From Candidatus Poriferisocius sp. (GTDB lineage: Bacteria > Actinomycetota > Acidimicrobiia > Acidimicrobiales > Bin134): 64,000 nucleotides of DNA. The position numbers and the translations under genes are program-made. Of the stretch, positions 1 through 64,000 are shown piece by piece. Positions within the stretch are counted from its first letter, which is position 1. The number at the start of each line of letters is the position of its first letter. Under the pieces are notes generated by a model, which had not been told where the DNA came from, ran no database searches, and was given only the letters and a program-made list of their open reading frames with translations. Location of the stretch: contig NZ_OZ242338.1 in assembly GCF_965208475.1 (NCBI RefSeq), positions 1,426,782 to 1,490,781 on the forward strand, read 5' to 3'.

Positions 1-128
1 AGTTGGTCATGGGCAAAGCCGACGGCATCCCGGTGGCCGTCATCCGGGGCATCAACCCGGCCTGGCTCGGGCCAGGCAGCATCCAAGCCGATTTGGTCCG
101 CTCTCCGGCCGAGGACATGTTCCGCTAG
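1..128 (+). CDS. cofE: 3' end of F420-0:gamma-glutamyl ligase (CofE-like), partial, runs off left edge
   Basis: Frame +3 reads LVMGKADGIPVAVIRGINPAWLGPGSIQADLVRSPAEDMFR*. 'GKADGIPVAVIRG' matches the conserved C-terminal CofE/FbiB motif as I remember it. Confidence 0.5.
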   Translation, partial: LVMGKADGIPVAVIRGINPAWLGPGSIQADLVRSPAEDMFR

Positions 129-134
129 CGGTTG

Positions 135-1121
135 TCAGCCTGGTCCCGGCACCCGCTCGCTGCTCAAAACTGCGGCGGGGGCAATAGCCGCGCCGTCTCC
201 CACCACCGAGAGATCGCTGAGCCGGGCCCCGTCTCCGATCTCGGCCCCAAAGCCCACGACAGAGCGCTCGACGGCTGCCCGTCGGCCCACTGTGGCGCCA
301 GGAAGCAGCGCCGAGTTGGTGACCGATGCTCCCGAGGACACCTTCGCTCCCTCCATCACAATCGAACCTGAGACGAAGGCATCGGAATCGATCACTGCCC
401 TCGGGTGGATCCACCCGCCATCCGACAGCGCGAGCTGCACCTCCAGATAGGCCTCGGGAGTGCCGGCATCCACCCAGAATCCCTCCCACGACACGGCGTA
501 CATCTCGCCTTGATCCACCAAGCGGGGAAACACTTCCCGCTCGATCGAGGCCCGTGCGCCCTCGGGCACCGAGCCGAGCGCCGAGGGCTCCAAGGCGTAG
601 ATCCCCACGCTGATCTGGTTGCTGGGGGCCTGCTCGGCCGGGGGCTTCTCCAAGAATGCTCGCACCCGGCCGTCGGGATCGCACACCACCACCCCGTAGC
701 GGGAAGGATCGGCCACTGGGGCCAACGCGATGGTGGCTTGGGCGCTTGCCCGGCGGTGGGTTGCCAGAAGATCAATCAGGGGGAACCGGTTGATCACATC
801 GCCGTTCACCGCGATGAACGTGTCTTGGACGTCGGCGGTGCGGGCCGCGAAGCCAATGGCCCCCGCGGTGTCCAGCGGCTCGGGCTCCACCGCGTAAACC
901 AATTCCACTCCGGCACAGCGGCGCTGGGGATAGGCGGCTTCGAAGGCATCGGGCCTATACCCCAGCGACAGCACCGCCCGGGTGACTCCCTGCTGGCCCA
1001 GCCTCCCCACCACGTGCTCGATCATGGGCCGGTCCACCACCGGCAGCATCTGCTTCGGACGGGTCAGGGTCAGGGGCCGAAGCCGGGTGCCGAAGCCGCC
1101 GACCAGCACAACCGCGTCCAC
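135..1121 (-). CDS. NDP-sugar pyrophosphorylase (mannose-1-phosphate guanylyltransferase-like) with C-terminal left-handed beta-helix
   Basis: N-terminal 'VLVGGFGTRLRPLT..RPKQMLPV' nucleotidyltransferase signature. C-terminal hexapeptide-like repeats (VSGSIVMEGAKVSSGASV...). Confidence 0.85.
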   Translation of the reverse strand: MDAVVLVGGFGTRLRPLTLTRPKQMLPVVDRPMIEHVVGRLGQQGVTRAVLSLGYRPDAFEAAYPQRRCAGVELVYAVEPEPLDTAGAIGFAARTADVQDTFIAVNGDVINRFPLIDLLATHRRASAQATIALAPVADPSRYGVVVCDPDGRVRAFLEKPPAEQAPSNQISVGIYALEPSALGSVPEGARASIEREVFPRLVDQGEMYAVSWEGFWVDAGTPEAYLEVQLALSDGGWIHPRAVIDSDAFVSGSIVMEGAKVSSGASVTNSALLPGATVGRRAAVERSVVGFGAEIGDGARLSDLSVVGDGAAIAPAAVLSSERVPGPG

Positions 1122-1192
1122 TGTGGGCTAGCCCTGTTGCCCAGCAAACGGCCACGCTCGGGCAACCGGGATCATGGCGCGACCCAGCCCAC

Positions 1193-1960
1193 TCAACCGT
1201 CGTCTTCCACCCTGACGCCGGGAACGTTCTCGTCGATACTCTCGTCGAAGTCAACCGGCCCCTCGGGTTGGGAGAGATTGGCCACCAGCGAAGGCGACAC
1301 CCCGAGGAGATCGCCTACGGCGAGGGGCAGCGGCACCTCCGCATCCCGAGGCGCCAAGGCAATGGTGAAGGCCTCGCCGTCCCTCTTGAAGCGGACATCG
1401 CCGAAATCCTCGTAGATCCGCTCGTCGGGCTCGGCGGCGACCGCGGTGAGCGCGCTCGACCAGCGCACGATCTGCATCACAGCCGGCTGCCCATCGCACT
1501 CTGCGCCCACCGCGCTGATCACCCCGAACTCGGAGGCGGTGATGCCGTTCACGTCCATGGTCACGAACATCGACTCGAAGAACTTGGCCATGATGGCGTC
1601 CTCGCCCGCGGCGTTGGCAGTGAACGGGTGGATGTGGATGAGCCCGTCAGAGTGGGAGTGGATGCCCTCGGGGTCGTAGGGATAGCCCTGGCTGTTCTGC
1701 CGACCCTGGAAGATTGCCTGGAACGCGCCCTCGCCATCGCCGGCGGTGCAGTCCCATACTCCATAGGCGGAGTGCCAATGGTCGCTGAGGCCGGGGCGAG
1801 CCTCGGCCTCGCGCAGGAAGCGGGCGTACGCCACCACCCCGATGCCGATCAAGATGATGAGCACCACCACGGCGGGAAAGCCGATAGGCCGCCGCCGCTG
1901 TCCGACGCCGCCCATCGACGCGGCCCGCGCCACCTTTCGAGAACCAGAGGCTCTTGCCAC
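1193..1960 (-). CDS. Membrane-anchored hypothetical protein with His-rich motifs
   Basis: Basic N-terminus followed by one TM helix (FPAVVVLIILIGIGVVAY). Extracytoplasmic part has 'HWHSAYGVWDC' and 'GIHSHSDGLIHIHPF'. Codon usage is consistent with neighbours. Confidence 0.6.
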   Translation of the reverse strand: MARASGSRKVARAASMGGVGQRRRPIGFPAVVVLIILIGIGVVAYARFLREAEARPGLSDHWHSAYGVWDCTAGDGEGAFQAIFQGRQNSQGYPYDPEGIHSHSDGLIHIHPFTANAAGEDAIMAKFFESMFVTMDVNGITASEFGVISAVGAECDGQPAVMQIVRWSSALTAVAAEPDERIYEDFGDVRFKRDGEAFTIALAPRDAEVPLPLAVGDLLGVSPSLVANLSQPEGPVDFDESIDENVPGVRVEDDG

Positions 1961-1991
1961 GGCTGAACAGGCTACCGGCCTGATTGCCCGA

Positions 1992-3251
1992 TCAGCGCAT
2001 CAGCCGCCCGAACAACTCCAAGTACTGCTCGGCCACCTGTTGGGGACCGACGGCGTTTTCGGCGAATGCCCTCCCCCGCCGGCCCATCGCGGCCAGGCCG
2101 GCCGGATCGTCGACCATCTCGGCCACCGCCGCGCAGAAAGCAGCAGCATCGTCGGGGTCGACCGTCCGACCGGCGCCCGAGGCGGCCAGCAGCCGCTCCA
2201 CCTCGCTGCCCCGGTCGACGCTGGCCAGCACCGGACGGCCCGCGGCCAGCACCGAGTACACCTTGGAGGGCACGCTGGACTCGCCCAACCCGGCCCGCAG
2301 CAGAACCAATTGCAGATCAGCGGCGGCCAGCACCTCCCCCAGTCGCTCCGGCGGCTGCCAGCCCACCAGGTGCAGGTTGTCGAGCCGGTCGGCCGCGGCG
2401 GCCACCGGCGAGCGGTTCACCCCGTCGCCGTTGACCACAAACTGGACATCGGTCCGCCCCCAGAGGGCGAATTGCTCGGCCGCGGCCACCACCAGTTCCA
2501 GAGGCTGGGAGTGCCCCAGGTTCCCGGCGTACATGACCACCGTTTTGTCCGAGTCGCCCCCCGGCCCCAAATCGGCCCGGTATGGGTTGTGCCGATCTGA
2601 CGGGGTGATGCGGGCGGGGTCGACCGCGTTGGAGATGACCACCACCTTGTCCGGGCTGTCACTGTCGCCGAGCTTGGCCCGCACGTTGACGGCCATGCCC
2701 TCCGAGAGCACAGTCACCGCATCGGCCCGCCGATACATCCAGCGCTCAAGCCTGCGGGCCGCGGCCACCACCCGGGGGCTGCGCAGAACGCCGGTCTCCA
2801 CCGCGGCATCGGGGAACACATCCTGCACGTTGAACACCAGGGGCACCCTTCCCCGCAGGGCTGCGGCCCATCCCGCAGCCCCCAGAGTGAGCGGGGGCGA
2901 CATGGCGAGCACTGCATCGCAGCGGCGCGCCGCGACGACGGCGTCGGCCCCGGCCAGCACGGTAAACCCGGCGAATGCGGCCGCCCGGGCCGCCAAACGC
3001 CCCTTGTCGGCCGGAAACGGATGCCAGCGCCGGATCCGCCCCCACGATTCCCGCTGGGTCCGAACGAGGCGGCCCGACCATCCCTCGGCCACCGCATGGT
3101 CCCGGTACCACGGAAGGCTGGTCACCACTTCGACCTGATGGCCGCGGGCCGTCCATTGCCCGCAGATAGCGCTAATCACCTCTCCGGTGGGAGCGGAGTC
3201 CGGCTCATAGTGAGGGCACAGCACCAGGATGCGGAGACGATGCCCGCTCAT
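1992..3251 (-). CDS. Glycosyltransferase family 4 (WcaI-like)
   Basis: 'RILVLCPHYEPDSAPTGEV' N-terminus typical of WcaI-type GT4. C-terminal GT1 Rossmann region (VMYAGNLGHSQ...). Confidence 0.8.
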   Translation of the reverse strand: MSGHRLRILVLCPHYEPDSAPTGEVISAICGQWTARGHQVEVVTSLPWYRDHAVAEGWSGRLVRTQRESWGRIRRWHPFPADKGRLAARAAAFAGFTVLAGADAVVAARRCDAVLAMSPPLTLGAAGWAAALRGRVPLVFNVQDVFPDAAVETGVLRSPRVVAAARRLERWMYRRADAVTVLSEGMAVNVRAKLGDSDSPDKVVVISNAVDPARITPSDRHNPYRADLGPGGDSDKTVVMYAGNLGHSQPLELVVAAAEQFALWGRTDVQFVVNGDGVNRSPVAAAADRLDNLHLVGWQPPERLGEVLAAADLQLVLLRAGLGESSVPSKVYSVLAAGRPVLASVDRGSEVERLLAASGAGRTVDPDDAAAFCAAVAEMVDDPAGLAAMGRRGRAFAENAVGPQQVAEQYLELFGRLMR

Positions 3252-3291
3252 GGATCAAACGCCTCGCCACCAAGACCGCTGAGGCGATCCA

Positions 3292-4422
3292 TCATTGCGC
3301 CAGGGAGGCGTAGAGGGCGCACAGCCCCGCGGCCGAGTCGAACTCGGCCAGCTCGCGAACCCTGGACTGACCCGCCTCGACCAGCACCCGGCGGGCGACG
3401 GGATCGGTGGCCAGCTCGCCGATGGCCTCGGCCCACCGGGCATCGTCGTCGGCGGCCAGCAGTCGCCCGCCCGACCCCACCACCTCGGGCAGCGCCCCGG
3501 CACCGGCGGCCACCACCGGACAGCCCCGGGCCATGGCCTCCACCGCGGGGAGGCCGTAGCCCTCGTATTTCGACGGGAACACCGTGGCCACCGCCTGCCG
3601 GTACAGGCCGTCCAACACCGGGCGGGGAATGCGGCCCAGCCGGTGCCAGCGATGCCCTACCCCCAGATCGACGGCCATCTGGTCCAGCTTGGCATCCAGG
3701 GGGCCGGGCGCCCCGGTGACCACCAACTCCACGTCCACCCCGTCGGCGGCCAATCGGGCCAGCGCCCGCAGCAGCACTTCGTGGTTCTTGTGGGGATAGG
3801 CCACCGCCGGATACAGCACGAACGGGTGAGTCAGATCCGGCACGGCAGCGGCCAAGGGCCGGTTGGGTCCGCCAGAGGGCGAATCAACCGGCGCGGGCAG
3901 CACCGCCACCCGGCGGGCATCAGCTCCCAGGCGCTCCACCAAGCGGCGCCGACAGAACTCGCTCACCGTCACAACCGCCTCGGCCCGGCGCACCGACCAC
4001 GGCAGCATCATCCGCAAGTACAGCCGTTTGGTCAAACCGAAGTGCCTGGGATGGTCCAGGGGCTGCAAGTCGTGGACGGTCACTACCGCCGGCCGGATAC
4101 CCGCCCAGGGCACAGTCCCCCCAAAATGGTGGACCACCGCGATGTCGCGGCGACGGCATTGGGCGACCAGCCAGGTGTTCTCGATGAATACCCGCCGCGG
4201 CCGACTCCTCGCCGCCGGCGACTCCACCACCTCGTGGCGCTCGGCCAGCGCCGGTTGAGACTCGGCAAACCCTCTCGGCGCGAACAACGTCAGCCGCGTC
4301 GGCGCGTCCGGCGGAATGGCCGACAGCAGCCTGACCGCATAATCCTCGGCGCCCCCCACTCTGCCCGACCACAGCCACAGCAGGTTCACCCCCACCGAGA
4401 CCGCCAGGTCCGACGCGCCCAT
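3292..4422 (-). CDS. Glycosyltransferase family 4
   Basis: 'FPSKYEGYGLPAVEAMARGCPVVAAGAGALPEVVG' is the GT1/GT4 E-x7-E region. I place the start at ATG 4422 (MGASDLAVSVGVNLLW...), not at the ORF-track 4617, which would overlap the upstream GT. Confidence 0.8.
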   Translation of the reverse strand: MGASDLAVSVGVNLLWLWSGRVGGAEDYAVRLLSAIPPDAPTRLTLFAPRGFAESQPALAERHEVVESPAARSRPRRVFIENTWLVAQCRRRDIAVVHHFGGTVPWAGIRPAVVTVHDLQPLDHPRHFGLTKRLYLRMMLPWSVRRAEAVVTVSEFCRRRLVERLGADARRVAVLPAPVDSPSGGPNRPLAAAVPDLTHPFVLYPAVAYPHKNHEVLLRALARLAADGVDVELVVTGAPGPLDAKLDQMAVDLGVGHRWHRLGRIPRPVLDGLYRQAVATVFPSKYEGYGLPAVEAMARGCPVVAAGAGALPEVVGSGGRLLAADDDARWAEAIGELATDPVARRVLVEAGQSRVRELAEFDSAAGLCALYASLAQ

Positions 4423-4471
4423 CACCCGGCCAGCTCCCGGCACACGCCGGCCAACAGCACCCGATCGCCCA

Positions 4472-5605
4472 TCACCCGGCCAGCTCCCGGTACACATCGA
4501 GAAGCCCGCTTGCCGTGCGCTGCCAGGTGAACTCGGCCAGCGCTCGCTCGCGGCCCTGCTTGCCCAAGCGGGCGGCATCATCGGGGTCGTCGAGCAGCCC
4601 GGCCAGCGCCTCGGCAATCTCCTGCGACCTGGAGGGATCCACCAGCACTCCAGTGGGGCCGGCCACCTCAGCGGTGGCCCCCACCGCCGACGTCACCACC
4701 GGCGCCCCCTGCACCATCGCCTCCAGCACCGGCAGGCCGAACCCCTCGGTCAGGCTCGGAAAGCACACCACCGCAGCGGCCCGCATCAGAGCCCGCTTGT
4801 CAGCCTCAGCCACAAACCCCAGCCGGCGGACCGACTGGCCAGACGAACCCAACGAAGCGCCCAGGCCCGACTGGCCAGACGAACCCAACTCCCCGCCCAG
4901 GCCCGACTTCCACCCCTTTGGGCCCACCAGAACAAGGTCTTCGGCGGTCCGGCCCAGCATCCTCCAGGCCTCGAGCAGCCCGGCCAGGTTCTTGCGAGGC
5001 TCTGCTGTGCCCACCCACAGCACGAACCGATCGGCCAGGCCGAACCTCCGCCGCACCTCGTCGGCCTCCCCCAACGACACCAGGCGGTCGTCAGCCCAAT
5101 ACGGCACCAGGCGCACCCGGTCTCCGTCTATCCCCGCCCGAGCGCAGTCATCGGCCGTGTGCTGCGACGGGCACACCACGAGGTCGGCTTCGGTGCGGGT
5201 CAGATCGAGCGATCGGGCGAAAAACCGCACACCCCGCGGCGTGAAGTGGTCGGGATGGCGCAAGAACGCCAGGTCGTTCACCGTCACCGCCAGCGGCGCC
5301 GTCCGGGGAGGCACCGCCATGCCGGTGGCGTGGATCGCGTCCACCGGCCCCACCGCCCGCTCCAACGAAGGCCGTCGCATCTGGTGCCAGCCCCAGTACA
5401 AGGCGGCTCGGGGCAGCCGAACCGCCTCCACCGAGATGCCGGGAACGAACGGCTCGCCCGCAGGATTTCGATGCCAGGCCGAAACTCCCACCATCTCCGG
5501 CGGCGCCGGCAGCCGCCCCAATGCCTCCACGCATCCCAATGCGGCCGTTGCCGTCCCCCCTGGCACCCGGTGCCAGCACTGCTCCAGCGTGATCGCCACT
5601 CTCAC
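4472..5605 (-). CDS. Glycosyltransferase family 4
   Basis: 'FPSLTEGFGLPVLEAMVQGAPVVTSAVGATAEVAG' GT1/GT4 motif. Contains an in-frame 36-bp tandem duplication (GSSGQSGLGA/SLGSSGQS). Confidence 0.8.
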   Translation of the reverse strand: MRVAITLEQCWHRVPGGTATAALGCVEALGRLPAPPEMVGVSAWHRNPAGEPFVPGISVEAVRLPRAALYWGWHQMRRPSLERAVGPVDAIHATGMAVPPRTAPLAVTVNDLAFLRHPDHFTPRGVRFFARSLDLTRTEADLVVCPSQHTADDCARAGIDGDRVRLVPYWADDRLVSLGEADEVRRRFGLADRFVLWVGTAEPRKNLAGLLEAWRMLGRTAEDLVLVGPKGWKSGLGGELGSSGQSGLGASLGSSGQSVRRLGFVAEADKRALMRAAAVVCFPSLTEGFGLPVLEAMVQGAPVVTSAVGATAEVAGPTGVLVDPSRSQEIAEALAGLLDDPDDAARLGKQGRERALAEFTWQRTASGLLDVYRELAG

Positions 5606-5666
5606 TGCTCTGAGTCTGCCAGCCCCAACTCAATGTGTACGCCGCGGGCCACTAGTGTGACTTCAG

Positions 5667-6644
5667 ATGAGCGGCTTTTGGGTCGGCAAGCGAGTCTTGA
5701 TCACCGGCGGAACCGGATTCTTGGGCCAAGCAGTTTGCCGACTGGTCAACCAGCGGAGACCGGCCTTGCTGGTCGCCCCGTCCAGCGCCGACTACGACCT
5801 GCGCACTGCCGGCGACGCCCGCCGGCTGCTGGCCGAGACCCAACCCGATGTGGTCATCCACCTGGCCGCCCGGGTGGGGGGCATCGGCGCCAACCAGGAG
5901 CGGCCCGCCGACTTGTACCTGGACAACCTGCTCATGGGCACAAACGTCATCGAGCAGTGCCGACTGGCGGGAACCGACCGGCTGGCGGTGGTGGGCACCA
6001 TATGCTCGTACCCCAAGCACACCAGGGTCCCGTTCACCGAGGACTCTCTGTGGACCGGATACCCAGAAGAGACCAACGCCCCCTACGGGGTGGCCAAGCT
6101 GGCCCAGCTCGTGCAGCTCCAGGCCAACCGAGACCAGTACGGCCAGCAGGGCATCTATCTGATGCCCACCAATCTGTACGGCCCGGGCGACAAGTTCCAC
6201 CCGTCGGTGTCCCATGTCATCCCCGCGCTCATCAAGAAATGCGTGGATGCTGTCGAAGCCGGCCACGACACCATCGAGGTGTGGGGCACCGGCACGGCCA
6301 GCCGCGAGTTCCTCTACGTGGACGACGCCGCCGAGGGCATCCTGCTCGCCGCCGAGCACTACCGGGGAGCGGCCCCGGTCAACTTGGGGGCCAACCATGA
6401 GGTCGCCATCAAAGAGCTGATACACGATGTGGCCGAGATCACCGGATTCGCGGGCCGCATCGAATGGGATGGGGCCAAACCCGACGGCCAGCCCCGCCGC
6501 TGCGTCGACCCCGCCCGGGCCAAGGAGCTGTTCGGCTTCGAGGCCACCACCCCGTTCGCCGAGGGATTGGGCCGCACCTATCGGTGGTATCTGGCCAACC
6601 GTCACGAAGCCGAGTCGCGAGGCGCGCCGGAGACCGCGGCGTAG
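5667..6644 (+). CDS. fcl: GDP-L-fucose synthase (GDP-4-keto-6-deoxymannose 3,5-epimerase/4-reductase)
   Basis: 'VLITGGTGFLG' Rossmann motif, 'YGVAK' catalytic YxxxK, and 'NLYGPGDKFHPSVSHVIPALIKK' typical of Fcl/WcaG. Confidence 0.85.
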   Translation: MSGFWVGKRVLITGGTGFLGQAVCRLVNQRRPALLVAPSSADYDLRTAGDARRLLAETQPDVVIHLAARVGGIGANQERPADLYLDNLLMGTNVIEQCRLAGTDRLAVVGTICSYPKHTRVPFTEDSLWTGYPEETNAPYGVAKLAQLVQLQANRDQYGQQGIYLMPTNLYGPGDKFHPSVSHVIPALIKKCVDAVEAGHDTIEVWGTGTASREFLYVDDAAEGILLAAEHYRGAAPVNLGANHEVAIKELIHDVAEITGFAGRIEWDGAKPDGQPRRCVDPARAKELFGFEATTPFAEGLGRTYRWYLANRHEAESRGAPETAA

Positions 6645-7963
6645 TCCGCGCCCACCACCAACTCCACATCGGCGCCGTCGATCTCGCTCACTGGCTCCAA
6701 GAGCGGCGCGGGCACCACATAGCGGGCCAGCGTCTGCGCCTCTTCCTCGAATGCCCCGGTATAGCGAACCACCGTTCTGCCCACGTCGAACCGGTCGGCG
6801 TTGACCCGTTCCACCACGGAGAACCCGGCCCGCTCCAAAGCATCCTCCACCCCGGCCACAGTGCCCGACGCAGTACCGTTCAACACTCGCACCCGGACCC
6901 CGGCCAGGCTCCCCGCCCGGAAGAACTCCAGCACCGGCTGGGCCGCCTCCTCCACCAGCAGAAGCACCTGCTTGCCCTCGATGGTGGCATCGACCACCGG
7001 CAGCTTGCGGCGCTCGATCTGATCAACCTGGAACGACCGGAACTCATCGCCCAAATCCACGAGCTGGCCTACGGTGATGCGGTCGTCCAGGGTGACGCTG
7101 GGGCTGTCGCCGTCCAACAGCTCGTTGGCCACCCGTCGCAGGGTCAGCGGATTGCGGATGCCCTTCTCCACCGCCCGTTTGAGGGTGGCCACCATGAAGT
7201 CCTGCTGGCGCTGGTTGCGCTCCAAGTCGTTCCACACGCCGAGGCGCACCCAATCGTCGTCGACCGCCGGGTTGCCCCCCTCGACCAGCGTCAGCGGTCG
7301 ACGGGTCCGCACATAGGCCAGCGCCGCGTCGGGGTCGAGGGTCACCACCCCGGCCTGCTCGATCCTCAGCCCCACCGAATCGTCCCGGATGGGCTGGGCG
7401 ACATCCACCGGCACCCCGTCTACTGCCTCCACGATCCTGAGGAACCCGGCGAAGTTGATCTCCACGTAGTGGTGGATCGGCACCCCCAGATAATCCGACA
7501 CGGTTTCGATCAGGGTGCCGGGCCCGCCAATGCCCCTAGCGGCGTTCACCCGCTCGCTCCATCCCTTGCCGGCGATCGGCAGCCACAGGTCGCGGGGGAT
7601 CGACAGCATCGCCACCCGGTCGGCATCAGGATCAATGCGCACCAGGATCACCGAGTCGGTCAGCAGGGTGTTGACGTCCCGGTCGATGTGAATCGGGCTG
7701 TCGGGGTCGATCCCCGCAGCACTGTCCACCCCCACCAGCAAGAAGTTCTGGGCCTCCGAGTCGCTCTGCTCTTCGGAGGACAGCGAAAGGCCTACCGACA
7801 CCCGGGGAATCTTGCTTATCTGAGATTTCACCACGGCCAGCCCCGCCGCCCCGCCCACCGCGGCGGCGAACACCAGCAATCCGGCGACCACGATCGCCAA
7901 TTGCCCCCTTGTCCTCTTCCGCGCTCTCTTCCTGCGACCCATCGCCTGCCAGTGTAAAAGCAA
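6602..7963 (-). CDS. LytR-CpsA-Psr (LCP) family cell-wall glycopolymer ligase with LytR_C domain
   Basis: N-terminal TM helix. 'FLLVGVDS...TDSVILVRIDPDADRVAMLSIPRDLW' LCP core. C-terminal 'VRVRVLNGTASGTVAG' LytR_C-like region. Confidence 0.85.
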   Translation of the reverse strand: MLLHWQAMGRRKRARKRTRGQLAIVVAGLLVFAAAVGGAAGLAVVKSQISKIPRVSVGLSLSSEEQSDSEAQNFLLVGVDSAAGIDPDSPIHIDRDVNTLLTDSVILVRIDPDADRVAMLSIPRDLWLPIAGKGWSERVNAARGIGGPGTLIETVSDYLGVPIHHYVEINFAGFLRIVEAVDGVPVDVAQPIRDDSVGLRIEQAGVVTLDPDAALAYVRTRRPLTLVEGGNPAVDDDWVRLGVWNDLERNQRQQDFMVATLKRAVEKGIRNPLTLRRVANELLDGDSPSVTLDDRITVGQLVDLGDEFRSFQVDQIERRKLPVVDATIEGKQVLLLVEEAAQPVLEFFRAGSLAGVRVRVLNGTASGTVAGVEDALERAGFSVVERVNADRFDVGRTVVRYTGAFEEEAQTLARYVVPAPLLEPVSEIDGADVELVVGADYAAVSGAPRDSAS

Positions 7964-8007
7964 GCACCCCTTTCACAGAGGCAGCCCCGCCGAGCTAAAA
8001 GACGGAC

Positions 8008-11000
8008 TCAGGGATTCCACAACCCCATCGAGCAGATGACGCTCGGCTCGGTTCCGACGCCGCTTCGGGGCGCGGGGAGGCAGAGCCGGCCGTCTCGGTG
8101 GAGATCGATCACCAGCGCGGCCAAATCCTCGGGCGTCCGATTGCGGATGGCGTTGGACAGCTTCTGCTTCACCGCTTCATAGAGGGGCCGCTCGTTGATC
8201 GCATCGAGAACGGCGTCAAGCTCATCGGGGTCGACGAACAGGCTCGGGGCAATCGTTGCACGATGGTCGTTCAGCTTCCGCCAGCACTTCTCCCTCACGC
8301 CCAACAGCGCGCCCGTGGCTCTGTTCGGGGGTGCCCGCAGCGGGCCGTCGAGTGCAATCGCCACCATGTCGTGGTGATCTTCCATGCAGGCGGCCGGAAG
8401 CGTTTCGGGCTCGCAGCGGGACAGGTGCAGTGCCTCCTGTGGAGTGATGCGCCGGGATTCGCCATCGGTTGTGGTGAAGGCGAAGGCGTCTGCCCCGGTC
8501 GCCGATTGGGAGTGCACCACCACCCCTTCGGCAGTCCCACCGGTCTGGGCTTGCATGGCGGCGTACACCACGTTGGGCAGCGACTCAACCCGCTTGGCGA
8601 TCCTGGGATGGCTGTCGGCCGCCTGCCGCCAGATCTCATAGGCCATAGACACCGGATCGACGTCCTCGCCGCCGTCGGCGAATCGGAAGTCGGAGTGCTC
8701 GTCGTAGAGCCCGGAAATGACCGCCCGCTCCGTATCGTCACCGAAGAACTTCTCATCAGAGCCCAGCAGTTCGGCGTTTTCCTCCAGCCGCCCGCGAATG
8801 CGGTCCCGGAGGTTGATCTCCTCGTCCACCGACCCAGCGGGCATCAGCGAATAGACCAGCACCACTTCGGCTCGTTGTCCGATGCGGTCCACCCGACCGG
8901 CCCGCTGCACCAATCGCACAATGGCCCAGGGAAGGTCGTAGTTCACCACGATGCGGGCGTCTTGAAGGTTCTGGCCCTCCGAGAGCACGTCGGTTGATAT
9001 CAGCACCCGCAACTCGGGCTGGTCTCGACCTGCGGTGACGCCCTGGTTGGCCCTGGGCGAGAAACGGCGGGCCAGCGCGGTGGGGTTCTCCGAGTCCCCG
9101 GTGACCGCGGCCACCCCTTCGATGCCGCGACGGATCAATTCCTCGGCCACGTAATCCGCAGTGTCTGCCGCCTCCGTGAACACCAGCGCCTTCTCACCGG
9201 GGTGGCGCCGGGTGATCAACTCCACCAGCGAGGCGATCTTGCCGTCGTTGTCGGCATCCCAGGTGCCAAAGTGGCTGAGAAGCGACCGTATCGCGTCGGT
9301 GTCGGAGCGCAACGCCTCGCCAAACTCCTCTGCGAAGAGCTGAGGCCGCATCCACCGGATCCGACCGGGCCTGGCCTGGGCCAGCTTTTGGTAGGCCCTA
9401 GCTGGAACCGACAGGTCGGGCATTTCGTCGACATTGAACAGCCCCTCTTCGAACAGGTCGCCCTCCTGGGCGTCGAACTCGGCCGACCACAGGGCGTTGT
9501 CCACCGACCCCACCGGCAGCAGCAAGCGGTGGTCGATGGCGTGGATAGCGACGAGGTTTCGCAGCGCGTGGCGGCGAAGCGTGGCCAGAAACGCCGGCCC
9601 CGAAGAGGTGAGGCGCTTGAACATCATGATCCGGTTGAACCCGCTGAGGTTCCCGTTGGCGGAGTTGCGGAGATCGTCGATCACTTCCTGTTCGTCCTCG
9701 GTCGGCGCCACTCGGGGATCGAGATATCGGGCCAGGTTGTAGCGGGGCAACAGCAACTCGGCTATCGCGTCGATGGTGCGCTGGTCCATCATGGCCGCGG
9801 CCGGATCGCTGGGCACCACCTCCCGCTCGAGCGGCACCGCCTCTCTTTCGGGGAAATGGAAGGGCCGCCCGTCGCCAAAACTGAGGTGGGGACGGCCGTT
9901 CTCGTCCTCGTAGGCGTAGTTGTCCTGAATGAATCGACGTGTGCGCCGCACCAGGAACTGCGACATCAGGTCCTGCCAGTCTTCGAGGTGCTCTGATGCC
10001 TGAAATGCGGCCAGCGACGAGGTGCGGCCTTCGCACATCGCGGCGAACTCTGCCTCGCCGTGTTCGGCGACAGCCCGCTCGGGGCGTATGCCCAGGTCGT
10101 CGTCGGGTCTTGCAAACAGCGCGATCTGAGCGGCCACATCGGCGAACCCCTTGTTGTAGGGGGTGGCGGTGAGCAGCAGCACTTTGGAATCGTTCTCGGT
10201 GATGTAGTCGTGAAGGGCCTGGTAGTCCTGACGCTTGGGATTGCGCAGATTGTGTGACTCATCGATGAGCACCAGCCGGTGCCGCCGCATGTCGGGCAGT
10301 TCTCGGGTGACCATCGACAGCGAGAGCACCCGACCGTGAATCTGAAACTCGTGCTGATACGACTCCCACATGCCCACCAGGTTCTTCGGGCACACGACAA
10401 GCGTCTCGAACCCGTTCTCCTCCTGAAGGAGTCGGGCGATAGCCGTGCCCACCATCGTCTTGCCGAGCCCGACCACGTCGCCCACCATCGCCCCGCCCCG
10501 CTGGTTCACGATCCGGGCCGCGATCTTCACCGCCGCAGCCTGGAACTCCAGGAGCCTCTCGGCCATCGAGGCTGGCAGCCCGTACTGGATGAGCCCCTCA
10601 CGGGCCTCATGCGACAGGTGATAGGCCATCTTGAGGTACACCAGGTAAGGATCGAGCGGCGTCTCCGATGCCCATGACTCATCCAGCAGCTCAATCAACT
10701 CAATGTTCGCCGGCACCGAGAACTGGTCGACCCAGCGGTCCTCGAACCAGGCGGCAAGCTTGGCGGTGGCATCGGTGTCGAGCACGTCGACGTTCAGCTC
10801 GCCCTGCTCCCAAAGCCCGGCCCTGGTGAGGTTGGACGACCCGACATAGCCCACCCTGGGCGCCGCGGTGTCGTCGCGGTGGCACAGATAGAGCTTGGCG
10901 TGGAGGCGGTGAGCCAGGAATAGCCGCACCTCCACATCGCCTTCAGCCATCTGCCGACGCAACTTCCGCAGCGCCTTCTCGTCTTCGACCGTGGGGAGGC

Positions 11001-11400
11001 CGACCTGGAGTTGGGCTCGAAGCTCCTTTACCGCCTCATGGCGATGCTGTTCAGCCACCTCATTGGTCACCGGCTGCTCACCCCGCAGCCTCATCAAGCG
11101 ACGCATCTCTTCGTGGGGGGTCTCCGTCATGCCCACCAGCAGGCGAACCTTGGGCCTATTACCACCACGCTCCGGCAGGGCATCTACCCCATCGGCAATG
11201 AGCCGCCAGCCCCGAAGGTTGAAATACCCCACCGCCGCGTCCACCGAGTGCGACGACGCCAGCGACTTGAGCATCACCTCCTCAAGCGAAGTGTCGATGT
11301 TGTCGAGGATGAGAGGCACCAGGACTACTCCCTGTTCCCAAACGTCATCCGGTCTCGCAGATTGCCCGCCGCCTCGTACTGCTCCCTCGTCAACCCCCAA
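8008..11400 (-). CDS. PLD-family (single HKD) nuclease domain fused to SNF2-family helicase
   Basis: - HKD motif: 'HAKLYLCH...VGYVGSSNLTRAGL'.
- SNF2 motifs: 'VVGLGKTMVG', 'LIDESHNLRN', 'LLLTATPYNK', 'DVLSEGQNLQD', 'QRAGRVDRIGQ'.
- About 330 aa of C-terminal region with no motif I recognise.
- Alternative start at GTG 11319 (MPLILDNID...), 9 nt after a GGGAG and just past the methyltransferase stop. Confidence 0.85.
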   Translation of the reverse strand: MGVDEGAVRGGGQSARPDDVWEQGVVLVPLILDNIDTSLEEVMLKSLASSHSVDAAVGYFNLRGWRLIADGVDALPERGGNRPKVRLLVGMTETPHEEMRRLMRLRGEQPVTNEVAEQHRHEAVKELRAQLQVGLPTVEDEKALRKLRRQMAEGDVEVRLFLAHRLHAKLYLCHRDDTAAPRVGYVGSSNLTRAGLWEQGELNVDVLDTDATAKLAAWFEDRWVDQFSVPANIELIELLDESWASETPLDPYLVYLKMAYHLSHEAREGLIQYGLPASMAERLLEFQAAAVKIAARIVNQRGGAMVGDVVGLGKTMVGTAIARLLQEENGFETLVVCPKNLVGMWESYQHEFQIHGRVLSLSMVTRELPDMRRHRLVLIDESHNLRNPKRQDYQALHDYITENDSKVLLLTATPYNKGFADVAAQIALFARPDDDLGIRPERAVAEHGEAEFAAMCEGRTSSLAAFQASEHLEDWQDLMSQFLVRRTRRFIQDNYAYEDENGRPHLSFGDGRPFHFPEREAVPLEREVVPSDPAAAMMDQRTIDAIAELLLPRYNLARYLDPRVAPTEDEQEVIDDLRNSANGNLSGFNRIMMFKRLTSSGPAFLATLRRHALRNLVAIHAIDHRLLLPVGSVDNALWSAEFDAQEGDLFEEGLFNVDEMPDLSVPARAYQKLAQARPGRIRWMRPQLFAEEFGEALRSDTDAIRSLLSHFGTWDADNDGKIASLVELITRRHPGEKALVFTEAADTADYVAEELIRRGIEGVAAVTGDSENPTALARRFSPRANQGVTAGRDQPELRVLISTDVLSEGQNLQDARIVVNYDLPWAIVRLVQRAGRVDRIGQRAEVVLVYSLMPAGSVDEEINLRDRIRGRLEENAELLGSDEKFFGDDTERAVISGLYDEHSDFRFADGGEDVDPVSMAYEIWRQAADSHPRIAKRVESLPNVVYAAMQAQTGGTAEGVVVHSQSATGADAFAFTTTDGESRRITPQEALHLSRCEPETLPAACMEDHHDMVAIALDGPLRAPPNRATGALLGVREKCWRKLNDHRATIAPSLFVDPDELDAVLDAINERPLYEAVKQKLSNAIRNRTPEDLAALVIDLHRDGRLCLPAPRSGVGTEPSVICSMGLWNP

Positions 11401-12989
11401 GCCTGCGCCAACAACCAGTCCGCCTCATCGGTGATGTGGCGCAGCTTCCACATCATGTATCTGCCCACCAGCATTCTTGCGTTTCCACTGCCTCTTAGGT
11501 TGAACTCCACATACTTCACCATTTCGTCTTGAAGCTCCCTGGACAACCCCAACATACGCTGAACTAAACTCACGAGTTCCATGTCACACGGAGGGTGGTG
11601 AGACGCTGCTAAGCGTTCAATGTCACACGGAAGTGCGGATAGCACGCTCCGTGTGACATGGAACTCGTCTCCGAACATCAGCCACCACAAGTACCCCCAT
11701 CGACCGGCCAGGCAAAGCAAGGCCAAGTCTCGAGAACGCTCATTCTGGAAATTGAACCACGAGGGCTGACTTGAGTTTGTGGTTACAGGTCGCCTGGATA
11801 TGGGATCGACTACTGGGGGTTCCGTGACAAATGCTCCCAATGTTTGAACAGCAGCGACCTTCTTGACACCCAAATCAAATAGCTGGCCACTCTTGTTGTT
11901 AACGCTTACAAGTGGAGCACACATCTCTGCAAGTGATGTAAAGGCATCGACTACATCTCCATCATCTATAAACGGCCACTTGGTTGCGTCTCCACAATTG
12001 AAAAGTACTCGTGAAGGATTGCCGTATTCAATCGAAGAGAACAAATATGGGCGGCTAGGAGTCAACCAGCGGTGACACCTTGTCGTGTATATCCTACGTT
12101 TACCTCCTTTGCCAGATATAACTATACTATTTCTCACCTTGGCAGAACCAGAAAATAAACTATCTGAAGCTCTGCTGTAAGAGGACAGCCACAAAGTAGA
12201 GAACTGTACACTTAGGTTATTCCGCAACAACTCAAAATCGTTGCTGTAACACAGCGAGTGCATTACGATCATCGCAAATCGTCCTTTGTCGTTCAACAAG
12301 GTAGATGCGCGCTCGGCACAGACGGCGTAGATGTCTGGACAATTACCGGTCTCATACCCAATCCACTTGTAGTCGAACTGACTGCGTTTCTTGCCTTTGA
12401 GTCCGATGTAGGGCGGGTTGCCGATGATCGCGTCGAAGCCGCCGTTTCTCCAGACGGTGGGGAACTCGGCGAACCAATGGAAGGGCTTGTGGGTTTCCTT
12501 CCAGGTTTCGAGCGGGGCTGCATCGCCTCGCATCTTGTGGAGACCTCGGTCGGCTTGGTCGGCTACCTGACCGATGCGGGTTCTGAGGAGGCCTTTGGCC
12601 CGTTGCAGAGCCGCTAGATCGTCGGTTGAATCTTGAATCGCTACGAACTCCTCGTAGGCCACCGCCGCCGACTCCACGGCGTCCTCCACCTCAGCGATCC
12701 CGAAGGGCAGCACTCCCCTGTCTGAGAACCGCCGCTCGATATCTTCAGCGTCGGCGATTCCTACAAGGAGGTTGCCGGACTTGATGTTGAAGTCCAGGTC
12801 GGGGAGCGGCTCGATGTGGGAGGCGTTGTCGAGTTGGGCGGCCAACTTCAGAAACAGCCGCAGCTTGGCGATCTCGGCTGCCTCGGCCATGAGGTCGACG
12901 CCGTAGAGGTTGTTCAGGCAGAGAGTCTTAAGCAGCCAGTAGCGCGTGCTGGTGTGGGCCCGGGCCTCTCGGAGAAATGGGGCTTCCAC
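11325..12989 (-). CDS. C-terminal fragment of Eco57I/PglX-like N6-adenine DNA methyltransferase (motif IV + putative target-recognition domain)
   Basis: 'NLYGVDLMAEAAEIAKLRLFLKL' and 'FDAIIGNPPYIGLKGKK' (NPPY motif IV). Its frame joins the upstream fragment if the G tract at 12991-13001 changes by +1 or -2. Confidence 0.8.
   Translation of the reverse strand: MEAPFLREARAHTSTRYWLLKTLCLNNLYGVDLMAEAAEIAKLRLFLKLAAQLDNASHIEPLPDLDFNIKSGNLLVGIADAEDIERRFSDRGVLPFGIAEVEDAVESAAVAYEEFVAIQDSTDDLAALQRAKGLLRTRIGQVADQADRGLHKMRGDAAPLETWKETHKPFHWFAEFPTVWRNGGFDAIIGNPPYIGLKGKKRSQFDYKWIGYETGNCPDIYAVCAERASTLLNDKGRFAMIVMHSLCYSNDFELLRNNLSVQFSTLWLSSYSRASDSLFSGSAKVRNSIVISGKGGKRRIYTTRCHRWLTPSRPYLFSSIEYGNPSRVLFNCGDATKWPFIDDGDVVDAFTSLAEMCAPLVSVNNKSGQLFDLGVKKVAAVQTLGAFVTEPPVVDPISRRPVTTNSSQPSWFNFQNERSRDLALLCLAGRWGYLWWLMFGDEFHVTRSVLSALPCDIERLAASHHPPCDMELVSLVQRMLGLSRELQDEMVKYVEFNLRGSGNARMLVGRYMMWKLRHITDEADWLLAQAWGLTREQYEAAGNLRDRMTFGNRE
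11572..11668. repeat. 22-bp perfect inverted repeat (53-nt spacer) inside the methyltransferase 3' half
   Basis: acgagttccatgtcacacggag (11572-11593) is the reverse complement of 11647-11668. A third partial copy, caatgtcacacggaag, lies in the spacer. Confidence 0.9.
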
Positions 12990-14566
12990 ACCCCCCCCCC
13001 CGCGGCAATCTCTTCGGCGCGATTCAACACCGCTGTGTACAGGGGGTCGAGCACGTCATGGGCGGCCAGCAGGAACGCTCCCGATCCCACTGTGGGATCG
13101 CAAACCGTCAGAGAGCGGAGCACCTCGAACGCTCGCTGGCACTCGTCGGCAGAGTTGAGCGTGTAATAGAGGTAGTCGGCCAGCAGCGCGGCAAGATCCA
13201 GGTTCTGCGTGACAGCGTCGTTGATGTCGGCTACGCCTCCAGAATCCACCAGCTCTTTCTGCTCGGCGTATCGCTTGCGGCGATGGCTCACGTCGCACCA
13301 CCGCTCGCCGGGCAAGGTGATGTCCAGCCCCCCGTCAGGAAACTCGCTGGGCGGCAGATCGCCCTCAGGCAAGGGCACATCGATTCCGTAACCCATAGCG
13401 TCGTGCAAGTAGTCGTCGCCGCTGCTGGACAACAGCTCGCACGGACTCTCGAGGCCGGCATCCACCAGCCTGTCGGCAATAGCCGGAATGATGGCCGAGG
13501 TGGCCATGTAACCGGTTACGTCTGGTTTGGTGTAATACGCCCCTTGCTGCTTCTTGTTCACATACTGCTCGAAGATGAATCCCAAGATGTCGGGGTTGAT
13601 CTCCTTGGCATCGCCAGTGGGCCGCTCGTCGAGATGCCAGCGCCACTGGTCGAAGAAGTCGAACAGCTTCTCGAAAGCCGTGTCGGGAATCTCGATGCAG
13701 TAAGCGCCTTCCAGCGCGTGGGGCTCGAAGATGCCACCGTTCACATAGGGCACATCGCCAATGATCTGCTCGATCGCCGCATCGTCGTAGCGGCGGGCCG
13801 CAGGCGGGCTTCCCAACCCCTCGTGGAACAGCGGCAGCAGGAACTGGCGGAAGAATGCGTAGAACCGGTCGTCCCCGAGGCGCTCTCGCACCATTCCCAG
13901 CCGCTTGCGGAGGTAGTGGGTGTCGCCGGCCACGAAGCCCTTGCGCTGGATGAAGTACACGAACATGAGACGGTTCATCAGCACCGACGCATACCAGCGC
14001 TGGTCGTCTGGCCTGGGAATGCCCTCGATATGCTCGGCCAGTCGCTCATGATGGTCTTTGAACTCCCGGAAGAACGACTTGGTGACCTTCTCCACGTTGA
14101 ACGACCGCCGCACCCGTTCGAGCACCCTTACTGCGGTCAGCTCCGGCTGCTCAGCCATGGTGAAACAAACATCGCGCAGGCGTTGCAGCAGAGCATCGTT
14201 GCCGTGGTGCGGGCGATAGTGGTGATCCACGAGCCGATGCCCCACCCCGGAAGGACGCTGCTCCGGCCACAGCCAAAGCTGCTCCCCCGGTGAGGCGAAC
14301 ACCACGAGCTGGTCACGCGACAAACGCTTCGCCGCCTTCACGATCTTATGCTGCACCGACCGAAGCGGAATCTCGCTGCACCCCACCGACCAAACCGTCA
14401 CGCCCCGCTTGTCGGCCACTGCCTCTGCGTCCCAAACCGATTCCTCGGCCTCAACGGCGACAGCCAAGCCATGAATGGGGTTGTCCCAACCAAGCCGCCG
14501 GAACAAACCGCCGAAATCATCGGCGTCCATATATTCCTGCATCTCCTGGTCGGATGGCCCAGGCAT
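12914..14566 (-). CDS. N-terminal fragment of the same N6-adenine DNA methyltransferase (N-terminal domain, motif X, motif I)
   Basis: 'QQGAYYTKPDVTGYM' (motif X) and 'LTVCDPTVGSGAFLLAAHD' (SAM motif I). 'YASVLMNRLMFVYFIQRKGF' is the helix typical of Type IIG/PglX-like N-terminal regions. It terminates about 25 codons after the G tract. Confidence 0.8.
   Translation of the reverse strand: MPGPSDQEMQEYMDADDFGGLFRRLGWDNPIHGLAVAVEAEESVWDAEAVADKRGVTVWSVGCSEIPLRSVQHKIVKAAKRLSRDQLVVFASPGEQLWLWPEQRPSGVGHRLVDHHYRPHHGNDALLQRLRDVCFTMAEQPELTAVRVLERVRRSFNVEKVTKSFFREFKDHHERLAEHIEGIPRPDDQRWYASVLMNRLMFVYFIQRKGFVAGDTHYLRKRLGMVRERLGDDRFYAFFRQFLLPLFHEGLGSPPAARRYDDAAIEQIIGDVPYVNGGIFEPHALEGAYCIEIPDTAFEKLFDFFDQWRWHLDERPTGDAKEINPDILGFIFEQYVNKKQQGAYYTKPDVTGYMATSAIIPAIADRLVDAGLESPCELLSSSGDDYLHDAMGYGIDVPLPEGDLPPSEFPDGGLDITLPGERWCDVSHRRKRYAEQKELVDSGGVADINDAVTQNLDLAALLADYLYYTLNSADECQRAFEVLRSLTVCDPTVGSGAFLLAAHDVLDPLYTAVLNRAEEIAAGGGVWKPHFSERPGPTPARATGCLRLSA
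12991..13001 (-). repeat. Homopolymeric G11 (C11 on + strand) inside the methyltransferase catalytic domain
   Basis: Direct count gives c x11 at 12991-13001. It lies between motif I and motif IV. A length of 12 or 9 would give one roughly 1,080-aa ORF. Confidence 0.95.
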
Positions 14567-14707
14567 CCGAGCAAGCTAGGGCATATACCGCTCCCGAGCC
14601 AGCCCGCCCAATGAGTCGAGACGACAATAACGTCTTTGTGACCAATGTTGCTATTGTTTCATATTTTCTAAGTATTTCTCTGCTTTTACCAGATATTCAC
14701 AGGGTTA
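14567..14707. promoter_or_regulatory. AT-rich divergent intergenic region (probable promoters for the methyltransferase operon and the HNH gene)
   Basis: There is a sharp GC drop (…ttgctattgtttcatattttctaagtatttctctgcttttaccagatattcac…) between divergent genes. No specific -10/-35 boxes are assigned. Confidence 0.4.
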
Positions 14708-15322
14708 TTGTCACCGGTTGATGATATGCTTACAGCCATGAGGTTTGCCCCTGACCAGGCCGAACACACCGAGGCCCATAACTCCGCTGTAGACGGTTGC
14801 GGGGCTTCGGTGTGCATCAAGGGCTCGGCCAGAGGCATTGCCCTAGTGCTGGTGGCCGACTACGACGCCACCAGCCGGGAACTGGTCAACGCCCGCCTCG
14901 GCGACGGCACCCCGCTGCCGATGAAAGAACTCGTCCGGCTGGCCCTCAAAGCAGACATCTTCCCCGCGGTGTTCGACGCCAAGACTCAGAATCTGTGGCT
15001 CGGGCGCAGCAGGCGTACCGCCACCGACGCCCAGCGCATCGCCTTGATGGTACGCGACCAAGTCTGTATCGGCTGCGGCGGCGCCCCGAGCCGGTGTTTC
15101 GCCCATCATGTCAAGTTCTGGAAGAACAACGGGCCCACCGACTACCCCAACCTCGTCTTGGTCTGCAACGACTGCCACCACGAAATCCACGAACAAGGTT
15201 TCCAAGTCACGCAAGACCCCGGCACCGGCCGCTGGCAAACCCATCCCCCACCCGACCCATTCCCCGACACCGGCACAACAACTTGGCAACCCGTACACGC
15301 TGATTCCGTGCTGATGTGTTGA
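14708..15322 (+). CDS. HNH endonuclease domain protein, apparently N-terminally truncated (DUF222/13E12-type)
   Basis: 'RDQVCIGCGGAPSRCFAHHVKFWKNNGPTDYPNLVLVCNDCHHEIHEQG' HNH motif. Only about 110 aa precede it, whereas actinobacterial relatives normally carry a roughly 250-aa DUF222 region. Confidence 0.7.
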   Translation: MSPVDDMLTAMRFAPDQAEHTEAHNSAVDGCGASVCIKGSARGIALVLVADYDATSRELVNARLGDGTPLPMKELVRLALKADIFPAVFDAKTQNLWLGRSRRTATDAQRIALMVRDQVCIGCGGAPSRCFAHHVKFWKNNGPTDYPNLVLVCNDCHHEIHEQGFQVTQDPGTGRWQTHPPPDPFPDTGTTTWQPVHADSVLMC

Positions 15323-15399
15323 ATCCTCGAGCTTCCCCCTGAGGTTGCTCTCCCATTAGCAGAGACAAGCTTCGCAAATGCTCAAGTACACTGAACCCG

Positions 15400-16416
15400 A
15401 TGGAGGTGGCGGCTGTTGCCGTGGTGGGACACCACTTGTGTTCCAGGCTGGCCGATGTCACCGACGATTTAACCGCCTTGGAGTCGAGCGGGTTCTGGGC
15501 GGTGGCCATCGACTTCCACGGCAAAGCGGTGTGCGCCCGCTTCGACTCGGTGCGCCCCGCCCGCCCCTGGAAGGGCCGTCCCTGGAAGGGCCTCCCGGCC
15601 GACACCTGGACCAGCTCATTGGATCGGGCCGGTTTCGGCGCCGGTGTGTCGGCCATCCGGGAGATGATCGGCGCCGGCGACGTCTATCAGGTGAACCTCA
15701 CCCGCCGGCTGAGCGCGCCGCTCATCGATCCCGACACCGACATCGCCGCGTTGGGGGCGGCCCTAGCCGAGGGCAACCCCGCACCCTACGCCGCAGTGCT
15801 GCGCCTGCCCGATCACGGGGTGCACATCGCCTCGGCCTCACCGGAGCGGTTTGTGGTCCGCGACGGTCGGTGGGTGGAGTCGTCCCCCATCAAGGGAACC
15901 GCGGCCGAGCCGTCTGGGCTTACCCCCAAAGACCAAGCCGAGAATCTGATGATCGTGGATCTCGTGCGCAACGATCTGGGGCGGGTCTGCGACTACGGAA
16001 CGATCAGCGTGCCCGCTCTCTTCTCCCTGGAGCACCATCCTGGGCTCGTACACCTGGTTAGCACCGTTCAAGGGCGACTGCGCCCCGGCTGCGGGTGGCC
16101 CGAGCTGATCTCGGCAACATTCCCCCCCGGATCGGTCACCGGCGCCCCCAAACTAGCTGCGCTCGACGCCGTTGCCGCCTTGGAGCCGCAGGCCCGCGGG
16201 GTGTATTGCGGGGCCGTGGGCTGGGTGGACGCCGACCGGGGCAAGGGCGACTTGAACGTGGCCATCCGCACGCTGTGGATCGAAGACGGCCACCTCCACT
16301 TGGGCACCGGCGGCGGCATCACCTACGACAGCGACCCCGATGACGAGTGGCGGGAAACCGAGTTGAAGGCCGAGCGGCTGCTGGCTGTGGCCACCGGGGA
16401 GTACATCCACCTATGA
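15400..16416 (+). CDS. pabB: Aminodeoxychorismate synthase component I (short chorismate-binding enzyme)
   Basis: 'GDVYQVNLTRRL', 'SPERF', 'PKDQAENLMIVDLVRND' and 'FPPGSVTGAPKLAA' chorismate-utilising enzyme motifs. Confidence 0.8.
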   Translation: MEVAAVAVVGHHLCSRLADVTDDLTALESSGFWAVAIDFHGKAVCARFDSVRPARPWKGRPWKGLPADTWTSSLDRAGFGAGVSAIREMIGAGDVYQVNLTRRLSAPLIDPDTDIAALGAALAEGNPAPYAAVLRLPDHGVHIASASPERFVVRDGRWVESSPIKGTAAEPSGLTPKDQAENLMIVDLVRNDLGRVCDYGTISVPALFSLEHHPGLVHLVSTVQGRLRPGCGWPELISATFPPGSVTGAPKLAALDAVAALEPQARGVYCGAVGWVDADRGKGDLNVAIRTLWIEDGHLHLGTGGGITYDSDPDDEWRETELKAERLLAVATGEYIHL

Positions 16417-17252
16417 GCTCTGCTGAGCCCCGCATCGTTTGGATCAACGGGGCGCTGGTTCCCGAGGACCAAGCCCGGATCTCCCCGTTCGACCACGGCT
16501 GGCTGGTGGGAGACGCGGTGTTCGAGACCCTGGTCATCGTGCGGGGCATGCCGTTCGCCGCTCGCCGCCACTTGGAGCGGCTGGCCTATTCGGCCGAGCA
16601 CCTGGGCGTGGCGGTGCCCGACGCCGATGTGCTTCAAGAGGCAATGGTTGCGGTGGCCGCGGCCAACCAGCTCGAAGAGGGGCGGTTGCGGGTCACCGTC
16701 AGCAGCGGCACCGGGCCGCTGGGCAGCAACCGGGGCGACAGCCCGCCCACCGCCACGGTGGCCGCCACCCCCCAAGCCCCGTGGCCCGACACCACTTCGG
16801 TTGCCACCGTCGAATGGACCATCAACGAGCACAGCCCTTTGGCCGGCCTCAAAACCGTTTCCTACGGCGCCAACGTGCGGGCCCTGGCCGCGGCCAAGGC
16901 GGCCGGGGCCGGCGAGGCCATCTTCGCCAACACCCGGGGACTTCTCTGCGAGGGCACCGGCAGCAACGTGTTCCTGGCTTATCAGGGCCAGCTCATCACC
17001 CCTTCGCTGGCCTCGGGATGCCTGGCCGGCATCACCCGCCAACTGGTGATCGATCTGACCGGCGCGGTCGAACAAGACGTGCCCCTCAGCGCCCTCGCCG
17101 CCGCCGACGAGGCGTTTCTCACCTCCACCACCCGCGACGTTCAACCAGTCCACGCCGTCGACGGCCAGCGGCTGCCCGCCGCCCCCGGCCCCGTTACCCA
17201 AGCCGCCGCCCAAGCCTTCGCCCACCTCAAAGCGACCCAGATTGACCCCTGA
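16413..17252 (+). CDS. pabC: Aminodeoxychorismate lyase / class IV aminotransferase
   Basis: 'WINGALVPEDQARISPFDHGWLVGDAVFETL' fold-type IV PLP enzyme N-terminus. Its ATG overlaps the pabB TGA (ATGA). Confidence 0.7.
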   Translation: MSSAEPRIVWINGALVPEDQARISPFDHGWLVGDAVFETLVIVRGMPFAARRHLERLAYSAEHLGVAVPDADVLQEAMVAVAAANQLEEGRLRVTVSSGTGPLGSNRGDSPPTATVAATPQAPWPDTTSVATVEWTINEHSPLAGLKTVSYGANVRALAAAKAAGAGEAIFANTRGLLCEGTGSNVFLAYQGQLITPSLASGCLAGITRQLVIDLTGAVEQDVPLSALAAADEAFLTSTTRDVQPVHAVDGQRLPAAPGPVTQAAAQAFAHLKATQIDP

Positions 17253-17985
17253 GGCGGACAACATCTCCAACCACAACCCTTATCCCCCCCTCCAGAAGTA
17301 GCGCACCCCGCTCATCCAAGTCTTCGGCCAAACCCTCCAACACCGTTCCGTCGCCGAGCTCCACCGACACTCGGCAGCCCAAAGTGGCCGACTCGCGGCG
17401 CGCCGCCGCCATCAACGCAGCCTGGCCGGTTGCTACCTCGATTCTCTCCATCCAGTAGGCGAAACCGGTCAGAATCTCTGCCAGCAGCTCTCGGCGGTCG
17501 ATCACCTCACCACACACATCCTCAAGGGCTACGGAGGTTTCGGCAGCTTCGGAAGGCGCAGCACCCGTGCGCACGTTGAGACCCATGCCCACCACAACCG
17601 CCTCCAGCCGTCCCCCGGCCATAATTGACTCGGCCAGCACGCCGGCCAGTTTCCGATCGCCCACAACCAGATCGTTCGGCCACTTCAGCCCCGGCCGCAC
17701 CCCGGCTTGAGCCCGACACGCCTCCACTGCTGCTAGGGCCAACGCGGTGGTCGCCAAGTGGGACGACTCAACGGCGAGCCTGGGCCTTGTCAGCACCGAG
17801 AACAACAGGCCTGACTCCGGAGACGCATCCCAGGTTCTCCCCCGTCGGCCTCGTCCGGAGCGCTGGTAGTCGGCCACCAGGACTTTGCCGGGCTCGGCGC
17901 CGATACGGGCCGCAGCCAGGAGGTCGGCATTGGTCGAGCCGGTTTCAGCAACCCATTCCACCCGAAACCCTGAGACTCCCCTCAC
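17227..17985 (-). CDS. birA: Biotin--[acetyl-CoA-carboxylase] ligase
   Basis: 'GSTNADLL' and 'YQRSGRGRRGRTW' (GRGRxGRxW) motifs. Confidence 0.85.
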   Translation of the reverse strand: MRGVSGFRVEWVAETGSTNADLLAAARIGAEPGKVLVADYQRSGRGRRGRTWDASPESGLLFSVLTRPRLAVESSHLATTALALAAVEACRAQAGVRPGLKWPNDLVVGDRKLAGVLAESIMAGGRLEAVVVGMGLNVRTGAAPSEAAETSVALEDVCGEVIDRRELLAEILTGFAYWMERIEVATGQAALMAAARRESATLGCRVSVELGDGTVLEGLAEDLDERGALLLEGGIRVVVGDVVRLRGQSGSL

Positions 17986-18059
17986 ATCCTCACCCCTGCT
18001 CCCATATTCCCATCGGCCAGTATTCGCGTGTTCAAGAAACTCTCTGCCACCATATTGCC

Positions 18060-19820
18060 GTGTTGTCCAAGGTTCTGGTCGCGAACCGGGGGGAGATCGC
18101 CGTCCGGGTTATCCGGGCCTGCCGGGAGATGGGCATCGCCACGGTGGCGGTGTACTCCGATCTCGACCGCGGCGCCCTCCACGTGCGCATGGCCGACGAA
18201 GCCCACGCGCTGGGCGGCCAGACCGCGGCCGAGAGCTACCTGAACACCGAGGCCATCCTCGGGATCATCGAGCGCTCCGGGGCCGACGGCGTCCACCCCG
18301 GCTACGGGTTCTTCTCCGAGAACGCCGACTTCGCCCGGGCCATCACCGCCCGGGGGGTGGCGTTCATCGGCCCCAACCCCGAGGCGATAGAGATCATGGG
18401 CGACAAGATCTCCGCCCGCCAGGCCGCCGAGCGGGTGGGGGTCCAAGGCGTGCCCGGCACCACCGAGCTCATCACCGACCCCGCCCAAGTGCGGGCCTTC
18501 GGGGCCGAATACGGCTACCCGGTGGCCATCAAGGCGGCCTACGGGGGCGGCGGCCGGGGCATGAAAGTGGTGTCCGACGAGGGCGCGGTGGACGAGGCCA
18601 TCGAGTCGGCCCAGCGGGAGGCGCTCAGCTATTTCGGACGCGACGAGATCTACATGGAGAGATATCTGGAGAGGCCCCGCCATGTGGAGGTGCAGGTGCT
18701 GGCCGACGGCCACGGCAACTGCGTGTACCTGGGCACCCGCGACTGCTCGGCCCAGCGCCGTCATCAAAAGCTCATCGAGGAGGCCCCCGCGGCGGGCATC
18801 GACCCCGATGTGCTCGCCGCCATGGGGGAGGCCGCGGTCAAGGTGGCCCACGGCTGCGACTACGTGAATGCCGGAACGGTGGAGTTCCTGTATGAGGACG
18901 GCGCGTTCTACTACTTGGAGATGAACACCAGGCTCCAGGTGGAGCACCCGGCCACCGAGTTGGTGACCGGGATCGACTTGGTGGAGCAGCAGATCCGGGT
19001 GGCCTCGGGCGAGCCGCTGCCGTTCACCCAGGAGGAAGTGGCCATCTCCGGCCACGCCATCGAGGTGCGCATCAACGCCGAAGACCCCGCCGAGGGTGCA
19101 TTTTTGCCGTCGCCGGGGCCGATTGCCGGCCTGCGCCTGCCCAGCGGCTTCGGCACCCGCTGGGACGGCGGCTACGAGGCCGGCGACGAGATCAGCCAGT
19201 TCTACGACAACTTGGTAGGCAAGCTGATCTGCTGGGGCCGGGACCGGCCCACCGCCATTGCCCGCACCCTGCGGGCCCTCGATGAGCTGGAGGTGAGCGG
19301 AGTGGCCACCACTATCGCCGCCGATGCGGCCATTCTGGCCCACCCCGATTTCGCCGCCTTGGCCCACTCCACCAAGTGGGTGGAGGAGACCCTCGACCTC
19401 ACCGGGGTCGGGGCGGCCGCCACTGCGCCACCAGAGGTTGACAGCGACGAGCCCCGGGTGCAGCGAGACATCGATGTGGAGGTCAACGGCCAGCGCTTCT
19501 CGGTGCGGATGTGGGTGCCGGAGACCGCGGCAGCCGCGGCTCCGGCAACCGGTGCGGCCAAGCGCCCCAAGCGGGCGGGCGCCGGCAAGAGCGGGGGCAC
19601 CGGGGGCAGCGGCGACGTGGTAGTTCCCATGCAGGGCACCATCGTGAAGGTGATGGTGGCCGAAGGCGACTCGGTGGACGCGGGAGACGCCATCGTGGTG
19701 CTGGAAGCCATGAAGATGGAGAACAACGTCTGCGCCGAGAAGCCCGGCACAGTGGTTGAGATCCGGGTCGCCGAGGGCGACTCGGTGGGCAGCGGAGACG
19801 TGGTCGCGGTCATCGAATAG
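18060..19820 (+). CDS. accA: Acetyl/propionyl-CoA carboxylase alpha subunit (biotin carboxylase + BCCP)
   Basis: 'KVLVANRGEIAVRVIRACREMGI', ATP-grasp region, and C-terminal 'LEAMKMEN' biotinylation motif. GTG start at 18060; the ORF-track N-terminal extension is non-coding-like. Confidence 0.9.
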   Translation: MLSKVLVANRGEIAVRVIRACREMGIATVAVYSDLDRGALHVRMADEAHALGGQTAAESYLNTEAILGIIERSGADGVHPGYGFFSENADFARAITARGVAFIGPNPEAIEIMGDKISARQAAERVGVQGVPGTTELITDPAQVRAFGAEYGYPVAIKAAYGGGGRGMKVVSDEGAVDEAIESAQREALSYFGRDEIYMERYLERPRHVEVQVLADGHGNCVYLGTRDCSAQRRHQKLIEEAPAAGIDPDVLAAMGEAAVKVAHGCDYVNAGTVEFLYEDGAFYYLEMNTRLQVEHPATELVTGIDLVEQQIRVASGEPLPFTQEEVAISGHAIEVRINAEDPAEGAFLPSPGPIAGLRLPSGFGTRWDGGYEAGDEISQFYDNLVGKLICWGRDRPTAIARTLRALDELEVSGVATTIAADAAILAHPDFAALAHSTKWVEETLDLTGVGAAATAPPEVDSDEPRVQRDIDVEVNGQRFSVRMWVPETAAAAAPATGAAKRPKRAGAGKSGGTGGSGDVVVPMQGTIVKVMVAEGDSVDAGDAIVVLEAMKMENNVCAEKPGTVVEIRVAEGDSVGSGDVVAVIE

Positions 19821-19885
19821 CGAGGCTGGAGACGAGGCAGGGGCTGTCTGCAAGGCTGAACCACCGGTAGCATCGATCTAGCTTC

Positions 19886-21280
19886 ATGGCCGCGCTCAAA
19901 GTCATCGCCCCAGGTTCACCCGACATCGGCCTCGACCCCGACGACATAGCTGTACATCTGCCCGGCGACGCCCAGCTCGAGCCCAGGGCTGGCCAAGAGA
20001 TCCTGGCAGCAATGGCCGAACACCCCCAGGCGGTCGCAATCTACTGGGACATCATGGTGGGTGATCGGCGTCAAGCCCGGCCGGCGTGGTCGCCCACCAG
20101 GGTGCAATCCGAGCCGGGCGTGTGCCTGCCCCTCGCCGTCCGGGCGAACTGGCCACAGTTCGACCCGGCGGGCGGCCCCCAGGAAGTGGAACGCCGATTG
20201 GCCGAATCCAACGCAGTGGTTCTCCATGTCCCGAGCGTGCTCACCCGCCACGCTGGTCCAGCCGGCCCCCCGGCAGAACTCGTGGCCGACGACCCCCGGT
20301 TCGAGCCCGGCCCCCGGCCCGCCACTCGCCGCCGGAGCGCCTTTGGCCCGGGCCAGGCCAGCACGTCGATCATCATCCCCAGCGCTGGGCGCTCCCTTCC
20401 GGGGTCAACCGCCCCGATGCTGGCCCGCTGCCTGGAGACGCTCGCGCTTCTCGACCCCCCGCCGTTGGAGGCAATCGTGGTGATCGGCGATGAATACCAG
20501 GGCGACCTGCCTACACAGGCTGACGGCCTGCCGGTGCAGGTCGCACACCGCGGCGCCGGGCCTTTCGACTTCTCCAAAGCCGTCAACTGCGGCCTTTTGG
20601 CCAGCCGGGGCGAGCTCGTGCTGCTGTTCAACGACGACATCGAGGCCGAGACGACCGACTGGCTGGGCCGCATGGCCGCACACCTCCAGGATCCCACCGT
20701 GGGCGCGGTGGGCGCCGCACTGCTCTATCCCAACCGGACGGTGCAGCACGTGGGCATGGTGATCGACGGCGCCCACCCCCTTCACGCCTTTCAGAACCAC
20801 GAGCTGGCCGATACAGCCGCCCACGGCGGCGATGTGGCCCGCGACACAATCGGCGTGACCGGCGCCTGTCTGCTGGCTCGCCGACCCGATCTTCTGGCCG
20901 TCGGCGGCCTGTCCCAGGAGTATCCCGTCTCCTATGGCGATATCGACCTGTGCCTGCGGTTGCGCCGATCGGGATTCCGAGTGGTGGTCGAGCCCGCTGC
21001 GGTGCTGGTCCACCATGAGAGCGCCAGCCGAGAGCGGGTTATCGAGCCGTGGGAATGGGGCAGATTCATCTATCGATGGGGCGAAGTGGACGATCCGTGG
21101 TACCACCCCGGCTACCACAGGCCCGACGAACCGGACCACAAGAACCGCAACGCCGACCACCTCGGCCCAGTTGATCCCGATGCGTCATGGCCCTCCCGCG
21201 GCCCGGTGATCCAATCGAGGATGCATGAGTCTCAGATCCATGAATACCGGCTGGGAATCCCTCCTAGGATTCACCCATGA
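19886..21280 (+). CDS. Glycosyltransferase family 2 with N-terminal extension
   Basis: 'TSIIIPSAGRS', 'FDFSKAVNCG' and 'LLFNDDIEA' (DxD) GT-A motifs. Confidence 0.75.
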   Translation: MAALKVIAPGSPDIGLDPDDIAVHLPGDAQLEPRAGQEILAAMAEHPQAVAIYWDIMVGDRRQARPAWSPTRVQSEPGVCLPLAVRANWPQFDPAGGPQEVERRLAESNAVVLHVPSVLTRHAGPAGPPAELVADDPRFEPGPRPATRRRSAFGPGQASTSIIIPSAGRSLPGSTAPMLARCLETLALLDPPPLEAIVVIGDEYQGDLPTQADGLPVQVAHRGAGPFDFSKAVNCGLLASRGELVLLFNDDIEAETTDWLGRMAAHLQDPTVGAVGAALLYPNRTVQHVGMVIDGAHPLHAFQNHELADTAAHGGDVARDTIGVTGACLLARRPDLLAVGGLSQEYPVSYGDIDLCLRLRRSGFRVVVEPAAVLVHHESASRERVIEPWEWGRFIYRWGEVDDPWYHPGYHRPDEPDHKNRNADHLGPVDPDASWPSRGPVIQSRMHESQIHEYRLGIPPRIHP

Positions 21281-21603
21281 CCCCCGACCTGATCGATGGC
21301 GAGGACCGCGAGCAGCTCCGCCACGAGATTCTTCGCCTGCGAGATCAAGCCCTCGGGGCCGAGGTTCAATGCCAGTATCTTCGCGACCGGGTCGCCGAAC
21401 TGGAAGACCAGGTGGCCGAGCGGGACGCCCGCATCGCGGAGTGGAAGGACCGCGTCGCCGAGCGGGACACCCGAATCGCGGAGCGGGACACCCGAATCGC
21501 GGAGCGGGACGCCGAGATCCTCCGCCTGCGCGTTGACCTGAACCGTCCGGCCATCATCCGGCTCGCTCGGCGAATCGCCCGAAGACCGCTCCCAGATGCC
21601 TAG
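21277..21603 (+). CDS. Small coiled-coil protein built from 21-bp (heptad) tandem repeats
   Basis: 'VAERDARIAEWKDRVAERDTRIAERDTRIAERDAEILRL'. ATGA overlap with the upstream GT2 and an 8-nt overlap with the downstream gene. Confidence 0.6.
   Translation: MTPDLIDGEDREQLRHEILRLRDQALGAEVQCQYLRDRVAELEDQVAERDARIAEWKDRVAERDTRIAERDTRIAERDAEILRLRVDLNRPAIIRLARRIARRPLPDA
21418..21522 (+). repeat. Five tandem 21-bp units, two of them identical (21460-21480 and 21481-21501)
   Basis: gagcgggacacccgaatcgcg occurs twice perfectly, flanked by diverged units with the same 21-nt period. Confidence 0.9.
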
Positions 21604-22456
21604 ACCCGACCTCTCGGATGCCGAAGGGGTCGGCGCGGCCATCGAGGCTGAAGCCGAGAAGCAGCGCCGCGGCGACCGCTCCCTGGCCCAGTTCGAACTC
21701 GAGATCGAGCAGACATGGGCCGACGTCGCCCCTACTGAGGCTCCTGTTGACGGCGACGGCCCTCCCTTGGACCAGACCGCGAGACTGGCCGTGCTCGATC
21801 CACAGGTGCCCATCGGATCGCGTCGGGGATTGCGCGGCATCAAATGGGTGATCCGCAAACTGGCCTACTGGTATGTCCGGTTCTTGACCGACCAGTTCAA
21901 CGTGTTTGCCGAAATGCTCATGCGGCACCTGCGCAGCCTCGAAGCCCGCCTTGGAAAACTGGAGGCCGCCGCCGGCCATCCGGTGGCTCTCTCTGGCCAG
22001 TCGGCCTCGGACTGGCTGGACGACCCCCCTGAGCTTTCACCCGCCGTGGTGGCTTGCGTGGCCGGTTTGGCGGGCCCGGGGCCTTGCCTGGTGCTCTCTG
22101 GGGGGGAGGGCGCCATGGTCGAGGCCGACGATGAGGGATTCGGCACGATCATTCTGGCGGGATTCGTGGAGAAGCTGCCGGTGAGCGACCTGTTGGGGGT
22201 GATCCACGAAGCCGGTCGGAAGCTCGGCGATAACGGCCGGATCATCGTGGCGGTGGCCGATCCGACAAACCGGGGCCGAGTCGATTCGGAACTGGGATCA
22301 GGGCTGGGCATCTCGCCGACCTCGTGGCGGCACCTCTTGGAGCGGGCCGGCTTCAACGCCCGCCTAGTGCCCTGCTCTGACACCCGCATAACGGAGATCG
22401 TCGTGGCCGACCGCTCGACAAGCCCGTCGCGCGACTCCGTCCAAAGCCAGCCATGA
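21596..22456 (+). CDS. Hypothetical protein, class-I methyltransferase-like C-terminal half (degenerate SAM motif)
   Basis: 'FGTIILAGFVEKLPVSDLLGVIHEAGRKLGDNGRIIV' resembles MTase motifs II-III. Motif I is weak (LVLSGGEGA). The N-terminal half is helical/coiled. Confidence 0.5.
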   Translation: MPRPDLSDAEGVGAAIEAEAEKQRRGDRSLAQFELEIEQTWADVAPTEAPVDGDGPPLDQTARLAVLDPQVPIGSRRGLRGIKWVIRKLAYWYVRFLTDQFNVFAEMLMRHLRSLEARLGKLEAAAGHPVALSGQSASDWLDDPPELSPAVVACVAGLAGPGPCLVLSGGEGAMVEADDEGFGTIILAGFVEKLPVSDLLGVIHEAGRKLGDNGRIIVAVADPTNRGRVDSELGSGLGISPTSWRHLLERAGFNARLVPCSDTRITEIVVADRSTSPSRDSVQSQP

Positions 22457-23520
22457 GCCCTGCTGTCGACATTTTGGTTCCGCAGATGGCCTCGGGGGAC
22501 GCCACTAGCAACCACACCCGTCTGATTCGAGAACTCATCGAGGACAGGGGAATGCGAGTTCGCATCGTGGTCGAGCGCAAAACCCGGTCAGCCAGGGGCA
22601 CCGTCTCCATCGAGAAATGGAAGGCCGATGGCCGGATGGCGATACTCCAGCACTCCATCGGCTCGGAGGTTGCCCAGCAGGTGATCCGGCGCAATATCCC
22701 GATCGTGTTGAATTACCACAACATCACACCCTCGAGATTCTTCGGCGCCTGGCAGCCGGAGTTGGCCAAGAGCGTTGAGCGGGGACGCCAGCAACTAGGC
22801 CAATTGGCAGCCCTCACTGTTCGGGGCATCGCCGACTCCGAGTACAACGCTCAAGAGCTCAGAGACTTGGGCATCGACGACGTGGTGGTTTCACCCGTGC
22901 TGTGGCAGATGTCCGGCGCCACAGCCCGAGCTGCTCAAAACAACGGGGCGGCATCTGATGGCTCGGCGGCATCTGAGGACGGCGGGACCGTGCTGTTCGT
23001 GGGGCGGCTGGTGCCCAACAAGTGCCAGCACGACCTCATCGCCGCCTTCGCCGTCCTTTCCCGGTTCCGGCCCCGGTCGCGGCTAGTGCTGGTGGGCGAC
23101 GCCTCCCCGCCCCGATACCTGCAATCCCTGAGATACCTCGCCCGGCGGCTCGATGTTCATGATCGGGTGGTTTTCGCCGGCAAAGTCTCCAATCAAGGCT
23201 TGTTGCATTGGTATCAGACGTCGGATGTGTTCGCCTGCGCGTCAGAACACGAGGGTTTCGGGGTACCCCTGGTGGAAGCCATGGCCAGCGGCCTGCCGGT
23301 GGTGGCCTATGACGCGGCCGCGGTGGCCGAAACGGTCGGCGACTCCGGCATCGTGCTCAAAGACAAGCGGCCGCTGACCATGGCCCTGGCCCTGCACCGG
23401 GTGCTGGGCGACGGCCGGCTCAACCAGTGTCTGCGCGACCAAGGCATTGAATCGGCCCAGCGATTCGATATCTCAGTCACCCGCGAGCAGATGTGGACCG
23501 CCCTGAAGGACTTGCTCTAG
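22453..23520 (+). CDS. Glycosyltransferase family 4
   Basis: 'ACASEHEGFGVPLVEAMASGLPVVAYDAAAVAETVGDSG' GT1/GT4 motif. Confidence 0.8.
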   Translation: MSPAVDILVPQMASGDATSNHTRLIRELIEDRGMRVRIVVERKTRSARGTVSIEKWKADGRMAILQHSIGSEVAQQVIRRNIPIVLNYHNITPSRFFGAWQPELAKSVERGRQQLGQLAALTVRGIADSEYNAQELRDLGIDDVVVSPVLWQMSGATARAAQNNGAASDGSAASEDGGTVLFVGRLVPNKCQHDLIAAFAVLSRFRPRSRLVLVGDASPPRYLQSLRYLARRLDVHDRVVFAGKVSNQGLLHWYQTSDVFACASEHEGFGVPLVEAMASGLPVVAYDAAAVAETVGDSGIVLKDKRPLTMALALHRVLGDGRLNQCLRDQGIESAQRFDISVTREQMWTALKDLL

Positions 23521-23526
23521 GAGTAG

Positions 23527-25440
23527 TCAACTTCGTCGAATCAGCCCGCCGATCTTGTTGTGGATCCGCTCCCGCCAGGCCACCCGGGCCAGGCGGGCCT
23601 GAGCCGCAGCCAGCTCTGCCCGCTGTTGCCCCAACTCCGCCTCGGCTCGGGCCAGGCGGGCTTGGGCCTGCTCCAAGTCCGCAGACATCTGGCGGGGGCC
23701 GGTGAGCTCGGCGATCAGCTCCTGCTGGCGGTGGACCAAGTGCTCCATGCGCCGGTACGGGGCCAGCGGCGACCCCAGGAGATCCATCCGGGAGCGGTTT
23801 CCGGCATCGTGCAGTTCCGCCAATCGAACTGCGGGCTGGCGGTAGACCCGGCGAATCAAATCCTCCTCGGCCTGCCGCCACTGTTCCATCAGCTCGCCTT
23901 CGATGTCCTCGCCCACCAAGCTGCCCAAGTGAGCCACCAGGCGGTCGTTGCTCCAGGTGACCGGCCAGGGCAGATGACAGCGGGCCCTCAACATGGCCGA
24001 CGCTGCTTTCCAAAGCCCTCTGACCACGGCCAGCCGAGCATCCACCCCGCCGGCGGCCACCCATTCCCGGTCCACGAACACAAGACCGTCCGCAGTCACC
24101 ACGAAGTTGTCGGGCCCCACATCCAGCCACTCGGGAGGCAGCACCCGGGCGGCATCGGCCGGCAGATAGGGGTGGGGCGCTGAAACCGAGCCAACCGGCG
24201 TCTCGTGAGCAGCCAATTCCGCCCGCCAGGCCCGCAACAGCCCGGCTATCCCGTCGCCGTCGCCTTGGCGGGCGCGCTCCAGCAGGCATTGCTCGAGATT
24301 GCGGCCTACGACATAGGGCTCCTCGCCCACCTCAACTTGCCCGAGCCACCCTTCAAAATCGCCGGCTCGATCATCGGCCGTCAGGCGGCGTCTCATGGTC
24401 AAACCCTGATTCGAGTTGACCACCGCTGCTTGCTGGCTCCAGCGCCGTCGGCGGTCAGGCGCCACCCGCCACGCCAGCACCGCCGGATCAACCCGCTCCG
24501 CCACCGCGTCGGGATGCCGGCCAGCCACAACCAGGAAGGAATTGGCCACGTCAGGCCCCAGGCCCGCCTCCAGCAGCCCTATGTGGGCGGCCCGGTCATC
24601 GGCGACCAGCACCGGGCGGGAGTACTCGCTGCTTGCGGGGTGGCCCACCAATTGGTCCACCATGTCGACCCCGCCGGGCTGGTGGTATATCTCCTCGGCC
24701 AGCACCGCGGCGGGCAGCTTGTAGTCGGGAAACGGATACAGCCATTTCTGGGCGGCCAATCCGGCGTCAGCCAGCATCTGGGCCAGCTCCCGTCGAGACC
24801 AAGTGGTCGGCTCGCCGTCGCGGTAGCCCTCCAAACCCGCCCAGGGCAGGCCCAAATGGTCTTCGGGAAATCCCAGCAGATACTTGAGTCCCAGGCGATT
24901 TTCGATGGCCAGCACCACCACCCCGCCCGGGGCCAGGGCATCCACCACCTGCTCGAGGAGCGCATAGGGCCCATCGCCTCCGCCCGGGCTGGTCCCGGCA
25001 TACTCCAGCACCCCCACCAACAGCACGACGTCGAAGGCCTCTCGACGGTCGGCCCCCAGCCCTTCGAGCGGGCCGCACAAGACCTCGACGCCTCCAAGCC
25101 CGGCGCAGCGGTGGGCGATCAGCTCCGCTCGGGCCGCGCTGGCCTCCACCGCGGTCACCGCAGCCCCCAAGTCGGCGCAGATCCGGGTGTTGACCCCCGA
25201 GCCCGCCCCGACGTCCAGCACTCGGTCATCGGGGCTGATGGCCAGCGGAGCCAAAAGGACGGCCCGCTCCGGGGCCAGGTGATAGGCGGTGGGCCAATCT
25301 CGAATCGCCGCGGCCAGCTCATCCGACCCAACTCGGCGGTCATCGACCGACCGGAACAAGGCCAGCAGCTCAGCCTCGGCCCCGTCGGCATAGGGCAGCG
25401 AGCCGCCGATCGAGGTGACCGGGCGGGGCTCAGGGCCCAC
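23527..25440 (-). CDS. SAM-dependent methyltransferase + kinase-like region + C-terminal coiled coil (WbdD-like glycan chain terminator candidate)
   Basis: 'VLDVGAGSGVNT' motif I. Central 'LDVGPDNFVVTADGLVFVDREW' is reminiscent of a kinase-fold catalytic loop. C-terminal 'LEQAQARLARAEAELGQQRAELAAAQARLARV' is coiled coil. Confidence 0.6.
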   Translation of the reverse strand: MGPEPRPVTSIGGSLPYADGAEAELLALFRSVDDRRVGSDELAAAIRDWPTAYHLAPERAVLLAPLAISPDDRVLDVGAGSGVNTRICADLGAAVTAVEASAARAELIAHRCAGLGGVEVLCGPLEGLGADRREAFDVVLLVGVLEYAGTSPGGGDGPYALLEQVVDALAPGGVVVLAIENRLGLKYLLGFPEDHLGLPWAGLEGYRDGEPTTWSRRELAQMLADAGLAAQKWLYPFPDYKLPAAVLAEEIYHQPGGVDMVDQLVGHPASSEYSRPVLVADDRAAHIGLLEAGLGPDVANSFLVVAGRHPDAVAERVDPAVLAWRVAPDRRRRWSQQAAVVNSNQGLTMRRRLTADDRAGDFEGWLGQVEVGEEPYVVGRNLEQCLLERARQGDGDGIAGLLRAWRAELAAHETPVGSVSAPHPYLPADAARVLPPEWLDVGPDNFVVTADGLVFVDREWVAAGGVDARLAVVRGLWKAASAMLRARCHLPWPVTWSNDRLVAHLGSLVGEDIEGELMEQWRQAEEDLIRRVYRQPAVRLAELHDAGNRSRMDLLGSPLAPYRRMEHLVHRQQELIAELTGPRQMSADLEQAQARLARAEAELGQQRAELAAAQARLARVAWRERIHNKIGGLIRRS

Positions 25441-25455
25441 CGGTGCACCCCAAGC

Positions 25456-26682
25456 TCAGCACCCGGCCCGCCAGTCGCCGTCCAGGTTCAACAGCCCGTT
25501 GGCCCCGGGGTCGGGCTCTCCGGAGACTTGCAGCCAGAATTCCCGGGCCCGGCGGTCGTAGAGGAAGGAGGCATCAGAATCCTGCACGGCGGCATTGACA
25601 TGAAACGCTCCCGAGCGGAACGGGATGCGGGGCAGGCGGAACTCCACCCACCCCCCTCCGTCCAGCTTTCCGGGGCGGAACCCGCCGACATGGGAGCGGG
25701 GACCGGCCAGATGGAGATTGTTGTGGTCGTAGAAGCCGAGCGAGAACACCGGGTCATCTATCGGCTCGGAGGCGAGGTAGTGGATGCGCACGATCAGCGG
25801 GTCGCCGGATGCAAAGGTCTTGGGCCGGTGACCGGCTTCGTCATAGAACTCCAGATCGGTGATGGCCAGCGGGCTTGTCCCCTCGCCGGCGGGGCGGGGC
25901 CGATGGCCCACTGAGGCCGCCGCCTCGGTGTCGATGGTATCGAGGTAGGCGTTGATCACTTCCTGCGGCTCGCCCACCGCGGCCACCAGCCCCCGGTTCA
26001 GCCACGCCATCTGATCGCAGTTGGCCCGCAGCATCCCCAGGTCGTGGCTGACCAGCACGATGGTCACCCCCTGGGCCCGCAGCGCCTCAAGATGGCTGAA
26101 GCAGCGGAGCTGGAACTCCTCGTCGCCCACGGCCACCACCTCGTCGACGATGAGGATCTCGGGATCGACGTGGACGGCCACCGCGAAGCCCAGCCGCACA
26201 TACATGCCGCTGGAGTAGATCTTCACCGGGCTGTCGATGAACTCCTCGAGGCCCGCGAACTGCACGATCCGATCCACCCGCTCGTCGATCTGGGATTTGG
26301 GCACCCCGAGCACCGAGGCGTTGAGGTAGATGTTCTCGCGCCCGCTCAGCGCGGGATGGAACCCCGCCCCCAGCTCCAATAGGGCCGATGTCCGGCCTTG
26401 GACCTCGACCCGGCCCTCGGTGGGGCGGTAGATGCCGGCCATGATCCGCAGCAGGCTGGACTTGCCCGACCCGTTGCGGCCGACCAGCCCGTACATCGAG
26501 CCCCGGGGCACCGCCAGGCTGACGTCTCGAAGGGCCCAGAACGGCTCGCTGCGCACCCGGCGGAACCGGCGGCCCGAACCGGGCCGCATACCGGTCCACG
26601 CCTCCTTCAGGCTGAGCGGCCGGTCGGTGGTCAGACGAAAGCGCTTGGACACGCCGTCTACGACCACGGCGTTCTCGCTCAT
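25456..26682 (-). CDS. wzt: Polysaccharide ABC exporter ATP-binding protein with C-terminal carbohydrate-binding-type extension
   Basis: Walker A 'GRNGSGKSS', signature 'YSSGMYVRLGFA', Walker B 'ILIVDE'. About 150 aa beta-rich C-terminal extension. ATGA overlap with wzm. The 643-aa ORF-track model is an upstream read-through. Confidence 0.85.
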   Translation of the reverse strand: MSENAVVVDGVSKRFRLTTDRPLSLKEAWTGMRPGSGRRFRRVRSEPFWALRDVSLAVPRGSMYGLVGRNGSGKSSLLRIMAGIYRPTEGRVEVQGRTSALLELGAGFHPALSGRENIYLNASVLGVPKSQIDERVDRIVQFAGLEEFIDSPVKIYSSGMYVRLGFAVAVHVDPEILIVDEVVAVGDEEFQLRCFSHLEALRAQGVTIVLVSHDLGMLRANCDQMAWLNRGLVAAVGEPQEVINAYLDTIDTEAAASVGHRPRPAGEGTSPLAITDLEFYDEAGHRPKTFASGDPLIVRIHYLASEPIDDPVFSLGFYDHNNLHLAGPRSHVGGFRPGKLDGGGWVEFRLPRIPFRSGAFHVNAAVQDSDASFLYDRRAREFWLQVSGEPDPGANGLLNLDGDWRAGC

Positions 26683-27506
26683 AGCTCCTCGGCGATGTCG
26701 CGGGTTCGGGCTTTGAACACCAGCCAGCCGGCTGTGCCCACTGCCAGCGAGATCAGGGCCATAAGCCCCAATCGAAGTACACCGGGCCAGTCCAGCCCGT
26801 ACAGCAGCTCTCGGGAAGCCTCGGTGAACTGGGACAAGGGGTTCAGCCGGATGATGTCGCGCACCGGCAGCCCCATGGCCCGCTCGGGGATGAGCGACAG
26901 CGGGTAGACGATCGGGGTCACGTAGAAGAGGAACTGCAAGGCGATGGTGGCCAGGTAGCCCACGTCGCGATAGCGCACGTTCCACACGCTCAGCACCAGT
27001 CCGATGCCCAGAGCGAACACCGCCAGCAGCACCAGCAGCACCGGCCACAGCAGGAATGTCCAGCTCACGTTGGCCAGGCAGATGAGGATCAGCATGAGGA
27101 TCGACGCCTCTATGCCCGCCTGGAACAGCACCGTCAAAAGGGCGGCGACCGCGGGCGCCTCCGGCGGGAAGTACACCTTGCCCAGAAGCGAGCCGAGATC
27201 CAGCAGCGAGCTCATCGCCCCGGTGATCACTCCGTGGAAGGCGTTCCACATGACCAGCGCGCAGAACAGGTAGAGGGCGAAGTTGTCGAAGCGCCCGTTG
27301 CCCGCCCGAGGGGGGTCGAACTTCAGCAGCACCCCGAAAACCAGGGCGTAGATGGCCAGCGTGGCCGCCGGATTGAGCATCGACCACAGCCAGCCCAGCA
27401 CCGACCGCTTGTAGCGCGCCCCCAGCTCCCGCTGCACCAGCCGACCGATCAGCTCGCGGTAGCCCCAGATCTCGAGAACACCGCCCCGGCTGGTCATCTC
27501 AGTCAT
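26679..27506 (-). CDS. wzm: ABC-2 type polysaccharide exporter permease
   Basis: 'YRELIGRLVQRELGARYKRSVLGWLWSMLNP' ABC-2 N-terminal signature and about six TM helices. Confidence 0.85.
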   Translation of the reverse strand: MTEMTSRGGVLEIWGYRELIGRLVQRELGARYKRSVLGWLWSMLNPAATLAIYALVFGVLLKFDPPRAGNGRFDNFALYLFCALVMWNAFHGVITGAMSSLLDLGSLLGKVYFPPEAPAVAALLTVLFQAGIEASILMLILICLANVSWTFLLWPVLLVLLAVFALGIGLVLSVWNVRYRDVGYLATIALQFLFYVTPIVYPLSLIPERAMGLPVRDIIRLNPLSQFTEASRELLYGLDWPGVLRLGLMALISLAVGTAGWLVFKARTRDIAEEL

Positions 27507-30500
27507 GGCCGGGCTCGGGATCGCACAGGTAGTCGTACACGCCGGCCAGGTTCTGATCCCAGCGGGCGTGGCGGGCGGCGATGTCGGCCAGGCCCTGCTC
27601 GGCCAACCGCCGGCGGCGGTCGGGGTCTCGGGCCAGGGCCACGATCTCGGCGGCCAGCCCGTCGGCGGTCTGAGGCGATTGCATGCAGTTGTGGTCGTGG
27701 CGCAGCAGCCAGTCGCCGGCCGGGTTCTCGAACGAAACCACCGCGGCGCCGCAGGCCATCAGCTCCAACGGCAGATAGGAGGGGTGCTCGGAGGTGGTGA
27801 GGGCCACTCCGATGTCGCAGGTGCGGTACAGCGGTCCGGTCTCCCGGTAGTCGAGCTGGCCCATGTGGGTGATGAGGGCGTCCATGTGCTCGGGGAAGGC
27901 CCACGACCCGGCGGTCACGATGCGCACGCCGTCGGCCAATTCGTCCTTCACCAGGCGCACGGCCCGGGCGGCCAGCTCCCAGCAGTTGCGCAGATGGCCG
28001 GGGCGGGCATAGATGAACACGGTCACCGGGCGGTCGGGGTCGGGCTCGATGCGGCCGCGGGCGTGGAAGACCGAGCCGTCCACCGCGGGCCAGAAATGGC
28101 GGGCTACCCCGTCGTAGCCATCCTGGTACATGTCGGCCAGATGCCCGGTGTTGCACAGTCCGTAGAGTCCCAATCGGTAGCTGTGCTCGGCCAAGGCATA
28201 CAGCGTGCCCGCCGGGTAGAACATGGGCTCGAAGTCCTGGATGAGATAGAAGCGGCGGACCTGGCCGGGAGTGCGGGCCGCGAAGTAGGCAGTGGTCCAC
28301 ATGGTGGCAATGGCCGCGTCGGCCGGAGGCACCTCGCCGGGATCGAAGGCGAATGAGTCGTGATAGGCGATGGGGCTGTCGGCCAGCGAGGCGAAGGCCG
28401 CGGAGATCCCCGACCGATACCACCGCTCGTCGTGGTCCACCGGGCCCGCCATCACCATGAACCGGTTCTCCACCCCGTGATGGGCGGCGAGGTGGTCGGC
28501 CAGGCGGAACACGGTGTGGATGCCGCCGTAGAACGGGTTCTGGAACTCGGGCACGAACCAGTTGACCGTTCCCACCTCCCGGCGCCGTCCAACCGCCCGG
28601 TGGCCTTGGCGTACCGCTTCGGCCAGGCCTCGGTCGGCTTTGGAGACCAGCGCCAGGGCGTGGGCCTCCCCCGCCTCGTTGCGCTGGTAGAAGACCTCCA
28701 TTTGACGCCCCAGCATCTGGGCGAGCTGCTTGAGCACCCCCGGCTCCTCCTCGCAGTGCAGCACCGGCTCGGGATGGGCCGCGCTGAGGTTCGGGGAGAA
28801 ATAGGGGTCACCGCCCATCAGCCACCGCTGGTATGGCCAATAGCTGGCGAACACGTCGCCTTCGGGCACATGCGCGCCTCGGGTGGCCGCCTCCTTGTGG
28901 GTGATAGGGGTGGCTGGGGAGACCACATTGCGGTACCCGGCCTGCCGGGCCCGCAACCCGAGCACCACATCGCTGCCGCACAGCTCCAGGCGCTCGTCGA
29001 ACCCCCCGACCTCCTCGAACACCGCCCGGCGCACCGCGAGGCAGGCCCCGGTGACCGACACTGTGTTTCGAGTCCAGTCTGTCGACCCGAGCAGGCTGTC
29101 GGAGTGCGGTGCCATGCCCTGGAACAGGTGCCCGGCCAAACCGGTCATCCCGATGACCACCCCGCCGTGCTGGATGAGACCGTCGTCGTCGATGAGCTGG
29201 AGCCCGGCCACCCCGATCTCGGGGCGTTGGGCCCAGCCAATGATGTTGTGGAGCCACTGGGGGTGACCGGGCGAGGTGTCGTCGTTCAAGAACACCAGCA
29301 CGTCGCCGGTAGCCTGGGCCGCGGCCCGGTTGTTGACCGCCGAGTAGTTGAACGGCTCGTCCCACCAGATGATCTGGGGCGACAGATCGGCAGCATGGGC
29401 CTCGTACCACCCCTCGTTCTCCTCGCTGCGCCCGCCGTTGTCCGCGATGACCAGCTCCAGCCCAAGATGGCCCGCCGATCGGATCAGGGCCAGCGCACCG
29501 GCCAGCATCTCTCGGTTGTGGCGGCTGGCGATGATGACGCTGACCTGGGCGGTGCGATCCGGCGACCACGTCAAGTGGATGCCGTTGGGCCCGGCCTCGG
29601 CTCTGGCAGGCCAGCGATGGCGGGCCAGCCAGCGGTCCACCAGTTCCCGGTGGTGGGGCTCGACTTGATCGCACCGGCGGCTCAGGGCCTGCAACACCGC
29701 CGGCAGGCGGCACACCTGTTGTTCGCCCACATCCAAACCCAGCAGCACATCCCACCACAATGCGTCGTCATCGGATCCCGCGCCCTGATGGCGAAGCGCG
29801 GTTTCCGGCCCAAGGCGCCGGGCCCGCACCGCGAATGCCCGTCCGATGTAGTTCGCGCACCCCAGAAGGTCGGGCGACCAACCCGGTTTGATGCGTGGGT
29901 CGCCAATCTTGGCCAAATCGCTGCCGGAGTAGACGCCCTCGGGCCTGCCGTCGAGGTACCAGTCCCACACATCGGCCAGATCAGAGAGGTCGTCGTCCCA
30001 GTACACCAACTCCAGCCACGGATCCCGCCACGCCGCCTGGGCCATCTGGTAGGCGGCGTCGGCCCGCAACCGGTCACCGGCCCGCAGCATCACCACCAAG
30101 TCGTCGGGATGCTCCTGAGACAGTCGGGTGAACTCATCGGCCAATCCGCCCGGTTCGGCCTTGACCACCTCCACCAACCCCCACGACTGGTTTCGCAGCG
30201 AGGCCTCAGAGGCGGCCACATCGCCCCCGTCGTCCACCACCACCCCCCAAACCCTCCGCGGGCGCGGCCACTCCTCGAACCACTGGCGCTGAACCGCCAA
30301 GATGCTGGGATCGGCCGGCAGGCGGCAGAACCAGTCTTGATAGGCGAACCCCGACGACTGGGCCGACGATTCCCGTCCCGGTTGCCGACCGGGCTCATGC
30401 CTGGCCCCTGCCCGGCGCCGCTGCCACTCGTCTCGGGTGCGGACCGCGGCACTGCGACCCTCCCGAACAACCACCATCAACCCGCTGATCAGCCTTCGGC

Positions 30501-30546
30501 GACGGGTCCCCGGAGGCAGAACTCGCTCAAGAAGGCGCCGGACCAC
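27499..30546 (-). CDS. Multidomain glycosyltransferase (GT2 domain(s) + C-terminal WsaF/GT4-like rhamnosyltransferase-type domain)
   Basis: 'VSVIIASRHNR...VFLNDDT' GT-A domain. C-terminal 'VNWFVPEFQNPFYGGIHTVFRLA' resembles the WsaF-type domain. An 8-nt overlap with wzm. Confidence 0.75.
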   Translation of the reverse strand: MVRRLLERVLPPGTRRRRLISGLMVVVREGRSAAVRTRDEWQRRRAGARHEPGRQPGRESSAQSSGFAYQDWFCRLPADPSILAVQRQWFEEWPRPRRVWGVVVDDGGDVAASEASLRNQSWGLVEVVKAEPGGLADEFTRLSQEHPDDLVVMLRAGDRLRADAAYQMAQAAWRDPWLELVYWDDDLSDLADVWDWYLDGRPEGVYSGSDLAKIGDPRIKPGWSPDLLGCANYIGRAFAVRARRLGPETALRHQGAGSDDDALWWDVLLGLDVGEQQVCRLPAVLQALSRRCDQVEPHHRELVDRWLARHRWPARAEAGPNGIHLTWSPDRTAQVSVIIASRHNREMLAGALALIRSAGHLGLELVIADNGGRSEENEGWYEAHAADLSPQIIWWDEPFNYSAVNNRAAAQATGDVLVFLNDDTSPGHPQWLHNIIGWAQRPEIGVAGLQLIDDDGLIQHGGVVIGMTGLAGHLFQGMAPHSDSLLGSTDWTRNTVSVTGACLAVRRAVFEEVGGFDERLELCGSDVVLGLRARQAGYRNVVSPATPITHKEAATRGAHVPEGDVFASYWPYQRWLMGGDPYFSPNLSAAHPEPVLHCEEEPGVLKQLAQMLGRQMEVFYQRNEAGEAHALALVSKADRGLAEAVRQGHRAVGRRREVGTVNWFVPEFQNPFYGGIHTVFRLADHLAAHHGVENRFMVMAGPVDHDERWYRSGISAAFASLADSPIAYHDSFAFDPGEVPPADAAIATMWTTAYFAARTPGQVRRFYLIQDFEPMFYPAGTLYALAEHSYRLGLYGLCNTGHLADMYQDGYDGVARHFWPAVDGSVFHARGRIEPDPDRPVTVFIYARPGHLRNCWELAARAVRLVKDELADGVRIVTAGSWAFPEHMDALITHMGQLDYRETGPLYRTCDIGVALTTSEHPSYLPLELMACGAAVVSFENPAGDWLLRHDHNCMQSPQTADGLAAEIVALARDPDRRRRLAEQGLADIAARHARWDQNLAGVYDYLCDPEPGHD

Positions 30547-30673
30547 TACGACACCCTACCCGGACACCGAGGACCGGCTTTCACCCGCCGAACCATTCCG
30601 CCTACCGCCGCTGGCCCCCGCGACCGCGCTTCACCGCGGGGGGTACTTGATGAGAGGGGGCGAAACTGGGAGC

Positions 30674-33600
30674 ATGTCAGGGCGGGCGGCCAACCGTTTT
30701 GGACGTTCTATGCCCTGGCAGCGGCCGGCGCCGATGAGGTGCCCTCGCTTATCTCTGCTACTCGCCGCCTCGTCGGCCCTGGCGATCGCGGCTTCGATGC
30801 TGATTTCAGCACCGGTTCTTGCCCAAGACAGCTCCGATCCCGAGCCGGCGCTCGTGGTCGACCCCGACGCGGAGATCACCTTCTCGGGAAGCGGTTGGGG
30901 CCACGGGGTGGGCATGAGCCAGTGGGGGACCTACTCCCGGGCCCTCGCCGGGCATCTCGTCGCCGACATCTTGAACTACTACTACGAGGGCGCCGAGCTG
31001 GTCGAGAACTACGGGCGTCCCGAGGGCGGCCCCGACCCCAGGCCAACGCCGACGCCCGCGCCAACCCCGGTCCGGGCGCCGACACCGACTTCGCCCGAAG
31101 ATCCCGCTCTCGTCTTGCTGGCCACCGCCCAATCCACCACCCTCACCCCCGGAGGCCTCAACCGCATCACCATCGACAACACCGACATACCCCACGACGG
31201 CCAGGAAACAACCCGACCCCCCGCGGGCACCCCCATCACCTTCACCCGCGCCGACGGCCGCTGGCACATCGCCTACAACGGCATCGACATCTGCCCCAAC
31301 GGCTGCGCCGGCCAAACCGCCCAACTCCACTTCGCCACCGACACCGCCGTAGCCGTATCCAACACCGGACGCTCCTACTCCCACGGGCGCATCAACCTCA
31401 CCACCACCGCCCAAGACCCAAACCGGTTCCACATCACCCTCGACTCCCTCACCATCGACAAATACCTAAACGACCCCCACAACCATCCGGCCTCACAACA
31501 AGAGGCACCCGAGACTCCCCCGCTCGTCTTGCTGGCCACCGCCCAATCCACCACCCTCACCCCCGAGGGCCTCAACCGCGTCACCATCGACAACACCGAC
31601 ATACCCCACGACGGCCAGGACGCAACCCGACCCCCCGCGGGCACCCCCATCACCTTCACCCGCGCCGACGGCCGCTGGCACATCGCCTACAACGGCATCG
31701 ACATCTGCCCCAACGGCTGCGCCGGCCAAACCGCCCAACTCCACTTCGCCACCGACACCGCCGTAGCCGTATCCAACACCGGACGCTCCTACTCCCACGG
31801 GCGCATCAACCTCACCACCACCGCCCAAGACCCAAACCGGTTCCACATCACCCTCGACTCCCTCACCATCGACAAATACCTAAACGACCCCCACAACGCC
31901 ATCTTCGGGATCCCCGAACCGGAGCTCGGACCGCCCCCCGAGCCGGTGTACCCCGAGGATGCCATTCGCATTCTGCTGGCCACCACCGCCGGCACCACGC
32001 TGACCCCCGGGGGCCCCAACCGCATCACCATCGACGGCCAGGGCGACATCCGGATACCTGCGGGAACCCCCGTCGCCGTCACCCGCCATGGCAACCACTG
32101 GCACATCGTCCACAGCGGCATCGACGTCTGCGGCGCAGGCTGCGCCGGGCAAACCGCCCAACTCCACTTCGCCACCGACACCTCGGTGGCTGTCTCCAAC
32201 ACCGGACGCTCCTACTCCCACGGGCGCATCAACTTGGTTCCCACCGGCGGGACACCCACCGAGTTCTACGTGGTCCTCGATTCGATGGCCATGGAGGACT
32301 ACCTGCGGGGCATCGCGGAGGTGCCATTGGACTGGCCGCTGATCGCCCAAGAAGTCCAAGCCATCGCCGCTCGCAGCTATGCCACCGCCACGCTCCGGGA
32401 ACGGCGGGCGTCAGCCTCGTGGACCAGGCCGTTCGACCTGTACTCCACCGTGTGGGATCAGGCATTCGTGGGCGACACCCGGGAGAAGCACGCCAGCGCC
32501 GGAACATGGCTCCAAGCGGTGACCAACACCGCGGGCCAAGTGCTGTTCTACGAGGGGGCGCCGATTCGGGCGTTCTACTCCTCCTCCAACGGCGGCCACA
32601 GCGAGCGCAGCAGCTACGTGTTCCACGCCGACCTCCCCTACCTGCCGGCCAAGCCCGACGAATTCGACACCCAAAACAGCCCCCATGCCACCTGGGAACG
32701 CGCCTATGGGGTGCGCGACTTCAACCAGTGGCTGAACGACCACCCCGACACCTCGGTGGGCCAGCTTCAGAGCATGGAGATCTCCGGCGGCGCCGGGGTG
32801 TCGGGCCGGGTGGACAAGGCCGACATACGGATCACGGGCACCACCCGCACCGTCACCGTCACCGGCAGCCGGCTTCAGAGCCGGATCAACACCGCGGCCG
32901 GAGAGCGCGGGCAGGGACAACTGCTGTCCACCAAGTTCGCATTCAGCCTCCCGGTAGACACGCTCGTCGCCGACACATCCCAGCCGGCCCCGCCAGGGGA
33001 GGCGCCGCGCGATGATGCCGTGTTCTTTTCGGGGATCATCGACGGCCCCGACTTCTGCTTGAACCGCAGCCTGGGCGGACCCACCACCTACCCCCACGAC
33101 AGCGACGGCGACGGCATAGCCGACGTCTGCTCCCTCCCCCGCACCCGCCGGGAAGCCGCCGCCCGACAGCAGACCCTGGAGAATATGGCCATGCTGCCGG
33201 GATTCAGGGAACGCTTCAGCGCCTACCTGGCCGAGGAATGCCTCTCGGTGCCCGAGACCCTCGGCGAGCCCGACAAAGAGCCGGCCGACGAATGCCAGCA
33301 GCACCGAACGCGCTCGGCCAATGCGCCGGCTGACACCGGTTCGCCCCCGCCCGTGTCCACTGCCCCGGCGCCGCCCATCAGCAACGACGGATCGCCGGGC
33401 GAAACCGGAGACGGGCTCTACTTCTCGGGGGTCATAGACGGCCCCGACTTCTGTCTGAACTACAGCCTGGGCGGACCCACCACCTACCCCCACGACAGCG
33501 ACGGCGACGGCATAGCCGACGTCTGCTCCCTCCCCCGCACTCGCAGGGAGGCCGCCGCCCGACAGCGGGCCCTAGAGCGTGTGGCGCTCGACAGTCCCGG

Positions 33601-33715
33601 CGAGTTCGCCCTGCTCTTGCGGTTGGCCTGCATACAGGGCCCCAAGACTCTGGGGGAGCCCGACAAAGAAGCCCTCGACCAGTGCCAACCCCATCTCGAC
33701 GCCCAGCCAGATTGA
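30674..33715 (+). CDS. Secreted SpoIID/LytB-domain protein with duplicated N-subdomains and two C-terminal Asp-rich Cys repeats
   Basis: - Signal peptide 'LSLLLAASSALAIAASMLISAPVLAQ'.
- 'GWGHGVGMSQWGT...ILNYYY' near the N-terminus.
- 'YLRGIAEVPLDWP...QAIAARSYA...FYSSSNGGHSE' SpoIID core.
- The start could also be ATG 30650 or 30710. Confidence 0.8.
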   Translation: MSGRAANRFGRSMPWQRPAPMRCPRLSLLLAASSALAIAASMLISAPVLAQDSSDPEPALVVDPDAEITFSGSGWGHGVGMSQWGTYSRALAGHLVADILNYYYEGAELVENYGRPEGGPDPRPTPTPAPTPVRAPTPTSPEDPALVLLATAQSTTLTPGGLNRITIDNTDIPHDGQETTRPPAGTPITFTRADGRWHIAYNGIDICPNGCAGQTAQLHFATDTAVAVSNTGRSYSHGRINLTTTAQDPNRFHITLDSLTIDKYLNDPHNHPASQQEAPETPPLVLLATAQSTTLTPEGLNRVTIDNTDIPHDGQDATRPPAGTPITFTRADGRWHIAYNGIDICPNGCAGQTAQLHFATDTAVAVSNTGRSYSHGRINLTTTAQDPNRFHITLDSLTIDKYLNDPHNAIFGIPEPELGPPPEPVYPEDAIRILLATTAGTTLTPGGPNRITIDGQGDIRIPAGTPVAVTRHGNHWHIVHSGIDVCGAGCAGQTAQLHFATDTSVAVSNTGRSYSHGRINLVPTGGTPTEFYVVLDSMAMEDYLRGIAEVPLDWPLIAQEVQAIAARSYATATLRERRASASWTRPFDLYSTVWDQAFVGDTREKHASAGTWLQAVTNTAGQVLFYEGAPIRAFYSSSNGGHSERSSYVFHADLPYLPAKPDEFDTQNSPHATWERAYGVRDFNQWLNDHPDTSVGQLQSMEISGGAGVSGRVDKADIRITGTTRTVTVTGSRLQSRINTAAGERGQGQLLSTKFAFSLPVDTLVADTSQPAPPGEAPRDDAVFFSGIIDGPDFCLNRSLGGPTTYPHDSDGDGIADVCSLPRTRREAAARQQTLENMAMLPGFRERFSAYLAEECLSVPETLGEPDKEPADECQQHRTRSANAPADTGSPPPVSTAPAPPISNDGSPGETGDGLYFSGVIDGPDFCLNYSLGGPTTYPHDSDGDGIADVCSLPRTRREAAARQRALERVALDSPGEFALLLRLACIQGPKTLGEPDKEALDQCQPHLDAQPD
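31109..31897 (+). repeat. Two near-identical tandem 414-bp units within the SpoIID-like gene (a third, diverged copy follows at about 31960-32290)
   Basis: 31109-31483 versus 31523-31897 differ at only a handful of positions. The period is 414 nt (138 aa). Confidence 0.9.
33023..33581 (+). repeat. Two copies (period 396 bp) of a module of about 55 aa, 'F(F/Y)SG(I/V)IDGPDFCLN.SLGGPTTYPHDSDGDGIADVCSLPRTRREAAARQ'
   Basis: The core of about 78 bp is identical in both copies (agcctgggcggacccaccacctacccccacgacagcgacggcgacggcatagccgacgtctgctccctcccccgcac). Confidence 0.9.
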
Positions 33716-33790
33716 CGCCGCGGCCCCCGTTCCCAAGAAAACCGTACACACCGCCCGCCTTCGGGGGGAGGGGGTGGGTGGCGCCGGGAG

Positions 33791-34636
33791 TCAGCCCAGC
33801 AATAGGGCCACCAGACTTCTGAGCGGCACCCTGTAATCGGGGGGGAGGTCTAGGCCGGCGAGAGCCAGCGCCCGGTTCTCCAGAACCGAGTTGGCCGGGC
33901 GCGCCGCGGGGCGGGGCGGTTGCAGTTCTGCGGTGGCGATGGGCGCCACCCGGTCGGGATCGCGACCGGCGGCGGCCATGATCTCCCGGGCGAACTCATA
34001 CCTGGACACCGGCCCCTGATTGGTCACGTGGTACACGCCCGGGCGGCGGTCGGCGCACAGCCGTTCGATCACCGCGGCCACATCAGCGGTGAACGACGGA
34101 ATGCCCCGCTGGTCGTCCACGAACTGCATCGGCCCGCCCTCGGCAGCCAGCCGCAACACCGTGCTCACCATGTTGGATCCGTGGCGACCGCACAGCCACG
34201 AGGTTCGCACCACGGTGGCCTCCCCGCTGGCCTCGTGCTCGCCGGCCAGCTTGCTGGTGCCGTAGGCCGACCGGGGATCGGGCCGATCCCACTCGTGGTA
34301 GGGCTCGGACTGATCGCCGGAGAACACGTAGTCGGTGGAGATGTGGCACAGGTGGGCGCCGAACCGGCGGGCGGCCTCGGCCACATGGCGCACCGCCAGG
34401 GCGTTGATCTGGTAGGCCCGGCCGACATCGGTCTCGCAGGCGTCCACCGCGGTGTATGCCGCGCAGTTGACCACAACATCGGGGCCGATGCCGCCAACGG
34501 CACCCAGCACCTGATCGCGACGGGTGACGTCCAGCTCCCGGCGCCCGGCAGCAACCACCTCGTGGCCCGAAGCGGCGAAGCGCTCGACCGTGTCACGGCC
34601 CAGCTGCCCGCCGGCCCCGGTAACCAACACCCTCAT
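33791..34636 (-). CDS. rfbD: dTDP-4-dehydrorhamnose reductase
   Basis: 'MRVLVTGAGGQLG' and 'YGTSKLAGE' catalytic motif. Located in an rml operon. Confidence 0.9.
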   Translation of the reverse strand: MRVLVTGAGGQLGRDTVERFAASGHEVVAAGRRELDVTRRDQVLGAVGGIGPDVVVNCAAYTAVDACETDVGRAYQINALAVRHVAEAARRFGAHLCHISTDYVFSGDQSEPYHEWDRPDPRSAYGTSKLAGEHEASGEATVVRTSWLCGRHGSNMVSTVLRLAAEGGPMQFVDDQRGIPSFTADVAAVIERLCADRRPGVYHVTNQGPVSRYEFAREIMAAAGRDPDRVAPIATAELQPPRPAARPANSVLENRALALAGLDLPPDYRVPLRSLVALLLG

Positions 34637-34666
34637 CGGCCAGCCCCCCTCACGGTGCCGCCGCCA

Positions 34667-35629
34667 TCATGGCAGGGCCTTCTTCAGCGGTTCCCACCAC
34701 CATCGGTTGTCCCGGTACCAGGAAACGGTGGCCGCCAGGGCCTCGTCCAGCTCCCAGACCGGCCGCCATCCCAGCCTCTGGATCTTGGCGGTGTCCACCG
34801 AATACCGCCGGTCATGGCCCAGCCGGTCGGCCACTGGCCTGATGAGCGACTCGTCCTGCCCGCATAGCTCCACCAGGCGGGCCGCCAGGTCGCGGTTGGC
34901 CAGCTCGTTGCCCCCGCCGATGTTGTAGACCTCCCCCGGCAGCCCCTGGCGCAGCACCATGTCAATGGCCGCGCAGTTGTCCTCCACATGGCACCAGTCC
35001 CGCACGTTCTGGCCGTCGCCGTACAACGGCACCGCCAGCCCGTCCAGCAGGTTGGTGGTGAACAGGGGGATGACCTTCTCCGGGTGCTGGTAAGGGCCGA
35101 AGTTGTTGGACGACCGGGTAACGGCCACCGGCAGTCCGAACGTCTTCCGATAGGCCAGCGCGATCAGGTCGGCTCCGGCTTTGGAAGCCGAGTAGGGCGA
35201 GCTGGGCGCCAGCCGGTCGGCCTCGGTGAACGAACCCGCCTCGATCGATCCGTACACCTCGTCGGTGGAGACGCACACCACCTTTTCCAATTCCAGGCGC
35301 CGGGCGGTGTCGCACACCACGTTGACGCCACCGCAGTTGGTGCGAACGAAGGCGTCGGGGCTGACGATGGAGCGGTCCACATGGCTCTCGGCCGCGAAGT
35401 GGACCACGGCGTCGCAGCCGGCCATGGCCTCGGCCACCCCTTCGCGGTCGCACACGTCGCCCTTCACGAACACCAGGCGGCGGTCGCCCTCGAGATCCCG
35501 CAGGTTGTCCCGGTTGCCGGCGTAGGTAAGGGCGTCGTACACCACCATGTCGTCGTCGGAGTGGGACATCACCCAGCGGGCGTAGTTGGCGCCCACGAAC
35601 CCCGCGCCCCCGGTGATGAACAGCCTCAC
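34667..35629 (-). CDS. rfbB: dTDP-glucose 4,6-dehydratase
   Basis: 'LFITGGAGFVGANY', 'FAAESHVDRS' and 'YSASKAGADL'. Confidence 0.9.
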   Translation of the reverse strand: MRLFITGGAGFVGANYARWVMSHSDDDMVVYDALTYAGNRDNLRDLEGDRRLVFVKGDVCDREGVAEAMAGCDAVVHFAAESHVDRSIVSPDAFVRTNCGGVNVVCDTARRLELEKVVCVSTDEVYGSIEAGSFTEADRLAPSSPYSASKAGADLIALAYRKTFGLPVAVTRSSNNFGPYQHPEKVIPLFTTNLLDGLAVPLYGDGQNVRDWCHVEDNCAAIDMVLRQGLPGEVYNIGGGNELANRDLAARLVELCGQDESLIRPVADRLGHDRRYSVDTAKIQRLGWRPVWELDEALAATVSWYRDNRWWWEPLKKALP

Positions 35630-35699
35630 GCCACGCCCCCAGCCTCAGTCGAGGCCTGGACGCTCCGGGAATGTTCGCCATGGCCGCGGCCCGCCAGGC

Positions 35700-36260
35700 T
35701 CATCTCTCCCACCGGGGCCTCAAATGGTCGGGAATATCCGCCCGTCGGGGGTTTGCCCGGTCCCGGTCGGACAGCACCGGGTTCTCCACCCCCCAATCGG
35801 CTGCGATGTCGGGGTCGTCCCACGCCACGCCCAGTTCGTCGGCCGGGTTGTAGTAGCGGTCAACCAGGTAGGTGATGGTCATATCGGTCAGCGCCGCGAA
35901 CCCGTGGGCCACGCCAGGGGGGATGTACACCCCGAGATGGCGGTTGGCGCCGTCGAACTCGGTGCCCAGGGGCACCTCTATGGTGCGCCCGCAGGAGGGC
36001 GAACCCGACCTAAGGTCATGGAGCACCACGCGGGCCCGACCGAAGGGCACATACCAGTAGTCGGCCTGTTGGCGGTGATAGTGCAGGCCCACCACCGAGC
36101 CAGCCAGCCGGTCGCCCCGATTGGCCTGGACCATCTCCCCGGCGCCCGGGATCCACTCCCGCCGGTAGGTCTCCACGAAAACCCCCCGCTGGTCGCCGTG
36201 GATGTCGGGGTACACGATGAACACGCCCGAGATCGCATCGCAGGGGCTTACCTCGGCCAC
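35700..36260 (-). CDS. rfbC: dTDP-4-dehydrorhamnose 3,5-epimerase
   Basis: 'DIHGDQRGVFVETYR', 'GLHYH' and 'IPPGVAHGF' cupin motifs. I place the start at GTG 36260, just after the rfbA stop; the longer ORF-track model overlaps rfbA. Confidence 0.85.
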   Translation of the reverse strand: MAEVSPCDAISGVFIVYPDIHGDQRGVFVETYRREWIPGAGEMVQANRGDRLAGSVVGLHYHRQQADYWYVPFGRARVVLHDLRSGSPSCGRTIEVPLGTEFDGANRHLGVYIPPGVAHGFAALTDMTITYLVDRYYNPADELGVAWDDPDIAADWGVENPVLSDRDRANPRRADIPDHLRPRWER

Positions 36261-36265
36261 TTTCC

Positions 36266-37372
36266 CTACCCAAGCTGTAGCTGCGAATGGTCGCCCAGCG
36301 TCAGCCGGACAGCCGGGCGGCGCTCCGGCGAGCGGGATACCCGCACCTGCTGGCCGATCAGCGAGTCGGTGATGCGGCTGATGCCCGCGATATGGCTCCC
36401 GTCCATCACCACCGAGTGGTCCAGTTCGGCATCGGCGATCACGCAGTCGGCGCCGACAGAGGTGTACGGCCCGATGAACGCGTTCTCGATGCGGGCATCG
36501 GCGCCGATCACCGCCGGTCCCCTGACCGTGGAGTTCACGATCTTGGCGCCCTCGGCCACCACCACCCTGCCCTCCACCCGGGAGGCGTCGTCCACCGCGC
36601 CGCCCACCTTGCGGACCACAGTGTCGAGCACCAGCCGGTTGCACTCCAACAGCGGATCCTTCTTGCCGGTGTCGATCCACCAGCCGTCCAGCATCTGGTG
36701 GCTCACCCGATGGCCGTTGCGGATGAGCCAGTCAATGGCATCGGTGATCTCCAGTTCGCCCCGGGCCGATGGCTCGATAGACGCCACCGCCTCATGGATG
36801 GCGGCGTCGAAGATGTACACCCCCACCAGCGCCAAGTCTGAGGGCGGGTCGGCGGGCTTTTCCACCAGGTTAACCACATCGCCGCCGGGTCCGATCTCAG
36901 CAACTCCGAACGACGACGGGTTCTGAACCGGCGTCAGCAGGATCTGGGCCCGGCACGGCCCGGCGGCGGCGTCGTCCAGCAGGCTGGGGCGGTGTCGGCG
37001 CCCCTGCTCGAACCGCTCGACGAACTCGCCGAGCCCCTGCTCCAGCATGTTGTCGCCCAGATACATCACGAAGCAGTCATCGCCCAAAAACCCGCGGGCG
37101 ACGTGTACGCAGTGGGCCAGTCCCAATGGAGCGTCTTGGCGGATGTAGGTCACCGTCACCCCGAAGCGCGACCCGTCGCCCACTGCGTCTTCGATCTCCT
37201 GGTGGGTGTCGCCCACCACGATGGCGATGTCGGTGATACCCGCGGCGGCCATGTCCTCTATGCCGTAGAACAGCACCGGCTTGTTGGCGATGGGCACCAA
37301 CTGCTTGGCCCGAGTGTGGGTCAGCGGGCGCAGCCTCGTGCCCGCGCCCCCCGACAAGATCAACCCCTTCAT
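36266..37372 (-). CDS. rfbA: Glucose-1-phosphate thymidylyltransferase (long form with C-terminal beta-helix)
   Basis: 'MKGLILSGGAGTRLRPLTHTRAKQLVPIANKPVLFY' plus a C-terminal hexapeptide-repeat region. Confidence 0.85.
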   Translation of the reverse strand: MKGLILSGGAGTRLRPLTHTRAKQLVPIANKPVLFYGIEDMAAAGITDIAIVVGDTHQEIEDAVGDGSRFGVTVTYIRQDAPLGLAHCVHVARGFLGDDCFVMYLGDNMLEQGLGEFVERFEQGRRHRPSLLDDAAAGPCRAQILLTPVQNPSSFGVAEIGPGGDVVNLVEKPADPPSDLALVGVYIFDAAIHEAVASIEPSARGELEITDAIDWLIRNGHRVSHQMLDGWWIDTGKKDPLLECNRLVLDTVVRKVGGAVDDASRVEGRVVVAEGAKIVNSTVRGPAVIGADARIENAFIGPYTSVGADCVIADAELDHSVVMDGSHIAGISRITDSLIGQQVRVSRSPERRPAVRLTLGDHSQLQLG

Positions 37373-37462
37373 GCGCCAGCCAGTGTACGGCCCGCCCGCT
37401 GCCGCCGCGACACCGCCAACTCGACCCGGCCGACCCCACCCGGCCAGTCGCCGACGGCGCGC

Positions 37463-37711
37463 TCAGGCTTCTCGGGGGTCGTCGATGGTAACAGCGCCCA
37501 CCTCAGCCAGGCGAGTGCTCACCATGTCCAAGGCGATCTGCTCCAGGAACTCCTTGGGCATCACGCACTCGCGGCACTCGGCGCCCTCGAGGATGAGGCG
37601 CAGGGCCACAGCCCCGCCAGACGCCGACAGCAACTCCACGTCACCGCCGTCGAGGGCCACCAGCGCCCGCAATTCATCTACGGCTTCGTCTAACAGGGCT
37701 TGATCCATCAC
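37463..37711 (-). CDS. NifU-like (C-terminal domain) protein
   Basis: 'LDGGDVELLSASGGAVALRLILEGAECRECVMP' resembles the NifU C-terminal CxxC module. Confidence 0.6.
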   Translation of the reverse strand: MMDQALLDEAVDELRALVALDGGDVELLSASGGAVALRLILEGAECRECVMPKEFLEQIALDMVSTRLAEVGAVTIDDPREA

Positions 37712-38523
37712 GGCGTCTCCTGGCTGGCATCTTGTCCGAGATTCGGGGGCCGGGTTCGAGACAAGAATGCACCGGCGTCGGCCAAAATGAGCTGGCCGGT
37801 TATGCAGCGGGCCAGGTCAGAGGCCAGATACACCGACAGTCGGCCCAACTCCTCGGGCAGGGTCTCCCGACGCAGCGGGGTGGCGGCCACGATGGCATCG
37901 TGGTGGCCGGGCGGGAAGGCCCTTCTGACCTCCTCGGTGAGCGTGGTGCCGGGAGCAATGGCGTTGACCCGGATGTTGTGGGGGCCGAGCTCCACCGCCG
38001 CCGACCAGGTCAGGTGGTTGATGGCCGCCTTGGCCGCGGCGTAGCTCGACATCATGGGCGAAGGCCGCGTCGTCTCTCCCGAGCTGACGTTGATGATGAC
38101 CCCGCCGCCCTGCCCCATCATCACCAGGGCCTCGGCCCGGGCACACAGCGCGGTGAGCACCAAGTTCTGGTCGACGATGTCCCGCCAGAACGCCCCGTCC
38201 ATGTCCACGAACCGAGCGGTCCCCCGCCCCGCCATCATCCCCACATTGTTGACTGCGATGTCCAGCCGCCCTCCCCAGGCCGCCACATCGGCCACCAGCC
38301 GGTCGATGGCGGCATCGTCCCGCAGATCAGCCGCGAACGCTTCGGCATCGCCCCCCTCGCGGGCAATGCGGGCCACCGTCTCTTCGGCCTGACCAGCCCG
38401 AACGTCGTTCACCGCCACCGAGGCGCCGGCCCGGGCCATCCACCGGGCGATCTCCCGGCCGATGCCCGCTCCCGAGCCGGTGACCAGCGCCACCTTGCCC
38501 GAGTGGTCGATCTCGATGCCCAT
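37708..38523 (-). CDS. Short-chain dehydrogenase/reductase (SDR)
   Basis: 'KVALVTGSGAGIGREIA' TGxxxGxG, 'NNVG' and 'YAAAKAA' YxxxK. Confidence 0.85.
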   Translation of the reverse strand: MGIEIDHSGKVALVTGSGAGIGREIARWMARAGASVAVNDVRAGQAEETVARIAREGGDAEAFAADLRDDAAIDRLVADVAAWGGRLDIAVNNVGMMAGRGTARFVDMDGAFWRDIVDQNLVLTALCARAEALVMMGQGGGVIINVSSGETTRPSPMMSSYAAAKAAINHLTWSAAVELGPHNIRVNAIAPGTTLTEEVRRAFPPGHHDAIVAATPLRRETLPEELGRLSVYLASDLARCITGQLILADAGAFLSRTRPPNLGQDASQETP

Positions 38524-38535
38524 GCTCCTGTGGCT

Positions 38536-39606
38536 TCAGCCGTGCCTGAGCCCGACCCGCACCGCATCGCGGCCGGCGGTGCGCTGGAGCATGGCCATGG
38601 CCTCGTCGATCCGATCGATGTCGAACACCTCGCCCAGCAGCGGGCCGGTGGGGAACTCCCCCGTGTTCAAGATGGCCACCGCCTCCTCCATAGAGCCATG
38701 GCTGGATCCGGAACCGCCCTGCACGGTTAGGCCCTTCAGCACGATCAGATCGCTGGTCAACTCCACCGGGGCCATGTTCTTCAACCCGGCCAAGAGCACC
38801 TTGCCCCCTTGGCGCACCAAATCGAGGCACAACGGGACGGTCGCGGCGGTATCAGCGGCCAAATCGACCGCCATGTCGGCCATGGCCCCACCGGTTATCT
38901 CGGCCACCAGCGCGACGGGGTCGGTCTTGGTCACGTCGATGGTCACATCGGCGCCCACGTCGCGGGCCACCTCGAGGCGAAGCCCGTCGGCATCGGTCCC
39001 GGTGACGATCACCGTCTCGGCACCCCGGCGCTTGGCCTCGGCCGCGCACACCAGCCCCATGTGGCCCGGGCCCTGCACCACCACGGTCTCGCCCTCGGCC
39101 ACCGGCATCATCTTGAACCAGTTGCACACGCTGGCCAGCGGCTCGAACAGGGTCAGCTCGGCTGCGTCAACGTCTTCGGTCAGCTTCATGAGGTGGGATC
39201 CGGGCAGCAATCCCATGTACTCCCCGTAGCCGCCCCACAGCCCGTGGTCGTCGTCTGTGCCCATGGTGTAGCCGTACAGGTTGCCCAGGCCGAACGGGTT
39301 GGCCTCGGTGGGCGGCACCCGCACGTTCAGGTCTACCGCCACCCGGTCGCCCACTGCCACCCCCAAGTCGGCGCCATCGGCCAGCTCGTGTACCCGGCCC
39401 ACAATCTCGTGGCCGGGAACCAGCGGGGACTTCTCGCCCGGGACGTGCTGGTGGCCGTGGAGCTGGGCCAGGTCGCTGCCGCACATGCCCACGGCTTCCA
39501 CTCTCAGCACACCGCCGCCCGGGGGCGGCTCGGGCACGGCGAAGTCGTCGCGCTTGGCGTAGGTGCCGTCGCCGTTGAACACCACTCCCCGACAGGTTCC
39601 GCTCAT
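38536..39606 (-). CDS. Zinc-dependent alcohol dehydrogenase family (MDR)
   Basis: 'GMCGSDL', 'PGHEIVGRV' and 'VVVQGPGHMGL' motifs. Confidence 0.85.
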   Translation of the reverse strand: MSGTCRGVVFNGDGTYAKRDDFAVPEPPPGGGVLRVEAVGMCGSDLAQLHGHQHVPGEKSPLVPGHEIVGRVHELADGADLGVAVGDRVAVDLNVRVPPTEANPFGLGNLYGYTMGTDDDHGLWGGYGEYMGLLPGSHLMKLTEDVDAAELTLFEPLASVCNWFKMMPVAEGETVVVQGPGHMGLVCAAEAKRRGAETVIVTGTDADGLRLEVARDVGADVTIDVTKTDPVALVAEITGGAMADMAVDLAADTAATVPLCLDLVRQGGKVLLAGLKNMAPVELTSDLIVLKGLTVQGGSGSSHGSMEEAVAILNTGEFPTGPLLGEVFDIDRIDEAMAMLQRTAGRDAVRVGLRHG

Positions 39607-39651
39607 GATCGCCGCCTTCCTACCGGAGCTCGCGGGCCGCCGAACGCGGAA

Positions 39652-40854
39652 TCAGCTGATCCCGCTCTTCTCCAGAATGTGGACACCGCAGCTTGACCCC
39701 AGGCCGATCACATGGGCCAGGCCCACGTTGGCCCCGGCCACCTGGCGATCGCCGGCCTCGCCCCGCAGGTGGGTGGCCACCTCGTAGACATTGGCCACAC
39801 CGGTGGCCCCGATGGGATGGCCCTTGGAGATGAGCCCGCCGGACACGTTCACCGGGGTCTCGCCGTCGCGCCACGGGGCGCCCCGGTCGATGAAGTCGCC
39901 CGCGCCGCCCGGCTCGCACAAGCCCAGGTTGTCGTAGTGGATGAGCTCGGCGGTGGCGAAACAGTCGTGCAACTCCACCAGGCTGAGGTCCTCGGGACCC
40001 ACCCCGGCCTGCTCGTAGGCGGCCTGGGCGGCGTTGCGGGTAAGGGTGTTCACGTCGGGCTGCATCTGCCCCGATTCCACATAGGGGTCGGTGGTCAGCA
40101 CCGAGGCGGAGATCTTCACCGCCCGGGACTGCTGCTCCCGGCTCAGCGAAGCGAAACGCTCCTCCCCCACCAACACGCAGGCGGCAGCGCCATCGCCGGT
40201 GGGGCAGCACATCAGCAGGGTGTTGGGGTACGACTGCATGGGCGAGCCCATGACCTCCTCCAGGGTGAACTCCTTCTGATACTGGGCCAGGGGGTTCAGG
40301 GTGGAGTGGGCGTGGTTCTTCTGGGCCACCTTGGCAAACTGCTCGAAGCCCACCCCGTCGTTGTCGTTTGAGTACTCCATGCCGGCTTGGGCGAACACGC
40401 CGGGCATGGTGTCGGTGCCCAAGATGCCGTCAACGGGCATGACCGCGCCGTAGCGTCCCGACGGCTCGTACACGTTCTTCTCCTTGCGGGCGCCGCCGGC
40501 CAGAAGGCCCATCTTGCCCATCTGCTCCACGCCGATGGCCAAGCCCACGTCGGCCTCGCCGGCCCGAATGGCCATGATCACCGTGCGCAGGGCGGTGGCC
40601 CCGGTAGCGCAGGCGTTGGCCACGTTGTATACGGGGATGCCGGTCTGGCCGATCTGCTTCTGCACCTGCTGGCCCATGCCGGAGTTGGCCTGGAACAGGG
40701 TCCCGCAAGCCAGGATGTCCACGTCGGAAATGGCCACCCCGCCGTCGTCGAGCGCCCCCAAGGCCGCGGTGGCGGCCAAGTCCACCGCATCCTGGTCGGG
40801 GTAGCGGCCGAACGCCGTCATGTGCGTTCCCAGAACCCAGATGTCTTGAGCCAT
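39652..40854 (-). CDS. Thiolase-like lipid-transfer protein (SCP-x type)
   Basis: 'NVANACATGATAL' active-site Cys region and 'GGLISKGHPIGATG'. Paired with the DUF35 gene downstream. Confidence 0.8.
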   Translation of the reverse strand: MAQDIWVLGTHMTAFGRYPDQDAVDLAATAALGALDDGGVAISDVDILACGTLFQANSGMGQQVQKQIGQTGIPVYNVANACATGATALRTVIMAIRAGEADVGLAIGVEQMGKMGLLAGGARKEKNVYEPSGRYGAVMPVDGILGTDTMPGVFAQAGMEYSNDNDGVGFEQFAKVAQKNHAHSTLNPLAQYQKEFTLEEVMGSPMQSYPNTLLMCCPTGDGAAACVLVGEERFASLSREQQSRAVKISASVLTTDPYVESGQMQPDVNTLTRNAAQAAYEQAGVGPEDLSLVELHDCFATAELIHYDNLGLCEPGGAGDFIDRGAPWRDGETPVNVSGGLISKGHPIGATGVANVYEVATHLRGEAGDRQVAGANVGLAHVIGLGSSCGVHILEKSGIS

Positions 40855-40933
40855 TTTCGGCCTCCTGTCGGTTGGTTGGGTCTCGTGGTCGGCCTGGCCG
40901 ATCCCTGTGTCGGATCAGCCTAGGGTCAGATTG

Positions 40934-41362
40934 TCACGCCGGGGCGTACCCGAAGGCAACGGCCTGTTGGCCGTCGTCGTCGGTGCCCACCACATATGTG
41001 TCGAGCTTCACCTTCATGCCCAGCGTGATCTTGGCTGGATCGGATGCCACATTGATGAGGTTGGATCGAACCGAGGTGCCGTCGTCGGTGACGACGATGG
41101 CCGACACGTAGGGCGTGGGGATGGTGGGGGCAGCCCGGTACACGATGCTGAAAGTCCGCAGCGTGCCCGTGTCGCTCACCCTTGCGGTTCTGAATTCCCG
41201 CCCCCCGCACTGGGCACAGGCGTTGCGGCGGCCGAAGAACCGGGCACCGCAGCTTTCGCACTCGTTGGCCTGCAAATAGGGGCCGTCGTCCAAGACGAGA
41301 TATTCCACCAGGGGGATCTGCACGACGGGCAGACTACCCCAGCGGCCCCTTCGCCGACCCAA
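40934..41362 (-). CDS. Zn-ribbon/OB-fold protein (DUF35 family, thiolase partner)
   Basis: 'CESCGARFFGRRNACAQCGG' rubredoxin-like ribbon followed by an OB-fold-like region. Confidence 0.75.
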   Translation of the reverse strand: MGRRRGRWGSLPVVQIPLVEYLVLDDGPYLQANECESCGARFFGRRNACAQCGGREFRTARVSDTGTLRTFSIVYRAAPTIPTPYVSAIVVTDDGTSVRSNLINVASDPAKITLGMKVKLDTYVVGTDDDGQQAVAFGYAPA

Positions 41363-41368
41363 CCGCCG

Positions 41369-41860
41369 CTACTCGGGGACGCCGAAACCCTGGGGGAATC
41401 CGCCATCGTGGTAGCCCGACTGCTCGACCTTTTTGGCGATGCGGAAACCGTCGGGGGTGCGGGTCACGGTGTCGTGGTACCAGCCGCCCACGTAGAACAT
41501 GAACAGCTTGGCGCCGTTGGGGTCGAAGGTCTTGCCGTCGTCGGCCACCGGCGCGCCCATGGGGTTGTGGAACAGCGTCGTACACTGGGCGGTGTCGCCG
41601 TCCCAGCTGCGGACGTAGGTCTTGCCCACCATGTGCTGGGTCATGGGGAATAGGGAGAGCGCGGTCTGAAGCCAGCGCTTGACCGTGGGATAGTCGGCGT
41701 TGGCGTCGTCCACGCCGGGGGCCGACGAGGAGTAGTCCAGATGGGCGTCGGGGGTGAATACCGTGTCGAGGAGGTCCCAGTCCTTCTCGTCAATGGCAAT
41801 GGTGTAACGGACGATGGTGTCCTCGATGGCCAGGCGGTCGACGGGATCAGGCATGTTCAT
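41369..41860 (-). CDS. SnoaL-like / NTF2-fold protein
   Basis: 'DRLAIEDTIVRYTIAIDEKDWDLLDTVFTPDAHLDY' is typical of the SnoaL_4 family. Confidence 0.65.
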   Translation of the reverse strand: MNMPDPVDRLAIEDTIVRYTIAIDEKDWDLLDTVFTPDAHLDYSSSAPGVDDANADYPTVKRWLQTALSLFPMTQHMVGKTYVRSWDGDTAQCTTLFHNPMGAPVADDGKTFDPNGAKLFMFYVGGWYHDTVTRTPDGFRIAKKVEQSGYHDGGFPQGFGVPE

Positions 41861-42447
41861 GGCCGGGAACCGTAGTAGATGATCTCGTCCAATGGCCGCC
41901 TGGGGCGGGCCGCGGAGCGGCTGGGCCTAGTTGACGACGGGTAGCCCAGCGCCACGGTGCCCACTATGCGGCGGTCGTTGGCGATGCTGAGGCCCTCGAC
42001 AACGGCCGCCTCATGTTCGAAAACGCCGAAGAAGCAGGCGCCCAGGCCGGCTGCCGATGCTCCCAGCAGGAGACTGTGGACTGCCATGCCGGCGTCCACC
42101 CACCAGTAGGGAACCGGCCAGGCCTCGGCGCTGTCGCCCAGGCCGGTATGGGCCTTGTCGGGCTCGGAGTAGCGGCGGAGGTACCGCTCGGGGTTGGTGA
42201 GCACCACCACCAGAACGGGTGCGGCCAGCAAACCGGGCCAGGGGAACTCGGCTCGGCGCTCGGGCGTGAGGGTCAGCCGCCAGTACTGCTCGGGGTCGGA
42301 GACCACGCAGAACTCCACGGCCTGGGTGTTGCCCGCCGACGGTGAGCGCCGGGCCTGGTCGAGCAGCTCGGCCACTGAGCCATCGGGGAGCGGATCGGCG
42401 AGGAAGTCGCGGCACATCGGCCGCCGAGTAGGAGGTGAGCCGCTCAT
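41857..42447 (-). CDS. Nitroreductase family protein
   Basis: 'RRSPSAGNTQAVEFCVV' nitroreductase N-terminal motif and size of about 196 aa. Confidence 0.7.
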   Translation of the reverse strand: MSGSPPTRRPMCRDFLADPLPDGSVAELLDQARRSPSAGNTQAVEFCVVSDPEQYWRLTLTPERRAEFPWPGLLAAPVLVVVLTNPERYLRRYSEPDKAHTGLGDSAEAWPVPYWWVDAGMAVHSLLLGASAAGLGACFFGVFEHEAAVVEGLSIANDRRIVGTVALGYPSSTRPSRSAARPRRPLDEIIYYGSRP

Positions 42448-42505
42448 GGCAGGCGCGGCCCAACAGCCACCGGGCCCACGGCCACCGGGTCTACGGCCAG
42501 CTTGT

Positions 42506-43174
42506 TCAGGCGTACTTGAGCAGGTTCTCGGCCATGATCCAGCCGAAGGCGATCATGGTGTCGCCTCCGCCGCGGTCCACCTTGTCGAACAGGGCGACCA
42601 CCTCGGGGGCGATGCTGTCGGGCTTGGCCGTCTCGTAGTCGAGCAGACAGGCCTGGTTGTCGTTGCCCACCACCCGGAAGTCCCGGTCGAGATACCGGGA
42701 GGCGCTGATGTGGAACCGTTTGGCCAGCCGGCGGCCCCAGGCCCGCTCCTCCCCGGAGGCCTTGTGCCCCGGGCGGGGAACGATGTCCACCAGGGGCTTG
42801 AAGGTGTCGAACCCGCCGGGGTTGTCGAACTGGGTGCCCATCAGCACGTCTTCGTCGGGGAAGGCCATCAGCGCCCGGTGGAGCTGGGCCTCGGTGATCT
42901 GGCGGAGAACGGTGCTGCGCTTAGAGGTGCGGGCCACCGACGCCAGCCCCACCAGCACGCTCGGCGTCCCGCCGATGCGCTCCAGCGTGGAGAAGGAGAA
43001 TCCTCGGAGCTTCCCGTTCTCCCGGGCGGTGGAGATCAGCACCCACTCCTCGGTCTGCTTGGAGAGCAGCCCCACCGAGAACGGATTGGGGCCGTCAGCA
43101 CACATGTCCGCCATCTCGGCCAGCTCAGCGTCGGTGACCGCTGTGCAGTCCTTGGTTTCGACGTCTATTGCCAT
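42506..43174 (-). CDS. Hypothetical protein
   Basis: 222-aa ORF with normal composition and no motif I recognise. Confidence 0.45.
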   Translation of the reverse strand: MAIDVETKDCTAVTDAELAEMADMCADGPNPFSVGLLSKQTEEWVLISTARENGKLRGFSFSTLERIGGTPSVLVGLASVARTSKRSTVLRQITEAQLHRALMAFPDEDVLMGTQFDNPGGFDTFKPLVDIVPRPGHKASGEERAWGRRLAKRFHISASRYLDRDFRVVGNDNQACLLDYETAKPDSIAPEVVALFDKVDRGGGDTMIAFGWIMAENLLKYA

Positions 43175-43325
43175 GCGCTGCTCTCTCTCCTCGCTCGCTT
43201 TTTCCCACAGATCCCCCCGTGGGCACCCCTATAGTCCATCAACCGCCCCGGTAGGCGCGCAAACCCGCAGGAACACAAGGGTTTCACCGATGGGCTTGCC
43301 CCCGGCAAAATGCCAGCTAGTCGGG

Positions 43326-46300
43326 CTACACGGCGATGGCGTTCTCGCCCAGCATCTCCCGCAGCTCGCCGATCAAACCGCTTCCCGCGTCCACCCCATA
43401 GGCCGAGGAGAGCTTGATGCCCTTGTCGGCGCCGAGCATGAGAATCACCTCGGACTTGCCGGGATGGCCGGCAAGAGCCGACTTGAGGCCGTCGATGCGA
43501 TCGGGGGTCAGCCTGCGAGCAGGGAGATTCACCCGCAGGGGCCCCAGGCCGTTGGCCCAGTCGAGGCGCACCGGCTCCACTCGGCTGCACAGAAGCTTGG
43601 GCTCTTCGTCGCGGCTTTCCAGCCTCCCCTCCATGACAACCACGAGATCGTTCTCGATCTTGTGGCCGTGCTCGGCAAGGGCCTTGGGGAACAGAGTCAC
43701 CTCCAGGCTGCCGTAGAGGTCCTCTAGCTCGCACGACCCCATCTGGTCGCCTCGCTTGGTCCACCTCTTGCTGAAGTTGCTGACAACCCCGCCCACCTTG
43801 ACCCGGGTGCCCTCCTCGACATCCACAAGCTGGTCGATCCGGTGGCTGGTCCTGCGGGCCAGCACCCCCTCCAAGCCCATGACCGGATGATCGGACACGT
43901 ACAGCCCCAGCATCTCCCTCTCGGCGGCCAGTCGGCGGGCCTTGTCGAACTCGGTGTCGGGGATGGCGATGTCCTCGTAGACGGAATCGAGGGCGCCCTC
44001 GTCGAACAGGCTCATCACCCCTTGCTCGCGCTCGCGCTGCTGCTGGATGCCTCGCCGCATGATCGGCTCGAACACGTTGAGCAGCCCCTGGCGGGGGTGG
44101 CCCAGCGAGTCGAAACTGCCCGCTTTGACGAGGGCTTCCACGACCCCCTTGTTCAGCACCATCGGGTCGACCCGCTGGCAGAAGTCGTAGAAGTCGGCGA
44201 ACGGGCCATTCTCGGCCCGCTCGTCCAGAATCATCTGCGCCGCGCCCGCCCCCACTTGGCGGATGGCGGAGAGCCCGAAGGAGATGGACGGCTCGCCGCC
44301 GGGCGATCGGATGGCGGCGAAGTCGGAATGGGAGAGGTTCACGTCGGGCAGGGTCACCCTGATCCCCCGCTGGCGGCAGTCGGCCAGGTACACAGCCGCC
44401 TTCTCCAGCTTGTTCTTCACGCTGGTCAAAAGGGCGGCCATGTACTCCACCGGGTAGTTGGCCTTGAGGTAGGCCCCCTGATATGCGATCAGGCCGTAGC
44501 CATAGGAGTGGCTCTTGTTGAAGGCGTAGTCGGCGAACTGTTCGATGATGTCGAACAGCTCCGTGCCCAGATCGGTGCCGTAGCCGTGCTGATCGCAGCC
44601 CTCCACGAAGGAGTCCCGCTCCTTGGCCATCAGCTCGCGGTCTTTCTTGCCGCAGGCCTTGCGGAGGTTGTCGGCCTCGGCCAGGGAATAGCCGGCGAAC
44701 CGCTGGGCCACCCGCATGACGCTCTCCTGGTAGATCATAAGACCGTAGGTGTCGGCCAAGATGTCGGACGCGTCCTCGTGGAAGAACTCCACCGGCCGGC
44801 GGCCGTTCTTGCGATCGGCGTAGTCGTGGTGCATGTTGGCGGCCATCGGGCCGGGCCGATACAGGGCCACCAGGGCGGCCACATCGTCGAAGCAGGTGGG
44901 CTTCAGGGATCGCATCAACGCTCGAATCGGGGGGCTCTCCAGCTGGAACACCCCGATGGTGTCGCCCCGGGCCAGCAGCTCGTAGGTGGCCGAGTCGTCC
45001 AGCGATACGTTGTCGATGTCCATCGCAGTGCCCAGGGACTGCTCGATGAGCCCGAGCGCATCTTCGATGACGTCCAGGTTCCGCAAGCCCAGGAAGTCCA
45101 TCTTCAGCAGGCCCAGGTCTTCCACCGCGTGCATCTCATACTGGGTGACGATGGGCACCTCGTCGAGGCTCTGGTTCGGTGAGGCCTTGCGCTGGATGGG
45201 GAGGTGCTCGGTAAGCGGCTCCTTGGTGATCACCACCGCGGCGGCGTGGATGCCGTCCTGGCGGCGCAGGCCCTCTAGGCCGCGGGCCACATCGATCACC
45301 TTGTGGGCGTCCTCGTCGCTCTCGCGCATCTCCCGCAGTTCGGCCGCCGCCTTGTATCCGTCGGCGTACTCCTCGGTCGGTTCCAAACAGGCCCACAGCG
45401 GGGTGTCGCGGCCCAGCACCAGCGGGGGCATGGCCTTGGCCAGCTTGTCGCCCAGCGAATAGGGAAGGTCCAGCACCCGGGCGCTGTCGCGCACCGCGGC
45501 CCGGGCCTTGATGGTGGAGAAGGTGATGATCTGGGCCACGTGGTCCCGGCCGTACTTCTCGGTGGCGTAGCGGATGATCTCGTCCCGGTAGCGGGAGTCG
45601 AAGTCCATGTCGATGTCGGGCATGGACACCCTCGACGGGTTGAGGAACCGCTCGAACAGCAGGTCGTAGCGAATGGGATCCAGGTCGGTGATCCGCAGGC
45701 AGTAGGCCACCGCGCACCCCGCGGCGCTGCCCCGGCCCGGGCCCACCCGGATGCCCCGCTCGCGGGCGTAGCGGATCAAGTCCCAGGTGATGAGGAAGTA
45801 GGAGGAGAAGCCCATGTCGGAGATGACCTTGAGCTCGTAGGCCAGCCGGTCGGCGGCCCCGTCGGAGAGCGGGCGGCCCCAGCGGGACTCAGCCCCTTTC
45901 AAGGTCAGCTCCCGGAGGTAGTCGTCGGCGGTTTCGAAACCCTCGGGGATGGGAAAGTCGGGCAGCTGGGGATTGCCGAACTCGATCTCCACGTCGGCGC
46001 GCTCGGCGATCCACAGCGTGTTGTCGCAGGCCGGGCCCAGCTCGGCGAACAGGCCTCGCATCTCGGCGGACGACTTGAGATAGTGCTCGTTGCCGTGGAA
46101 CCTCAGGCGGTCGGGATCGCTGACCAGCGAGCCGGTCTGCACGCACAGCAGGGCGTCGTGGGCCTCGGCGTCAGATCGATGGGTGTAGTGGCTGTCGTTG
46201 GTGGCCAGCAGGGGGGCGCCGATCTGCTCGGCCAGCCGAAGCAGCTCGGGGTTGGTCCTCTGCTGCTCGGGGATGCCGTGATCCTGGATCTCCACGAACA

Positions 46301-46853
46301 GGTTGTCCTTGCCGAAGATGTCCTGGAGGCGGGCCGCCTTGGCCACCGCCTCCTCGTACTCGTCGCGCAATAGGGACTGGAGCACGTGCCCGCCCAGACA
46401 GCCGGTGGTGGCAATCAGGCCATCGCTGTGCTCGGCCAACAGATCCCAGTCCAGCCGGGGCTTGTAGTAGTAGCCCTCGAGGAATGCCCGGCTGGACAGC
46501 TGGATGAGGTTCTTGTAACCGGCGTTGTCCTCGGCCAAAAGGGTGAGGTGGTAGTAGAGCTTGGCCCCTCCCTCGGTGCTGCCCCCGCCGTCGTCCATCT
46601 TGCCCCGCCGGGGCGGGCGCTCCGACCGGTTCTCGTGGGCCATGTAGGCCTCCGTGCCGATAATGGGCTTGACGCCCTCGGCCCGGCAGGCCCGGTAGAA
46701 GTCGATGACCCCGTACATGTTGCCGTGGTCGGTGATCCCCAGCGCGGGCTGCCCGTCGGCAGCCGCCGCCTTGACCAGGTCACCAACCCGGGAGGCGCCG
46801 TCGAGAATGGAGTACTCGGTGTGGACGTGGAGGTGGGTAAAGGAATCGGACAC
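43326..46853 (-). CDS. dnaE: DNA polymerase III alpha subunit
   Basis: 'FTHLHVHTEYSILDGA' PHP domain; polymerase core and OB region throughout. GTG start at 46853 preferred over 46955. Confidence 0.95.
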   Translation of the reverse strand: MSDSFTHLHVHTEYSILDGASRVGDLVKAAAADGQPALGITDHGNMYGVIDFYRACRAEGVKPIIGTEAYMAHENRSERPPRRGKMDDGGGSTEGGAKLYYHLTLLAEDNAGYKNLIQLSSRAFLEGYYYKPRLDWDLLAEHSDGLIATTGCLGGHVLQSLLRDEYEEAVAKAARLQDIFGKDNLFVEIQDHGIPEQQRTNPELLRLAEQIGAPLLATNDSHYTHRSDAEAHDALLCVQTGSLVSDPDRLRFHGNEHYLKSSAEMRGLFAELGPACDNTLWIAERADVEIEFGNPQLPDFPIPEGFETADDYLRELTLKGAESRWGRPLSDGAADRLAYELKVISDMGFSSYFLITWDLIRYARERGIRVGPGRGSAAGCAVAYCLRITDLDPIRYDLLFERFLNPSRVSMPDIDMDFDSRYRDEIIRYATEKYGRDHVAQIITFSTIKARAAVRDSARVLDLPYSLGDKLAKAMPPLVLGRDTPLWACLEPTEEYADGYKAAAELREMRESDEDAHKVIDVARGLEGLRRQDGIHAAAVVITKEPLTEHLPIQRKASPNQSLDEVPIVTQYEMHAVEDLGLLKMDFLGLRNLDVIEDALGLIEQSLGTAMDIDNVSLDDSATYELLARGDTIGVFQLESPPIRALMRSLKPTCFDDVAALVALYRPGPMAANMHHDYADRKNGRRPVEFFHEDASDILADTYGLMIYQESVMRVAQRFAGYSLAEADNLRKACGKKDRELMAKERDSFVEGCDQHGYGTDLGTELFDIIEQFADYAFNKSHSYGYGLIAYQGAYLKANYPVEYMAALLTSVKNKLEKAAVYLADCRQRGIRVTLPDVNLSHSDFAAIRSPGGEPSISFGLSAIRQVGAGAAQMILDERAENGPFADFYDFCQRVDPMVLNKGVVEALVKAGSFDSLGHPRQGLLNVFEPIMRRGIQQQREREQGVMSLFDEGALDSVYEDIAIPDTEFDKARRLAAEREMLGLYVSDHPVMGLEGVLARRTSHRIDQLVDVEEGTRVKVGGVVSNFSKRWTKRGDQMGSCELEDLYGSLEVTLFPKALAEHGHKIENDLVVVMEGRLESRDEEPKLLCSRVEPVRLDWANGLGPLRVNLPARRLTPDRIDGLKSALAGHPGKSEVILMLGADKGIKLSSAYGVDAGSGLIGELREMLGENAIAV

Positions 46854-47003
46854 TGCGTTCCTGTGGAAGATGTGTGGCCTGTATGTGGATAACTTACAGG
46901 CTTGTGGTTTGGCCTGCCCCGACCATACCAACACCCGGCGACTCGTGCTTATCACCGGCTGAGGGCGCGTGTTCTCCCTGGTACACGGCTACTTGGCCAT
47001 GAG

Positions 47004-47036
47004 CTAGCGGCGTGTCGAGTGTTTGGTTGCGGTGTT
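47004..47036. repeat. Left arm of a 33-nt inverted repeat (25 nt perfect: 47012-47036)
   Basis: ctagcggcgtgtcgagtgtttggttgcggtgtt. The reverse complement of 50299-50331 is ctagtggtgtgtcgagtgtttggttgcggtgtt (2 mismatches). Confidence 0.95.
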
Positions 47037-47075
47037 AGGCAGCGTGTCGCCGGCAGGCTGCTGTGGTCGTTGGGC

Positions 47076-49817
47076 TTATCCGGCTGCCTGGGCGGTGAGC
47101 GCTGCCTGCACTTTGGGCAGCGTGCCGATGCCGTCGGCCCACCCGTGACGGCGCGCCCGGGCGAGCCACGCCGCTATGTCGTCGTCGCTCATGCCGCCGC
47201 TGCGGCCCTCGAGCCGGTCGAGCACCGCTGTCCAGTCGCGCACCCCTGCATGGTGGCGGCGCGCCCTGAACGACGCGATGTGCGCTTCGACCTCAGCGAT
47301 CAGCGCCGGGTCCATCACGTACGCGACGGTCACCTCGGGCACTACGACCGGCGGCGGATCCTGCTGCTGCTGTTGTTGTTGTTGTTGTTGGGTTTGGGCG
47401 GCTGCCTGGACGGTGAGGGCTGCCTGCACTTTGGGGAGTGTGCCGATGCCGTCGGCCCAGCCGTGACGGCGTGCCCGGGCGAGCCACGCCGCTATGTCGT
47501 CGTCGCTCATGCCGCCGCTGCGGCCCTCGAGCCGGTCGAGCACCGCTGTCCAGTCGCGCACCCCTGCTTGGTGGCGGCGCGCCCTGAACGACGCGATGTG
47601 CGCTTCGACCTCCGCGACCAGCGCCGGCGAGATGCCCGCGCCGTCGCCGCTGTCCGCGTCGGGGACGGCCTGCTGCTGATCGGCCCCGTCCTGGTCGTGG
47701 GGGGGTGCCTGCTGGCCGTCGGACACCGGGTCGCTGTTGTCGTCGACGCTGGGAGAGGTCTCCAGGTTCGGCCCGTAGCTGACCGTGACCTGGCGGTGCG
47801 CTGACGGCTCGCCGTTCGCCCGCTCCAGGCTCATCGAGATGTCATAGGCGCCGGTGGAACCGTACAACGCCGGATCCAGCGTCAAATCGACCCGCAACAG
47901 CCTGTCCCAGTGGCCCGGCTTGACATGCATGGCGAACCAGTGCCTGGGCCCCGCGACCTTCGTGTACGACGACGGGCTGGCGCCCGCCTGATCGGCGCGA
48001 TGCACCGTCGCGGCCACCGGCGCGTTGTCCCACGACCCGTCGGGGCGGCCGGTGCGCAGCCGGATGCGCAGCACATCCCAGCACAACCCCGCAGAGCGGC
48101 CCTCGCAGTCGGGCGGCCCGTCGACCCTGAGCCAGAACCGTCCCAGCCCCGAACGGCTCTCGCCCGCACGGCTCAACACGCTGACCTGACCGATCACCGC
48201 CCCATCGGCGCCCACAGCATCGAAGCCCCTCAGATCGTCGTCGACTACCGCCACCGCCATGTTGAAGTCCGACTCCGCCTGAGCCTTGGACTCGCTTCGC
48301 CGCAGGATCTTCGACAGCGAACCCGACGTGTCCCAGTTCTCGCTGAACACATGACGAATGATGCGGGTCTCGGACCTCACATCGTCGTCGTGAGCGGCGG
48401 TCACCGTCACCGTGCGCACCTCATCGTGATCGCGGTGCGTCCACGACACCACCGCAGGGTCGAACGACAGCCCCTCGCCGGTGGGGGTGATCGTCAACGG
48501 CGACCCCGGCGCGGGAATGTTGGAGTTGCGCACCGTGTACTGAACGGTGCGGCCCTCCCCGACGCGCAGACACTCCCGCTCGCGACAGTGGAAACTGAAA
48601 CGCGGATCAGGGTCGAACACCGGATCCAACCCCCGGGAGCGCTTAACCACCACCGTGACCGGCGCGAACGCCACCGACGCGTCCGACGACGACAACAACA
48701 ACTGGAACTTCGCGTCAGGCCCATTCGCCGGCAAACCATCCGCGCCAGAAGCCACACCAGTCACCTCCACCACCCGATAACCCTTGTGCAGCGCAGGCTC
48801 GTCAATAGACGTGTAACCCGCCCAATCCGCAGCAGTGAAATCGAAACTCACCGACCCAGACCGCGCACGCCTCTCGGTAAACACCCACTCTCTGATAACC
48901 CCAGTACCGGTAGTCTTTTCATGCAGACGACCAGGGCCCGCAACATAACCATCCTGCACCTTCTCGCCCACAACACCGTTACGCGCGTTATGGCCATTCA
49001 CATACTTGCGGCCCATGAACAAAACCGCAGGATGATTCACCAAAAAACGCGACGGATCAGACGACGCAGCCGTCACCGACACCCGCGAAGTCACCTCCTT
49101 AGCCAAATCCAAACGCACAGACACCGTCTCACCCTCACCCACAAACACCACCGAAGGCGCCGACACCAACAGATCCGACGCCTCATTCACCGACCCGTTC
49201 ACCCCGATCTTCATGGTCTCCGTGCGGGGGGCGGACCACGAGCCGCTGCTGACACTGGAGCTACGCACAAAGCTGCTGTCAGCGATGCTGAAGCCGGGCG
49301 TCCCGCCCGAGTCCTCGTTGTTTGAAGCCGCGCTGTCGACACGGTTGTTGCCCGAAAGACTGCCATGGTTGTCGAGCACAATGAAATACTCGGTGTCCGC
49401 CGCGAGGCTGATGCCGCTCCCCGGCGCCGCGAAACGCAGCCTCTGAACACTGCTGAACGGCGAGAAAGCCGGCCACGCCAACGTCCCGACAACACCGCCG
49501 GGGCGGCCGTCCGCCTCAGCATGCACCGACACCGACAACTTCGAAACCGCAGCAGCATCAGTCAACTGAGCAAACTGCACATGGACACTGCTCAACGTGT
49601 AACCCAACGCGTTGCCGCCCGTCGAGAACGCCTGCGCAGCATCCAACAAAGGCAACTCGTAGTCGTTCCCCTCGCTCTGGCCCAGATTGCTCACCAACAC
49701 CGACTCAGTCGGCGACTGCGCCCCAGCAGGCGACGACGGCGACACAGCCAGCACCGCAGCCAACACCGCCAACACCGCCAACACGCGCACCACGCGGCAT
49801 CGGCCCCTCACAGGCAC
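47076..49817 (-). CDS. Large secreted/surface repeat protein of unknown function
   Basis: Signal peptide 'RGRCRVVRVLAVLAVLAAVLAVSPSSPAGAQ'. Beta-rich body. C-terminus has two near-identical modules joined by Q10. Start taken as GTG 49817, directly after the G23 tract; the open frame continues to 50021. Confidence 0.7.
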   Translation of the reverse strand: MPVRGRCRVVRVLAVLAVLAAVLAVSPSSPAGAQSPTESVLVSNLGQSEGNDYELPLLDAAQAFSTGGNALGYTLSSVHVQFAQLTDAAAVSKLSVSVHAEADGRPGGVVGTLAWPAFSPFSSVQRLRFAAPGSGISLAADTEYFIVLDNHGSLSGNNRVDSAASNNEDSGGTPGFSIADSSFVRSSSVSSGSWSAPRTETMKIGVNGSVNEASDLLVSAPSVVFVGEGETVSVRLDLAKEVTSRVSVTAASSDPSRFLVNHPAVLFMGRKYVNGHNARNGVVGEKVQDGYVAGPGRLHEKTTGTGVIREWVFTERRARSGSVSFDFTAADWAGYTSIDEPALHKGYRVVEVTGVASGADGLPANGPDAKFQLLLSSSDASVAFAPVTVVVKRSRGLDPVFDPDPRFSFHCRERECLRVGEGRTVQYTVRNSNIPAPGSPLTITPTGEGLSFDPAVVSWTHRDHDEVRTVTVTAAHDDDVRSETRIIRHVFSENWDTSGSLSKILRRSESKAQAESDFNMAVAVVDDDLRGFDAVGADGAVIGQVSVLSRAGESRSGLGRFWLRVDGPPDCEGRSAGLCWDVLRIRLRTGRPDGSWDNAPVAATVHRADQAGASPSSYTKVAGPRHWFAMHVKPGHWDRLLRVDLTLDPALYGSTGAYDISMSLERANGEPSAHRQVTVSYGPNLETSPSVDDNSDPVSDGQQAPPHDQDGADQQQAVPDADSGDGAGISPALVAEVEAHIASFRARRHQAGVRDWTAVLDRLEGRSGGMSDDDIAAWLARARRHGWADGIGTLPKVQAALTVQAAAQTQQQQQQQQQQDPPPVVVPEVTVAYVMDPALIAEVEAHIASFRARRHHAGVRDWTAVLDRLEGRSGGMSDDDIAAWLARARRHGWADGIGTLPKVQAALTAQAAG
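47082..47612 (-). repeat. Two 213-bp near-identical blocks (period 318 bp) encoding the duplicated C-terminal module
   Basis: 47082-47294 versus 47400-47612 show about 7 substitutions. Protein module: 'ALIAEVEAHIASFRARRH.AGVRDWTAVLDRLEGRSGGMSDDDIAAWLARARRHGWADGIGTLPKVQAAL'. Confidence 0.9.
47361..47390 (-). repeat. Trinucleotide repeat (CAA)6(CAG)4 encoding Q10 between the two modules
   Basis: The + strand reads ctgctgctgctgttgttgttgttgttgttg. Confidence 0.95.
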
Positions 49818-49819
49818 GA

Positions 49820-49842
49820 CCCCCCCCCCCCCCCCCCCCCCC
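49820..49842 (-). repeat. Homopolymeric G23 (C23 on + strand) immediately 5' of the signal-peptide coding sequence
   Basis: Direct count gives c at 49820-49842. Confidence 0.95.
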
Positions 49843-50091
49843 GAACGGAGAGACCCATCAACAACACCAACAACAGACGAACCAGCCAACACGCTCACAA
49901 CATGACCCTCCCGCTCAGCCTTCAACGGCCTGCGATATCTTTGCAGCATCCAAGCGCTGAACACATCCCGACGCCGGAACACGCGCAGCAATACATGCAG
50001 CCAGCATACGGACCCACACACACCCGGTCAACGACGCCATAGCCCCAGCGCCCTGCCGGCCGCCTTGGGCGCTGCCGTGCGCCACGCGAAT

Positions 50092-50113
50092 GACCCGGGC
50101 CGAAGCCCGGGTC
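50092..50113 (-). terminator. 9-bp GC stem with UUCG loop (minus-strand RNA), candidate U-tail-less terminator or stabiliser downstream of bpa
   Basis: The minus strand reads gacccgggc-ttcg-gcccgggtc. It lies 215 nt after the bpa stop. There is no U tract. Confidence 0.35.
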
Positions 50114-50298
50114 GACAGCCGAATCGTGCAAAGTCGCTTTCGTTCTCGTGTTCATCCACAAGCTGGTTCAGGCGCAGGGGGTCGACTCCTGGCACGAACC
50201 CAGTCGAATGGGTCCGGACGCGATATGGCTCGGCCGACAGGGATGCGTCCGGCCACAGTCCGCAACGCAGCACACATGCTCACGACACGACACCAACC

Positions 50299-50331
50299 AA
50301 CACCGCAACCAAACACTCGACACACCACTAG
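50299..50331. repeat. Right arm of the 33-nt inverted repeat; overlaps the bpa stop codon (CTAG)
   Basis: See the left arm. The terminal ctag contains the TAG stop of bpa (50328-50330). Confidence 0.95.
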
Positions 50332-50855
50332 AGATAGGTGCCCGGGGCGCGGTCGGGGCCGGGGACAGGGGCGCCGGGGGGCAGTTCGGCCCGGATGTTG
50401 GCAAGCTGCTGCTGCGCGGAGACCTGCTGGGCGAACAGGGCGGCCTGGATGCCCTGGATCAGGCCCTCCAGCCACCCCACCAACTGGGCTTTGGCCACCT
50501 GGAGCTCGGGTTGGCTGGGGGGGTGGTCTTGGGGAAACGGCAGGATCAGGCGGTCGAGCTCCTCGCTCAGATCAGGGGACAGCGCCGAGCCCAGCTCCTC
50601 GATCGAAGTGGCGTATATCTCCCGCAGCCGGTCGCGGCTGGACTCGTCCAGCGAAGCCTGGCGAACCTCTTCCAAGAGCTGCTTCATCATCGTGCCGACC
50701 CTCATCACCTTGGCCGGCTGCTCTATGGCCTCCCTGGCCGTCTCGGGCTCAGTCTTCCCGCTATCGGGAAGCGCCCCATCGTGGACAACCTCGGCGGGCT
50801 CAGCAGGCATCGGCTGGCGGGTGTCGGACATGGCTGGCAATCTACCCGCTGCCAC
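50328..50855 (-). CDS. bpa: Bacterial proteasome activator (Bpa/PafE-like)
   Basis: Helical protein of about 170 aa ending in 'GTYL', compared with the GQYL proteasome-docking motif of Bpa. The start may be ATG 50831. Confidence 0.65.
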   Translation of the reverse strand: MAAGRLPAMSDTRQPMPAEPAEVVHDGALPDSGKTEPETAREAIEQPAKVMRVGTMMKQLLEEVRQASLDESSRDRLREIYATSIEELGSALSPDLSEELDRLILPFPQDHPPSQPELQVAKAQLVGWLEGLIQGIQAALFAQQVSAQQQLANIRAELPPGAPVPGPDRAPGTYL

Positions 50856-50875
50856 CCAGATCCGGGCAACGCTGT

Positions 50876-52063
50876 TCAGCCCCGGGTTCCGTAGGCGGCC
50901 AGACAGGGGACCAGCATCTCAGCCGAGGTCAGCGAGCCGTGGCGGGCGATCAACTGGAACGCCGCCTTCGACTCTTTGCCCGAAGGATTTTTCGCCGGGG
51001 GCTTGGGCTCGGTGAACGCCACCGGGTCGCGCGGCGCCAAGACCACATCGCCCATCCGCGACCGAGCCTCCGGGCTCACCCGGGGACCGAGCCACTCCTC
51101 GTCCAGAACCTGCTGCCGCCCGGCCACCAGGCCGTAGCGGCCGTAGCGGTCGGCGGCCGCCGCCAACAGCTCGGCAGCCCGGCCGGGCCGGGCGTGCAGC
51201 CAGCGGAACCGGGCCTCCCCCGAGACCACCGCCGACAGGGCCAGCACCTCGCGGTCGAGTTCCACGGTGGCGTCGCCCACCATGACCAGACCGTGGTCGG
51301 ACACCACCACCAGCGCCGCCTCCGGGGGCAGCGCGGCCAGGAGCTGGGCCACCAGATGGTCCACATCGGCGTACTCGGCGTCCAGGTGGGGGCCGAATCC
51401 GTACTCGTGGGCCACCCGGTCGGGCCCGTCGTAGTAGGCGTACACCAGCGGTGCGCCGCCGTCCACCAGCATCTGCGCCTCCACCGCGATAGAGCTGGTC
51501 AGCTTGTAGCCCCGGTGGTCGACCCCGTCGAGATGGGCCCGGGTGAAGCCGGTCCCGCGGAACTCGCTGCGGCCCACCACCGGCACCCGCCGCCCGAAGA
51601 AAGGGGGCCGGGTCTGCACCTGCTCGGGCACGATCGTCTTGCGGGCATCGGCCTTCTTCGGCCCCGCCGTCCATCGCAAGGCGTTCAACACCTGTCCCTG
51701 GATGTGTATCTGGTAGCCGATCAGGCCGTGCTCGCCGGGGGTCGCGCCAGTGGTCAGCGAGGTCAGCGCCGTGGTGGTGGTGGTGGGCGCCACCGTGGTG
51801 ATGGGGCCGCCTTCCATGGCCGACAGCACCGGGGCCAGCCCAGCCCGCACCTGAAGCTGCTCCCACCCCATGCCGTCCACCAGCAACAGCACCACTGCCT
51901 TGGCGTCGCGGGCCGGCGCGGGCAGCCAGCCCGAGGCGTCCGGCGGGCCGAGCAGGGCGGGCACCACGTTGCTCAGACAAGCCCCCCGGTAGTCGGGCAG
52001 CACCGGGAAACCTCTCCCCGGATCGCCGGTATCCAGCCTGTCGCTGCCGCGGTCACTACCCAT
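50876..52063 (-). CDS. Alkaline-phosphatase superfamily protein (nucleotide pyrophosphatase/phosphodiesterase-like)
   Basis: 'VVLLLVDGMGWEQL', 'LTSLTTGATPGEHG', 'YYDGPDRVAHEYG' and 'VVSDHG' metal-site motifs. Confidence 0.75.
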   Translation of the reverse strand: MGSDRGSDRLDTGDPGRGFPVLPDYRGACLSNVVPALLGPPDASGWLPAPARDAKAVVLLLVDGMGWEQLQVRAGLAPVLSAMEGGPITTVAPTTTTTALTSLTTGATPGEHGLIGYQIHIQGQVLNALRWTAGPKKADARKTIVPEQVQTRPPFFGRRVPVVGRSEFRGTGFTRAHLDGVDHRGYKLTSSIAVEAQMLVDGGAPLVYAYYDGPDRVAHEYGFGPHLDAEYADVDHLVAQLLAALPPEAALVVVSDHGLVMVGDATVELDREVLALSAVVSGEARFRWLHARPGRAAELLAAAADRYGRYGLVAGRQQVLDEEWLGPRVSPEARSRMGDVVLAPRDPVAFTEPKPPAKNPSGKESKAAFQLIARHGSLTSAEMLVPCLAAYGTRG

Positions 52064-52183
52064 CGAGCCTTCAACCTAACCGCCCACCACCGCCCACCAC
52101 CCGCATTGCAATGCCCCGAACACAGTGCCAGCCAATGGCACCAGCACATCACCGGCAAACAGCCACCACTAGGGTGAGGGGCG

Positions 52184-52627
52184 GTGAGAGTATCGACGCG
52201 GGGGGACTACGCCAGCCGGGCGCTGCTGTCGCTGGCCCTGCACGCCGAAGAGGCCGGCCCCACCTCGGTGCGCGACATCGCCGAGCGCACCGGCCTCCCC
52301 CAGCCCTACCTGGAGCAGATCCTCCAAGCCCTGAAAGGGGCAGGGCTGGTCCGCTCCAAACGGGGGGCGGGCGGGGGCTACGCCTTGGCCCGCCCGGCCG
52401 ACGAGATCAAGCTGAGCGAGATCGTCAGCGCAGTGGACGGGCCAATCGTGCTCGGCGATTTCGGAGAACCCCACCAAGACGGGGCCTGCGACCACGAGGG
52501 CCAGTGCGTGCTGCTGGCCATTTGGACCCACGCCGGCGACATCATGCACGACCTGCTCAGCGACTACACCCTGGCCGACATCGCCATGGCCGCCAGCGGC
52601 CTGCTCCCCTGGCCCGGAACCGACTGA
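52184..52627 (+). CDS. Rrf2 family transcriptional regulator
   Basis: 'MRVSTRGDYASRALLSLA...SVRDIAERTGLPQPYLEQILQALKGAGLVRSKRGAGGGYALA'. Confidence 0.9.
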   Translation: MRVSTRGDYASRALLSLALHAEEAGPTSVRDIAERTGLPQPYLEQILQALKGAGLVRSKRGAGGGYALARPADEIKLSEIVSAVDGPIVLGDFGEPHQDGACDHEGQCVLLAIWTHAGDIMHDLLSDYTLADIAMAASGLLPWPGTD

Positions 52628-52677
52628 CGCCCCCTCAGCGCCTGCTCCTGTGGCCCCGGTATCGACTGATCTCCCAG

Positions 52678-53631
52678 TTACTGTTGGAGAAGCCGGTAGA
52701 GCCGGGAGAGGTCCGCGGGAAGCTCGGCCTCAAAATGGAGCCGTTCGCCGGTACCGGGATGGTCGAAGGCCAGGGTGCGGGCGTGCAGCGCAGGGCGGCC
52801 GATGCCGACGACGGTCGGGCCGCCGTAGAGGTCGTCGCCCAGTACCGGGTGGCCGATGGCGGCCAGATGCACCCTGATCTGATGGGTGCGTCCGGTTTCC
52901 AGCTCCAGTTCCAAACAGGCGGTGTCATAGGCAACCACATCGTCGGATGACTCGGCGCCGGCCGGCATTCGGGCCGCAACCCGATAGCGGGTTCGAGCCG
53001 GGCGGCCGTCGGCGGCCACCGCCATCTTGACGGGGTGGCGGGCAGAGCGGCCCACCGGGGCGTCGATCACCCCCCGGTCGTCGGGCGGCATTCCCGCTAC
53101 CAGGGCGGTATAGCCCCGATGAACCTCCCGCCGGCCCAACGCCGCGGTAAGCGCCTCATGGCCATCCGGTGTGCGGGCCACCATGAGCAGCCCCGAGGTG
53201 CCCTTGTCGAGCCGGTGGACAATACCGGGCCGCTCCGGCGCGCCCACCTCGGCAATCTCGGGGAACCGGGCCAGCAGGCCGTTCACCAACGTGGCCGACC
53301 CATGGCCCGATCCGGGGTGGACCACCAGATTGGCCGGCTTGTGTACCACGATCACCTGTTCGTCGGCGTGCAGCACCTCGATCTCTACTGAAGGGTCAGG
53401 CCCCGGTGCCAGCCGGCCCGCCGACGGGGCCTCCAGCAGCATTATCTGATCGCCGATCACCATCCGCTGCGACCGCCCGTCGGCTGGAGCACCGTTTATC
53501 GCCACCTTTTGGCCATCGATCAGGCGGGCGGCCTCGGCTCGGCTGCATTCCCACACCAGCGCCACCACCCGGTCAAGGCGCTCGCCGGCCAGCGCCTGGG
53601 GCACAACTCCCTCAAGGCTCAAGGGACTCAT
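52678..53631 (-). CDS. rluD: RluA-family 23S rRNA pseudouridine synthase
   Basis: S4-like N-terminus and 'HRLDKGTSGLLMVA' catalytic motif. Confidence 0.85.
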   Translation of the reverse strand: MSPLSLEGVVPQALAGERLDRVVALVWECSRAEAARLIDGQKVAINGAPADGRSQRMVIGDQIMLLEAPSAGRLAPGPDPSVEIEVLHADEQVIVVHKPANLVVHPGSGHGSATLVNGLLARFPEIAEVGAPERPGIVHRLDKGTSGLLMVARTPDGHEALTAALGRREVHRGYTALVAGMPPDDRGVIDAPVGRSARHPVKMAVAADGRPARTRYRVAARMPAGAESSDDVVAYDTACLELELETGRTHQIRVHLAAIGHPVLGDDLYGGPTVVGIGRPALHARTLAFDHPGTGERLHFEAELPADLSRLYRLLQQ

Positions 53632-54181
53632 CGGGCGGGACCTGTGCAGACACCGGCTCAGGCCGGCGATGGCGGGGAGCGATCAGAACCAGGGTGATCC
53701 CGGCCACCACGATGGCGGCGTCGGCCGCGTTGAACACCGGCCACCACTGGAGGTCGACGAAGTCCACCACCGCCCCGCCCAAGAACCCGTCGCCGGCCCT
53801 GGCCGCCCGGTCGGCCAGGTTGCCCACCGCCCCGCCCAGCACCATGCCCAACAGCGCCGGCGGCAGCGTCAGGCGGCGGCCTCCCCAGCTGGCCCAGGCC
53901 ACCACGGACACAAACAGCAGGGCGACCACCGCGATGGCGGTCTCGAGATCCTGGCCCAGGCCGAAGGCGGCCCCGGTGTTGTGAACCAAGTGCAGCCGCA
54001 AAGTCCACACCAAGTCGATGTCCCGGTCGTCCAGGGCCTCCAGCGCCCACCACTTGGTCAACTGGTCTACGGCCACCACCAACGCAGCCACCACCAGCAA
54101 TACCTGGTTGTGGCGCCGGCTAGACCGGGGCTCTGCCCCGGCCGGGGAATCAGCCCTAGAATCCACCGGCTTTGTGCTCAA
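53612..54181 (-). CDS. lspA: Lipoprotein signal peptidase II
   Basis: 'VHNTGAAFGL', 'GGAVGNLADR' and 'VVDFVDLQWWPVFNAADAAI'. Confidence 0.9.
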   Translation of the reverse strand: MSTKPVDSRADSPAGAEPRSSRRHNQVLLVVAALVVAVDQLTKWWALEALDDRDIDLVWTLRLHLVHNTGAAFGLGQDLETAIAVVALLFVSVVAWASWGGRRLTLPPALLGMVLGGAVGNLADRAARAGDGFLGGAVVDFVDLQWWPVFNAADAAIVVAGITLVLIAPRHRRPEPVSAQVPPDESLEP

Positions 54182-54638
54182 CCCGCTCAGCCGCCCACGG
54201 AATGGCGTTGAGCCGCTGGCGGGGGATCGGCTTGCCCGACACCAGGCAAATGCCGTAGCTGCCGTTTTCGATCCGGGCCAGGGCGGCGTCGATCTGATCG
54301 ACCGCGGCCCGGGCGTGGGCGCTTAGCGCCAGGTCGCGCTCCCGCTCCACCGCCAGGGTGTCGCCCTCGCCCGACTCCTCGTCGAACTGGACGTCGCCGG
54401 GCTCCCGCTCCTCCACCAGGGAGTCGGCCTCAGCCTTGAGCCGGGTGGCCGAGGTGACATAGCGGCTGCGCTCTTCCAGCAGCAACCGGCGCTGCTTGTC
54501 CAGGTACTTGGCATCGAAGAGCGGCTTCTTGGCCGCGGGCTTCTTCGCCGCGGGCCCGCGGTCGCCGGCTTTTTTCTCTGCCGGCTGTTTTGGTGCGGTC
54601 TTCTTGGCAGCCATCGCAGGCGGGAGTGTAGCCGCCAT
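54156..54638 (-). CDS. DksA/TraR-family protein with Lys/Ala/Pro-rich N-terminal tail and degenerate zinc finger
   Basis: Coiled-coil 'LLLEERSRYVTSATRLKAEADSL' and C-terminal 'YGICLVSGKPIPRQRLNAIPWAAERVEH' (only 1 of 4 Cys present). Confidence 0.65.
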   Translation of the reverse strand: MAATLPPAMAAKKTAPKQPAEKKAGDRGPAAKKPAAKKPLFDAKYLDKQRRLLLEERSRYVTSATRLKAEADSLVEEREPGDVQFDEESGEGDTLAVERERDLALSAHARAAVDQIDAALARIENGSYGICLVSGKPIPRQRLNAIPWAAERVEHKAGGF

Positions 54639-54714
54639 TCGCTTCCCAATGGCCCAGGGGGGCTAAACAATGTCCGAACCTGCTTTTTGACCGGTTATTT
54701 TGTGGTTTCCCGCC

Positions 54715-57700
54715 ATGCCTGGAGGCCCTTTGACCGACCCGACCACCCCCTACCCCGAAGTCGATCCCAAGCCCTCCTTCCCCGAGATCGAGCGCCGGGT
54801 GCTGGAATCGTGGGTCCAGGACCAGACCTTCGCCCATTCGGTGCAGGGGCGGCCCGCCGGCGCCGACGGCGAAAACGAGTACGTGTTCTACGACGGCCCC
54901 CCGTTCGCCAACGGACTCCCCCACCACGGCCATCTGCTCACCGGCTACGTCAAAGACGTGATCCCCCGCTACCGCACCATGCGGGGCCGCCGGGTGGAGC
55001 GCCGTTTCGGATGGGACTGCCACGGCCTGCCCGCCGAGATGGAGGCCGAGAAGGAGCTGGCGGTGTCGGGGCGGGCCGCCATAACCGCCTACGGCGTCGA
55101 CCGCTTCAACGACTACTGCCGCCAATCGGTGCAGCGCTACACCCAGGAGTGGGAGACCACCGTGGCCCGACAGGCCCGCTGGGTGGACTTCGACAACGAC
55201 TACAAGACCATGGACCTGCCCTACATGGAATCGGTCATGTGGGCGTTCAAGACGCTGTGGGACAAGGGCCTCGTCTATGAGGCCTACCGGGTGATGCCCT
55301 ACTCCTGGGCCGCCGAAACCCCGCTGTCCAACTTCGAGATACGGCTGGACGACGCCACCCGGCCCCGGCAGGACCCGGCCATCACCGTGGCTTTCGACCT
55401 GCTGCCCGAGCCCGGCGACCCGGGGCCGATGCGCATGCTGGCCTGGACCACCACCCCGTGGACCCTCCCATCCAACCTCATGCTGATCGTGGGACCCGAA
55501 GTGGAATACGCCATCGTGGAGCACGACGGCGGCCATGTGGTGCTGGCCGCGGCCACCCTGGAGGCCTATGGGGCCGAGCTGGGACAAAGCCGGGTGGTGG
55601 GCGCGGTAGCCGGGACCGAGCTGATCGGCCGGCGCTACCAGCCCCTGTTCGACTACTTCGCGCCCCTGGCCTCCAACGGCGCCTTCCGGGTGGTGGGGGC
55701 CGAGTTCGTGGACACCGCCGAGGGCACCGGCGTGGTCCATGCCGCCCCCGGCTTCGGCGAGGACGACCAGCAGGCGGCCGAGGCCAACGGGGTGCCCGTG
55801 GTGGTTCCGGTGGACGACCAGGGCCGCTTCACCGCCGAGGTGGCCGACTGGTCGGGCATGAACGTGTTCGAGGCCAACCGGGGCATCATCGCCCGGCTCA
55901 AGGAGCAGGGGCGGATTCTGCGCCACGCCACCCAAGAGCACAACTACCCGCACTGCTGGCGCACCGACGAGCCGATCATCTACCGGGCACTCAGTTCGTG
56001 GTTCGTGCGGGTCACCGAGATCCGCGACAAGATGCTGGCGCTGAACCAGCAGATCAACTGGGTGCCGGGCCACGTGCGAGACGGCAGGTTCGGCACCTGG
56101 CTGGAGGGGGCGCGGGACTGGTCGATCAGCCGGAACCGATTCTGGGGATCGCCCATCCCGGTGTGGCGCAGCGACAACCCCGAGTACCCCCGGATCGACG
56201 TGTACGGCGGCCTAGACGAGATCGAGCGGGACTTCGGCGTTCGGCCCGTCGACCTGCACCGGCCGTTCATCGACGAGCTCACCCGCCCCAACCCCGACGA
56301 CCCCACCGGCGCCTCGGCCATGCGGCGGGTCCCCGAGGTGCTCGACTGCTGGTTCGAGTCGGGGTCGATGCCCTTCGCCCAGGTCCACTATCCGTTCGAG
56401 AACAAGGAGTGGTTCGAGCACCACTTCCCGGCCGACTTCATAGTGGAGTACATCAATCAGACCAGGGGCTGGTTCTACACCCTCCACGTGCTGGCCTCTG
56501 CCCTGTTCGACCGGCCGGCGTTCAACAACGTGATCTGCCACGGCATCCTGCTCGACGCAGAGGGCAGGAAGCTGTCCAAGAAGCTCAGAAACTACACCGA
56601 GCCCGAGGAGGTCTTCGCCACCAAGGGCTCCGACGCCCTGCGCTGGTACCTGATGGGCTCGCCCATCGTCCGGGGCGGCGACCTCCGCCTCGACGACTCG
56701 GGGCTCGACGACGTGCTGCGCCAGGTGATCATCCCCATCTGGAACGCCTATTACTTCTTCGCGCTGTACGCCAACGCCGACGGCATCCGCGCCAAGCCCC
56801 GAGCCAGCTCCGAGGAGCTGTTGGACCGCTACATCCTGGCCAAGACCCGCCAGTTGGCCGAGGCGGTCACCCAGCGCATGGACGCCTATGACCTGCCCGG
56901 CGCCGCCTCTGAGCTGGAGGGGTTCATCGACTCCCTCAACAACTGGTACATCCGTCGCAGCCGAGACCGGTTCTGGGCGCCGGCCCGCCCATCGTCGGCC
57001 GACGGCAAACAGGATGCCTACGACACGCTGTACACCGTGCTCACCACCCTGACCCGGCTCTTGGCCCCGTTCCTGCCCCTGGTGTCCGAGGAGATCCATC
57101 GGGGCCTCACCGGGGACTCGAGCGTTCATCTGTGCGATTGGCCCGATCCCGCCGAGCTGCCAGCCGACCCCGAGCTGGCCGCGGCCATGGACCGGGCCCG
57201 CGATGTGTGCTCCACGGGGCTGCGGGTGCGAGAGGACGAGGGGATTCGGGTCCGCCAGCCCCTGATGTCGCTCACCGTGGCCGGTAGAGAGGTAAGCGCT
57301 CTGGCGCCGTTCGCCCACCTGATCGCCGATGAGGTGAACGTGAGGGAGGTCGTTCTCAGCGACGACCTGACGGCCTACGGCCAGTTCGTGCTCCGTCCCA
57401 ACGGCCAGGTGCTGGGGCCCCGCCTGGGCCAGAGCGTGCAGGAGGTGTTCGCCGCCGCCCGATCGGGCCGGTGGGCCCACAACCCCGATGGCACCGTCAC
57501 CGCAGCCGGCCACACACTGTCAGGCGCCGAGTTCGAACTGGCCCTCAACCCGGCCGAGGGCACCAGCGCCGCCGCACTGCGCACCAACGATGCCCTGGTA
57601 GCCGTGGACACCGCGGTCAGCCCCGAACTCGCCGCCGAGGGGATTGCCCGAGACGTGGTCCGGGCGATCCAAGCCGAGCGCAAGAACCAAGACCTCGACG

Positions 57701-57900
57701 TCACCGATCGGATCACCGTGACCCTCACCGCCGACAGGGAGATCATCGACGCGATCAGAGCCCATGAGGCCTACGTCTGCGATCAGGTCTTGGCATCCGC
57801 CGGGCCTGAACTGGTCGTCTCCGGCGTGGCGCCGGTTCTCGCCGGCACGCCGGCCATCGCCGCTGGCCCGCTCCGCATCGAATTGGCAAAGACCGACTAG
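54715..57900 (+). CDS. ileS: Isoleucine--tRNA ligase (type 2)
   Basis: 'PPFANGLPHHGHLL' (HIGH) and 'KLSKKLRN' (KMSKS). ATG 54715; the ORF-track start at 54700 is a TTG. Confidence 0.95.
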   Translation: MPGGPLTDPTTPYPEVDPKPSFPEIERRVLESWVQDQTFAHSVQGRPAGADGENEYVFYDGPPFANGLPHHGHLLTGYVKDVIPRYRTMRGRRVERRFGWDCHGLPAEMEAEKELAVSGRAAITAYGVDRFNDYCRQSVQRYTQEWETTVARQARWVDFDNDYKTMDLPYMESVMWAFKTLWDKGLVYEAYRVMPYSWAAETPLSNFEIRLDDATRPRQDPAITVAFDLLPEPGDPGPMRMLAWTTTPWTLPSNLMLIVGPEVEYAIVEHDGGHVVLAAATLEAYGAELGQSRVVGAVAGTELIGRRYQPLFDYFAPLASNGAFRVVGAEFVDTAEGTGVVHAAPGFGEDDQQAAEANGVPVVVPVDDQGRFTAEVADWSGMNVFEANRGIIARLKEQGRILRHATQEHNYPHCWRTDEPIIYRALSSWFVRVTEIRDKMLALNQQINWVPGHVRDGRFGTWLEGARDWSISRNRFWGSPIPVWRSDNPEYPRIDVYGGLDEIERDFGVRPVDLHRPFIDELTRPNPDDPTGASAMRRVPEVLDCWFESGSMPFAQVHYPFENKEWFEHHFPADFIVEYINQTRGWFYTLHVLASALFDRPAFNNVICHGILLDAEGRKLSKKLRNYTEPEEVFATKGSDALRWYLMGSPIVRGGDLRLDDSGLDDVLRQVIIPIWNAYYFFALYANADGIRAKPRASSEELLDRYILAKTRQLAEAVTQRMDAYDLPGAASELEGFIDSLNNWYIRRSRDRFWAPARPSSADGKQDAYDTLYTVLTTLTRLLAPFLPLVSEEIHRGLTGDSSVHLCDWPDPAELPADPELAAAMDRARDVCSTGLRVREDEGIRVRQPLMSLTVAGREVSALAPFAHLIADEVNVREVVLSDDLTAYGQFVLRPNGQVLGPRLGQSVQEVFAAARSGRWAHNPDGTVTAAGHTLSGAEFELALNPAEGTSAAALRTNDALVAVDTAVSPELAAEGIARDVVRAIQAERKNQDLDVTDRITVTLTADREIIDAIRAHEAYVCDQVLASAGPELVVSGVAPVLAGTPAIAAGPLRIELAKTD

Positions 57901-57954
57901 TCGCCGGCCATCAGCCGATCGAGCCGGCCAAGGCCCATAAGCGGCCGGCTTCGG

Positions 57955-58473
57955 TCAGGAGTTCTGGTAGTCGGTCTGCTCCATGCGGCGCCGTTCCTCG
58001 GCCGACACCTCAACGTTGGAGGGGGTCAGCAGGTAGACGTGGTCGGCAACCCGCTCCATGCGGCCATCCAGCCCATAGCAGAGGCCGCTGGCGAAATCGA
58101 TGAGCCGCCGGGCCACCTCTCGGCTGCCGTGCTGCAAGTTCACGATGACCGCCTGTCCGCCTCGGAAGCAGTCCCCCACATCTTTGGCGTCGTCGAAAGA
58201 GGCGGGAGTCACCACCGACGGCTTGGAAGACACCGAGGGAATGGGGCGCACGAAGCTGGTATGGGGCTGCTCGGACTTCGTCTCGCCCCCAGACGGGTCG
58301 CTCGATGGTATCGGTCGGACCGAGCCGGTATCGCCTACCGGCGAATAGCGGTCTTCGGATGTCGGCGCCACGAGGCGCATGTCGGGCTCCTGGTCCATGT
58401 AGCTCCCAGAGGGGAACTCCTCCTCAGTCCCGAATCCGAGCCAGAACTTTGTTTTCTGCCACATGGATGACAT
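57955..58473 (-). CDS. sepF: Cell division protein SepF
   Basis: 'MSSMWQKTKFWLGFG' N-terminal membrane-targeting helix. 'AVIVNLQ...ARRLIDFASGLCYGLDGRMERVADHVYLLTPSNVEV'. Confidence 0.85.
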   Translation of the reverse strand: MSSMWQKTKFWLGFGTEEEFPSGSYMDQEPDMRLVAPTSEDRYSPVGDTGSVRPIPSSDPSGGETKSEQPHTSFVRPIPSVSSKPSVVTPASFDDAKDVGDCFRGGQAVIVNLQHGSREVARRLIDFASGLCYGLDGRMERVADHVYLLTPSNVEVSAEERRRMEQTDYQNS

Positions 58474-58586
58474 ATGCGCATCCCCCTCTCGGCAGTCGCT
58501 CACCTAATCCTGCCGATGGTACCCGAATCAGCCCGCAGATCGGGGTCATGGGGCTCTGATCCCCGTTCCACAGGGGGCGGAGGGCC

Positions 58587-59246
58587 TCAACGGGGGCGAG
58601 GCCCGAACAGCGCGGTGCCCACTCTGACCATGGTGGAACCCTCCTCCACCGCCACCTCCATATCAGCGCTCATGCCCATGGAGAGCTCGGGAAGGCCGAG
58701 ATCAGCGGCTTGGGCCGCCAGCAGGCGGAAACCGGGCCGGGCGCGCTCGGGCGGGCCGGGCTCTCCCACCGCCATCAGCCCGGCAACCTCGAGGCCGGCC
58801 TGTCGGCAGCCGGCGACGAGCTGAGCAGTGTCCTGGGCAGGGCATCCCCCGCGGCCCCCTACGCCGGCGGTGTCCACCTGGACGAGCACGCGGGCGCCCG
58901 GCGCCCACCGGGCAATCTCAATAGCGGTCTCCGTGCGGTCCACGCTCTGCCAGAGGTCTATCAAGCTCGCGACTTTGCGTATCTTGTTGCGCTGGAGCCG
59001 GCCGATGAAGTGCCAGCGGGGTCGGCGCCCGTCGTCGCGCCCTTCGCCGACGCTGTCTGCTTTTGCCAGCAGATCTTGGGCGTAGTTCTCCCCCACCTCC
59101 ATCAGGCCGGCGCCCATCGCAGCAAACACTGCCTCGGGGCCGAAGCCCTTGGTCACCGCCACTACCCGCACCCGGTCGCCCCCGACGCGCGTCAGCCGCT
59201 CCCGCAGCGCGCCCAGTCGGTGGGCGACTTCTGGCGCGCTGGTCAC
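58587..59246 (-). CDS. yggS: YggS-family pyridoxal-phosphate homeostasis protein
   Basis: 'VAVTKGFG', 'GENYAQDL' and 'WHFIGRLQRNK'. Confidence 0.85.
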   Translation of the reverse strand: MTSAPEVAHRLGALRERLTRVGGDRVRVVAVTKGFGPEAVFAAMGAGLMEVGENYAQDLLAKADSVGEGRDDGRRPRWHFIGRLQRNKIRKVASLIDLWQSVDRTETAIEIARWAPGARVLVQVDTAGVGGRGGCPAQDTAQLVAGCRQAGLEVAGLMAVGEPGPPERARPGFRLLAAQAADLGLPELSMGMSADMEVAVEEGSTMVRVGTALFGPRPR

Positions 59247-59276
59247 CGCACCGGCCGGCCGAAGCAGGCCATCGGG

Positions 59277-60362
59277 CTACCGGAGGAACGAGGGGATGTC
59301 GAACTCGTCTTCGACATCGGAGGCCAAGAGGTCGTCGTCGGCGCCACCGAACACATCGGCCACATCTGACGGGCCCGAAGAGTCGGCAACCGACATCCGA
59401 GTGGCCCGCTCGCCTTCCCACCGGTCGAACCCGGCGGCGATCACCGTCACCCTGATGTGGTCGCCCATCGCATCGTCCACCACCGTGCCGAAGATGATGT
59501 TGGCGTCGGGATGGGCCACCCCCTGAACAATCTCCGCGGCCTCATTGACCTCGAAGATGCCCAGATCCTGACCGCCCGAGATGCTCAGCAGGATCCCGCG
59601 GGCACCTTCGATGGAGGCCTCCAGCAGCGGGCTGGCGATGGCCTTGCGGGCCGCGCTGGCCGCCCGACCCTCGCCGGAGGAGATGCCGACGCCCATGAGC
59701 GCAGATCCGGCGTCCTGCATCACCATTCGCACATCGGCGAAGTCGGTGTTGATGAGCCCCGGCGTGGTAATCAGGTCGGTGATCCCCTGCACCCCCTGCA
59801 ACAGCACCTCGTCAGCCTTGCGGAACGCGTCCACAACCGAGGTGTGGTCGTCGGAGATGGTGAGCAGCCGGTCGTTGGGGATGACGATCTGGGTATCGAC
59901 CTTGTCCTTGAGGGCCTGGATCCCGCCCTCGGCCTGCACCGAGCGTCGGCGGCCCTCAAAGCCGAACGGACGGGTCACCACCGCGATGGTGAGCGCGCCG
60001 AGGCCCTTGGATATCTCCGCGATGACCGGCGCCGCCCCGGTGCCGGTGCCGCCGCCTTCTCCCGCGGTGATGAACACCATGTCGGCGCCGCTGAGCGCCT
60101 CCTCGATGTCCTTGCGGTGGTCAGTGGCGGCCTGGGCGCCGACATCGGGATCGCTGCCCGCGCCCAAACCTCGAGTCAGCTCTCGGCCGATATCGAGTTT
60201 CACCTCGGCTGAGCTCATGAGCAGAGCCTGGGCATCGGTGTTGACGGCCACGAACTCGACGCCGCGCAAGCCGGACTCGATCATGCGGTCAACCGCGTTG
60301 ACCCCGCCGCCGCCCACGCCGATGACCTTAATGACTGCCAAATAGTTCTGGGGTTCAATCAT
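59277..60362 (-). CDS. ftsZ: Cell division GTPase FtsZ
   Basis: '[14 protein letters not shown]' and '[13 protein letters not shown]'. ATG 60362 is preceded by GGAGTGAGGA. Confidence 0.95.
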
Positions 60363-60386
60363 GGGATTCCTCACTCCAAAGCTCAA

Positions 60387-60467
60387 ACCTTAACTCTCAA
60401 CAAATGGTTTATATGAATGAGAGATTGAGGCTTCAGAACCTATTCCTCTAGTTGAGGTACATCCAGC
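60387..60467 (-). promoter_or_regulatory. AT-rich ftsQ-ftsZ intergenic region (probable ftsZ promoter/leader)
   Basis: About 80 nt of markedly lower GC (…caaatggtttatatgaatgagagattgaggcttcagaacctattcc…) directly upstream of ftsZ. Confidence 0.35.
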
Positions 60468-61259
60468 TTAAGGGCAGTTGTCCTGCCGGGTCAAGACGGG
60501 GAGCTCCGGGACGCTCAGATTCACCCTTTCCAAGCAGTTCAAGTCGACCCTTTCCAGCACGGTGGCCAGCGCGGTCGCCTTGCCGCGAGGGTCGTCTCGC
60601 GCTCCCCAATAGGCCTCACCGTCTCCGGGAAGCTCCACCACCACCTGGCCGCCCACCAGTGTGATCGAGCCGATGCCATCCCCTTTGAGAGGGATCAGGG
60701 CCTCGCTGGCCTCCAAGAGGGGCAATGCCGCATCCCGCAGCCAACCCCCTGGCTGGGGAACCGGGTTGACCAACACCACCGGCAGTTCCCAAGGAGTCGG
60801 GCTTTGCTGGAGCACCCTTCCCAGGGAATCGGCCAGCGCCCATCCCCCATCGACTGGGATCTGGGCCACCGCTTCTCTCTCGGTGACCTCAAGGGTTACC
60901 TTCCCCCCCCATGTCCGACTGGCCCGGACTTGATCCACCCAGGGCAAAGCGGCGATGGTTTTCCGGGGACCCGACAGGTCCAGCCCCAATAGCGGGGTTC
61001 CCACCTCCACCCCCGCGGCCTCCAGGATCTGGTCGGCGCCAGTGCGCGACGCGCCGATGACCTCGATCTCGTCCACATCCAAAAGAGGGCTCTGGAACAC
61101 CCCGAAGGCGGCGGCCGCCAAAACGACGGCAATCCCCGCGGTGATCCATGCCCGAAGCCGGCGACGGTTCAGAACGTCATTGCGCCGGGCCTCGATCCGG
61201 GGATCAACCGGAGGGCGGTGATCGGCCAGCCCGCCGTCAGGGGTCTGCACTGAGGGCAT
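60468..61259 (-). CDS. ftsQ: Cell division protein FtsQ (POTRA domain)
   Basis: Single TM helix 'WITAGIAVVLAAAAFGVF' and 'LLDVDEIEVIGASRT' POTRA start. ATG 61259 lies directly after the murB stop. Confidence 0.8.
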   Translation of the reverse strand: MPSVQTPDGGLADHRPPVDPRIEARRNDVLNRRRLRAWITAGIAVVLAAAAFGVFQSPLLDVDEIEVIGASRTGADQILEAAGVEVGTPLLGLDLSGPRKTIAALPWVDQVRASRTWGGKVTLEVTEREAVAQIPVDGGWALADSLGRVLQQSPTPWELPVVLVNPVPQPGGWLRDAALPLLEASEALIPLKGDGIGSITLVGGQVVVELPGDGEAYWGARDDPRGKATALATVLERVDLNCLERVNLSVPELPVLTRQDNCP

Positions 61260-61260
61260 C

Positions 61261-62208
61261 TCAGCCTGCCCGACCGCTCCACGGCCCTGGGCCGAAACCG
61301 ACGAGACGAGTCTCCGGCCGCAGGGAAACGCCCGATCGGGCCTCGACTCGCGCGAAGACATCGCACATGAGTGCGAAGACATCGTCGGCCGAGCCATCCC
61401 GATCGGCGATGAAGAAGTTGGCGTGCTTGTCGGAAACGCGGGCGGTGCCCACCCGGCACCCCTTCAGGCCTGCGGCGTCGATGATCCGCCCCGCGTGGTC
61501 GCCGCGGGGATTGGCGAACACTGAGCCCGTATTCTGACCTCCGGGCTGACTCCCGCGTCTCCACGCCACTATGTCGGCGATCAGGGCTTGGGAAGCCGCC
61601 TCGTCGCCTGCGGCCAACCCCACTTCGGCCCACACCACCAAATGGTGGTCCGCCAACGCGGAACTCCGGTATCCTAGATTCAGCCGCGCCACATCCCACT
61701 GCTCCACACCGCCGCCCCCCAGATCGGCCACTTCGGCCCGTGTCAGGGATGCGGCCATATCGGCGCCGTGGCCACCGGCGTTCATGCGAACCCCGCCTCC
61801 CAGCGAGCCCGGCACCCCGACAGCCCACTCAAAGCCGGTCAACCCGGCCGCCGCACTCCGGCGGGCCATCACCGGAAGCCCTGTCGCAGCCCCGGCCCTG
61901 AGCTCGGTGCCATCGATCTCCACCCAGTCGTGTCCGGCGCCCAGCCACACGGCCACGCCGTCGAACCCGGCGTCGGCCACCAGCAGATTGGAGCCCTTGC
62001 CCACCACCAGCACGTCGGCGCGGTGGGCGGCCAGCGCCTCGGCCAGCGCGGCCTTGTCGGCGTCAACAGCCAAGGTCACCCCAACCCGAGCCGCACCTCC
62101 CACCCGGTATGTGGTGTGGGGGCCGATCGGGCGCTCTCGGCACACCGCTTCTGCTCCCAATACCCGGGCCAGGTCTCCAGCCAGCCGGTCCCAGTCCGCG
62201 GCACTCAT
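61261..62208 (-). CDS. murB: UDP-N-acetylmuramate dehydrogenase
   Basis: 'YRVGGAARV', 'GKGSNLLVAD' and 'VPGSLGGGVRMNAGGHG'. Confidence 0.9.
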   Translation of the reverse strand: MSAADWDRLAGDLARVLGAEAVCRERPIGPHTTYRVGGAARVGVTLAVDADKAALAEALAAHRADVLVVGKGSNLLVADAGFDGVAVWLGAGHDWVEIDGTELRAGAATGLPVMARRSAAAGLTGFEWAVGVPGSLGGGVRMNAGGHGADMAASLTRAEVADLGGGGVEQWDVARLNLGYRSSALADHHLVVWAEVGLAAGDEAASQALIADIVAWRRGSQPGGQNTGSVFANPRGDHAGRIIDAAGLKGCRVGTARVSDKHANFFIADRDGSADDVFALMCDVFARVEARSGVSLRPETRLVGFGPGPWSGRAG

Positions 62209-63578
62209 CGCCGCCCGGCAAGCGTCGAGATCACCTGGTCTGGCACTCTCGTCAGATCACCGGCCCCCAGGGTCAAGCACAGGTCTCCGGGGCGCAGCAT
62301 GTCGGCCAGGTGATCGGCGGCGTCATCGAGGCGGGCCACGTAGGCGACATCCCGCCCCGGATGGGCGTCGGCCACCGCCTGCCAGATGAGCTCCCCGGAA
62401 ACCCCGGGGAGGGCCGGCTCCCCGGCGGCGTAGACGTCGGTGATGATCACCTTGTCGGCGGCTTCGAAGCAGTGGGCGAAGGCCGTCCACAGCTGCGAGG
62501 TACGGGTGTAGCGGTGGGGCTGGAACACGCAAACCACCCGATCCCAGCCGCCCTCGGATGCGGTCTTCAGCGCACAGGCCACTTCGGTGGGCAAGTGGGC
62601 ATAGTCGTCGATGAAGTCGATCCCAGCGGCCTCGCCTCGACGCTCGAACCGCCGGGCCACCCCTCCGAACCCGGCCAAGGCCCCGACGGCGTCGGGCCAG
62701 TCCACCCCCAGCTCGCGGGCCATGGCCAGCGCCCCCAGCGCATTGAGGGCGTTGTGGTCTCCGGGCATGGGCACGATCACCGAGCCCAGCGGTTCATCGC
62801 GGCAGAAGACCTCGCCGACCACCGTGTGCCGGTCGCGGCGCAGGCCATTCCAGCGGTATTCGACATCAGGTCCGGTGCCATAGAGGACCCGGTCGCATCC
62901 CTCAGAGACCCTCACCGCGCCGACGTCGTCGGCGCACACCACCAGCCCATCGGCAGCGCCGGCGCAGAACCGGGCGAACTCGGCCTCCAGATCGGCCTGA
63001 GGGCGGTCGGGGCGCAGGTGGTCGGGCTCAACGCTGGTCACCACTGCCCGACTCACGATCAGCTCTCCGAATGTCCCGTCGCTCTCGTCGGCCTCCACCA
63101 CGAACCACGGACTCCCAGACCATCGGGCCCCGATGCTGCCATCGGCCATAACCCCGCCGACCACGAAACCGGGATCGGCGCCGGCCGCCACCAGCACATG
63201 GGACAGCATGGCCGCAGTGGTGGTCTTGCCGTGGGTGCCGGCAACAGCCACCGTGGAGCGCATTGCGGTTATGGCCGACAGGATCTCAGCCCGGCGGTGT
63301 ACCGGAATGCCGGCCCGACAAGCGGCGACAACCTCGGGATTGTCGTCGCCGATCGCGCTGGAGCGGGCAACCAGGTCCGCCCCCGACACCTGGGAGGCGT
63401 TATGGCCGACGAAGACATCCACCCCCTGAGCGCGCAGGCGGTCGAGCACCGGGGAGTCGGCTATGTCGCTGCCGCTCACCTGGCAGCCAAGGGCGCTCAA
63501 CACGACGGCGATGGCCGACATGCCTGCTCCGCCCACGCCCAAGAGGTGAACCCGGGCCGCTGAGCTCAGATTTACCAT
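62205..63578 (-). CDS. murC: UDP-N-acetylmuramate--L-alanine ligase
   Basis: 'VHLLGVGGAGMSAIA' and 'VAGTHGKTTTAAM'. ATG 63578. Confidence 0.9.
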   Translation of the reverse strand: MVNLSSAARVHLLGVGGAGMSAIAVVLSALGCQVSGSDIADSPVLDRLRAQGVDVFVGHNASQVSGADLVARSSAIGDDNPEVVAACRAGIPVHRRAEILSAITAMRSTVAVAGTHGKTTTAAMLSHVLVAAGADPGFVVGGVMADGSIGARWSGSPWFVVEADESDGTFGELIVSRAVVTSVEPDHLRPDRPQADLEAEFARFCAGAADGLVVCADDVGAVRVSEGCDRVLYGTGPDVEYRWNGLRRDRHTVVGEVFCRDEPLGSVIVPMPGDHNALNALGALAMARELGVDWPDAVGALAGFGGVARRFERRGEAAGIDFIDDYAHLPTEVACALKTASEGGWDRVVCVFQPHRYTRTSQLWTAFAHCFEAADKVIITDVYAAGEPALPGVSGELIWQAVADAHPGRDVAYVARLDDAADHLADMLRPGDLCLTLGAGDLTRVPDQVISTLAGRR

Positions 63579-63583
63579 ATGCC

Positions 63584-64000
63584 CTATTGTTGCTTCCTCC
63601 GACGACGCGGTACGGGTTGGCGAGCACACTCCTCCAGCAGATCAGCTACCCGATTGTCGGCATCGCGGCGCCCCAATCCGGCAGCAGCCATGCCCATGGA
63701 AGCGAGGAGCTGAGGGGTCGCCAGCAAACCGTCGACCTCGGAAACCAGACGGGCGCCATCGAGCTCGGCGTCGGACACCATCACCGCCCCTCCAGCGGCT
63801 ACAAGCCCAGCGGCGTTGGCCGTCTGGTGGTCTCCAGGCGCCCCCGGCAGCGGAATCAGCACCGAGGGCAGTCCGACGACGGCCAACTCGGCCACGCTGG
63901 TCGCACCGGCTCTGCCCACGACCAGGTCGGCCGCGGCGTACACCCCTGCCATGTCCTCCTCGAACTCAACCGCTCGGTAGTCGAGCGAGGCGTCGGACAG
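63584..64000 (-). CDS. murG: MurG (lipid II N-acetylglucosaminyltransferase), 3' part; continues beyond the right edge
   Basis: The frame is open to position 64000 (...LSDASLDYRAVEFEEDMAGVYAAADLVVGRAGATSVAELAVVGLPSVLIPLPGAPGDHQTANA). Confidence 0.85.
   Translation of the reverse strand: MSDASLDYRAVEFEEDMAGVYAAADLVVGRAGATSVAELAVVGLPSVLIPLPGAPGDHQTANAAGLVAAGGAVMVSDAELDGARLVSEVDGLLATPQLLASMGMAAAGLGRRDADNRVADLLEECARQPVPRRRRKQQ

Follow-up and report, generated by a model that had tools for sequence, protein, structure and literature searches.

A 23-nt poly-G tract ahead of the signal-peptide core of an exported protein in Candidatus Poriferisocius, and its probable role as a contingency locus

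A run of 23 identical bases, placed immediately ahead of the hydrophobic core of a signal peptide, raises the question of what such a run is doing there: whether it is a switch, a part of the leader that acts on initiation, a structural element, or simply an error or relic. The stretch of DNA analysed here (64,000 nt, "the window") comes from the closed 3.88-Mb chromosome of Candidatus Poriferisocius sp. (Acidimicrobiales), and the run lies internal to that chromosome. It reads C23 on the forward strand at 49820..49842 and therefore G23 on the coding (minus) strand, 49842..49820, in the context CCGTTC-G23-TC-GTG-CCT-GTG-AGG (more widely, ...GGGTCTCTCCGTTC-G23-TCGTGCCTGTGAGGGGCCGATGCCGCGTGGTGCGCGTGTTGGCG...). 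Runs of C in this 67% GC window number 334, 107, 27, 2 and 1 at lengths of 4, 5, 6, 7 and 8, a drop of about 3.5-fold for each extra base, and the only outliers of the distribution are one C11 (12991..13001) and the C23. The base composition predicts only about 4e-6 runs that reach 23 in 64 kb. Chance does not account for G23, whose length (the assembly consensus value) is above the threshold, a G/C run of about 8-9 or more, at which tracts become prone to slippage. The initial annotation of this locus, made from sequence alone, had described a poly-G tract of 23 nt, a reading frame open through it and a signal-peptide-like stretch after it. The run is present as written, at 49820..49842, the frame is open up to 50021 and yields seven Gly codons, and the stretch ...RGRCRVVRVLAVLAVLAAVLAVSPSSPAGA followed by Q is found 3' of G23.

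The tract-bearing gene (47076..49898, minus strand) encodes, as a whole CDS, an exported choice-of-anchor-R family protein of 940 aa plus stop, within a range of 905-940 aa for the ORF. Its same-strand neighbours are rluD (52678..53631), a PF01663 phosphodiesterase gene (50876..52063) and bpa (50328..50855) on the upstream side, and dnaE (43326..46955) downstream. The choice-of-anchor R domain is encoded at 49194..49691 on the minus strand and spans residues 43-208 in the 913-aa reading; its match to NCBIfam NF041539 scores 85.6 bits (E 3.4e-24; cut-off 30), and the same family name is carried by the paralogs in their source records. Pfam gives no family on the window protein and only a weak LapA-like domain on paralogs, and a PDB sequence search gave no match. 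The AlphaFold model (pLDDT 63, moderate) has a string of beta-sandwiches over residues ~30-675, then a low-complexity linker and helical modules, and its Foldseek matches are generic Ig-like or adhesin-like beta-sandwich strings (TM ~0.1), so no specific function is assigned to the protein. The product had been called a surface antigen at the outset. The protein has a signal peptide and predicted beta-sandwich domains; no membrane anchor is seen, and an LPXTG-like C-terminal motif or hydrophobic tail is absent from all 23 family proteins. Surface exposure is presumed rather than read directly from the protein.

The C-terminal part of the window protein holds two copies of a 76-aa helical module (47627..47400 and 47309..47082, together 47082..47627, minus strand) joined by a poly-Q/Pro linker with its poly-Q at 47390..47358. 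Across paralogs P0002-P0017 the C-termini consist of shuffled modules whose number and order differ from one paralog to another. Two kinds of helical unit of about 76 aa occur among them (...HGWADG... and ...YLASQTHHGFAHVNRW...), together with a LapA/Calx-like beta domain and poly-Q or PQQDQ linkers. The window protein has the first kind only, in its two copies, and binding to a wall or host is a possible role of these units.

How the tract would be read depends on where transcription and translation begin. A promoter-like site, TTGACC-17 nt-TATGCT (50003..50031, minus strand), is the one match to the consensus, where 0.1 such sites are expected in shuffled sequence. It lies about 160 nt upstream of the tract and predicts a transcription start some 95-100 nt upstream of a GTG at 49898, so the tract falls within the predicted transcript and not in the promoter spacer. 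This GTG is preceded, at 7 nt, by a Shine-Dalgarno (SD) sequence GGGAGGG (49906..49912, minus strand) whose duplex with the anti-SD has a dG of -11.6 kcal/mol, a value that ranks in the top 0.4% among 5447 start-like triplets of the window. A promoter-spacer switch of the porA, opc or tpr type was considered and rejected, since the predicted promoter, a good SD and the start are all upstream of the tract.

From the GTG (49898..49896) the leader part of the ORF runs through about 18 codons and the first two bases of a Ser codon (VSVLAGSSVVGVVDGSLRS; 49843..49898, minus strand). The homopolymer itself (49820..49842, minus strand) then supplies the last base of that codon, Gly7, and the first base of the next Val codon. 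What follows completes a predicted signal peptide of 60 residues (49719..49898, minus strand): the leader, Gly7, a basic n-region VVPVRGRCR, a hydrophobic core VVRVLAVLAVLAAVLAV, and SPSSPAGA ahead of Q. The SP..P.GA motif with its following Q is kept across paralogs, and cleavage is predicted between AGA and Q in the window protein, with a mature N-terminus QSPTES...; the leader would yield the tryptic peptide SVLAGSSVVGVVDGSLR. Annotation pipelines differ on the start: an independent annotation (P0022, 940 aa) begins at 49898 and reads through the tract, and the PGAP model (P0001) begins at 49793, downstream of it. Two options had initially been left side by side, a tract in the leader or ribosome-binding region and a tract inside an N-terminal extension. 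The extension is the better supported of the two, given the SD, the in-frame GTG at 49898 and P0022, and this GTG is the likely start codon.

Just 3' of the tract are two in-frame GTG codons (49817..49815 and 49811..49809, within 49808..49817, minus strand) at which translation might alternatively begin, or begin again. A TGA overlaps the second of them (GTGA, 49811..49808), and the leader frame would end there if the tract lost one base or gained two. Simulated lengths for the window copy accordingly fall into three outcomes: G20, G23 and G26 give products of 939-941 aa, G22 and G25 give 29-30 aa and stop at the TGA of this GTGA, and G21 and G24 give 63-64 aa.

Other features of the 5' region can be noted separately. 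A perfect 9-nt tandem repeat (x2.9 at 49759..49784; GGTGTTGGC on the coding strand, VLA-VLA-VLA) lies in the hydrophobic core of the signal peptide, and slippage in it would alter the length of the core in frame. A GC-rich hairpin, CCCGGGC-TTCG-GCCCGGG (50095..50125, minus strand), without a T tail and absent from the output of the terminator scan, is intergenic, downstream of bpa and about 70 nt upstream of the promoter-like site. An Rfam scan of the whole window returned no known RNA family, so no known leader or riboswitch accounts for the 5' region.

The protein family to which the gene belongs is small. A search of 5.8 billion proteins yields only 21 relatives, all from sponge-associated Acidimicrobiia and several to a genome. 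Genomes carry 3 to 11 paralogs, two of them in the window's own genome besides the tract gene. A scan of JGI metagenomes with the family alignment found no relative, and exact-protein look-ups for P0001, P0002 and P0004 (for own-genome paralogs and for other assemblies) matched no record. For comparison, 22 loci were fetched from four other closed chromosomes (species-representative genomes), 20 of them representing the close family. A tract of G11-G21 lies directly 5' of the signal-peptide core in 16 of these 20, from three other closed chromosomes. With the further copies counted, at least 22 family 5' ends have G9-G30 at the same position; they come from four other closed chromosomes, assembled as MAGs, and one independent metagenome scaffold, and include two G9 leader modules in L006, a G10 in a tandem copy at L002, and a G30 (1444..1473) in the independent ENA scaffold L024. 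Short or interrupted runs take the place of the tract in L001, L009 and L010. In every family copy the run is G on the sense strand. G/C runs of at least 9 in the ~258 kb examined are confined to the family 5' ends, a restriction-modification (RM) gene described below, and C9 and C10 runs 5' of two distant homologs. Protein identity among paralogs is 47-80%, and the tract has, on these alignments, been kept through that wide divergence.

Tracts of this kind leave their mark on the databases. The deposited models P0002, P0005 and P0014 show poly-Gly just before the signal peptide, and others are N-terminally truncated; several deposited family proteins start at internal codons and have no signal peptide. 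In L023, an independent ENA metagenome scaffold, a 10-N assembly gap (701..710) sits exactly at the tract site, and short-read assemblies generally seem to break or stretch there (the L023 gap, the G30 of L024).

The 5' regions of the family fall into four classes, each with an upstream start codon 20-63 nt before the tract, and the short SD-preceded leader of the window copy has its counterpart in all of them. The upstream SD is strong in most copies (dG about -9 to -11.6 kcal/mol), weaker in L002, L003, L004, L008 and L017 (-6.6 to -7.9) and weak in L009 (-2.4). In classes A to C the interval from the tract to the hydrophobic core is free of ATG, GTG and TTG, so that in these copies the conserved Arg of the n-region (RRSLVGVV..., LRGLLTV..., LLRSLVAV...) can be made only by reading through the tract. 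Class D and the window copy differ in having in-frame GTG or ATG codons 2-9 nt 3' of the tract, and the ATGA/GTGA motif after the tract is kept in class-D paralogs. The leader peptides themselves are poorly conserved, with ~3 non-synonymous to 2 synonymous differences among class-D leaders, a count made by eye on short and few sequences.

Pairs of recent paralogs differ in tract length while their surroundings hardly differ at all. The G14 of L011 and the G12 of L012 have flanks that are 99% identical over 100 nt on each side; the G11 of L002 and the G12 of L004 have flanks 96-97% identical; and L005 (G11) and L013 (G14) are identical at 100 of 100 bases downstream. One leader is shared by tracts of G11 (L002), G12 (L004), G10 (the tandem copy at L002) and G30 (L024). 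By these comparisons the tract changes in length faster than its flanks. The polymorphism is one between recent paralogs and between assemblies: tblastn searches with dnaE, the phosphodiesterase and rluD found no syntenic ortholog of the window locus among the fetched loci.

The frame in which the tract delivers the ribosome to the mature protein also varies. From SD-preceded starts, seven copies are in frame (L001, L003, L004, L009, L011, L020 and the window) and the other 12 are not, a ratio that equals the expectation for random frames and so is not by itself proof that the tract is translated; and because homopolymer lengths in HiFi and Illumina consensus sequences are error-prone, individual ON or OFF calls among these may be wrong. 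Reading out of frame mostly meets a stop 1-10 codons past the tract. An intact ORF of 740-1141 aa nevertheless continues after the tract, in the mature frame, in 12 of the 12 out-of-frame copies. Such intact ORFs are what would be expected of reversible switching, and not of decay.

Several copies show rearrangement or apparent loss at the same site. L006 has a tandem duplication of its leader (2760..2953), with two SD-start-leader-G9 units 150 nt apart, and a 27-nt leader segment occurs twice in L014 (~2890..2976), with SD and ATG in each copy. Three copies look decayed or "locked": L009 (2947..2962) has an in-frame G6-A-G4 and would stay ON permanently; L010 (2939..2952) has G7-T-G6 behind an unrelated C-rich upstream sequence with no leader start; and L001 (2922..2928) has G7, with a stop 54 codons downstream. 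In the pairs L005/L013, L012/L013 and L003/L015 identity jumps across the tract (~2980-3000 in each locus), from 65-69% upstream to 91-100% downstream over 100 nt, and the tract may mark the edge of gene conversion or recombination that shuffles leader and promoter modules against gene bodies. The distant homologs L021 and L022 (32-33% identity; from another Acidimicrobiales chromosome) have poly-C (C10 and C9), not poly-G, about 30-40 nt 5' of the signal-peptide ATG (L021 2090..2155; L022 ~2149). The C10 of L021 is within a short ORF upstream, and the TGA of that ORF overlaps the ATG of the main one (ATGA). These poly-C runs may be a related but distinct 5' switch.

We consider it probable, from the sequence comparisons, that G23 is a contingency tract lying within the gene, read as poly-Gly in the signal-peptide n-region, and that it turns translation ON and OFF by slipped-strand mispairing. 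Translation would start, most likely, at the SD-preceded GTG at 49898, pass through about 19 leader codons and the poly-Gly, and enter a Sec-type signal peptide. Slipped-strand mispairing in replication would alter the length of the tract; lengths equal to 23 modulo 3 would give the full 940-aa pre-protein (ON), and other lengths would end translation after 29-64 codons (OFF). With each paralog bearing its own tract at the same position, a population would express shifting subsets of the repertoire. This mechanism supposes a high rate of slippage at G23 in vivo, OFF frames that silence the protein, and a product that is exposed on the surface, where host cells, phages or predators would select for diversity. 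A tract of this length is probably too unstable for a population ever to be uniform, and transcriptional slippage probably blurs the ON and OFF states further. The initial annotation had likewise seen here the architecture of a contingency locus, and the shared position of the tract, its variation in length, the mixture of frames, the intact ORFs of the OFF copies and a second tract in an RM gene all speak for that interpretation. The poor conservation of the leader peptides counts against a switch within the gene, as does the signal peptide, which is long at 60 aa. In the window and class D, moreover, the in-frame GTG or ATG after the tract, with pairing of the tract to the anti-SD, means that a frameshift might not silence the gene. 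The architecture of these copies may allow a switch of three states: an in-frame fusion, an ATGA/GTGA stop with re-initiation, and a leader that over-reads the start.

The second long G run that the initial annotation reported in the window also proves to sit at a frameshift in an accessory gene. It is a G11 (minus strand, 13001..12991) where two ORFs, each of about 550 aa, meet and overlap (12914..14566 and 11325..12989, both minus strand). An Eco57I methylase domain (5e-26) is found in the downstream ORF, and weak MmeI-methylase matches in both. In simulation, G12 or G9 at 12991..13001 fuses the two into one ORF of 1080 aa. The locus is in a stretch of low GC, 0.56-0.60 compared with 0.67 for the window. 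This split Eco57I/MmeI-like Type IIG RM gene is a candidate phase-variable enzyme, OFF in the consensus, and its frameshift supports the view that the organism uses poly-G tracts as switches.

The main alternative leaves the tract of the window copy untranslated. Translation would begin at GTG 49811 (or 49817), with a signal peptide M-RGRCRVVRVLAV..., and the poly-G would serve as SD or 5' UTR, its length slightly tuning initiation or acting through a leader uORF, one frame of which stops at GTGA (termination and re-initiation) while another reads 37 codons over the start; control would be graded, not ON/OFF. Several observations suit this arrangement. The in-frame GTGs lie 2 and 8 nt 3' of the tract and have an ATG as their class-D counterpart (L001, L004) within a conserved ATGA/GTGA; the product from 49811 has a compact, typical signal peptide; the poly-G/anti-SD duplex, at a dG of -14.1 to -14.3, is tighter than that of the upstream SD (-11.6); PGAP places starts downstream of the tract in P0001 and P0003; the 7:12 ratio of in-frame to out-of-frame copies is near random; and the distant homolog L021 carries its C10 in a small upstream ORF terminating at an ATGA overlap. 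Against it, classes A to C have no start between tract and core, so the tract must be translated there, and the window itself has an SD in the top 0.4% and an in-frame GTG upstream. Moreover, the distance from the GTGs to the 3' edge of the run is constant, so that length would hardly shift SD spacing, and the long tracts of more than 20 copies are left unexplained. On balance we regard initiation downstream of the tract as an unlikely account of the locus, if one with real points in its favour.

Much less probable is a purely structural role, in which a G-quadruplex in the mRNA or the non-template DNA strand blocks or modulates transcription or translation whatever the frame. The quadruplex potential that had been ascribed to the tract is energetically plausible for G15 and longer by ViennaRNA folding: with G-quadruplex energies included, the minimum-free-energy fold predicted for the 5' mRNA places G23 in a quadruplex of several tiers, runs of at least 15 can form three tiers, and the run is sense-strand G in every family copy. 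Most paralogs, however, have G11-G14 and could form at best weak two-tier quadruplexes, and the differences in length between near-identical paralogs and the conserved upstream SD and start would go unexplained. A quadruplex can also coexist with slippage and so is not a full alternative. Also very improbable, and by a small margin the least credible, is an error of assembly or sequencing, or a relic left by neutral slippage in decaying, functionless pseudogenes. Long homopolymers are miscalled on all platforms, scaffold L023 breaks at the site, L001 combines a short G7 with a disrupted ORF, and L010 has the interrupted G7-T-G6 without a leader. G23 is nonetheless internal to a closed 3.88-Mb chromosome, and 5 chromosomes, each assembled independently, have homologous runs at this site, as does an independent metagenome assembly. 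In addition, ORFs of ~3 kb are kept open in all 12 of the out-of-frame copies despite 20-50% protein divergence, which argues for purifying selection and hence for intermittent expression.

Among systems already described, the closest precedent, by analogy, is the G tract of the Bifidobacterium breve pilin genes, where a G11/G12 tract follows the Sec signal and precedes the protein body, and ON/OFF switching by replication slippage has been proven (PMC9187656). Sortase-dependent pilins of bifidobacteria have G10-G12 runs at 1-2 loci per genome, with LPXTG and sortase (PMC9187656). Both lineages are Actinomycetota, both have exported-protein genes with poly-G inside the 5' end and database ORFs that disagree, and in both the tract parts the start or Sec signal from the protein body, the slippage-set frame being proven in the pilins and proposed here. 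The Poriferisocius family differs in its range of G9-G30, its 3-11 paralogs per genome and its proteins without an LPXTG/sortase signal; its tract comes before, not after, the hydrophobic core; and it belongs to a marine sponge symbiont.

The opa repeats of Neisseria, and the G tract of pilC, lie in the region coding for the signal peptide. Like the present family, Opa is multi-copy, with a separate repeat tract early in the coding sequence of every member; the Opa surface proteins switch independently, which makes their repertoires combinatorial. The Opa repeat, however, is a pentamer, and the proteins are Gram-negative beta-barrel outer-membrane proteins of pathogens, with no relation in sequence or fold. 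The pentamer is CTTCT, and genic G runs in Neisseria reach 9-20/21 for pilC, lgtA and pglA (PMC5953494). In Campylobacter jejuni, poly-G tracts serve as a general switch, for surface structures as well as for the Type IIG RM gene cj0031; its genome is AT-rich, and a bias in mutation keeps the tracts at G9-G10 (PMC8355987). The pairing of poly-G on surface structures with a Type IIG RM gene recurs in the window, with its G23 gene and its G11 Eco57I/MmeI-like gene, although tracts in the Poriferisocius family reach G21-G30 at 67% GC, compared with G9-G10 in the AT-rich C. jejuni.

The poly-G upstream of tpr subfamily II genes in Treponema pallidum and the promoter tracts of porA and opc in Neisseria are in or adjoin the promoter and modulate expression level through transcription. 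They resemble the present tract as homopolymeric G/C at the 5' end of multigene families of surface proteins, and differ from it in that the promoter predicted in the window is ~160 nt upstream and SD and start codon precede the tract. Mycobacterial tracts are short (~7-9 nt), and the genes that hold them are single-copy genes of metabolism or regulation rather than members of a dedicated surface-protein family. Mycobacterium tuberculosis offers another actinobacterium with reversible frameshifts in G/C homopolymers, its phase variation by homopolymer tracts including glpK (PMC10334774; bioRxiv 10.1101/717272).

The mechanism proposed is thus of a known kind, and the lineage and the gene family are new to it. 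Homopolymer contingency loci are textbook matter in a few host-adapted pathogens and, lately, in bifidobacteria. In the literature searched there was no publication on the choice-of-anchor-R tract family, nor on phase variation or homopolymer contingency loci in sponge symbionts or Acidimicrobiia. Some consequences are practical. Gene callers mis-annotate the family, with truncated N-termini and lost signal peptides in at least 6 of 17 deposited models; tract lengths in MAG consensus sequences should not be taken as fixed genotypes; and the family, with its more than 20 naturally occurring tract lengths, provides a well-delimited panel for tests.

If the switch works as we infer, a dominant lineage of sponge symbionts stochastically diversifies both its exported proteins and its restriction-modification, which would bear on how symbionts avoid ingestion by sponge cells and escape phages, and on how they compete with one another. 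A broader and distinctly more speculative proposal, which we offer tentatively as something rather less than probable, is that the sponge-symbiont Acidimicrobiia (Ca. Poriferisocius, Ca. Poriferisodalis and relatives), an uncultured and mutualistic lineage, keep a true "phasome" of 3-11 mosaic, exported beta-sandwich proteins that switch independently, with unusually long poly-G tracts (up to 23-30 nt) in the signal-peptide n-region, and phase-variable Type IIG restriction-modification; that the switch is graded, with three states, in the architecture of class D and the window; and that stochastic surface variation is a core strategy of persistence. Should that be so, what has been supposed a trait of pathogens would be a persistence strategy in a filter-feeding, phagocytic, phage-rich host.
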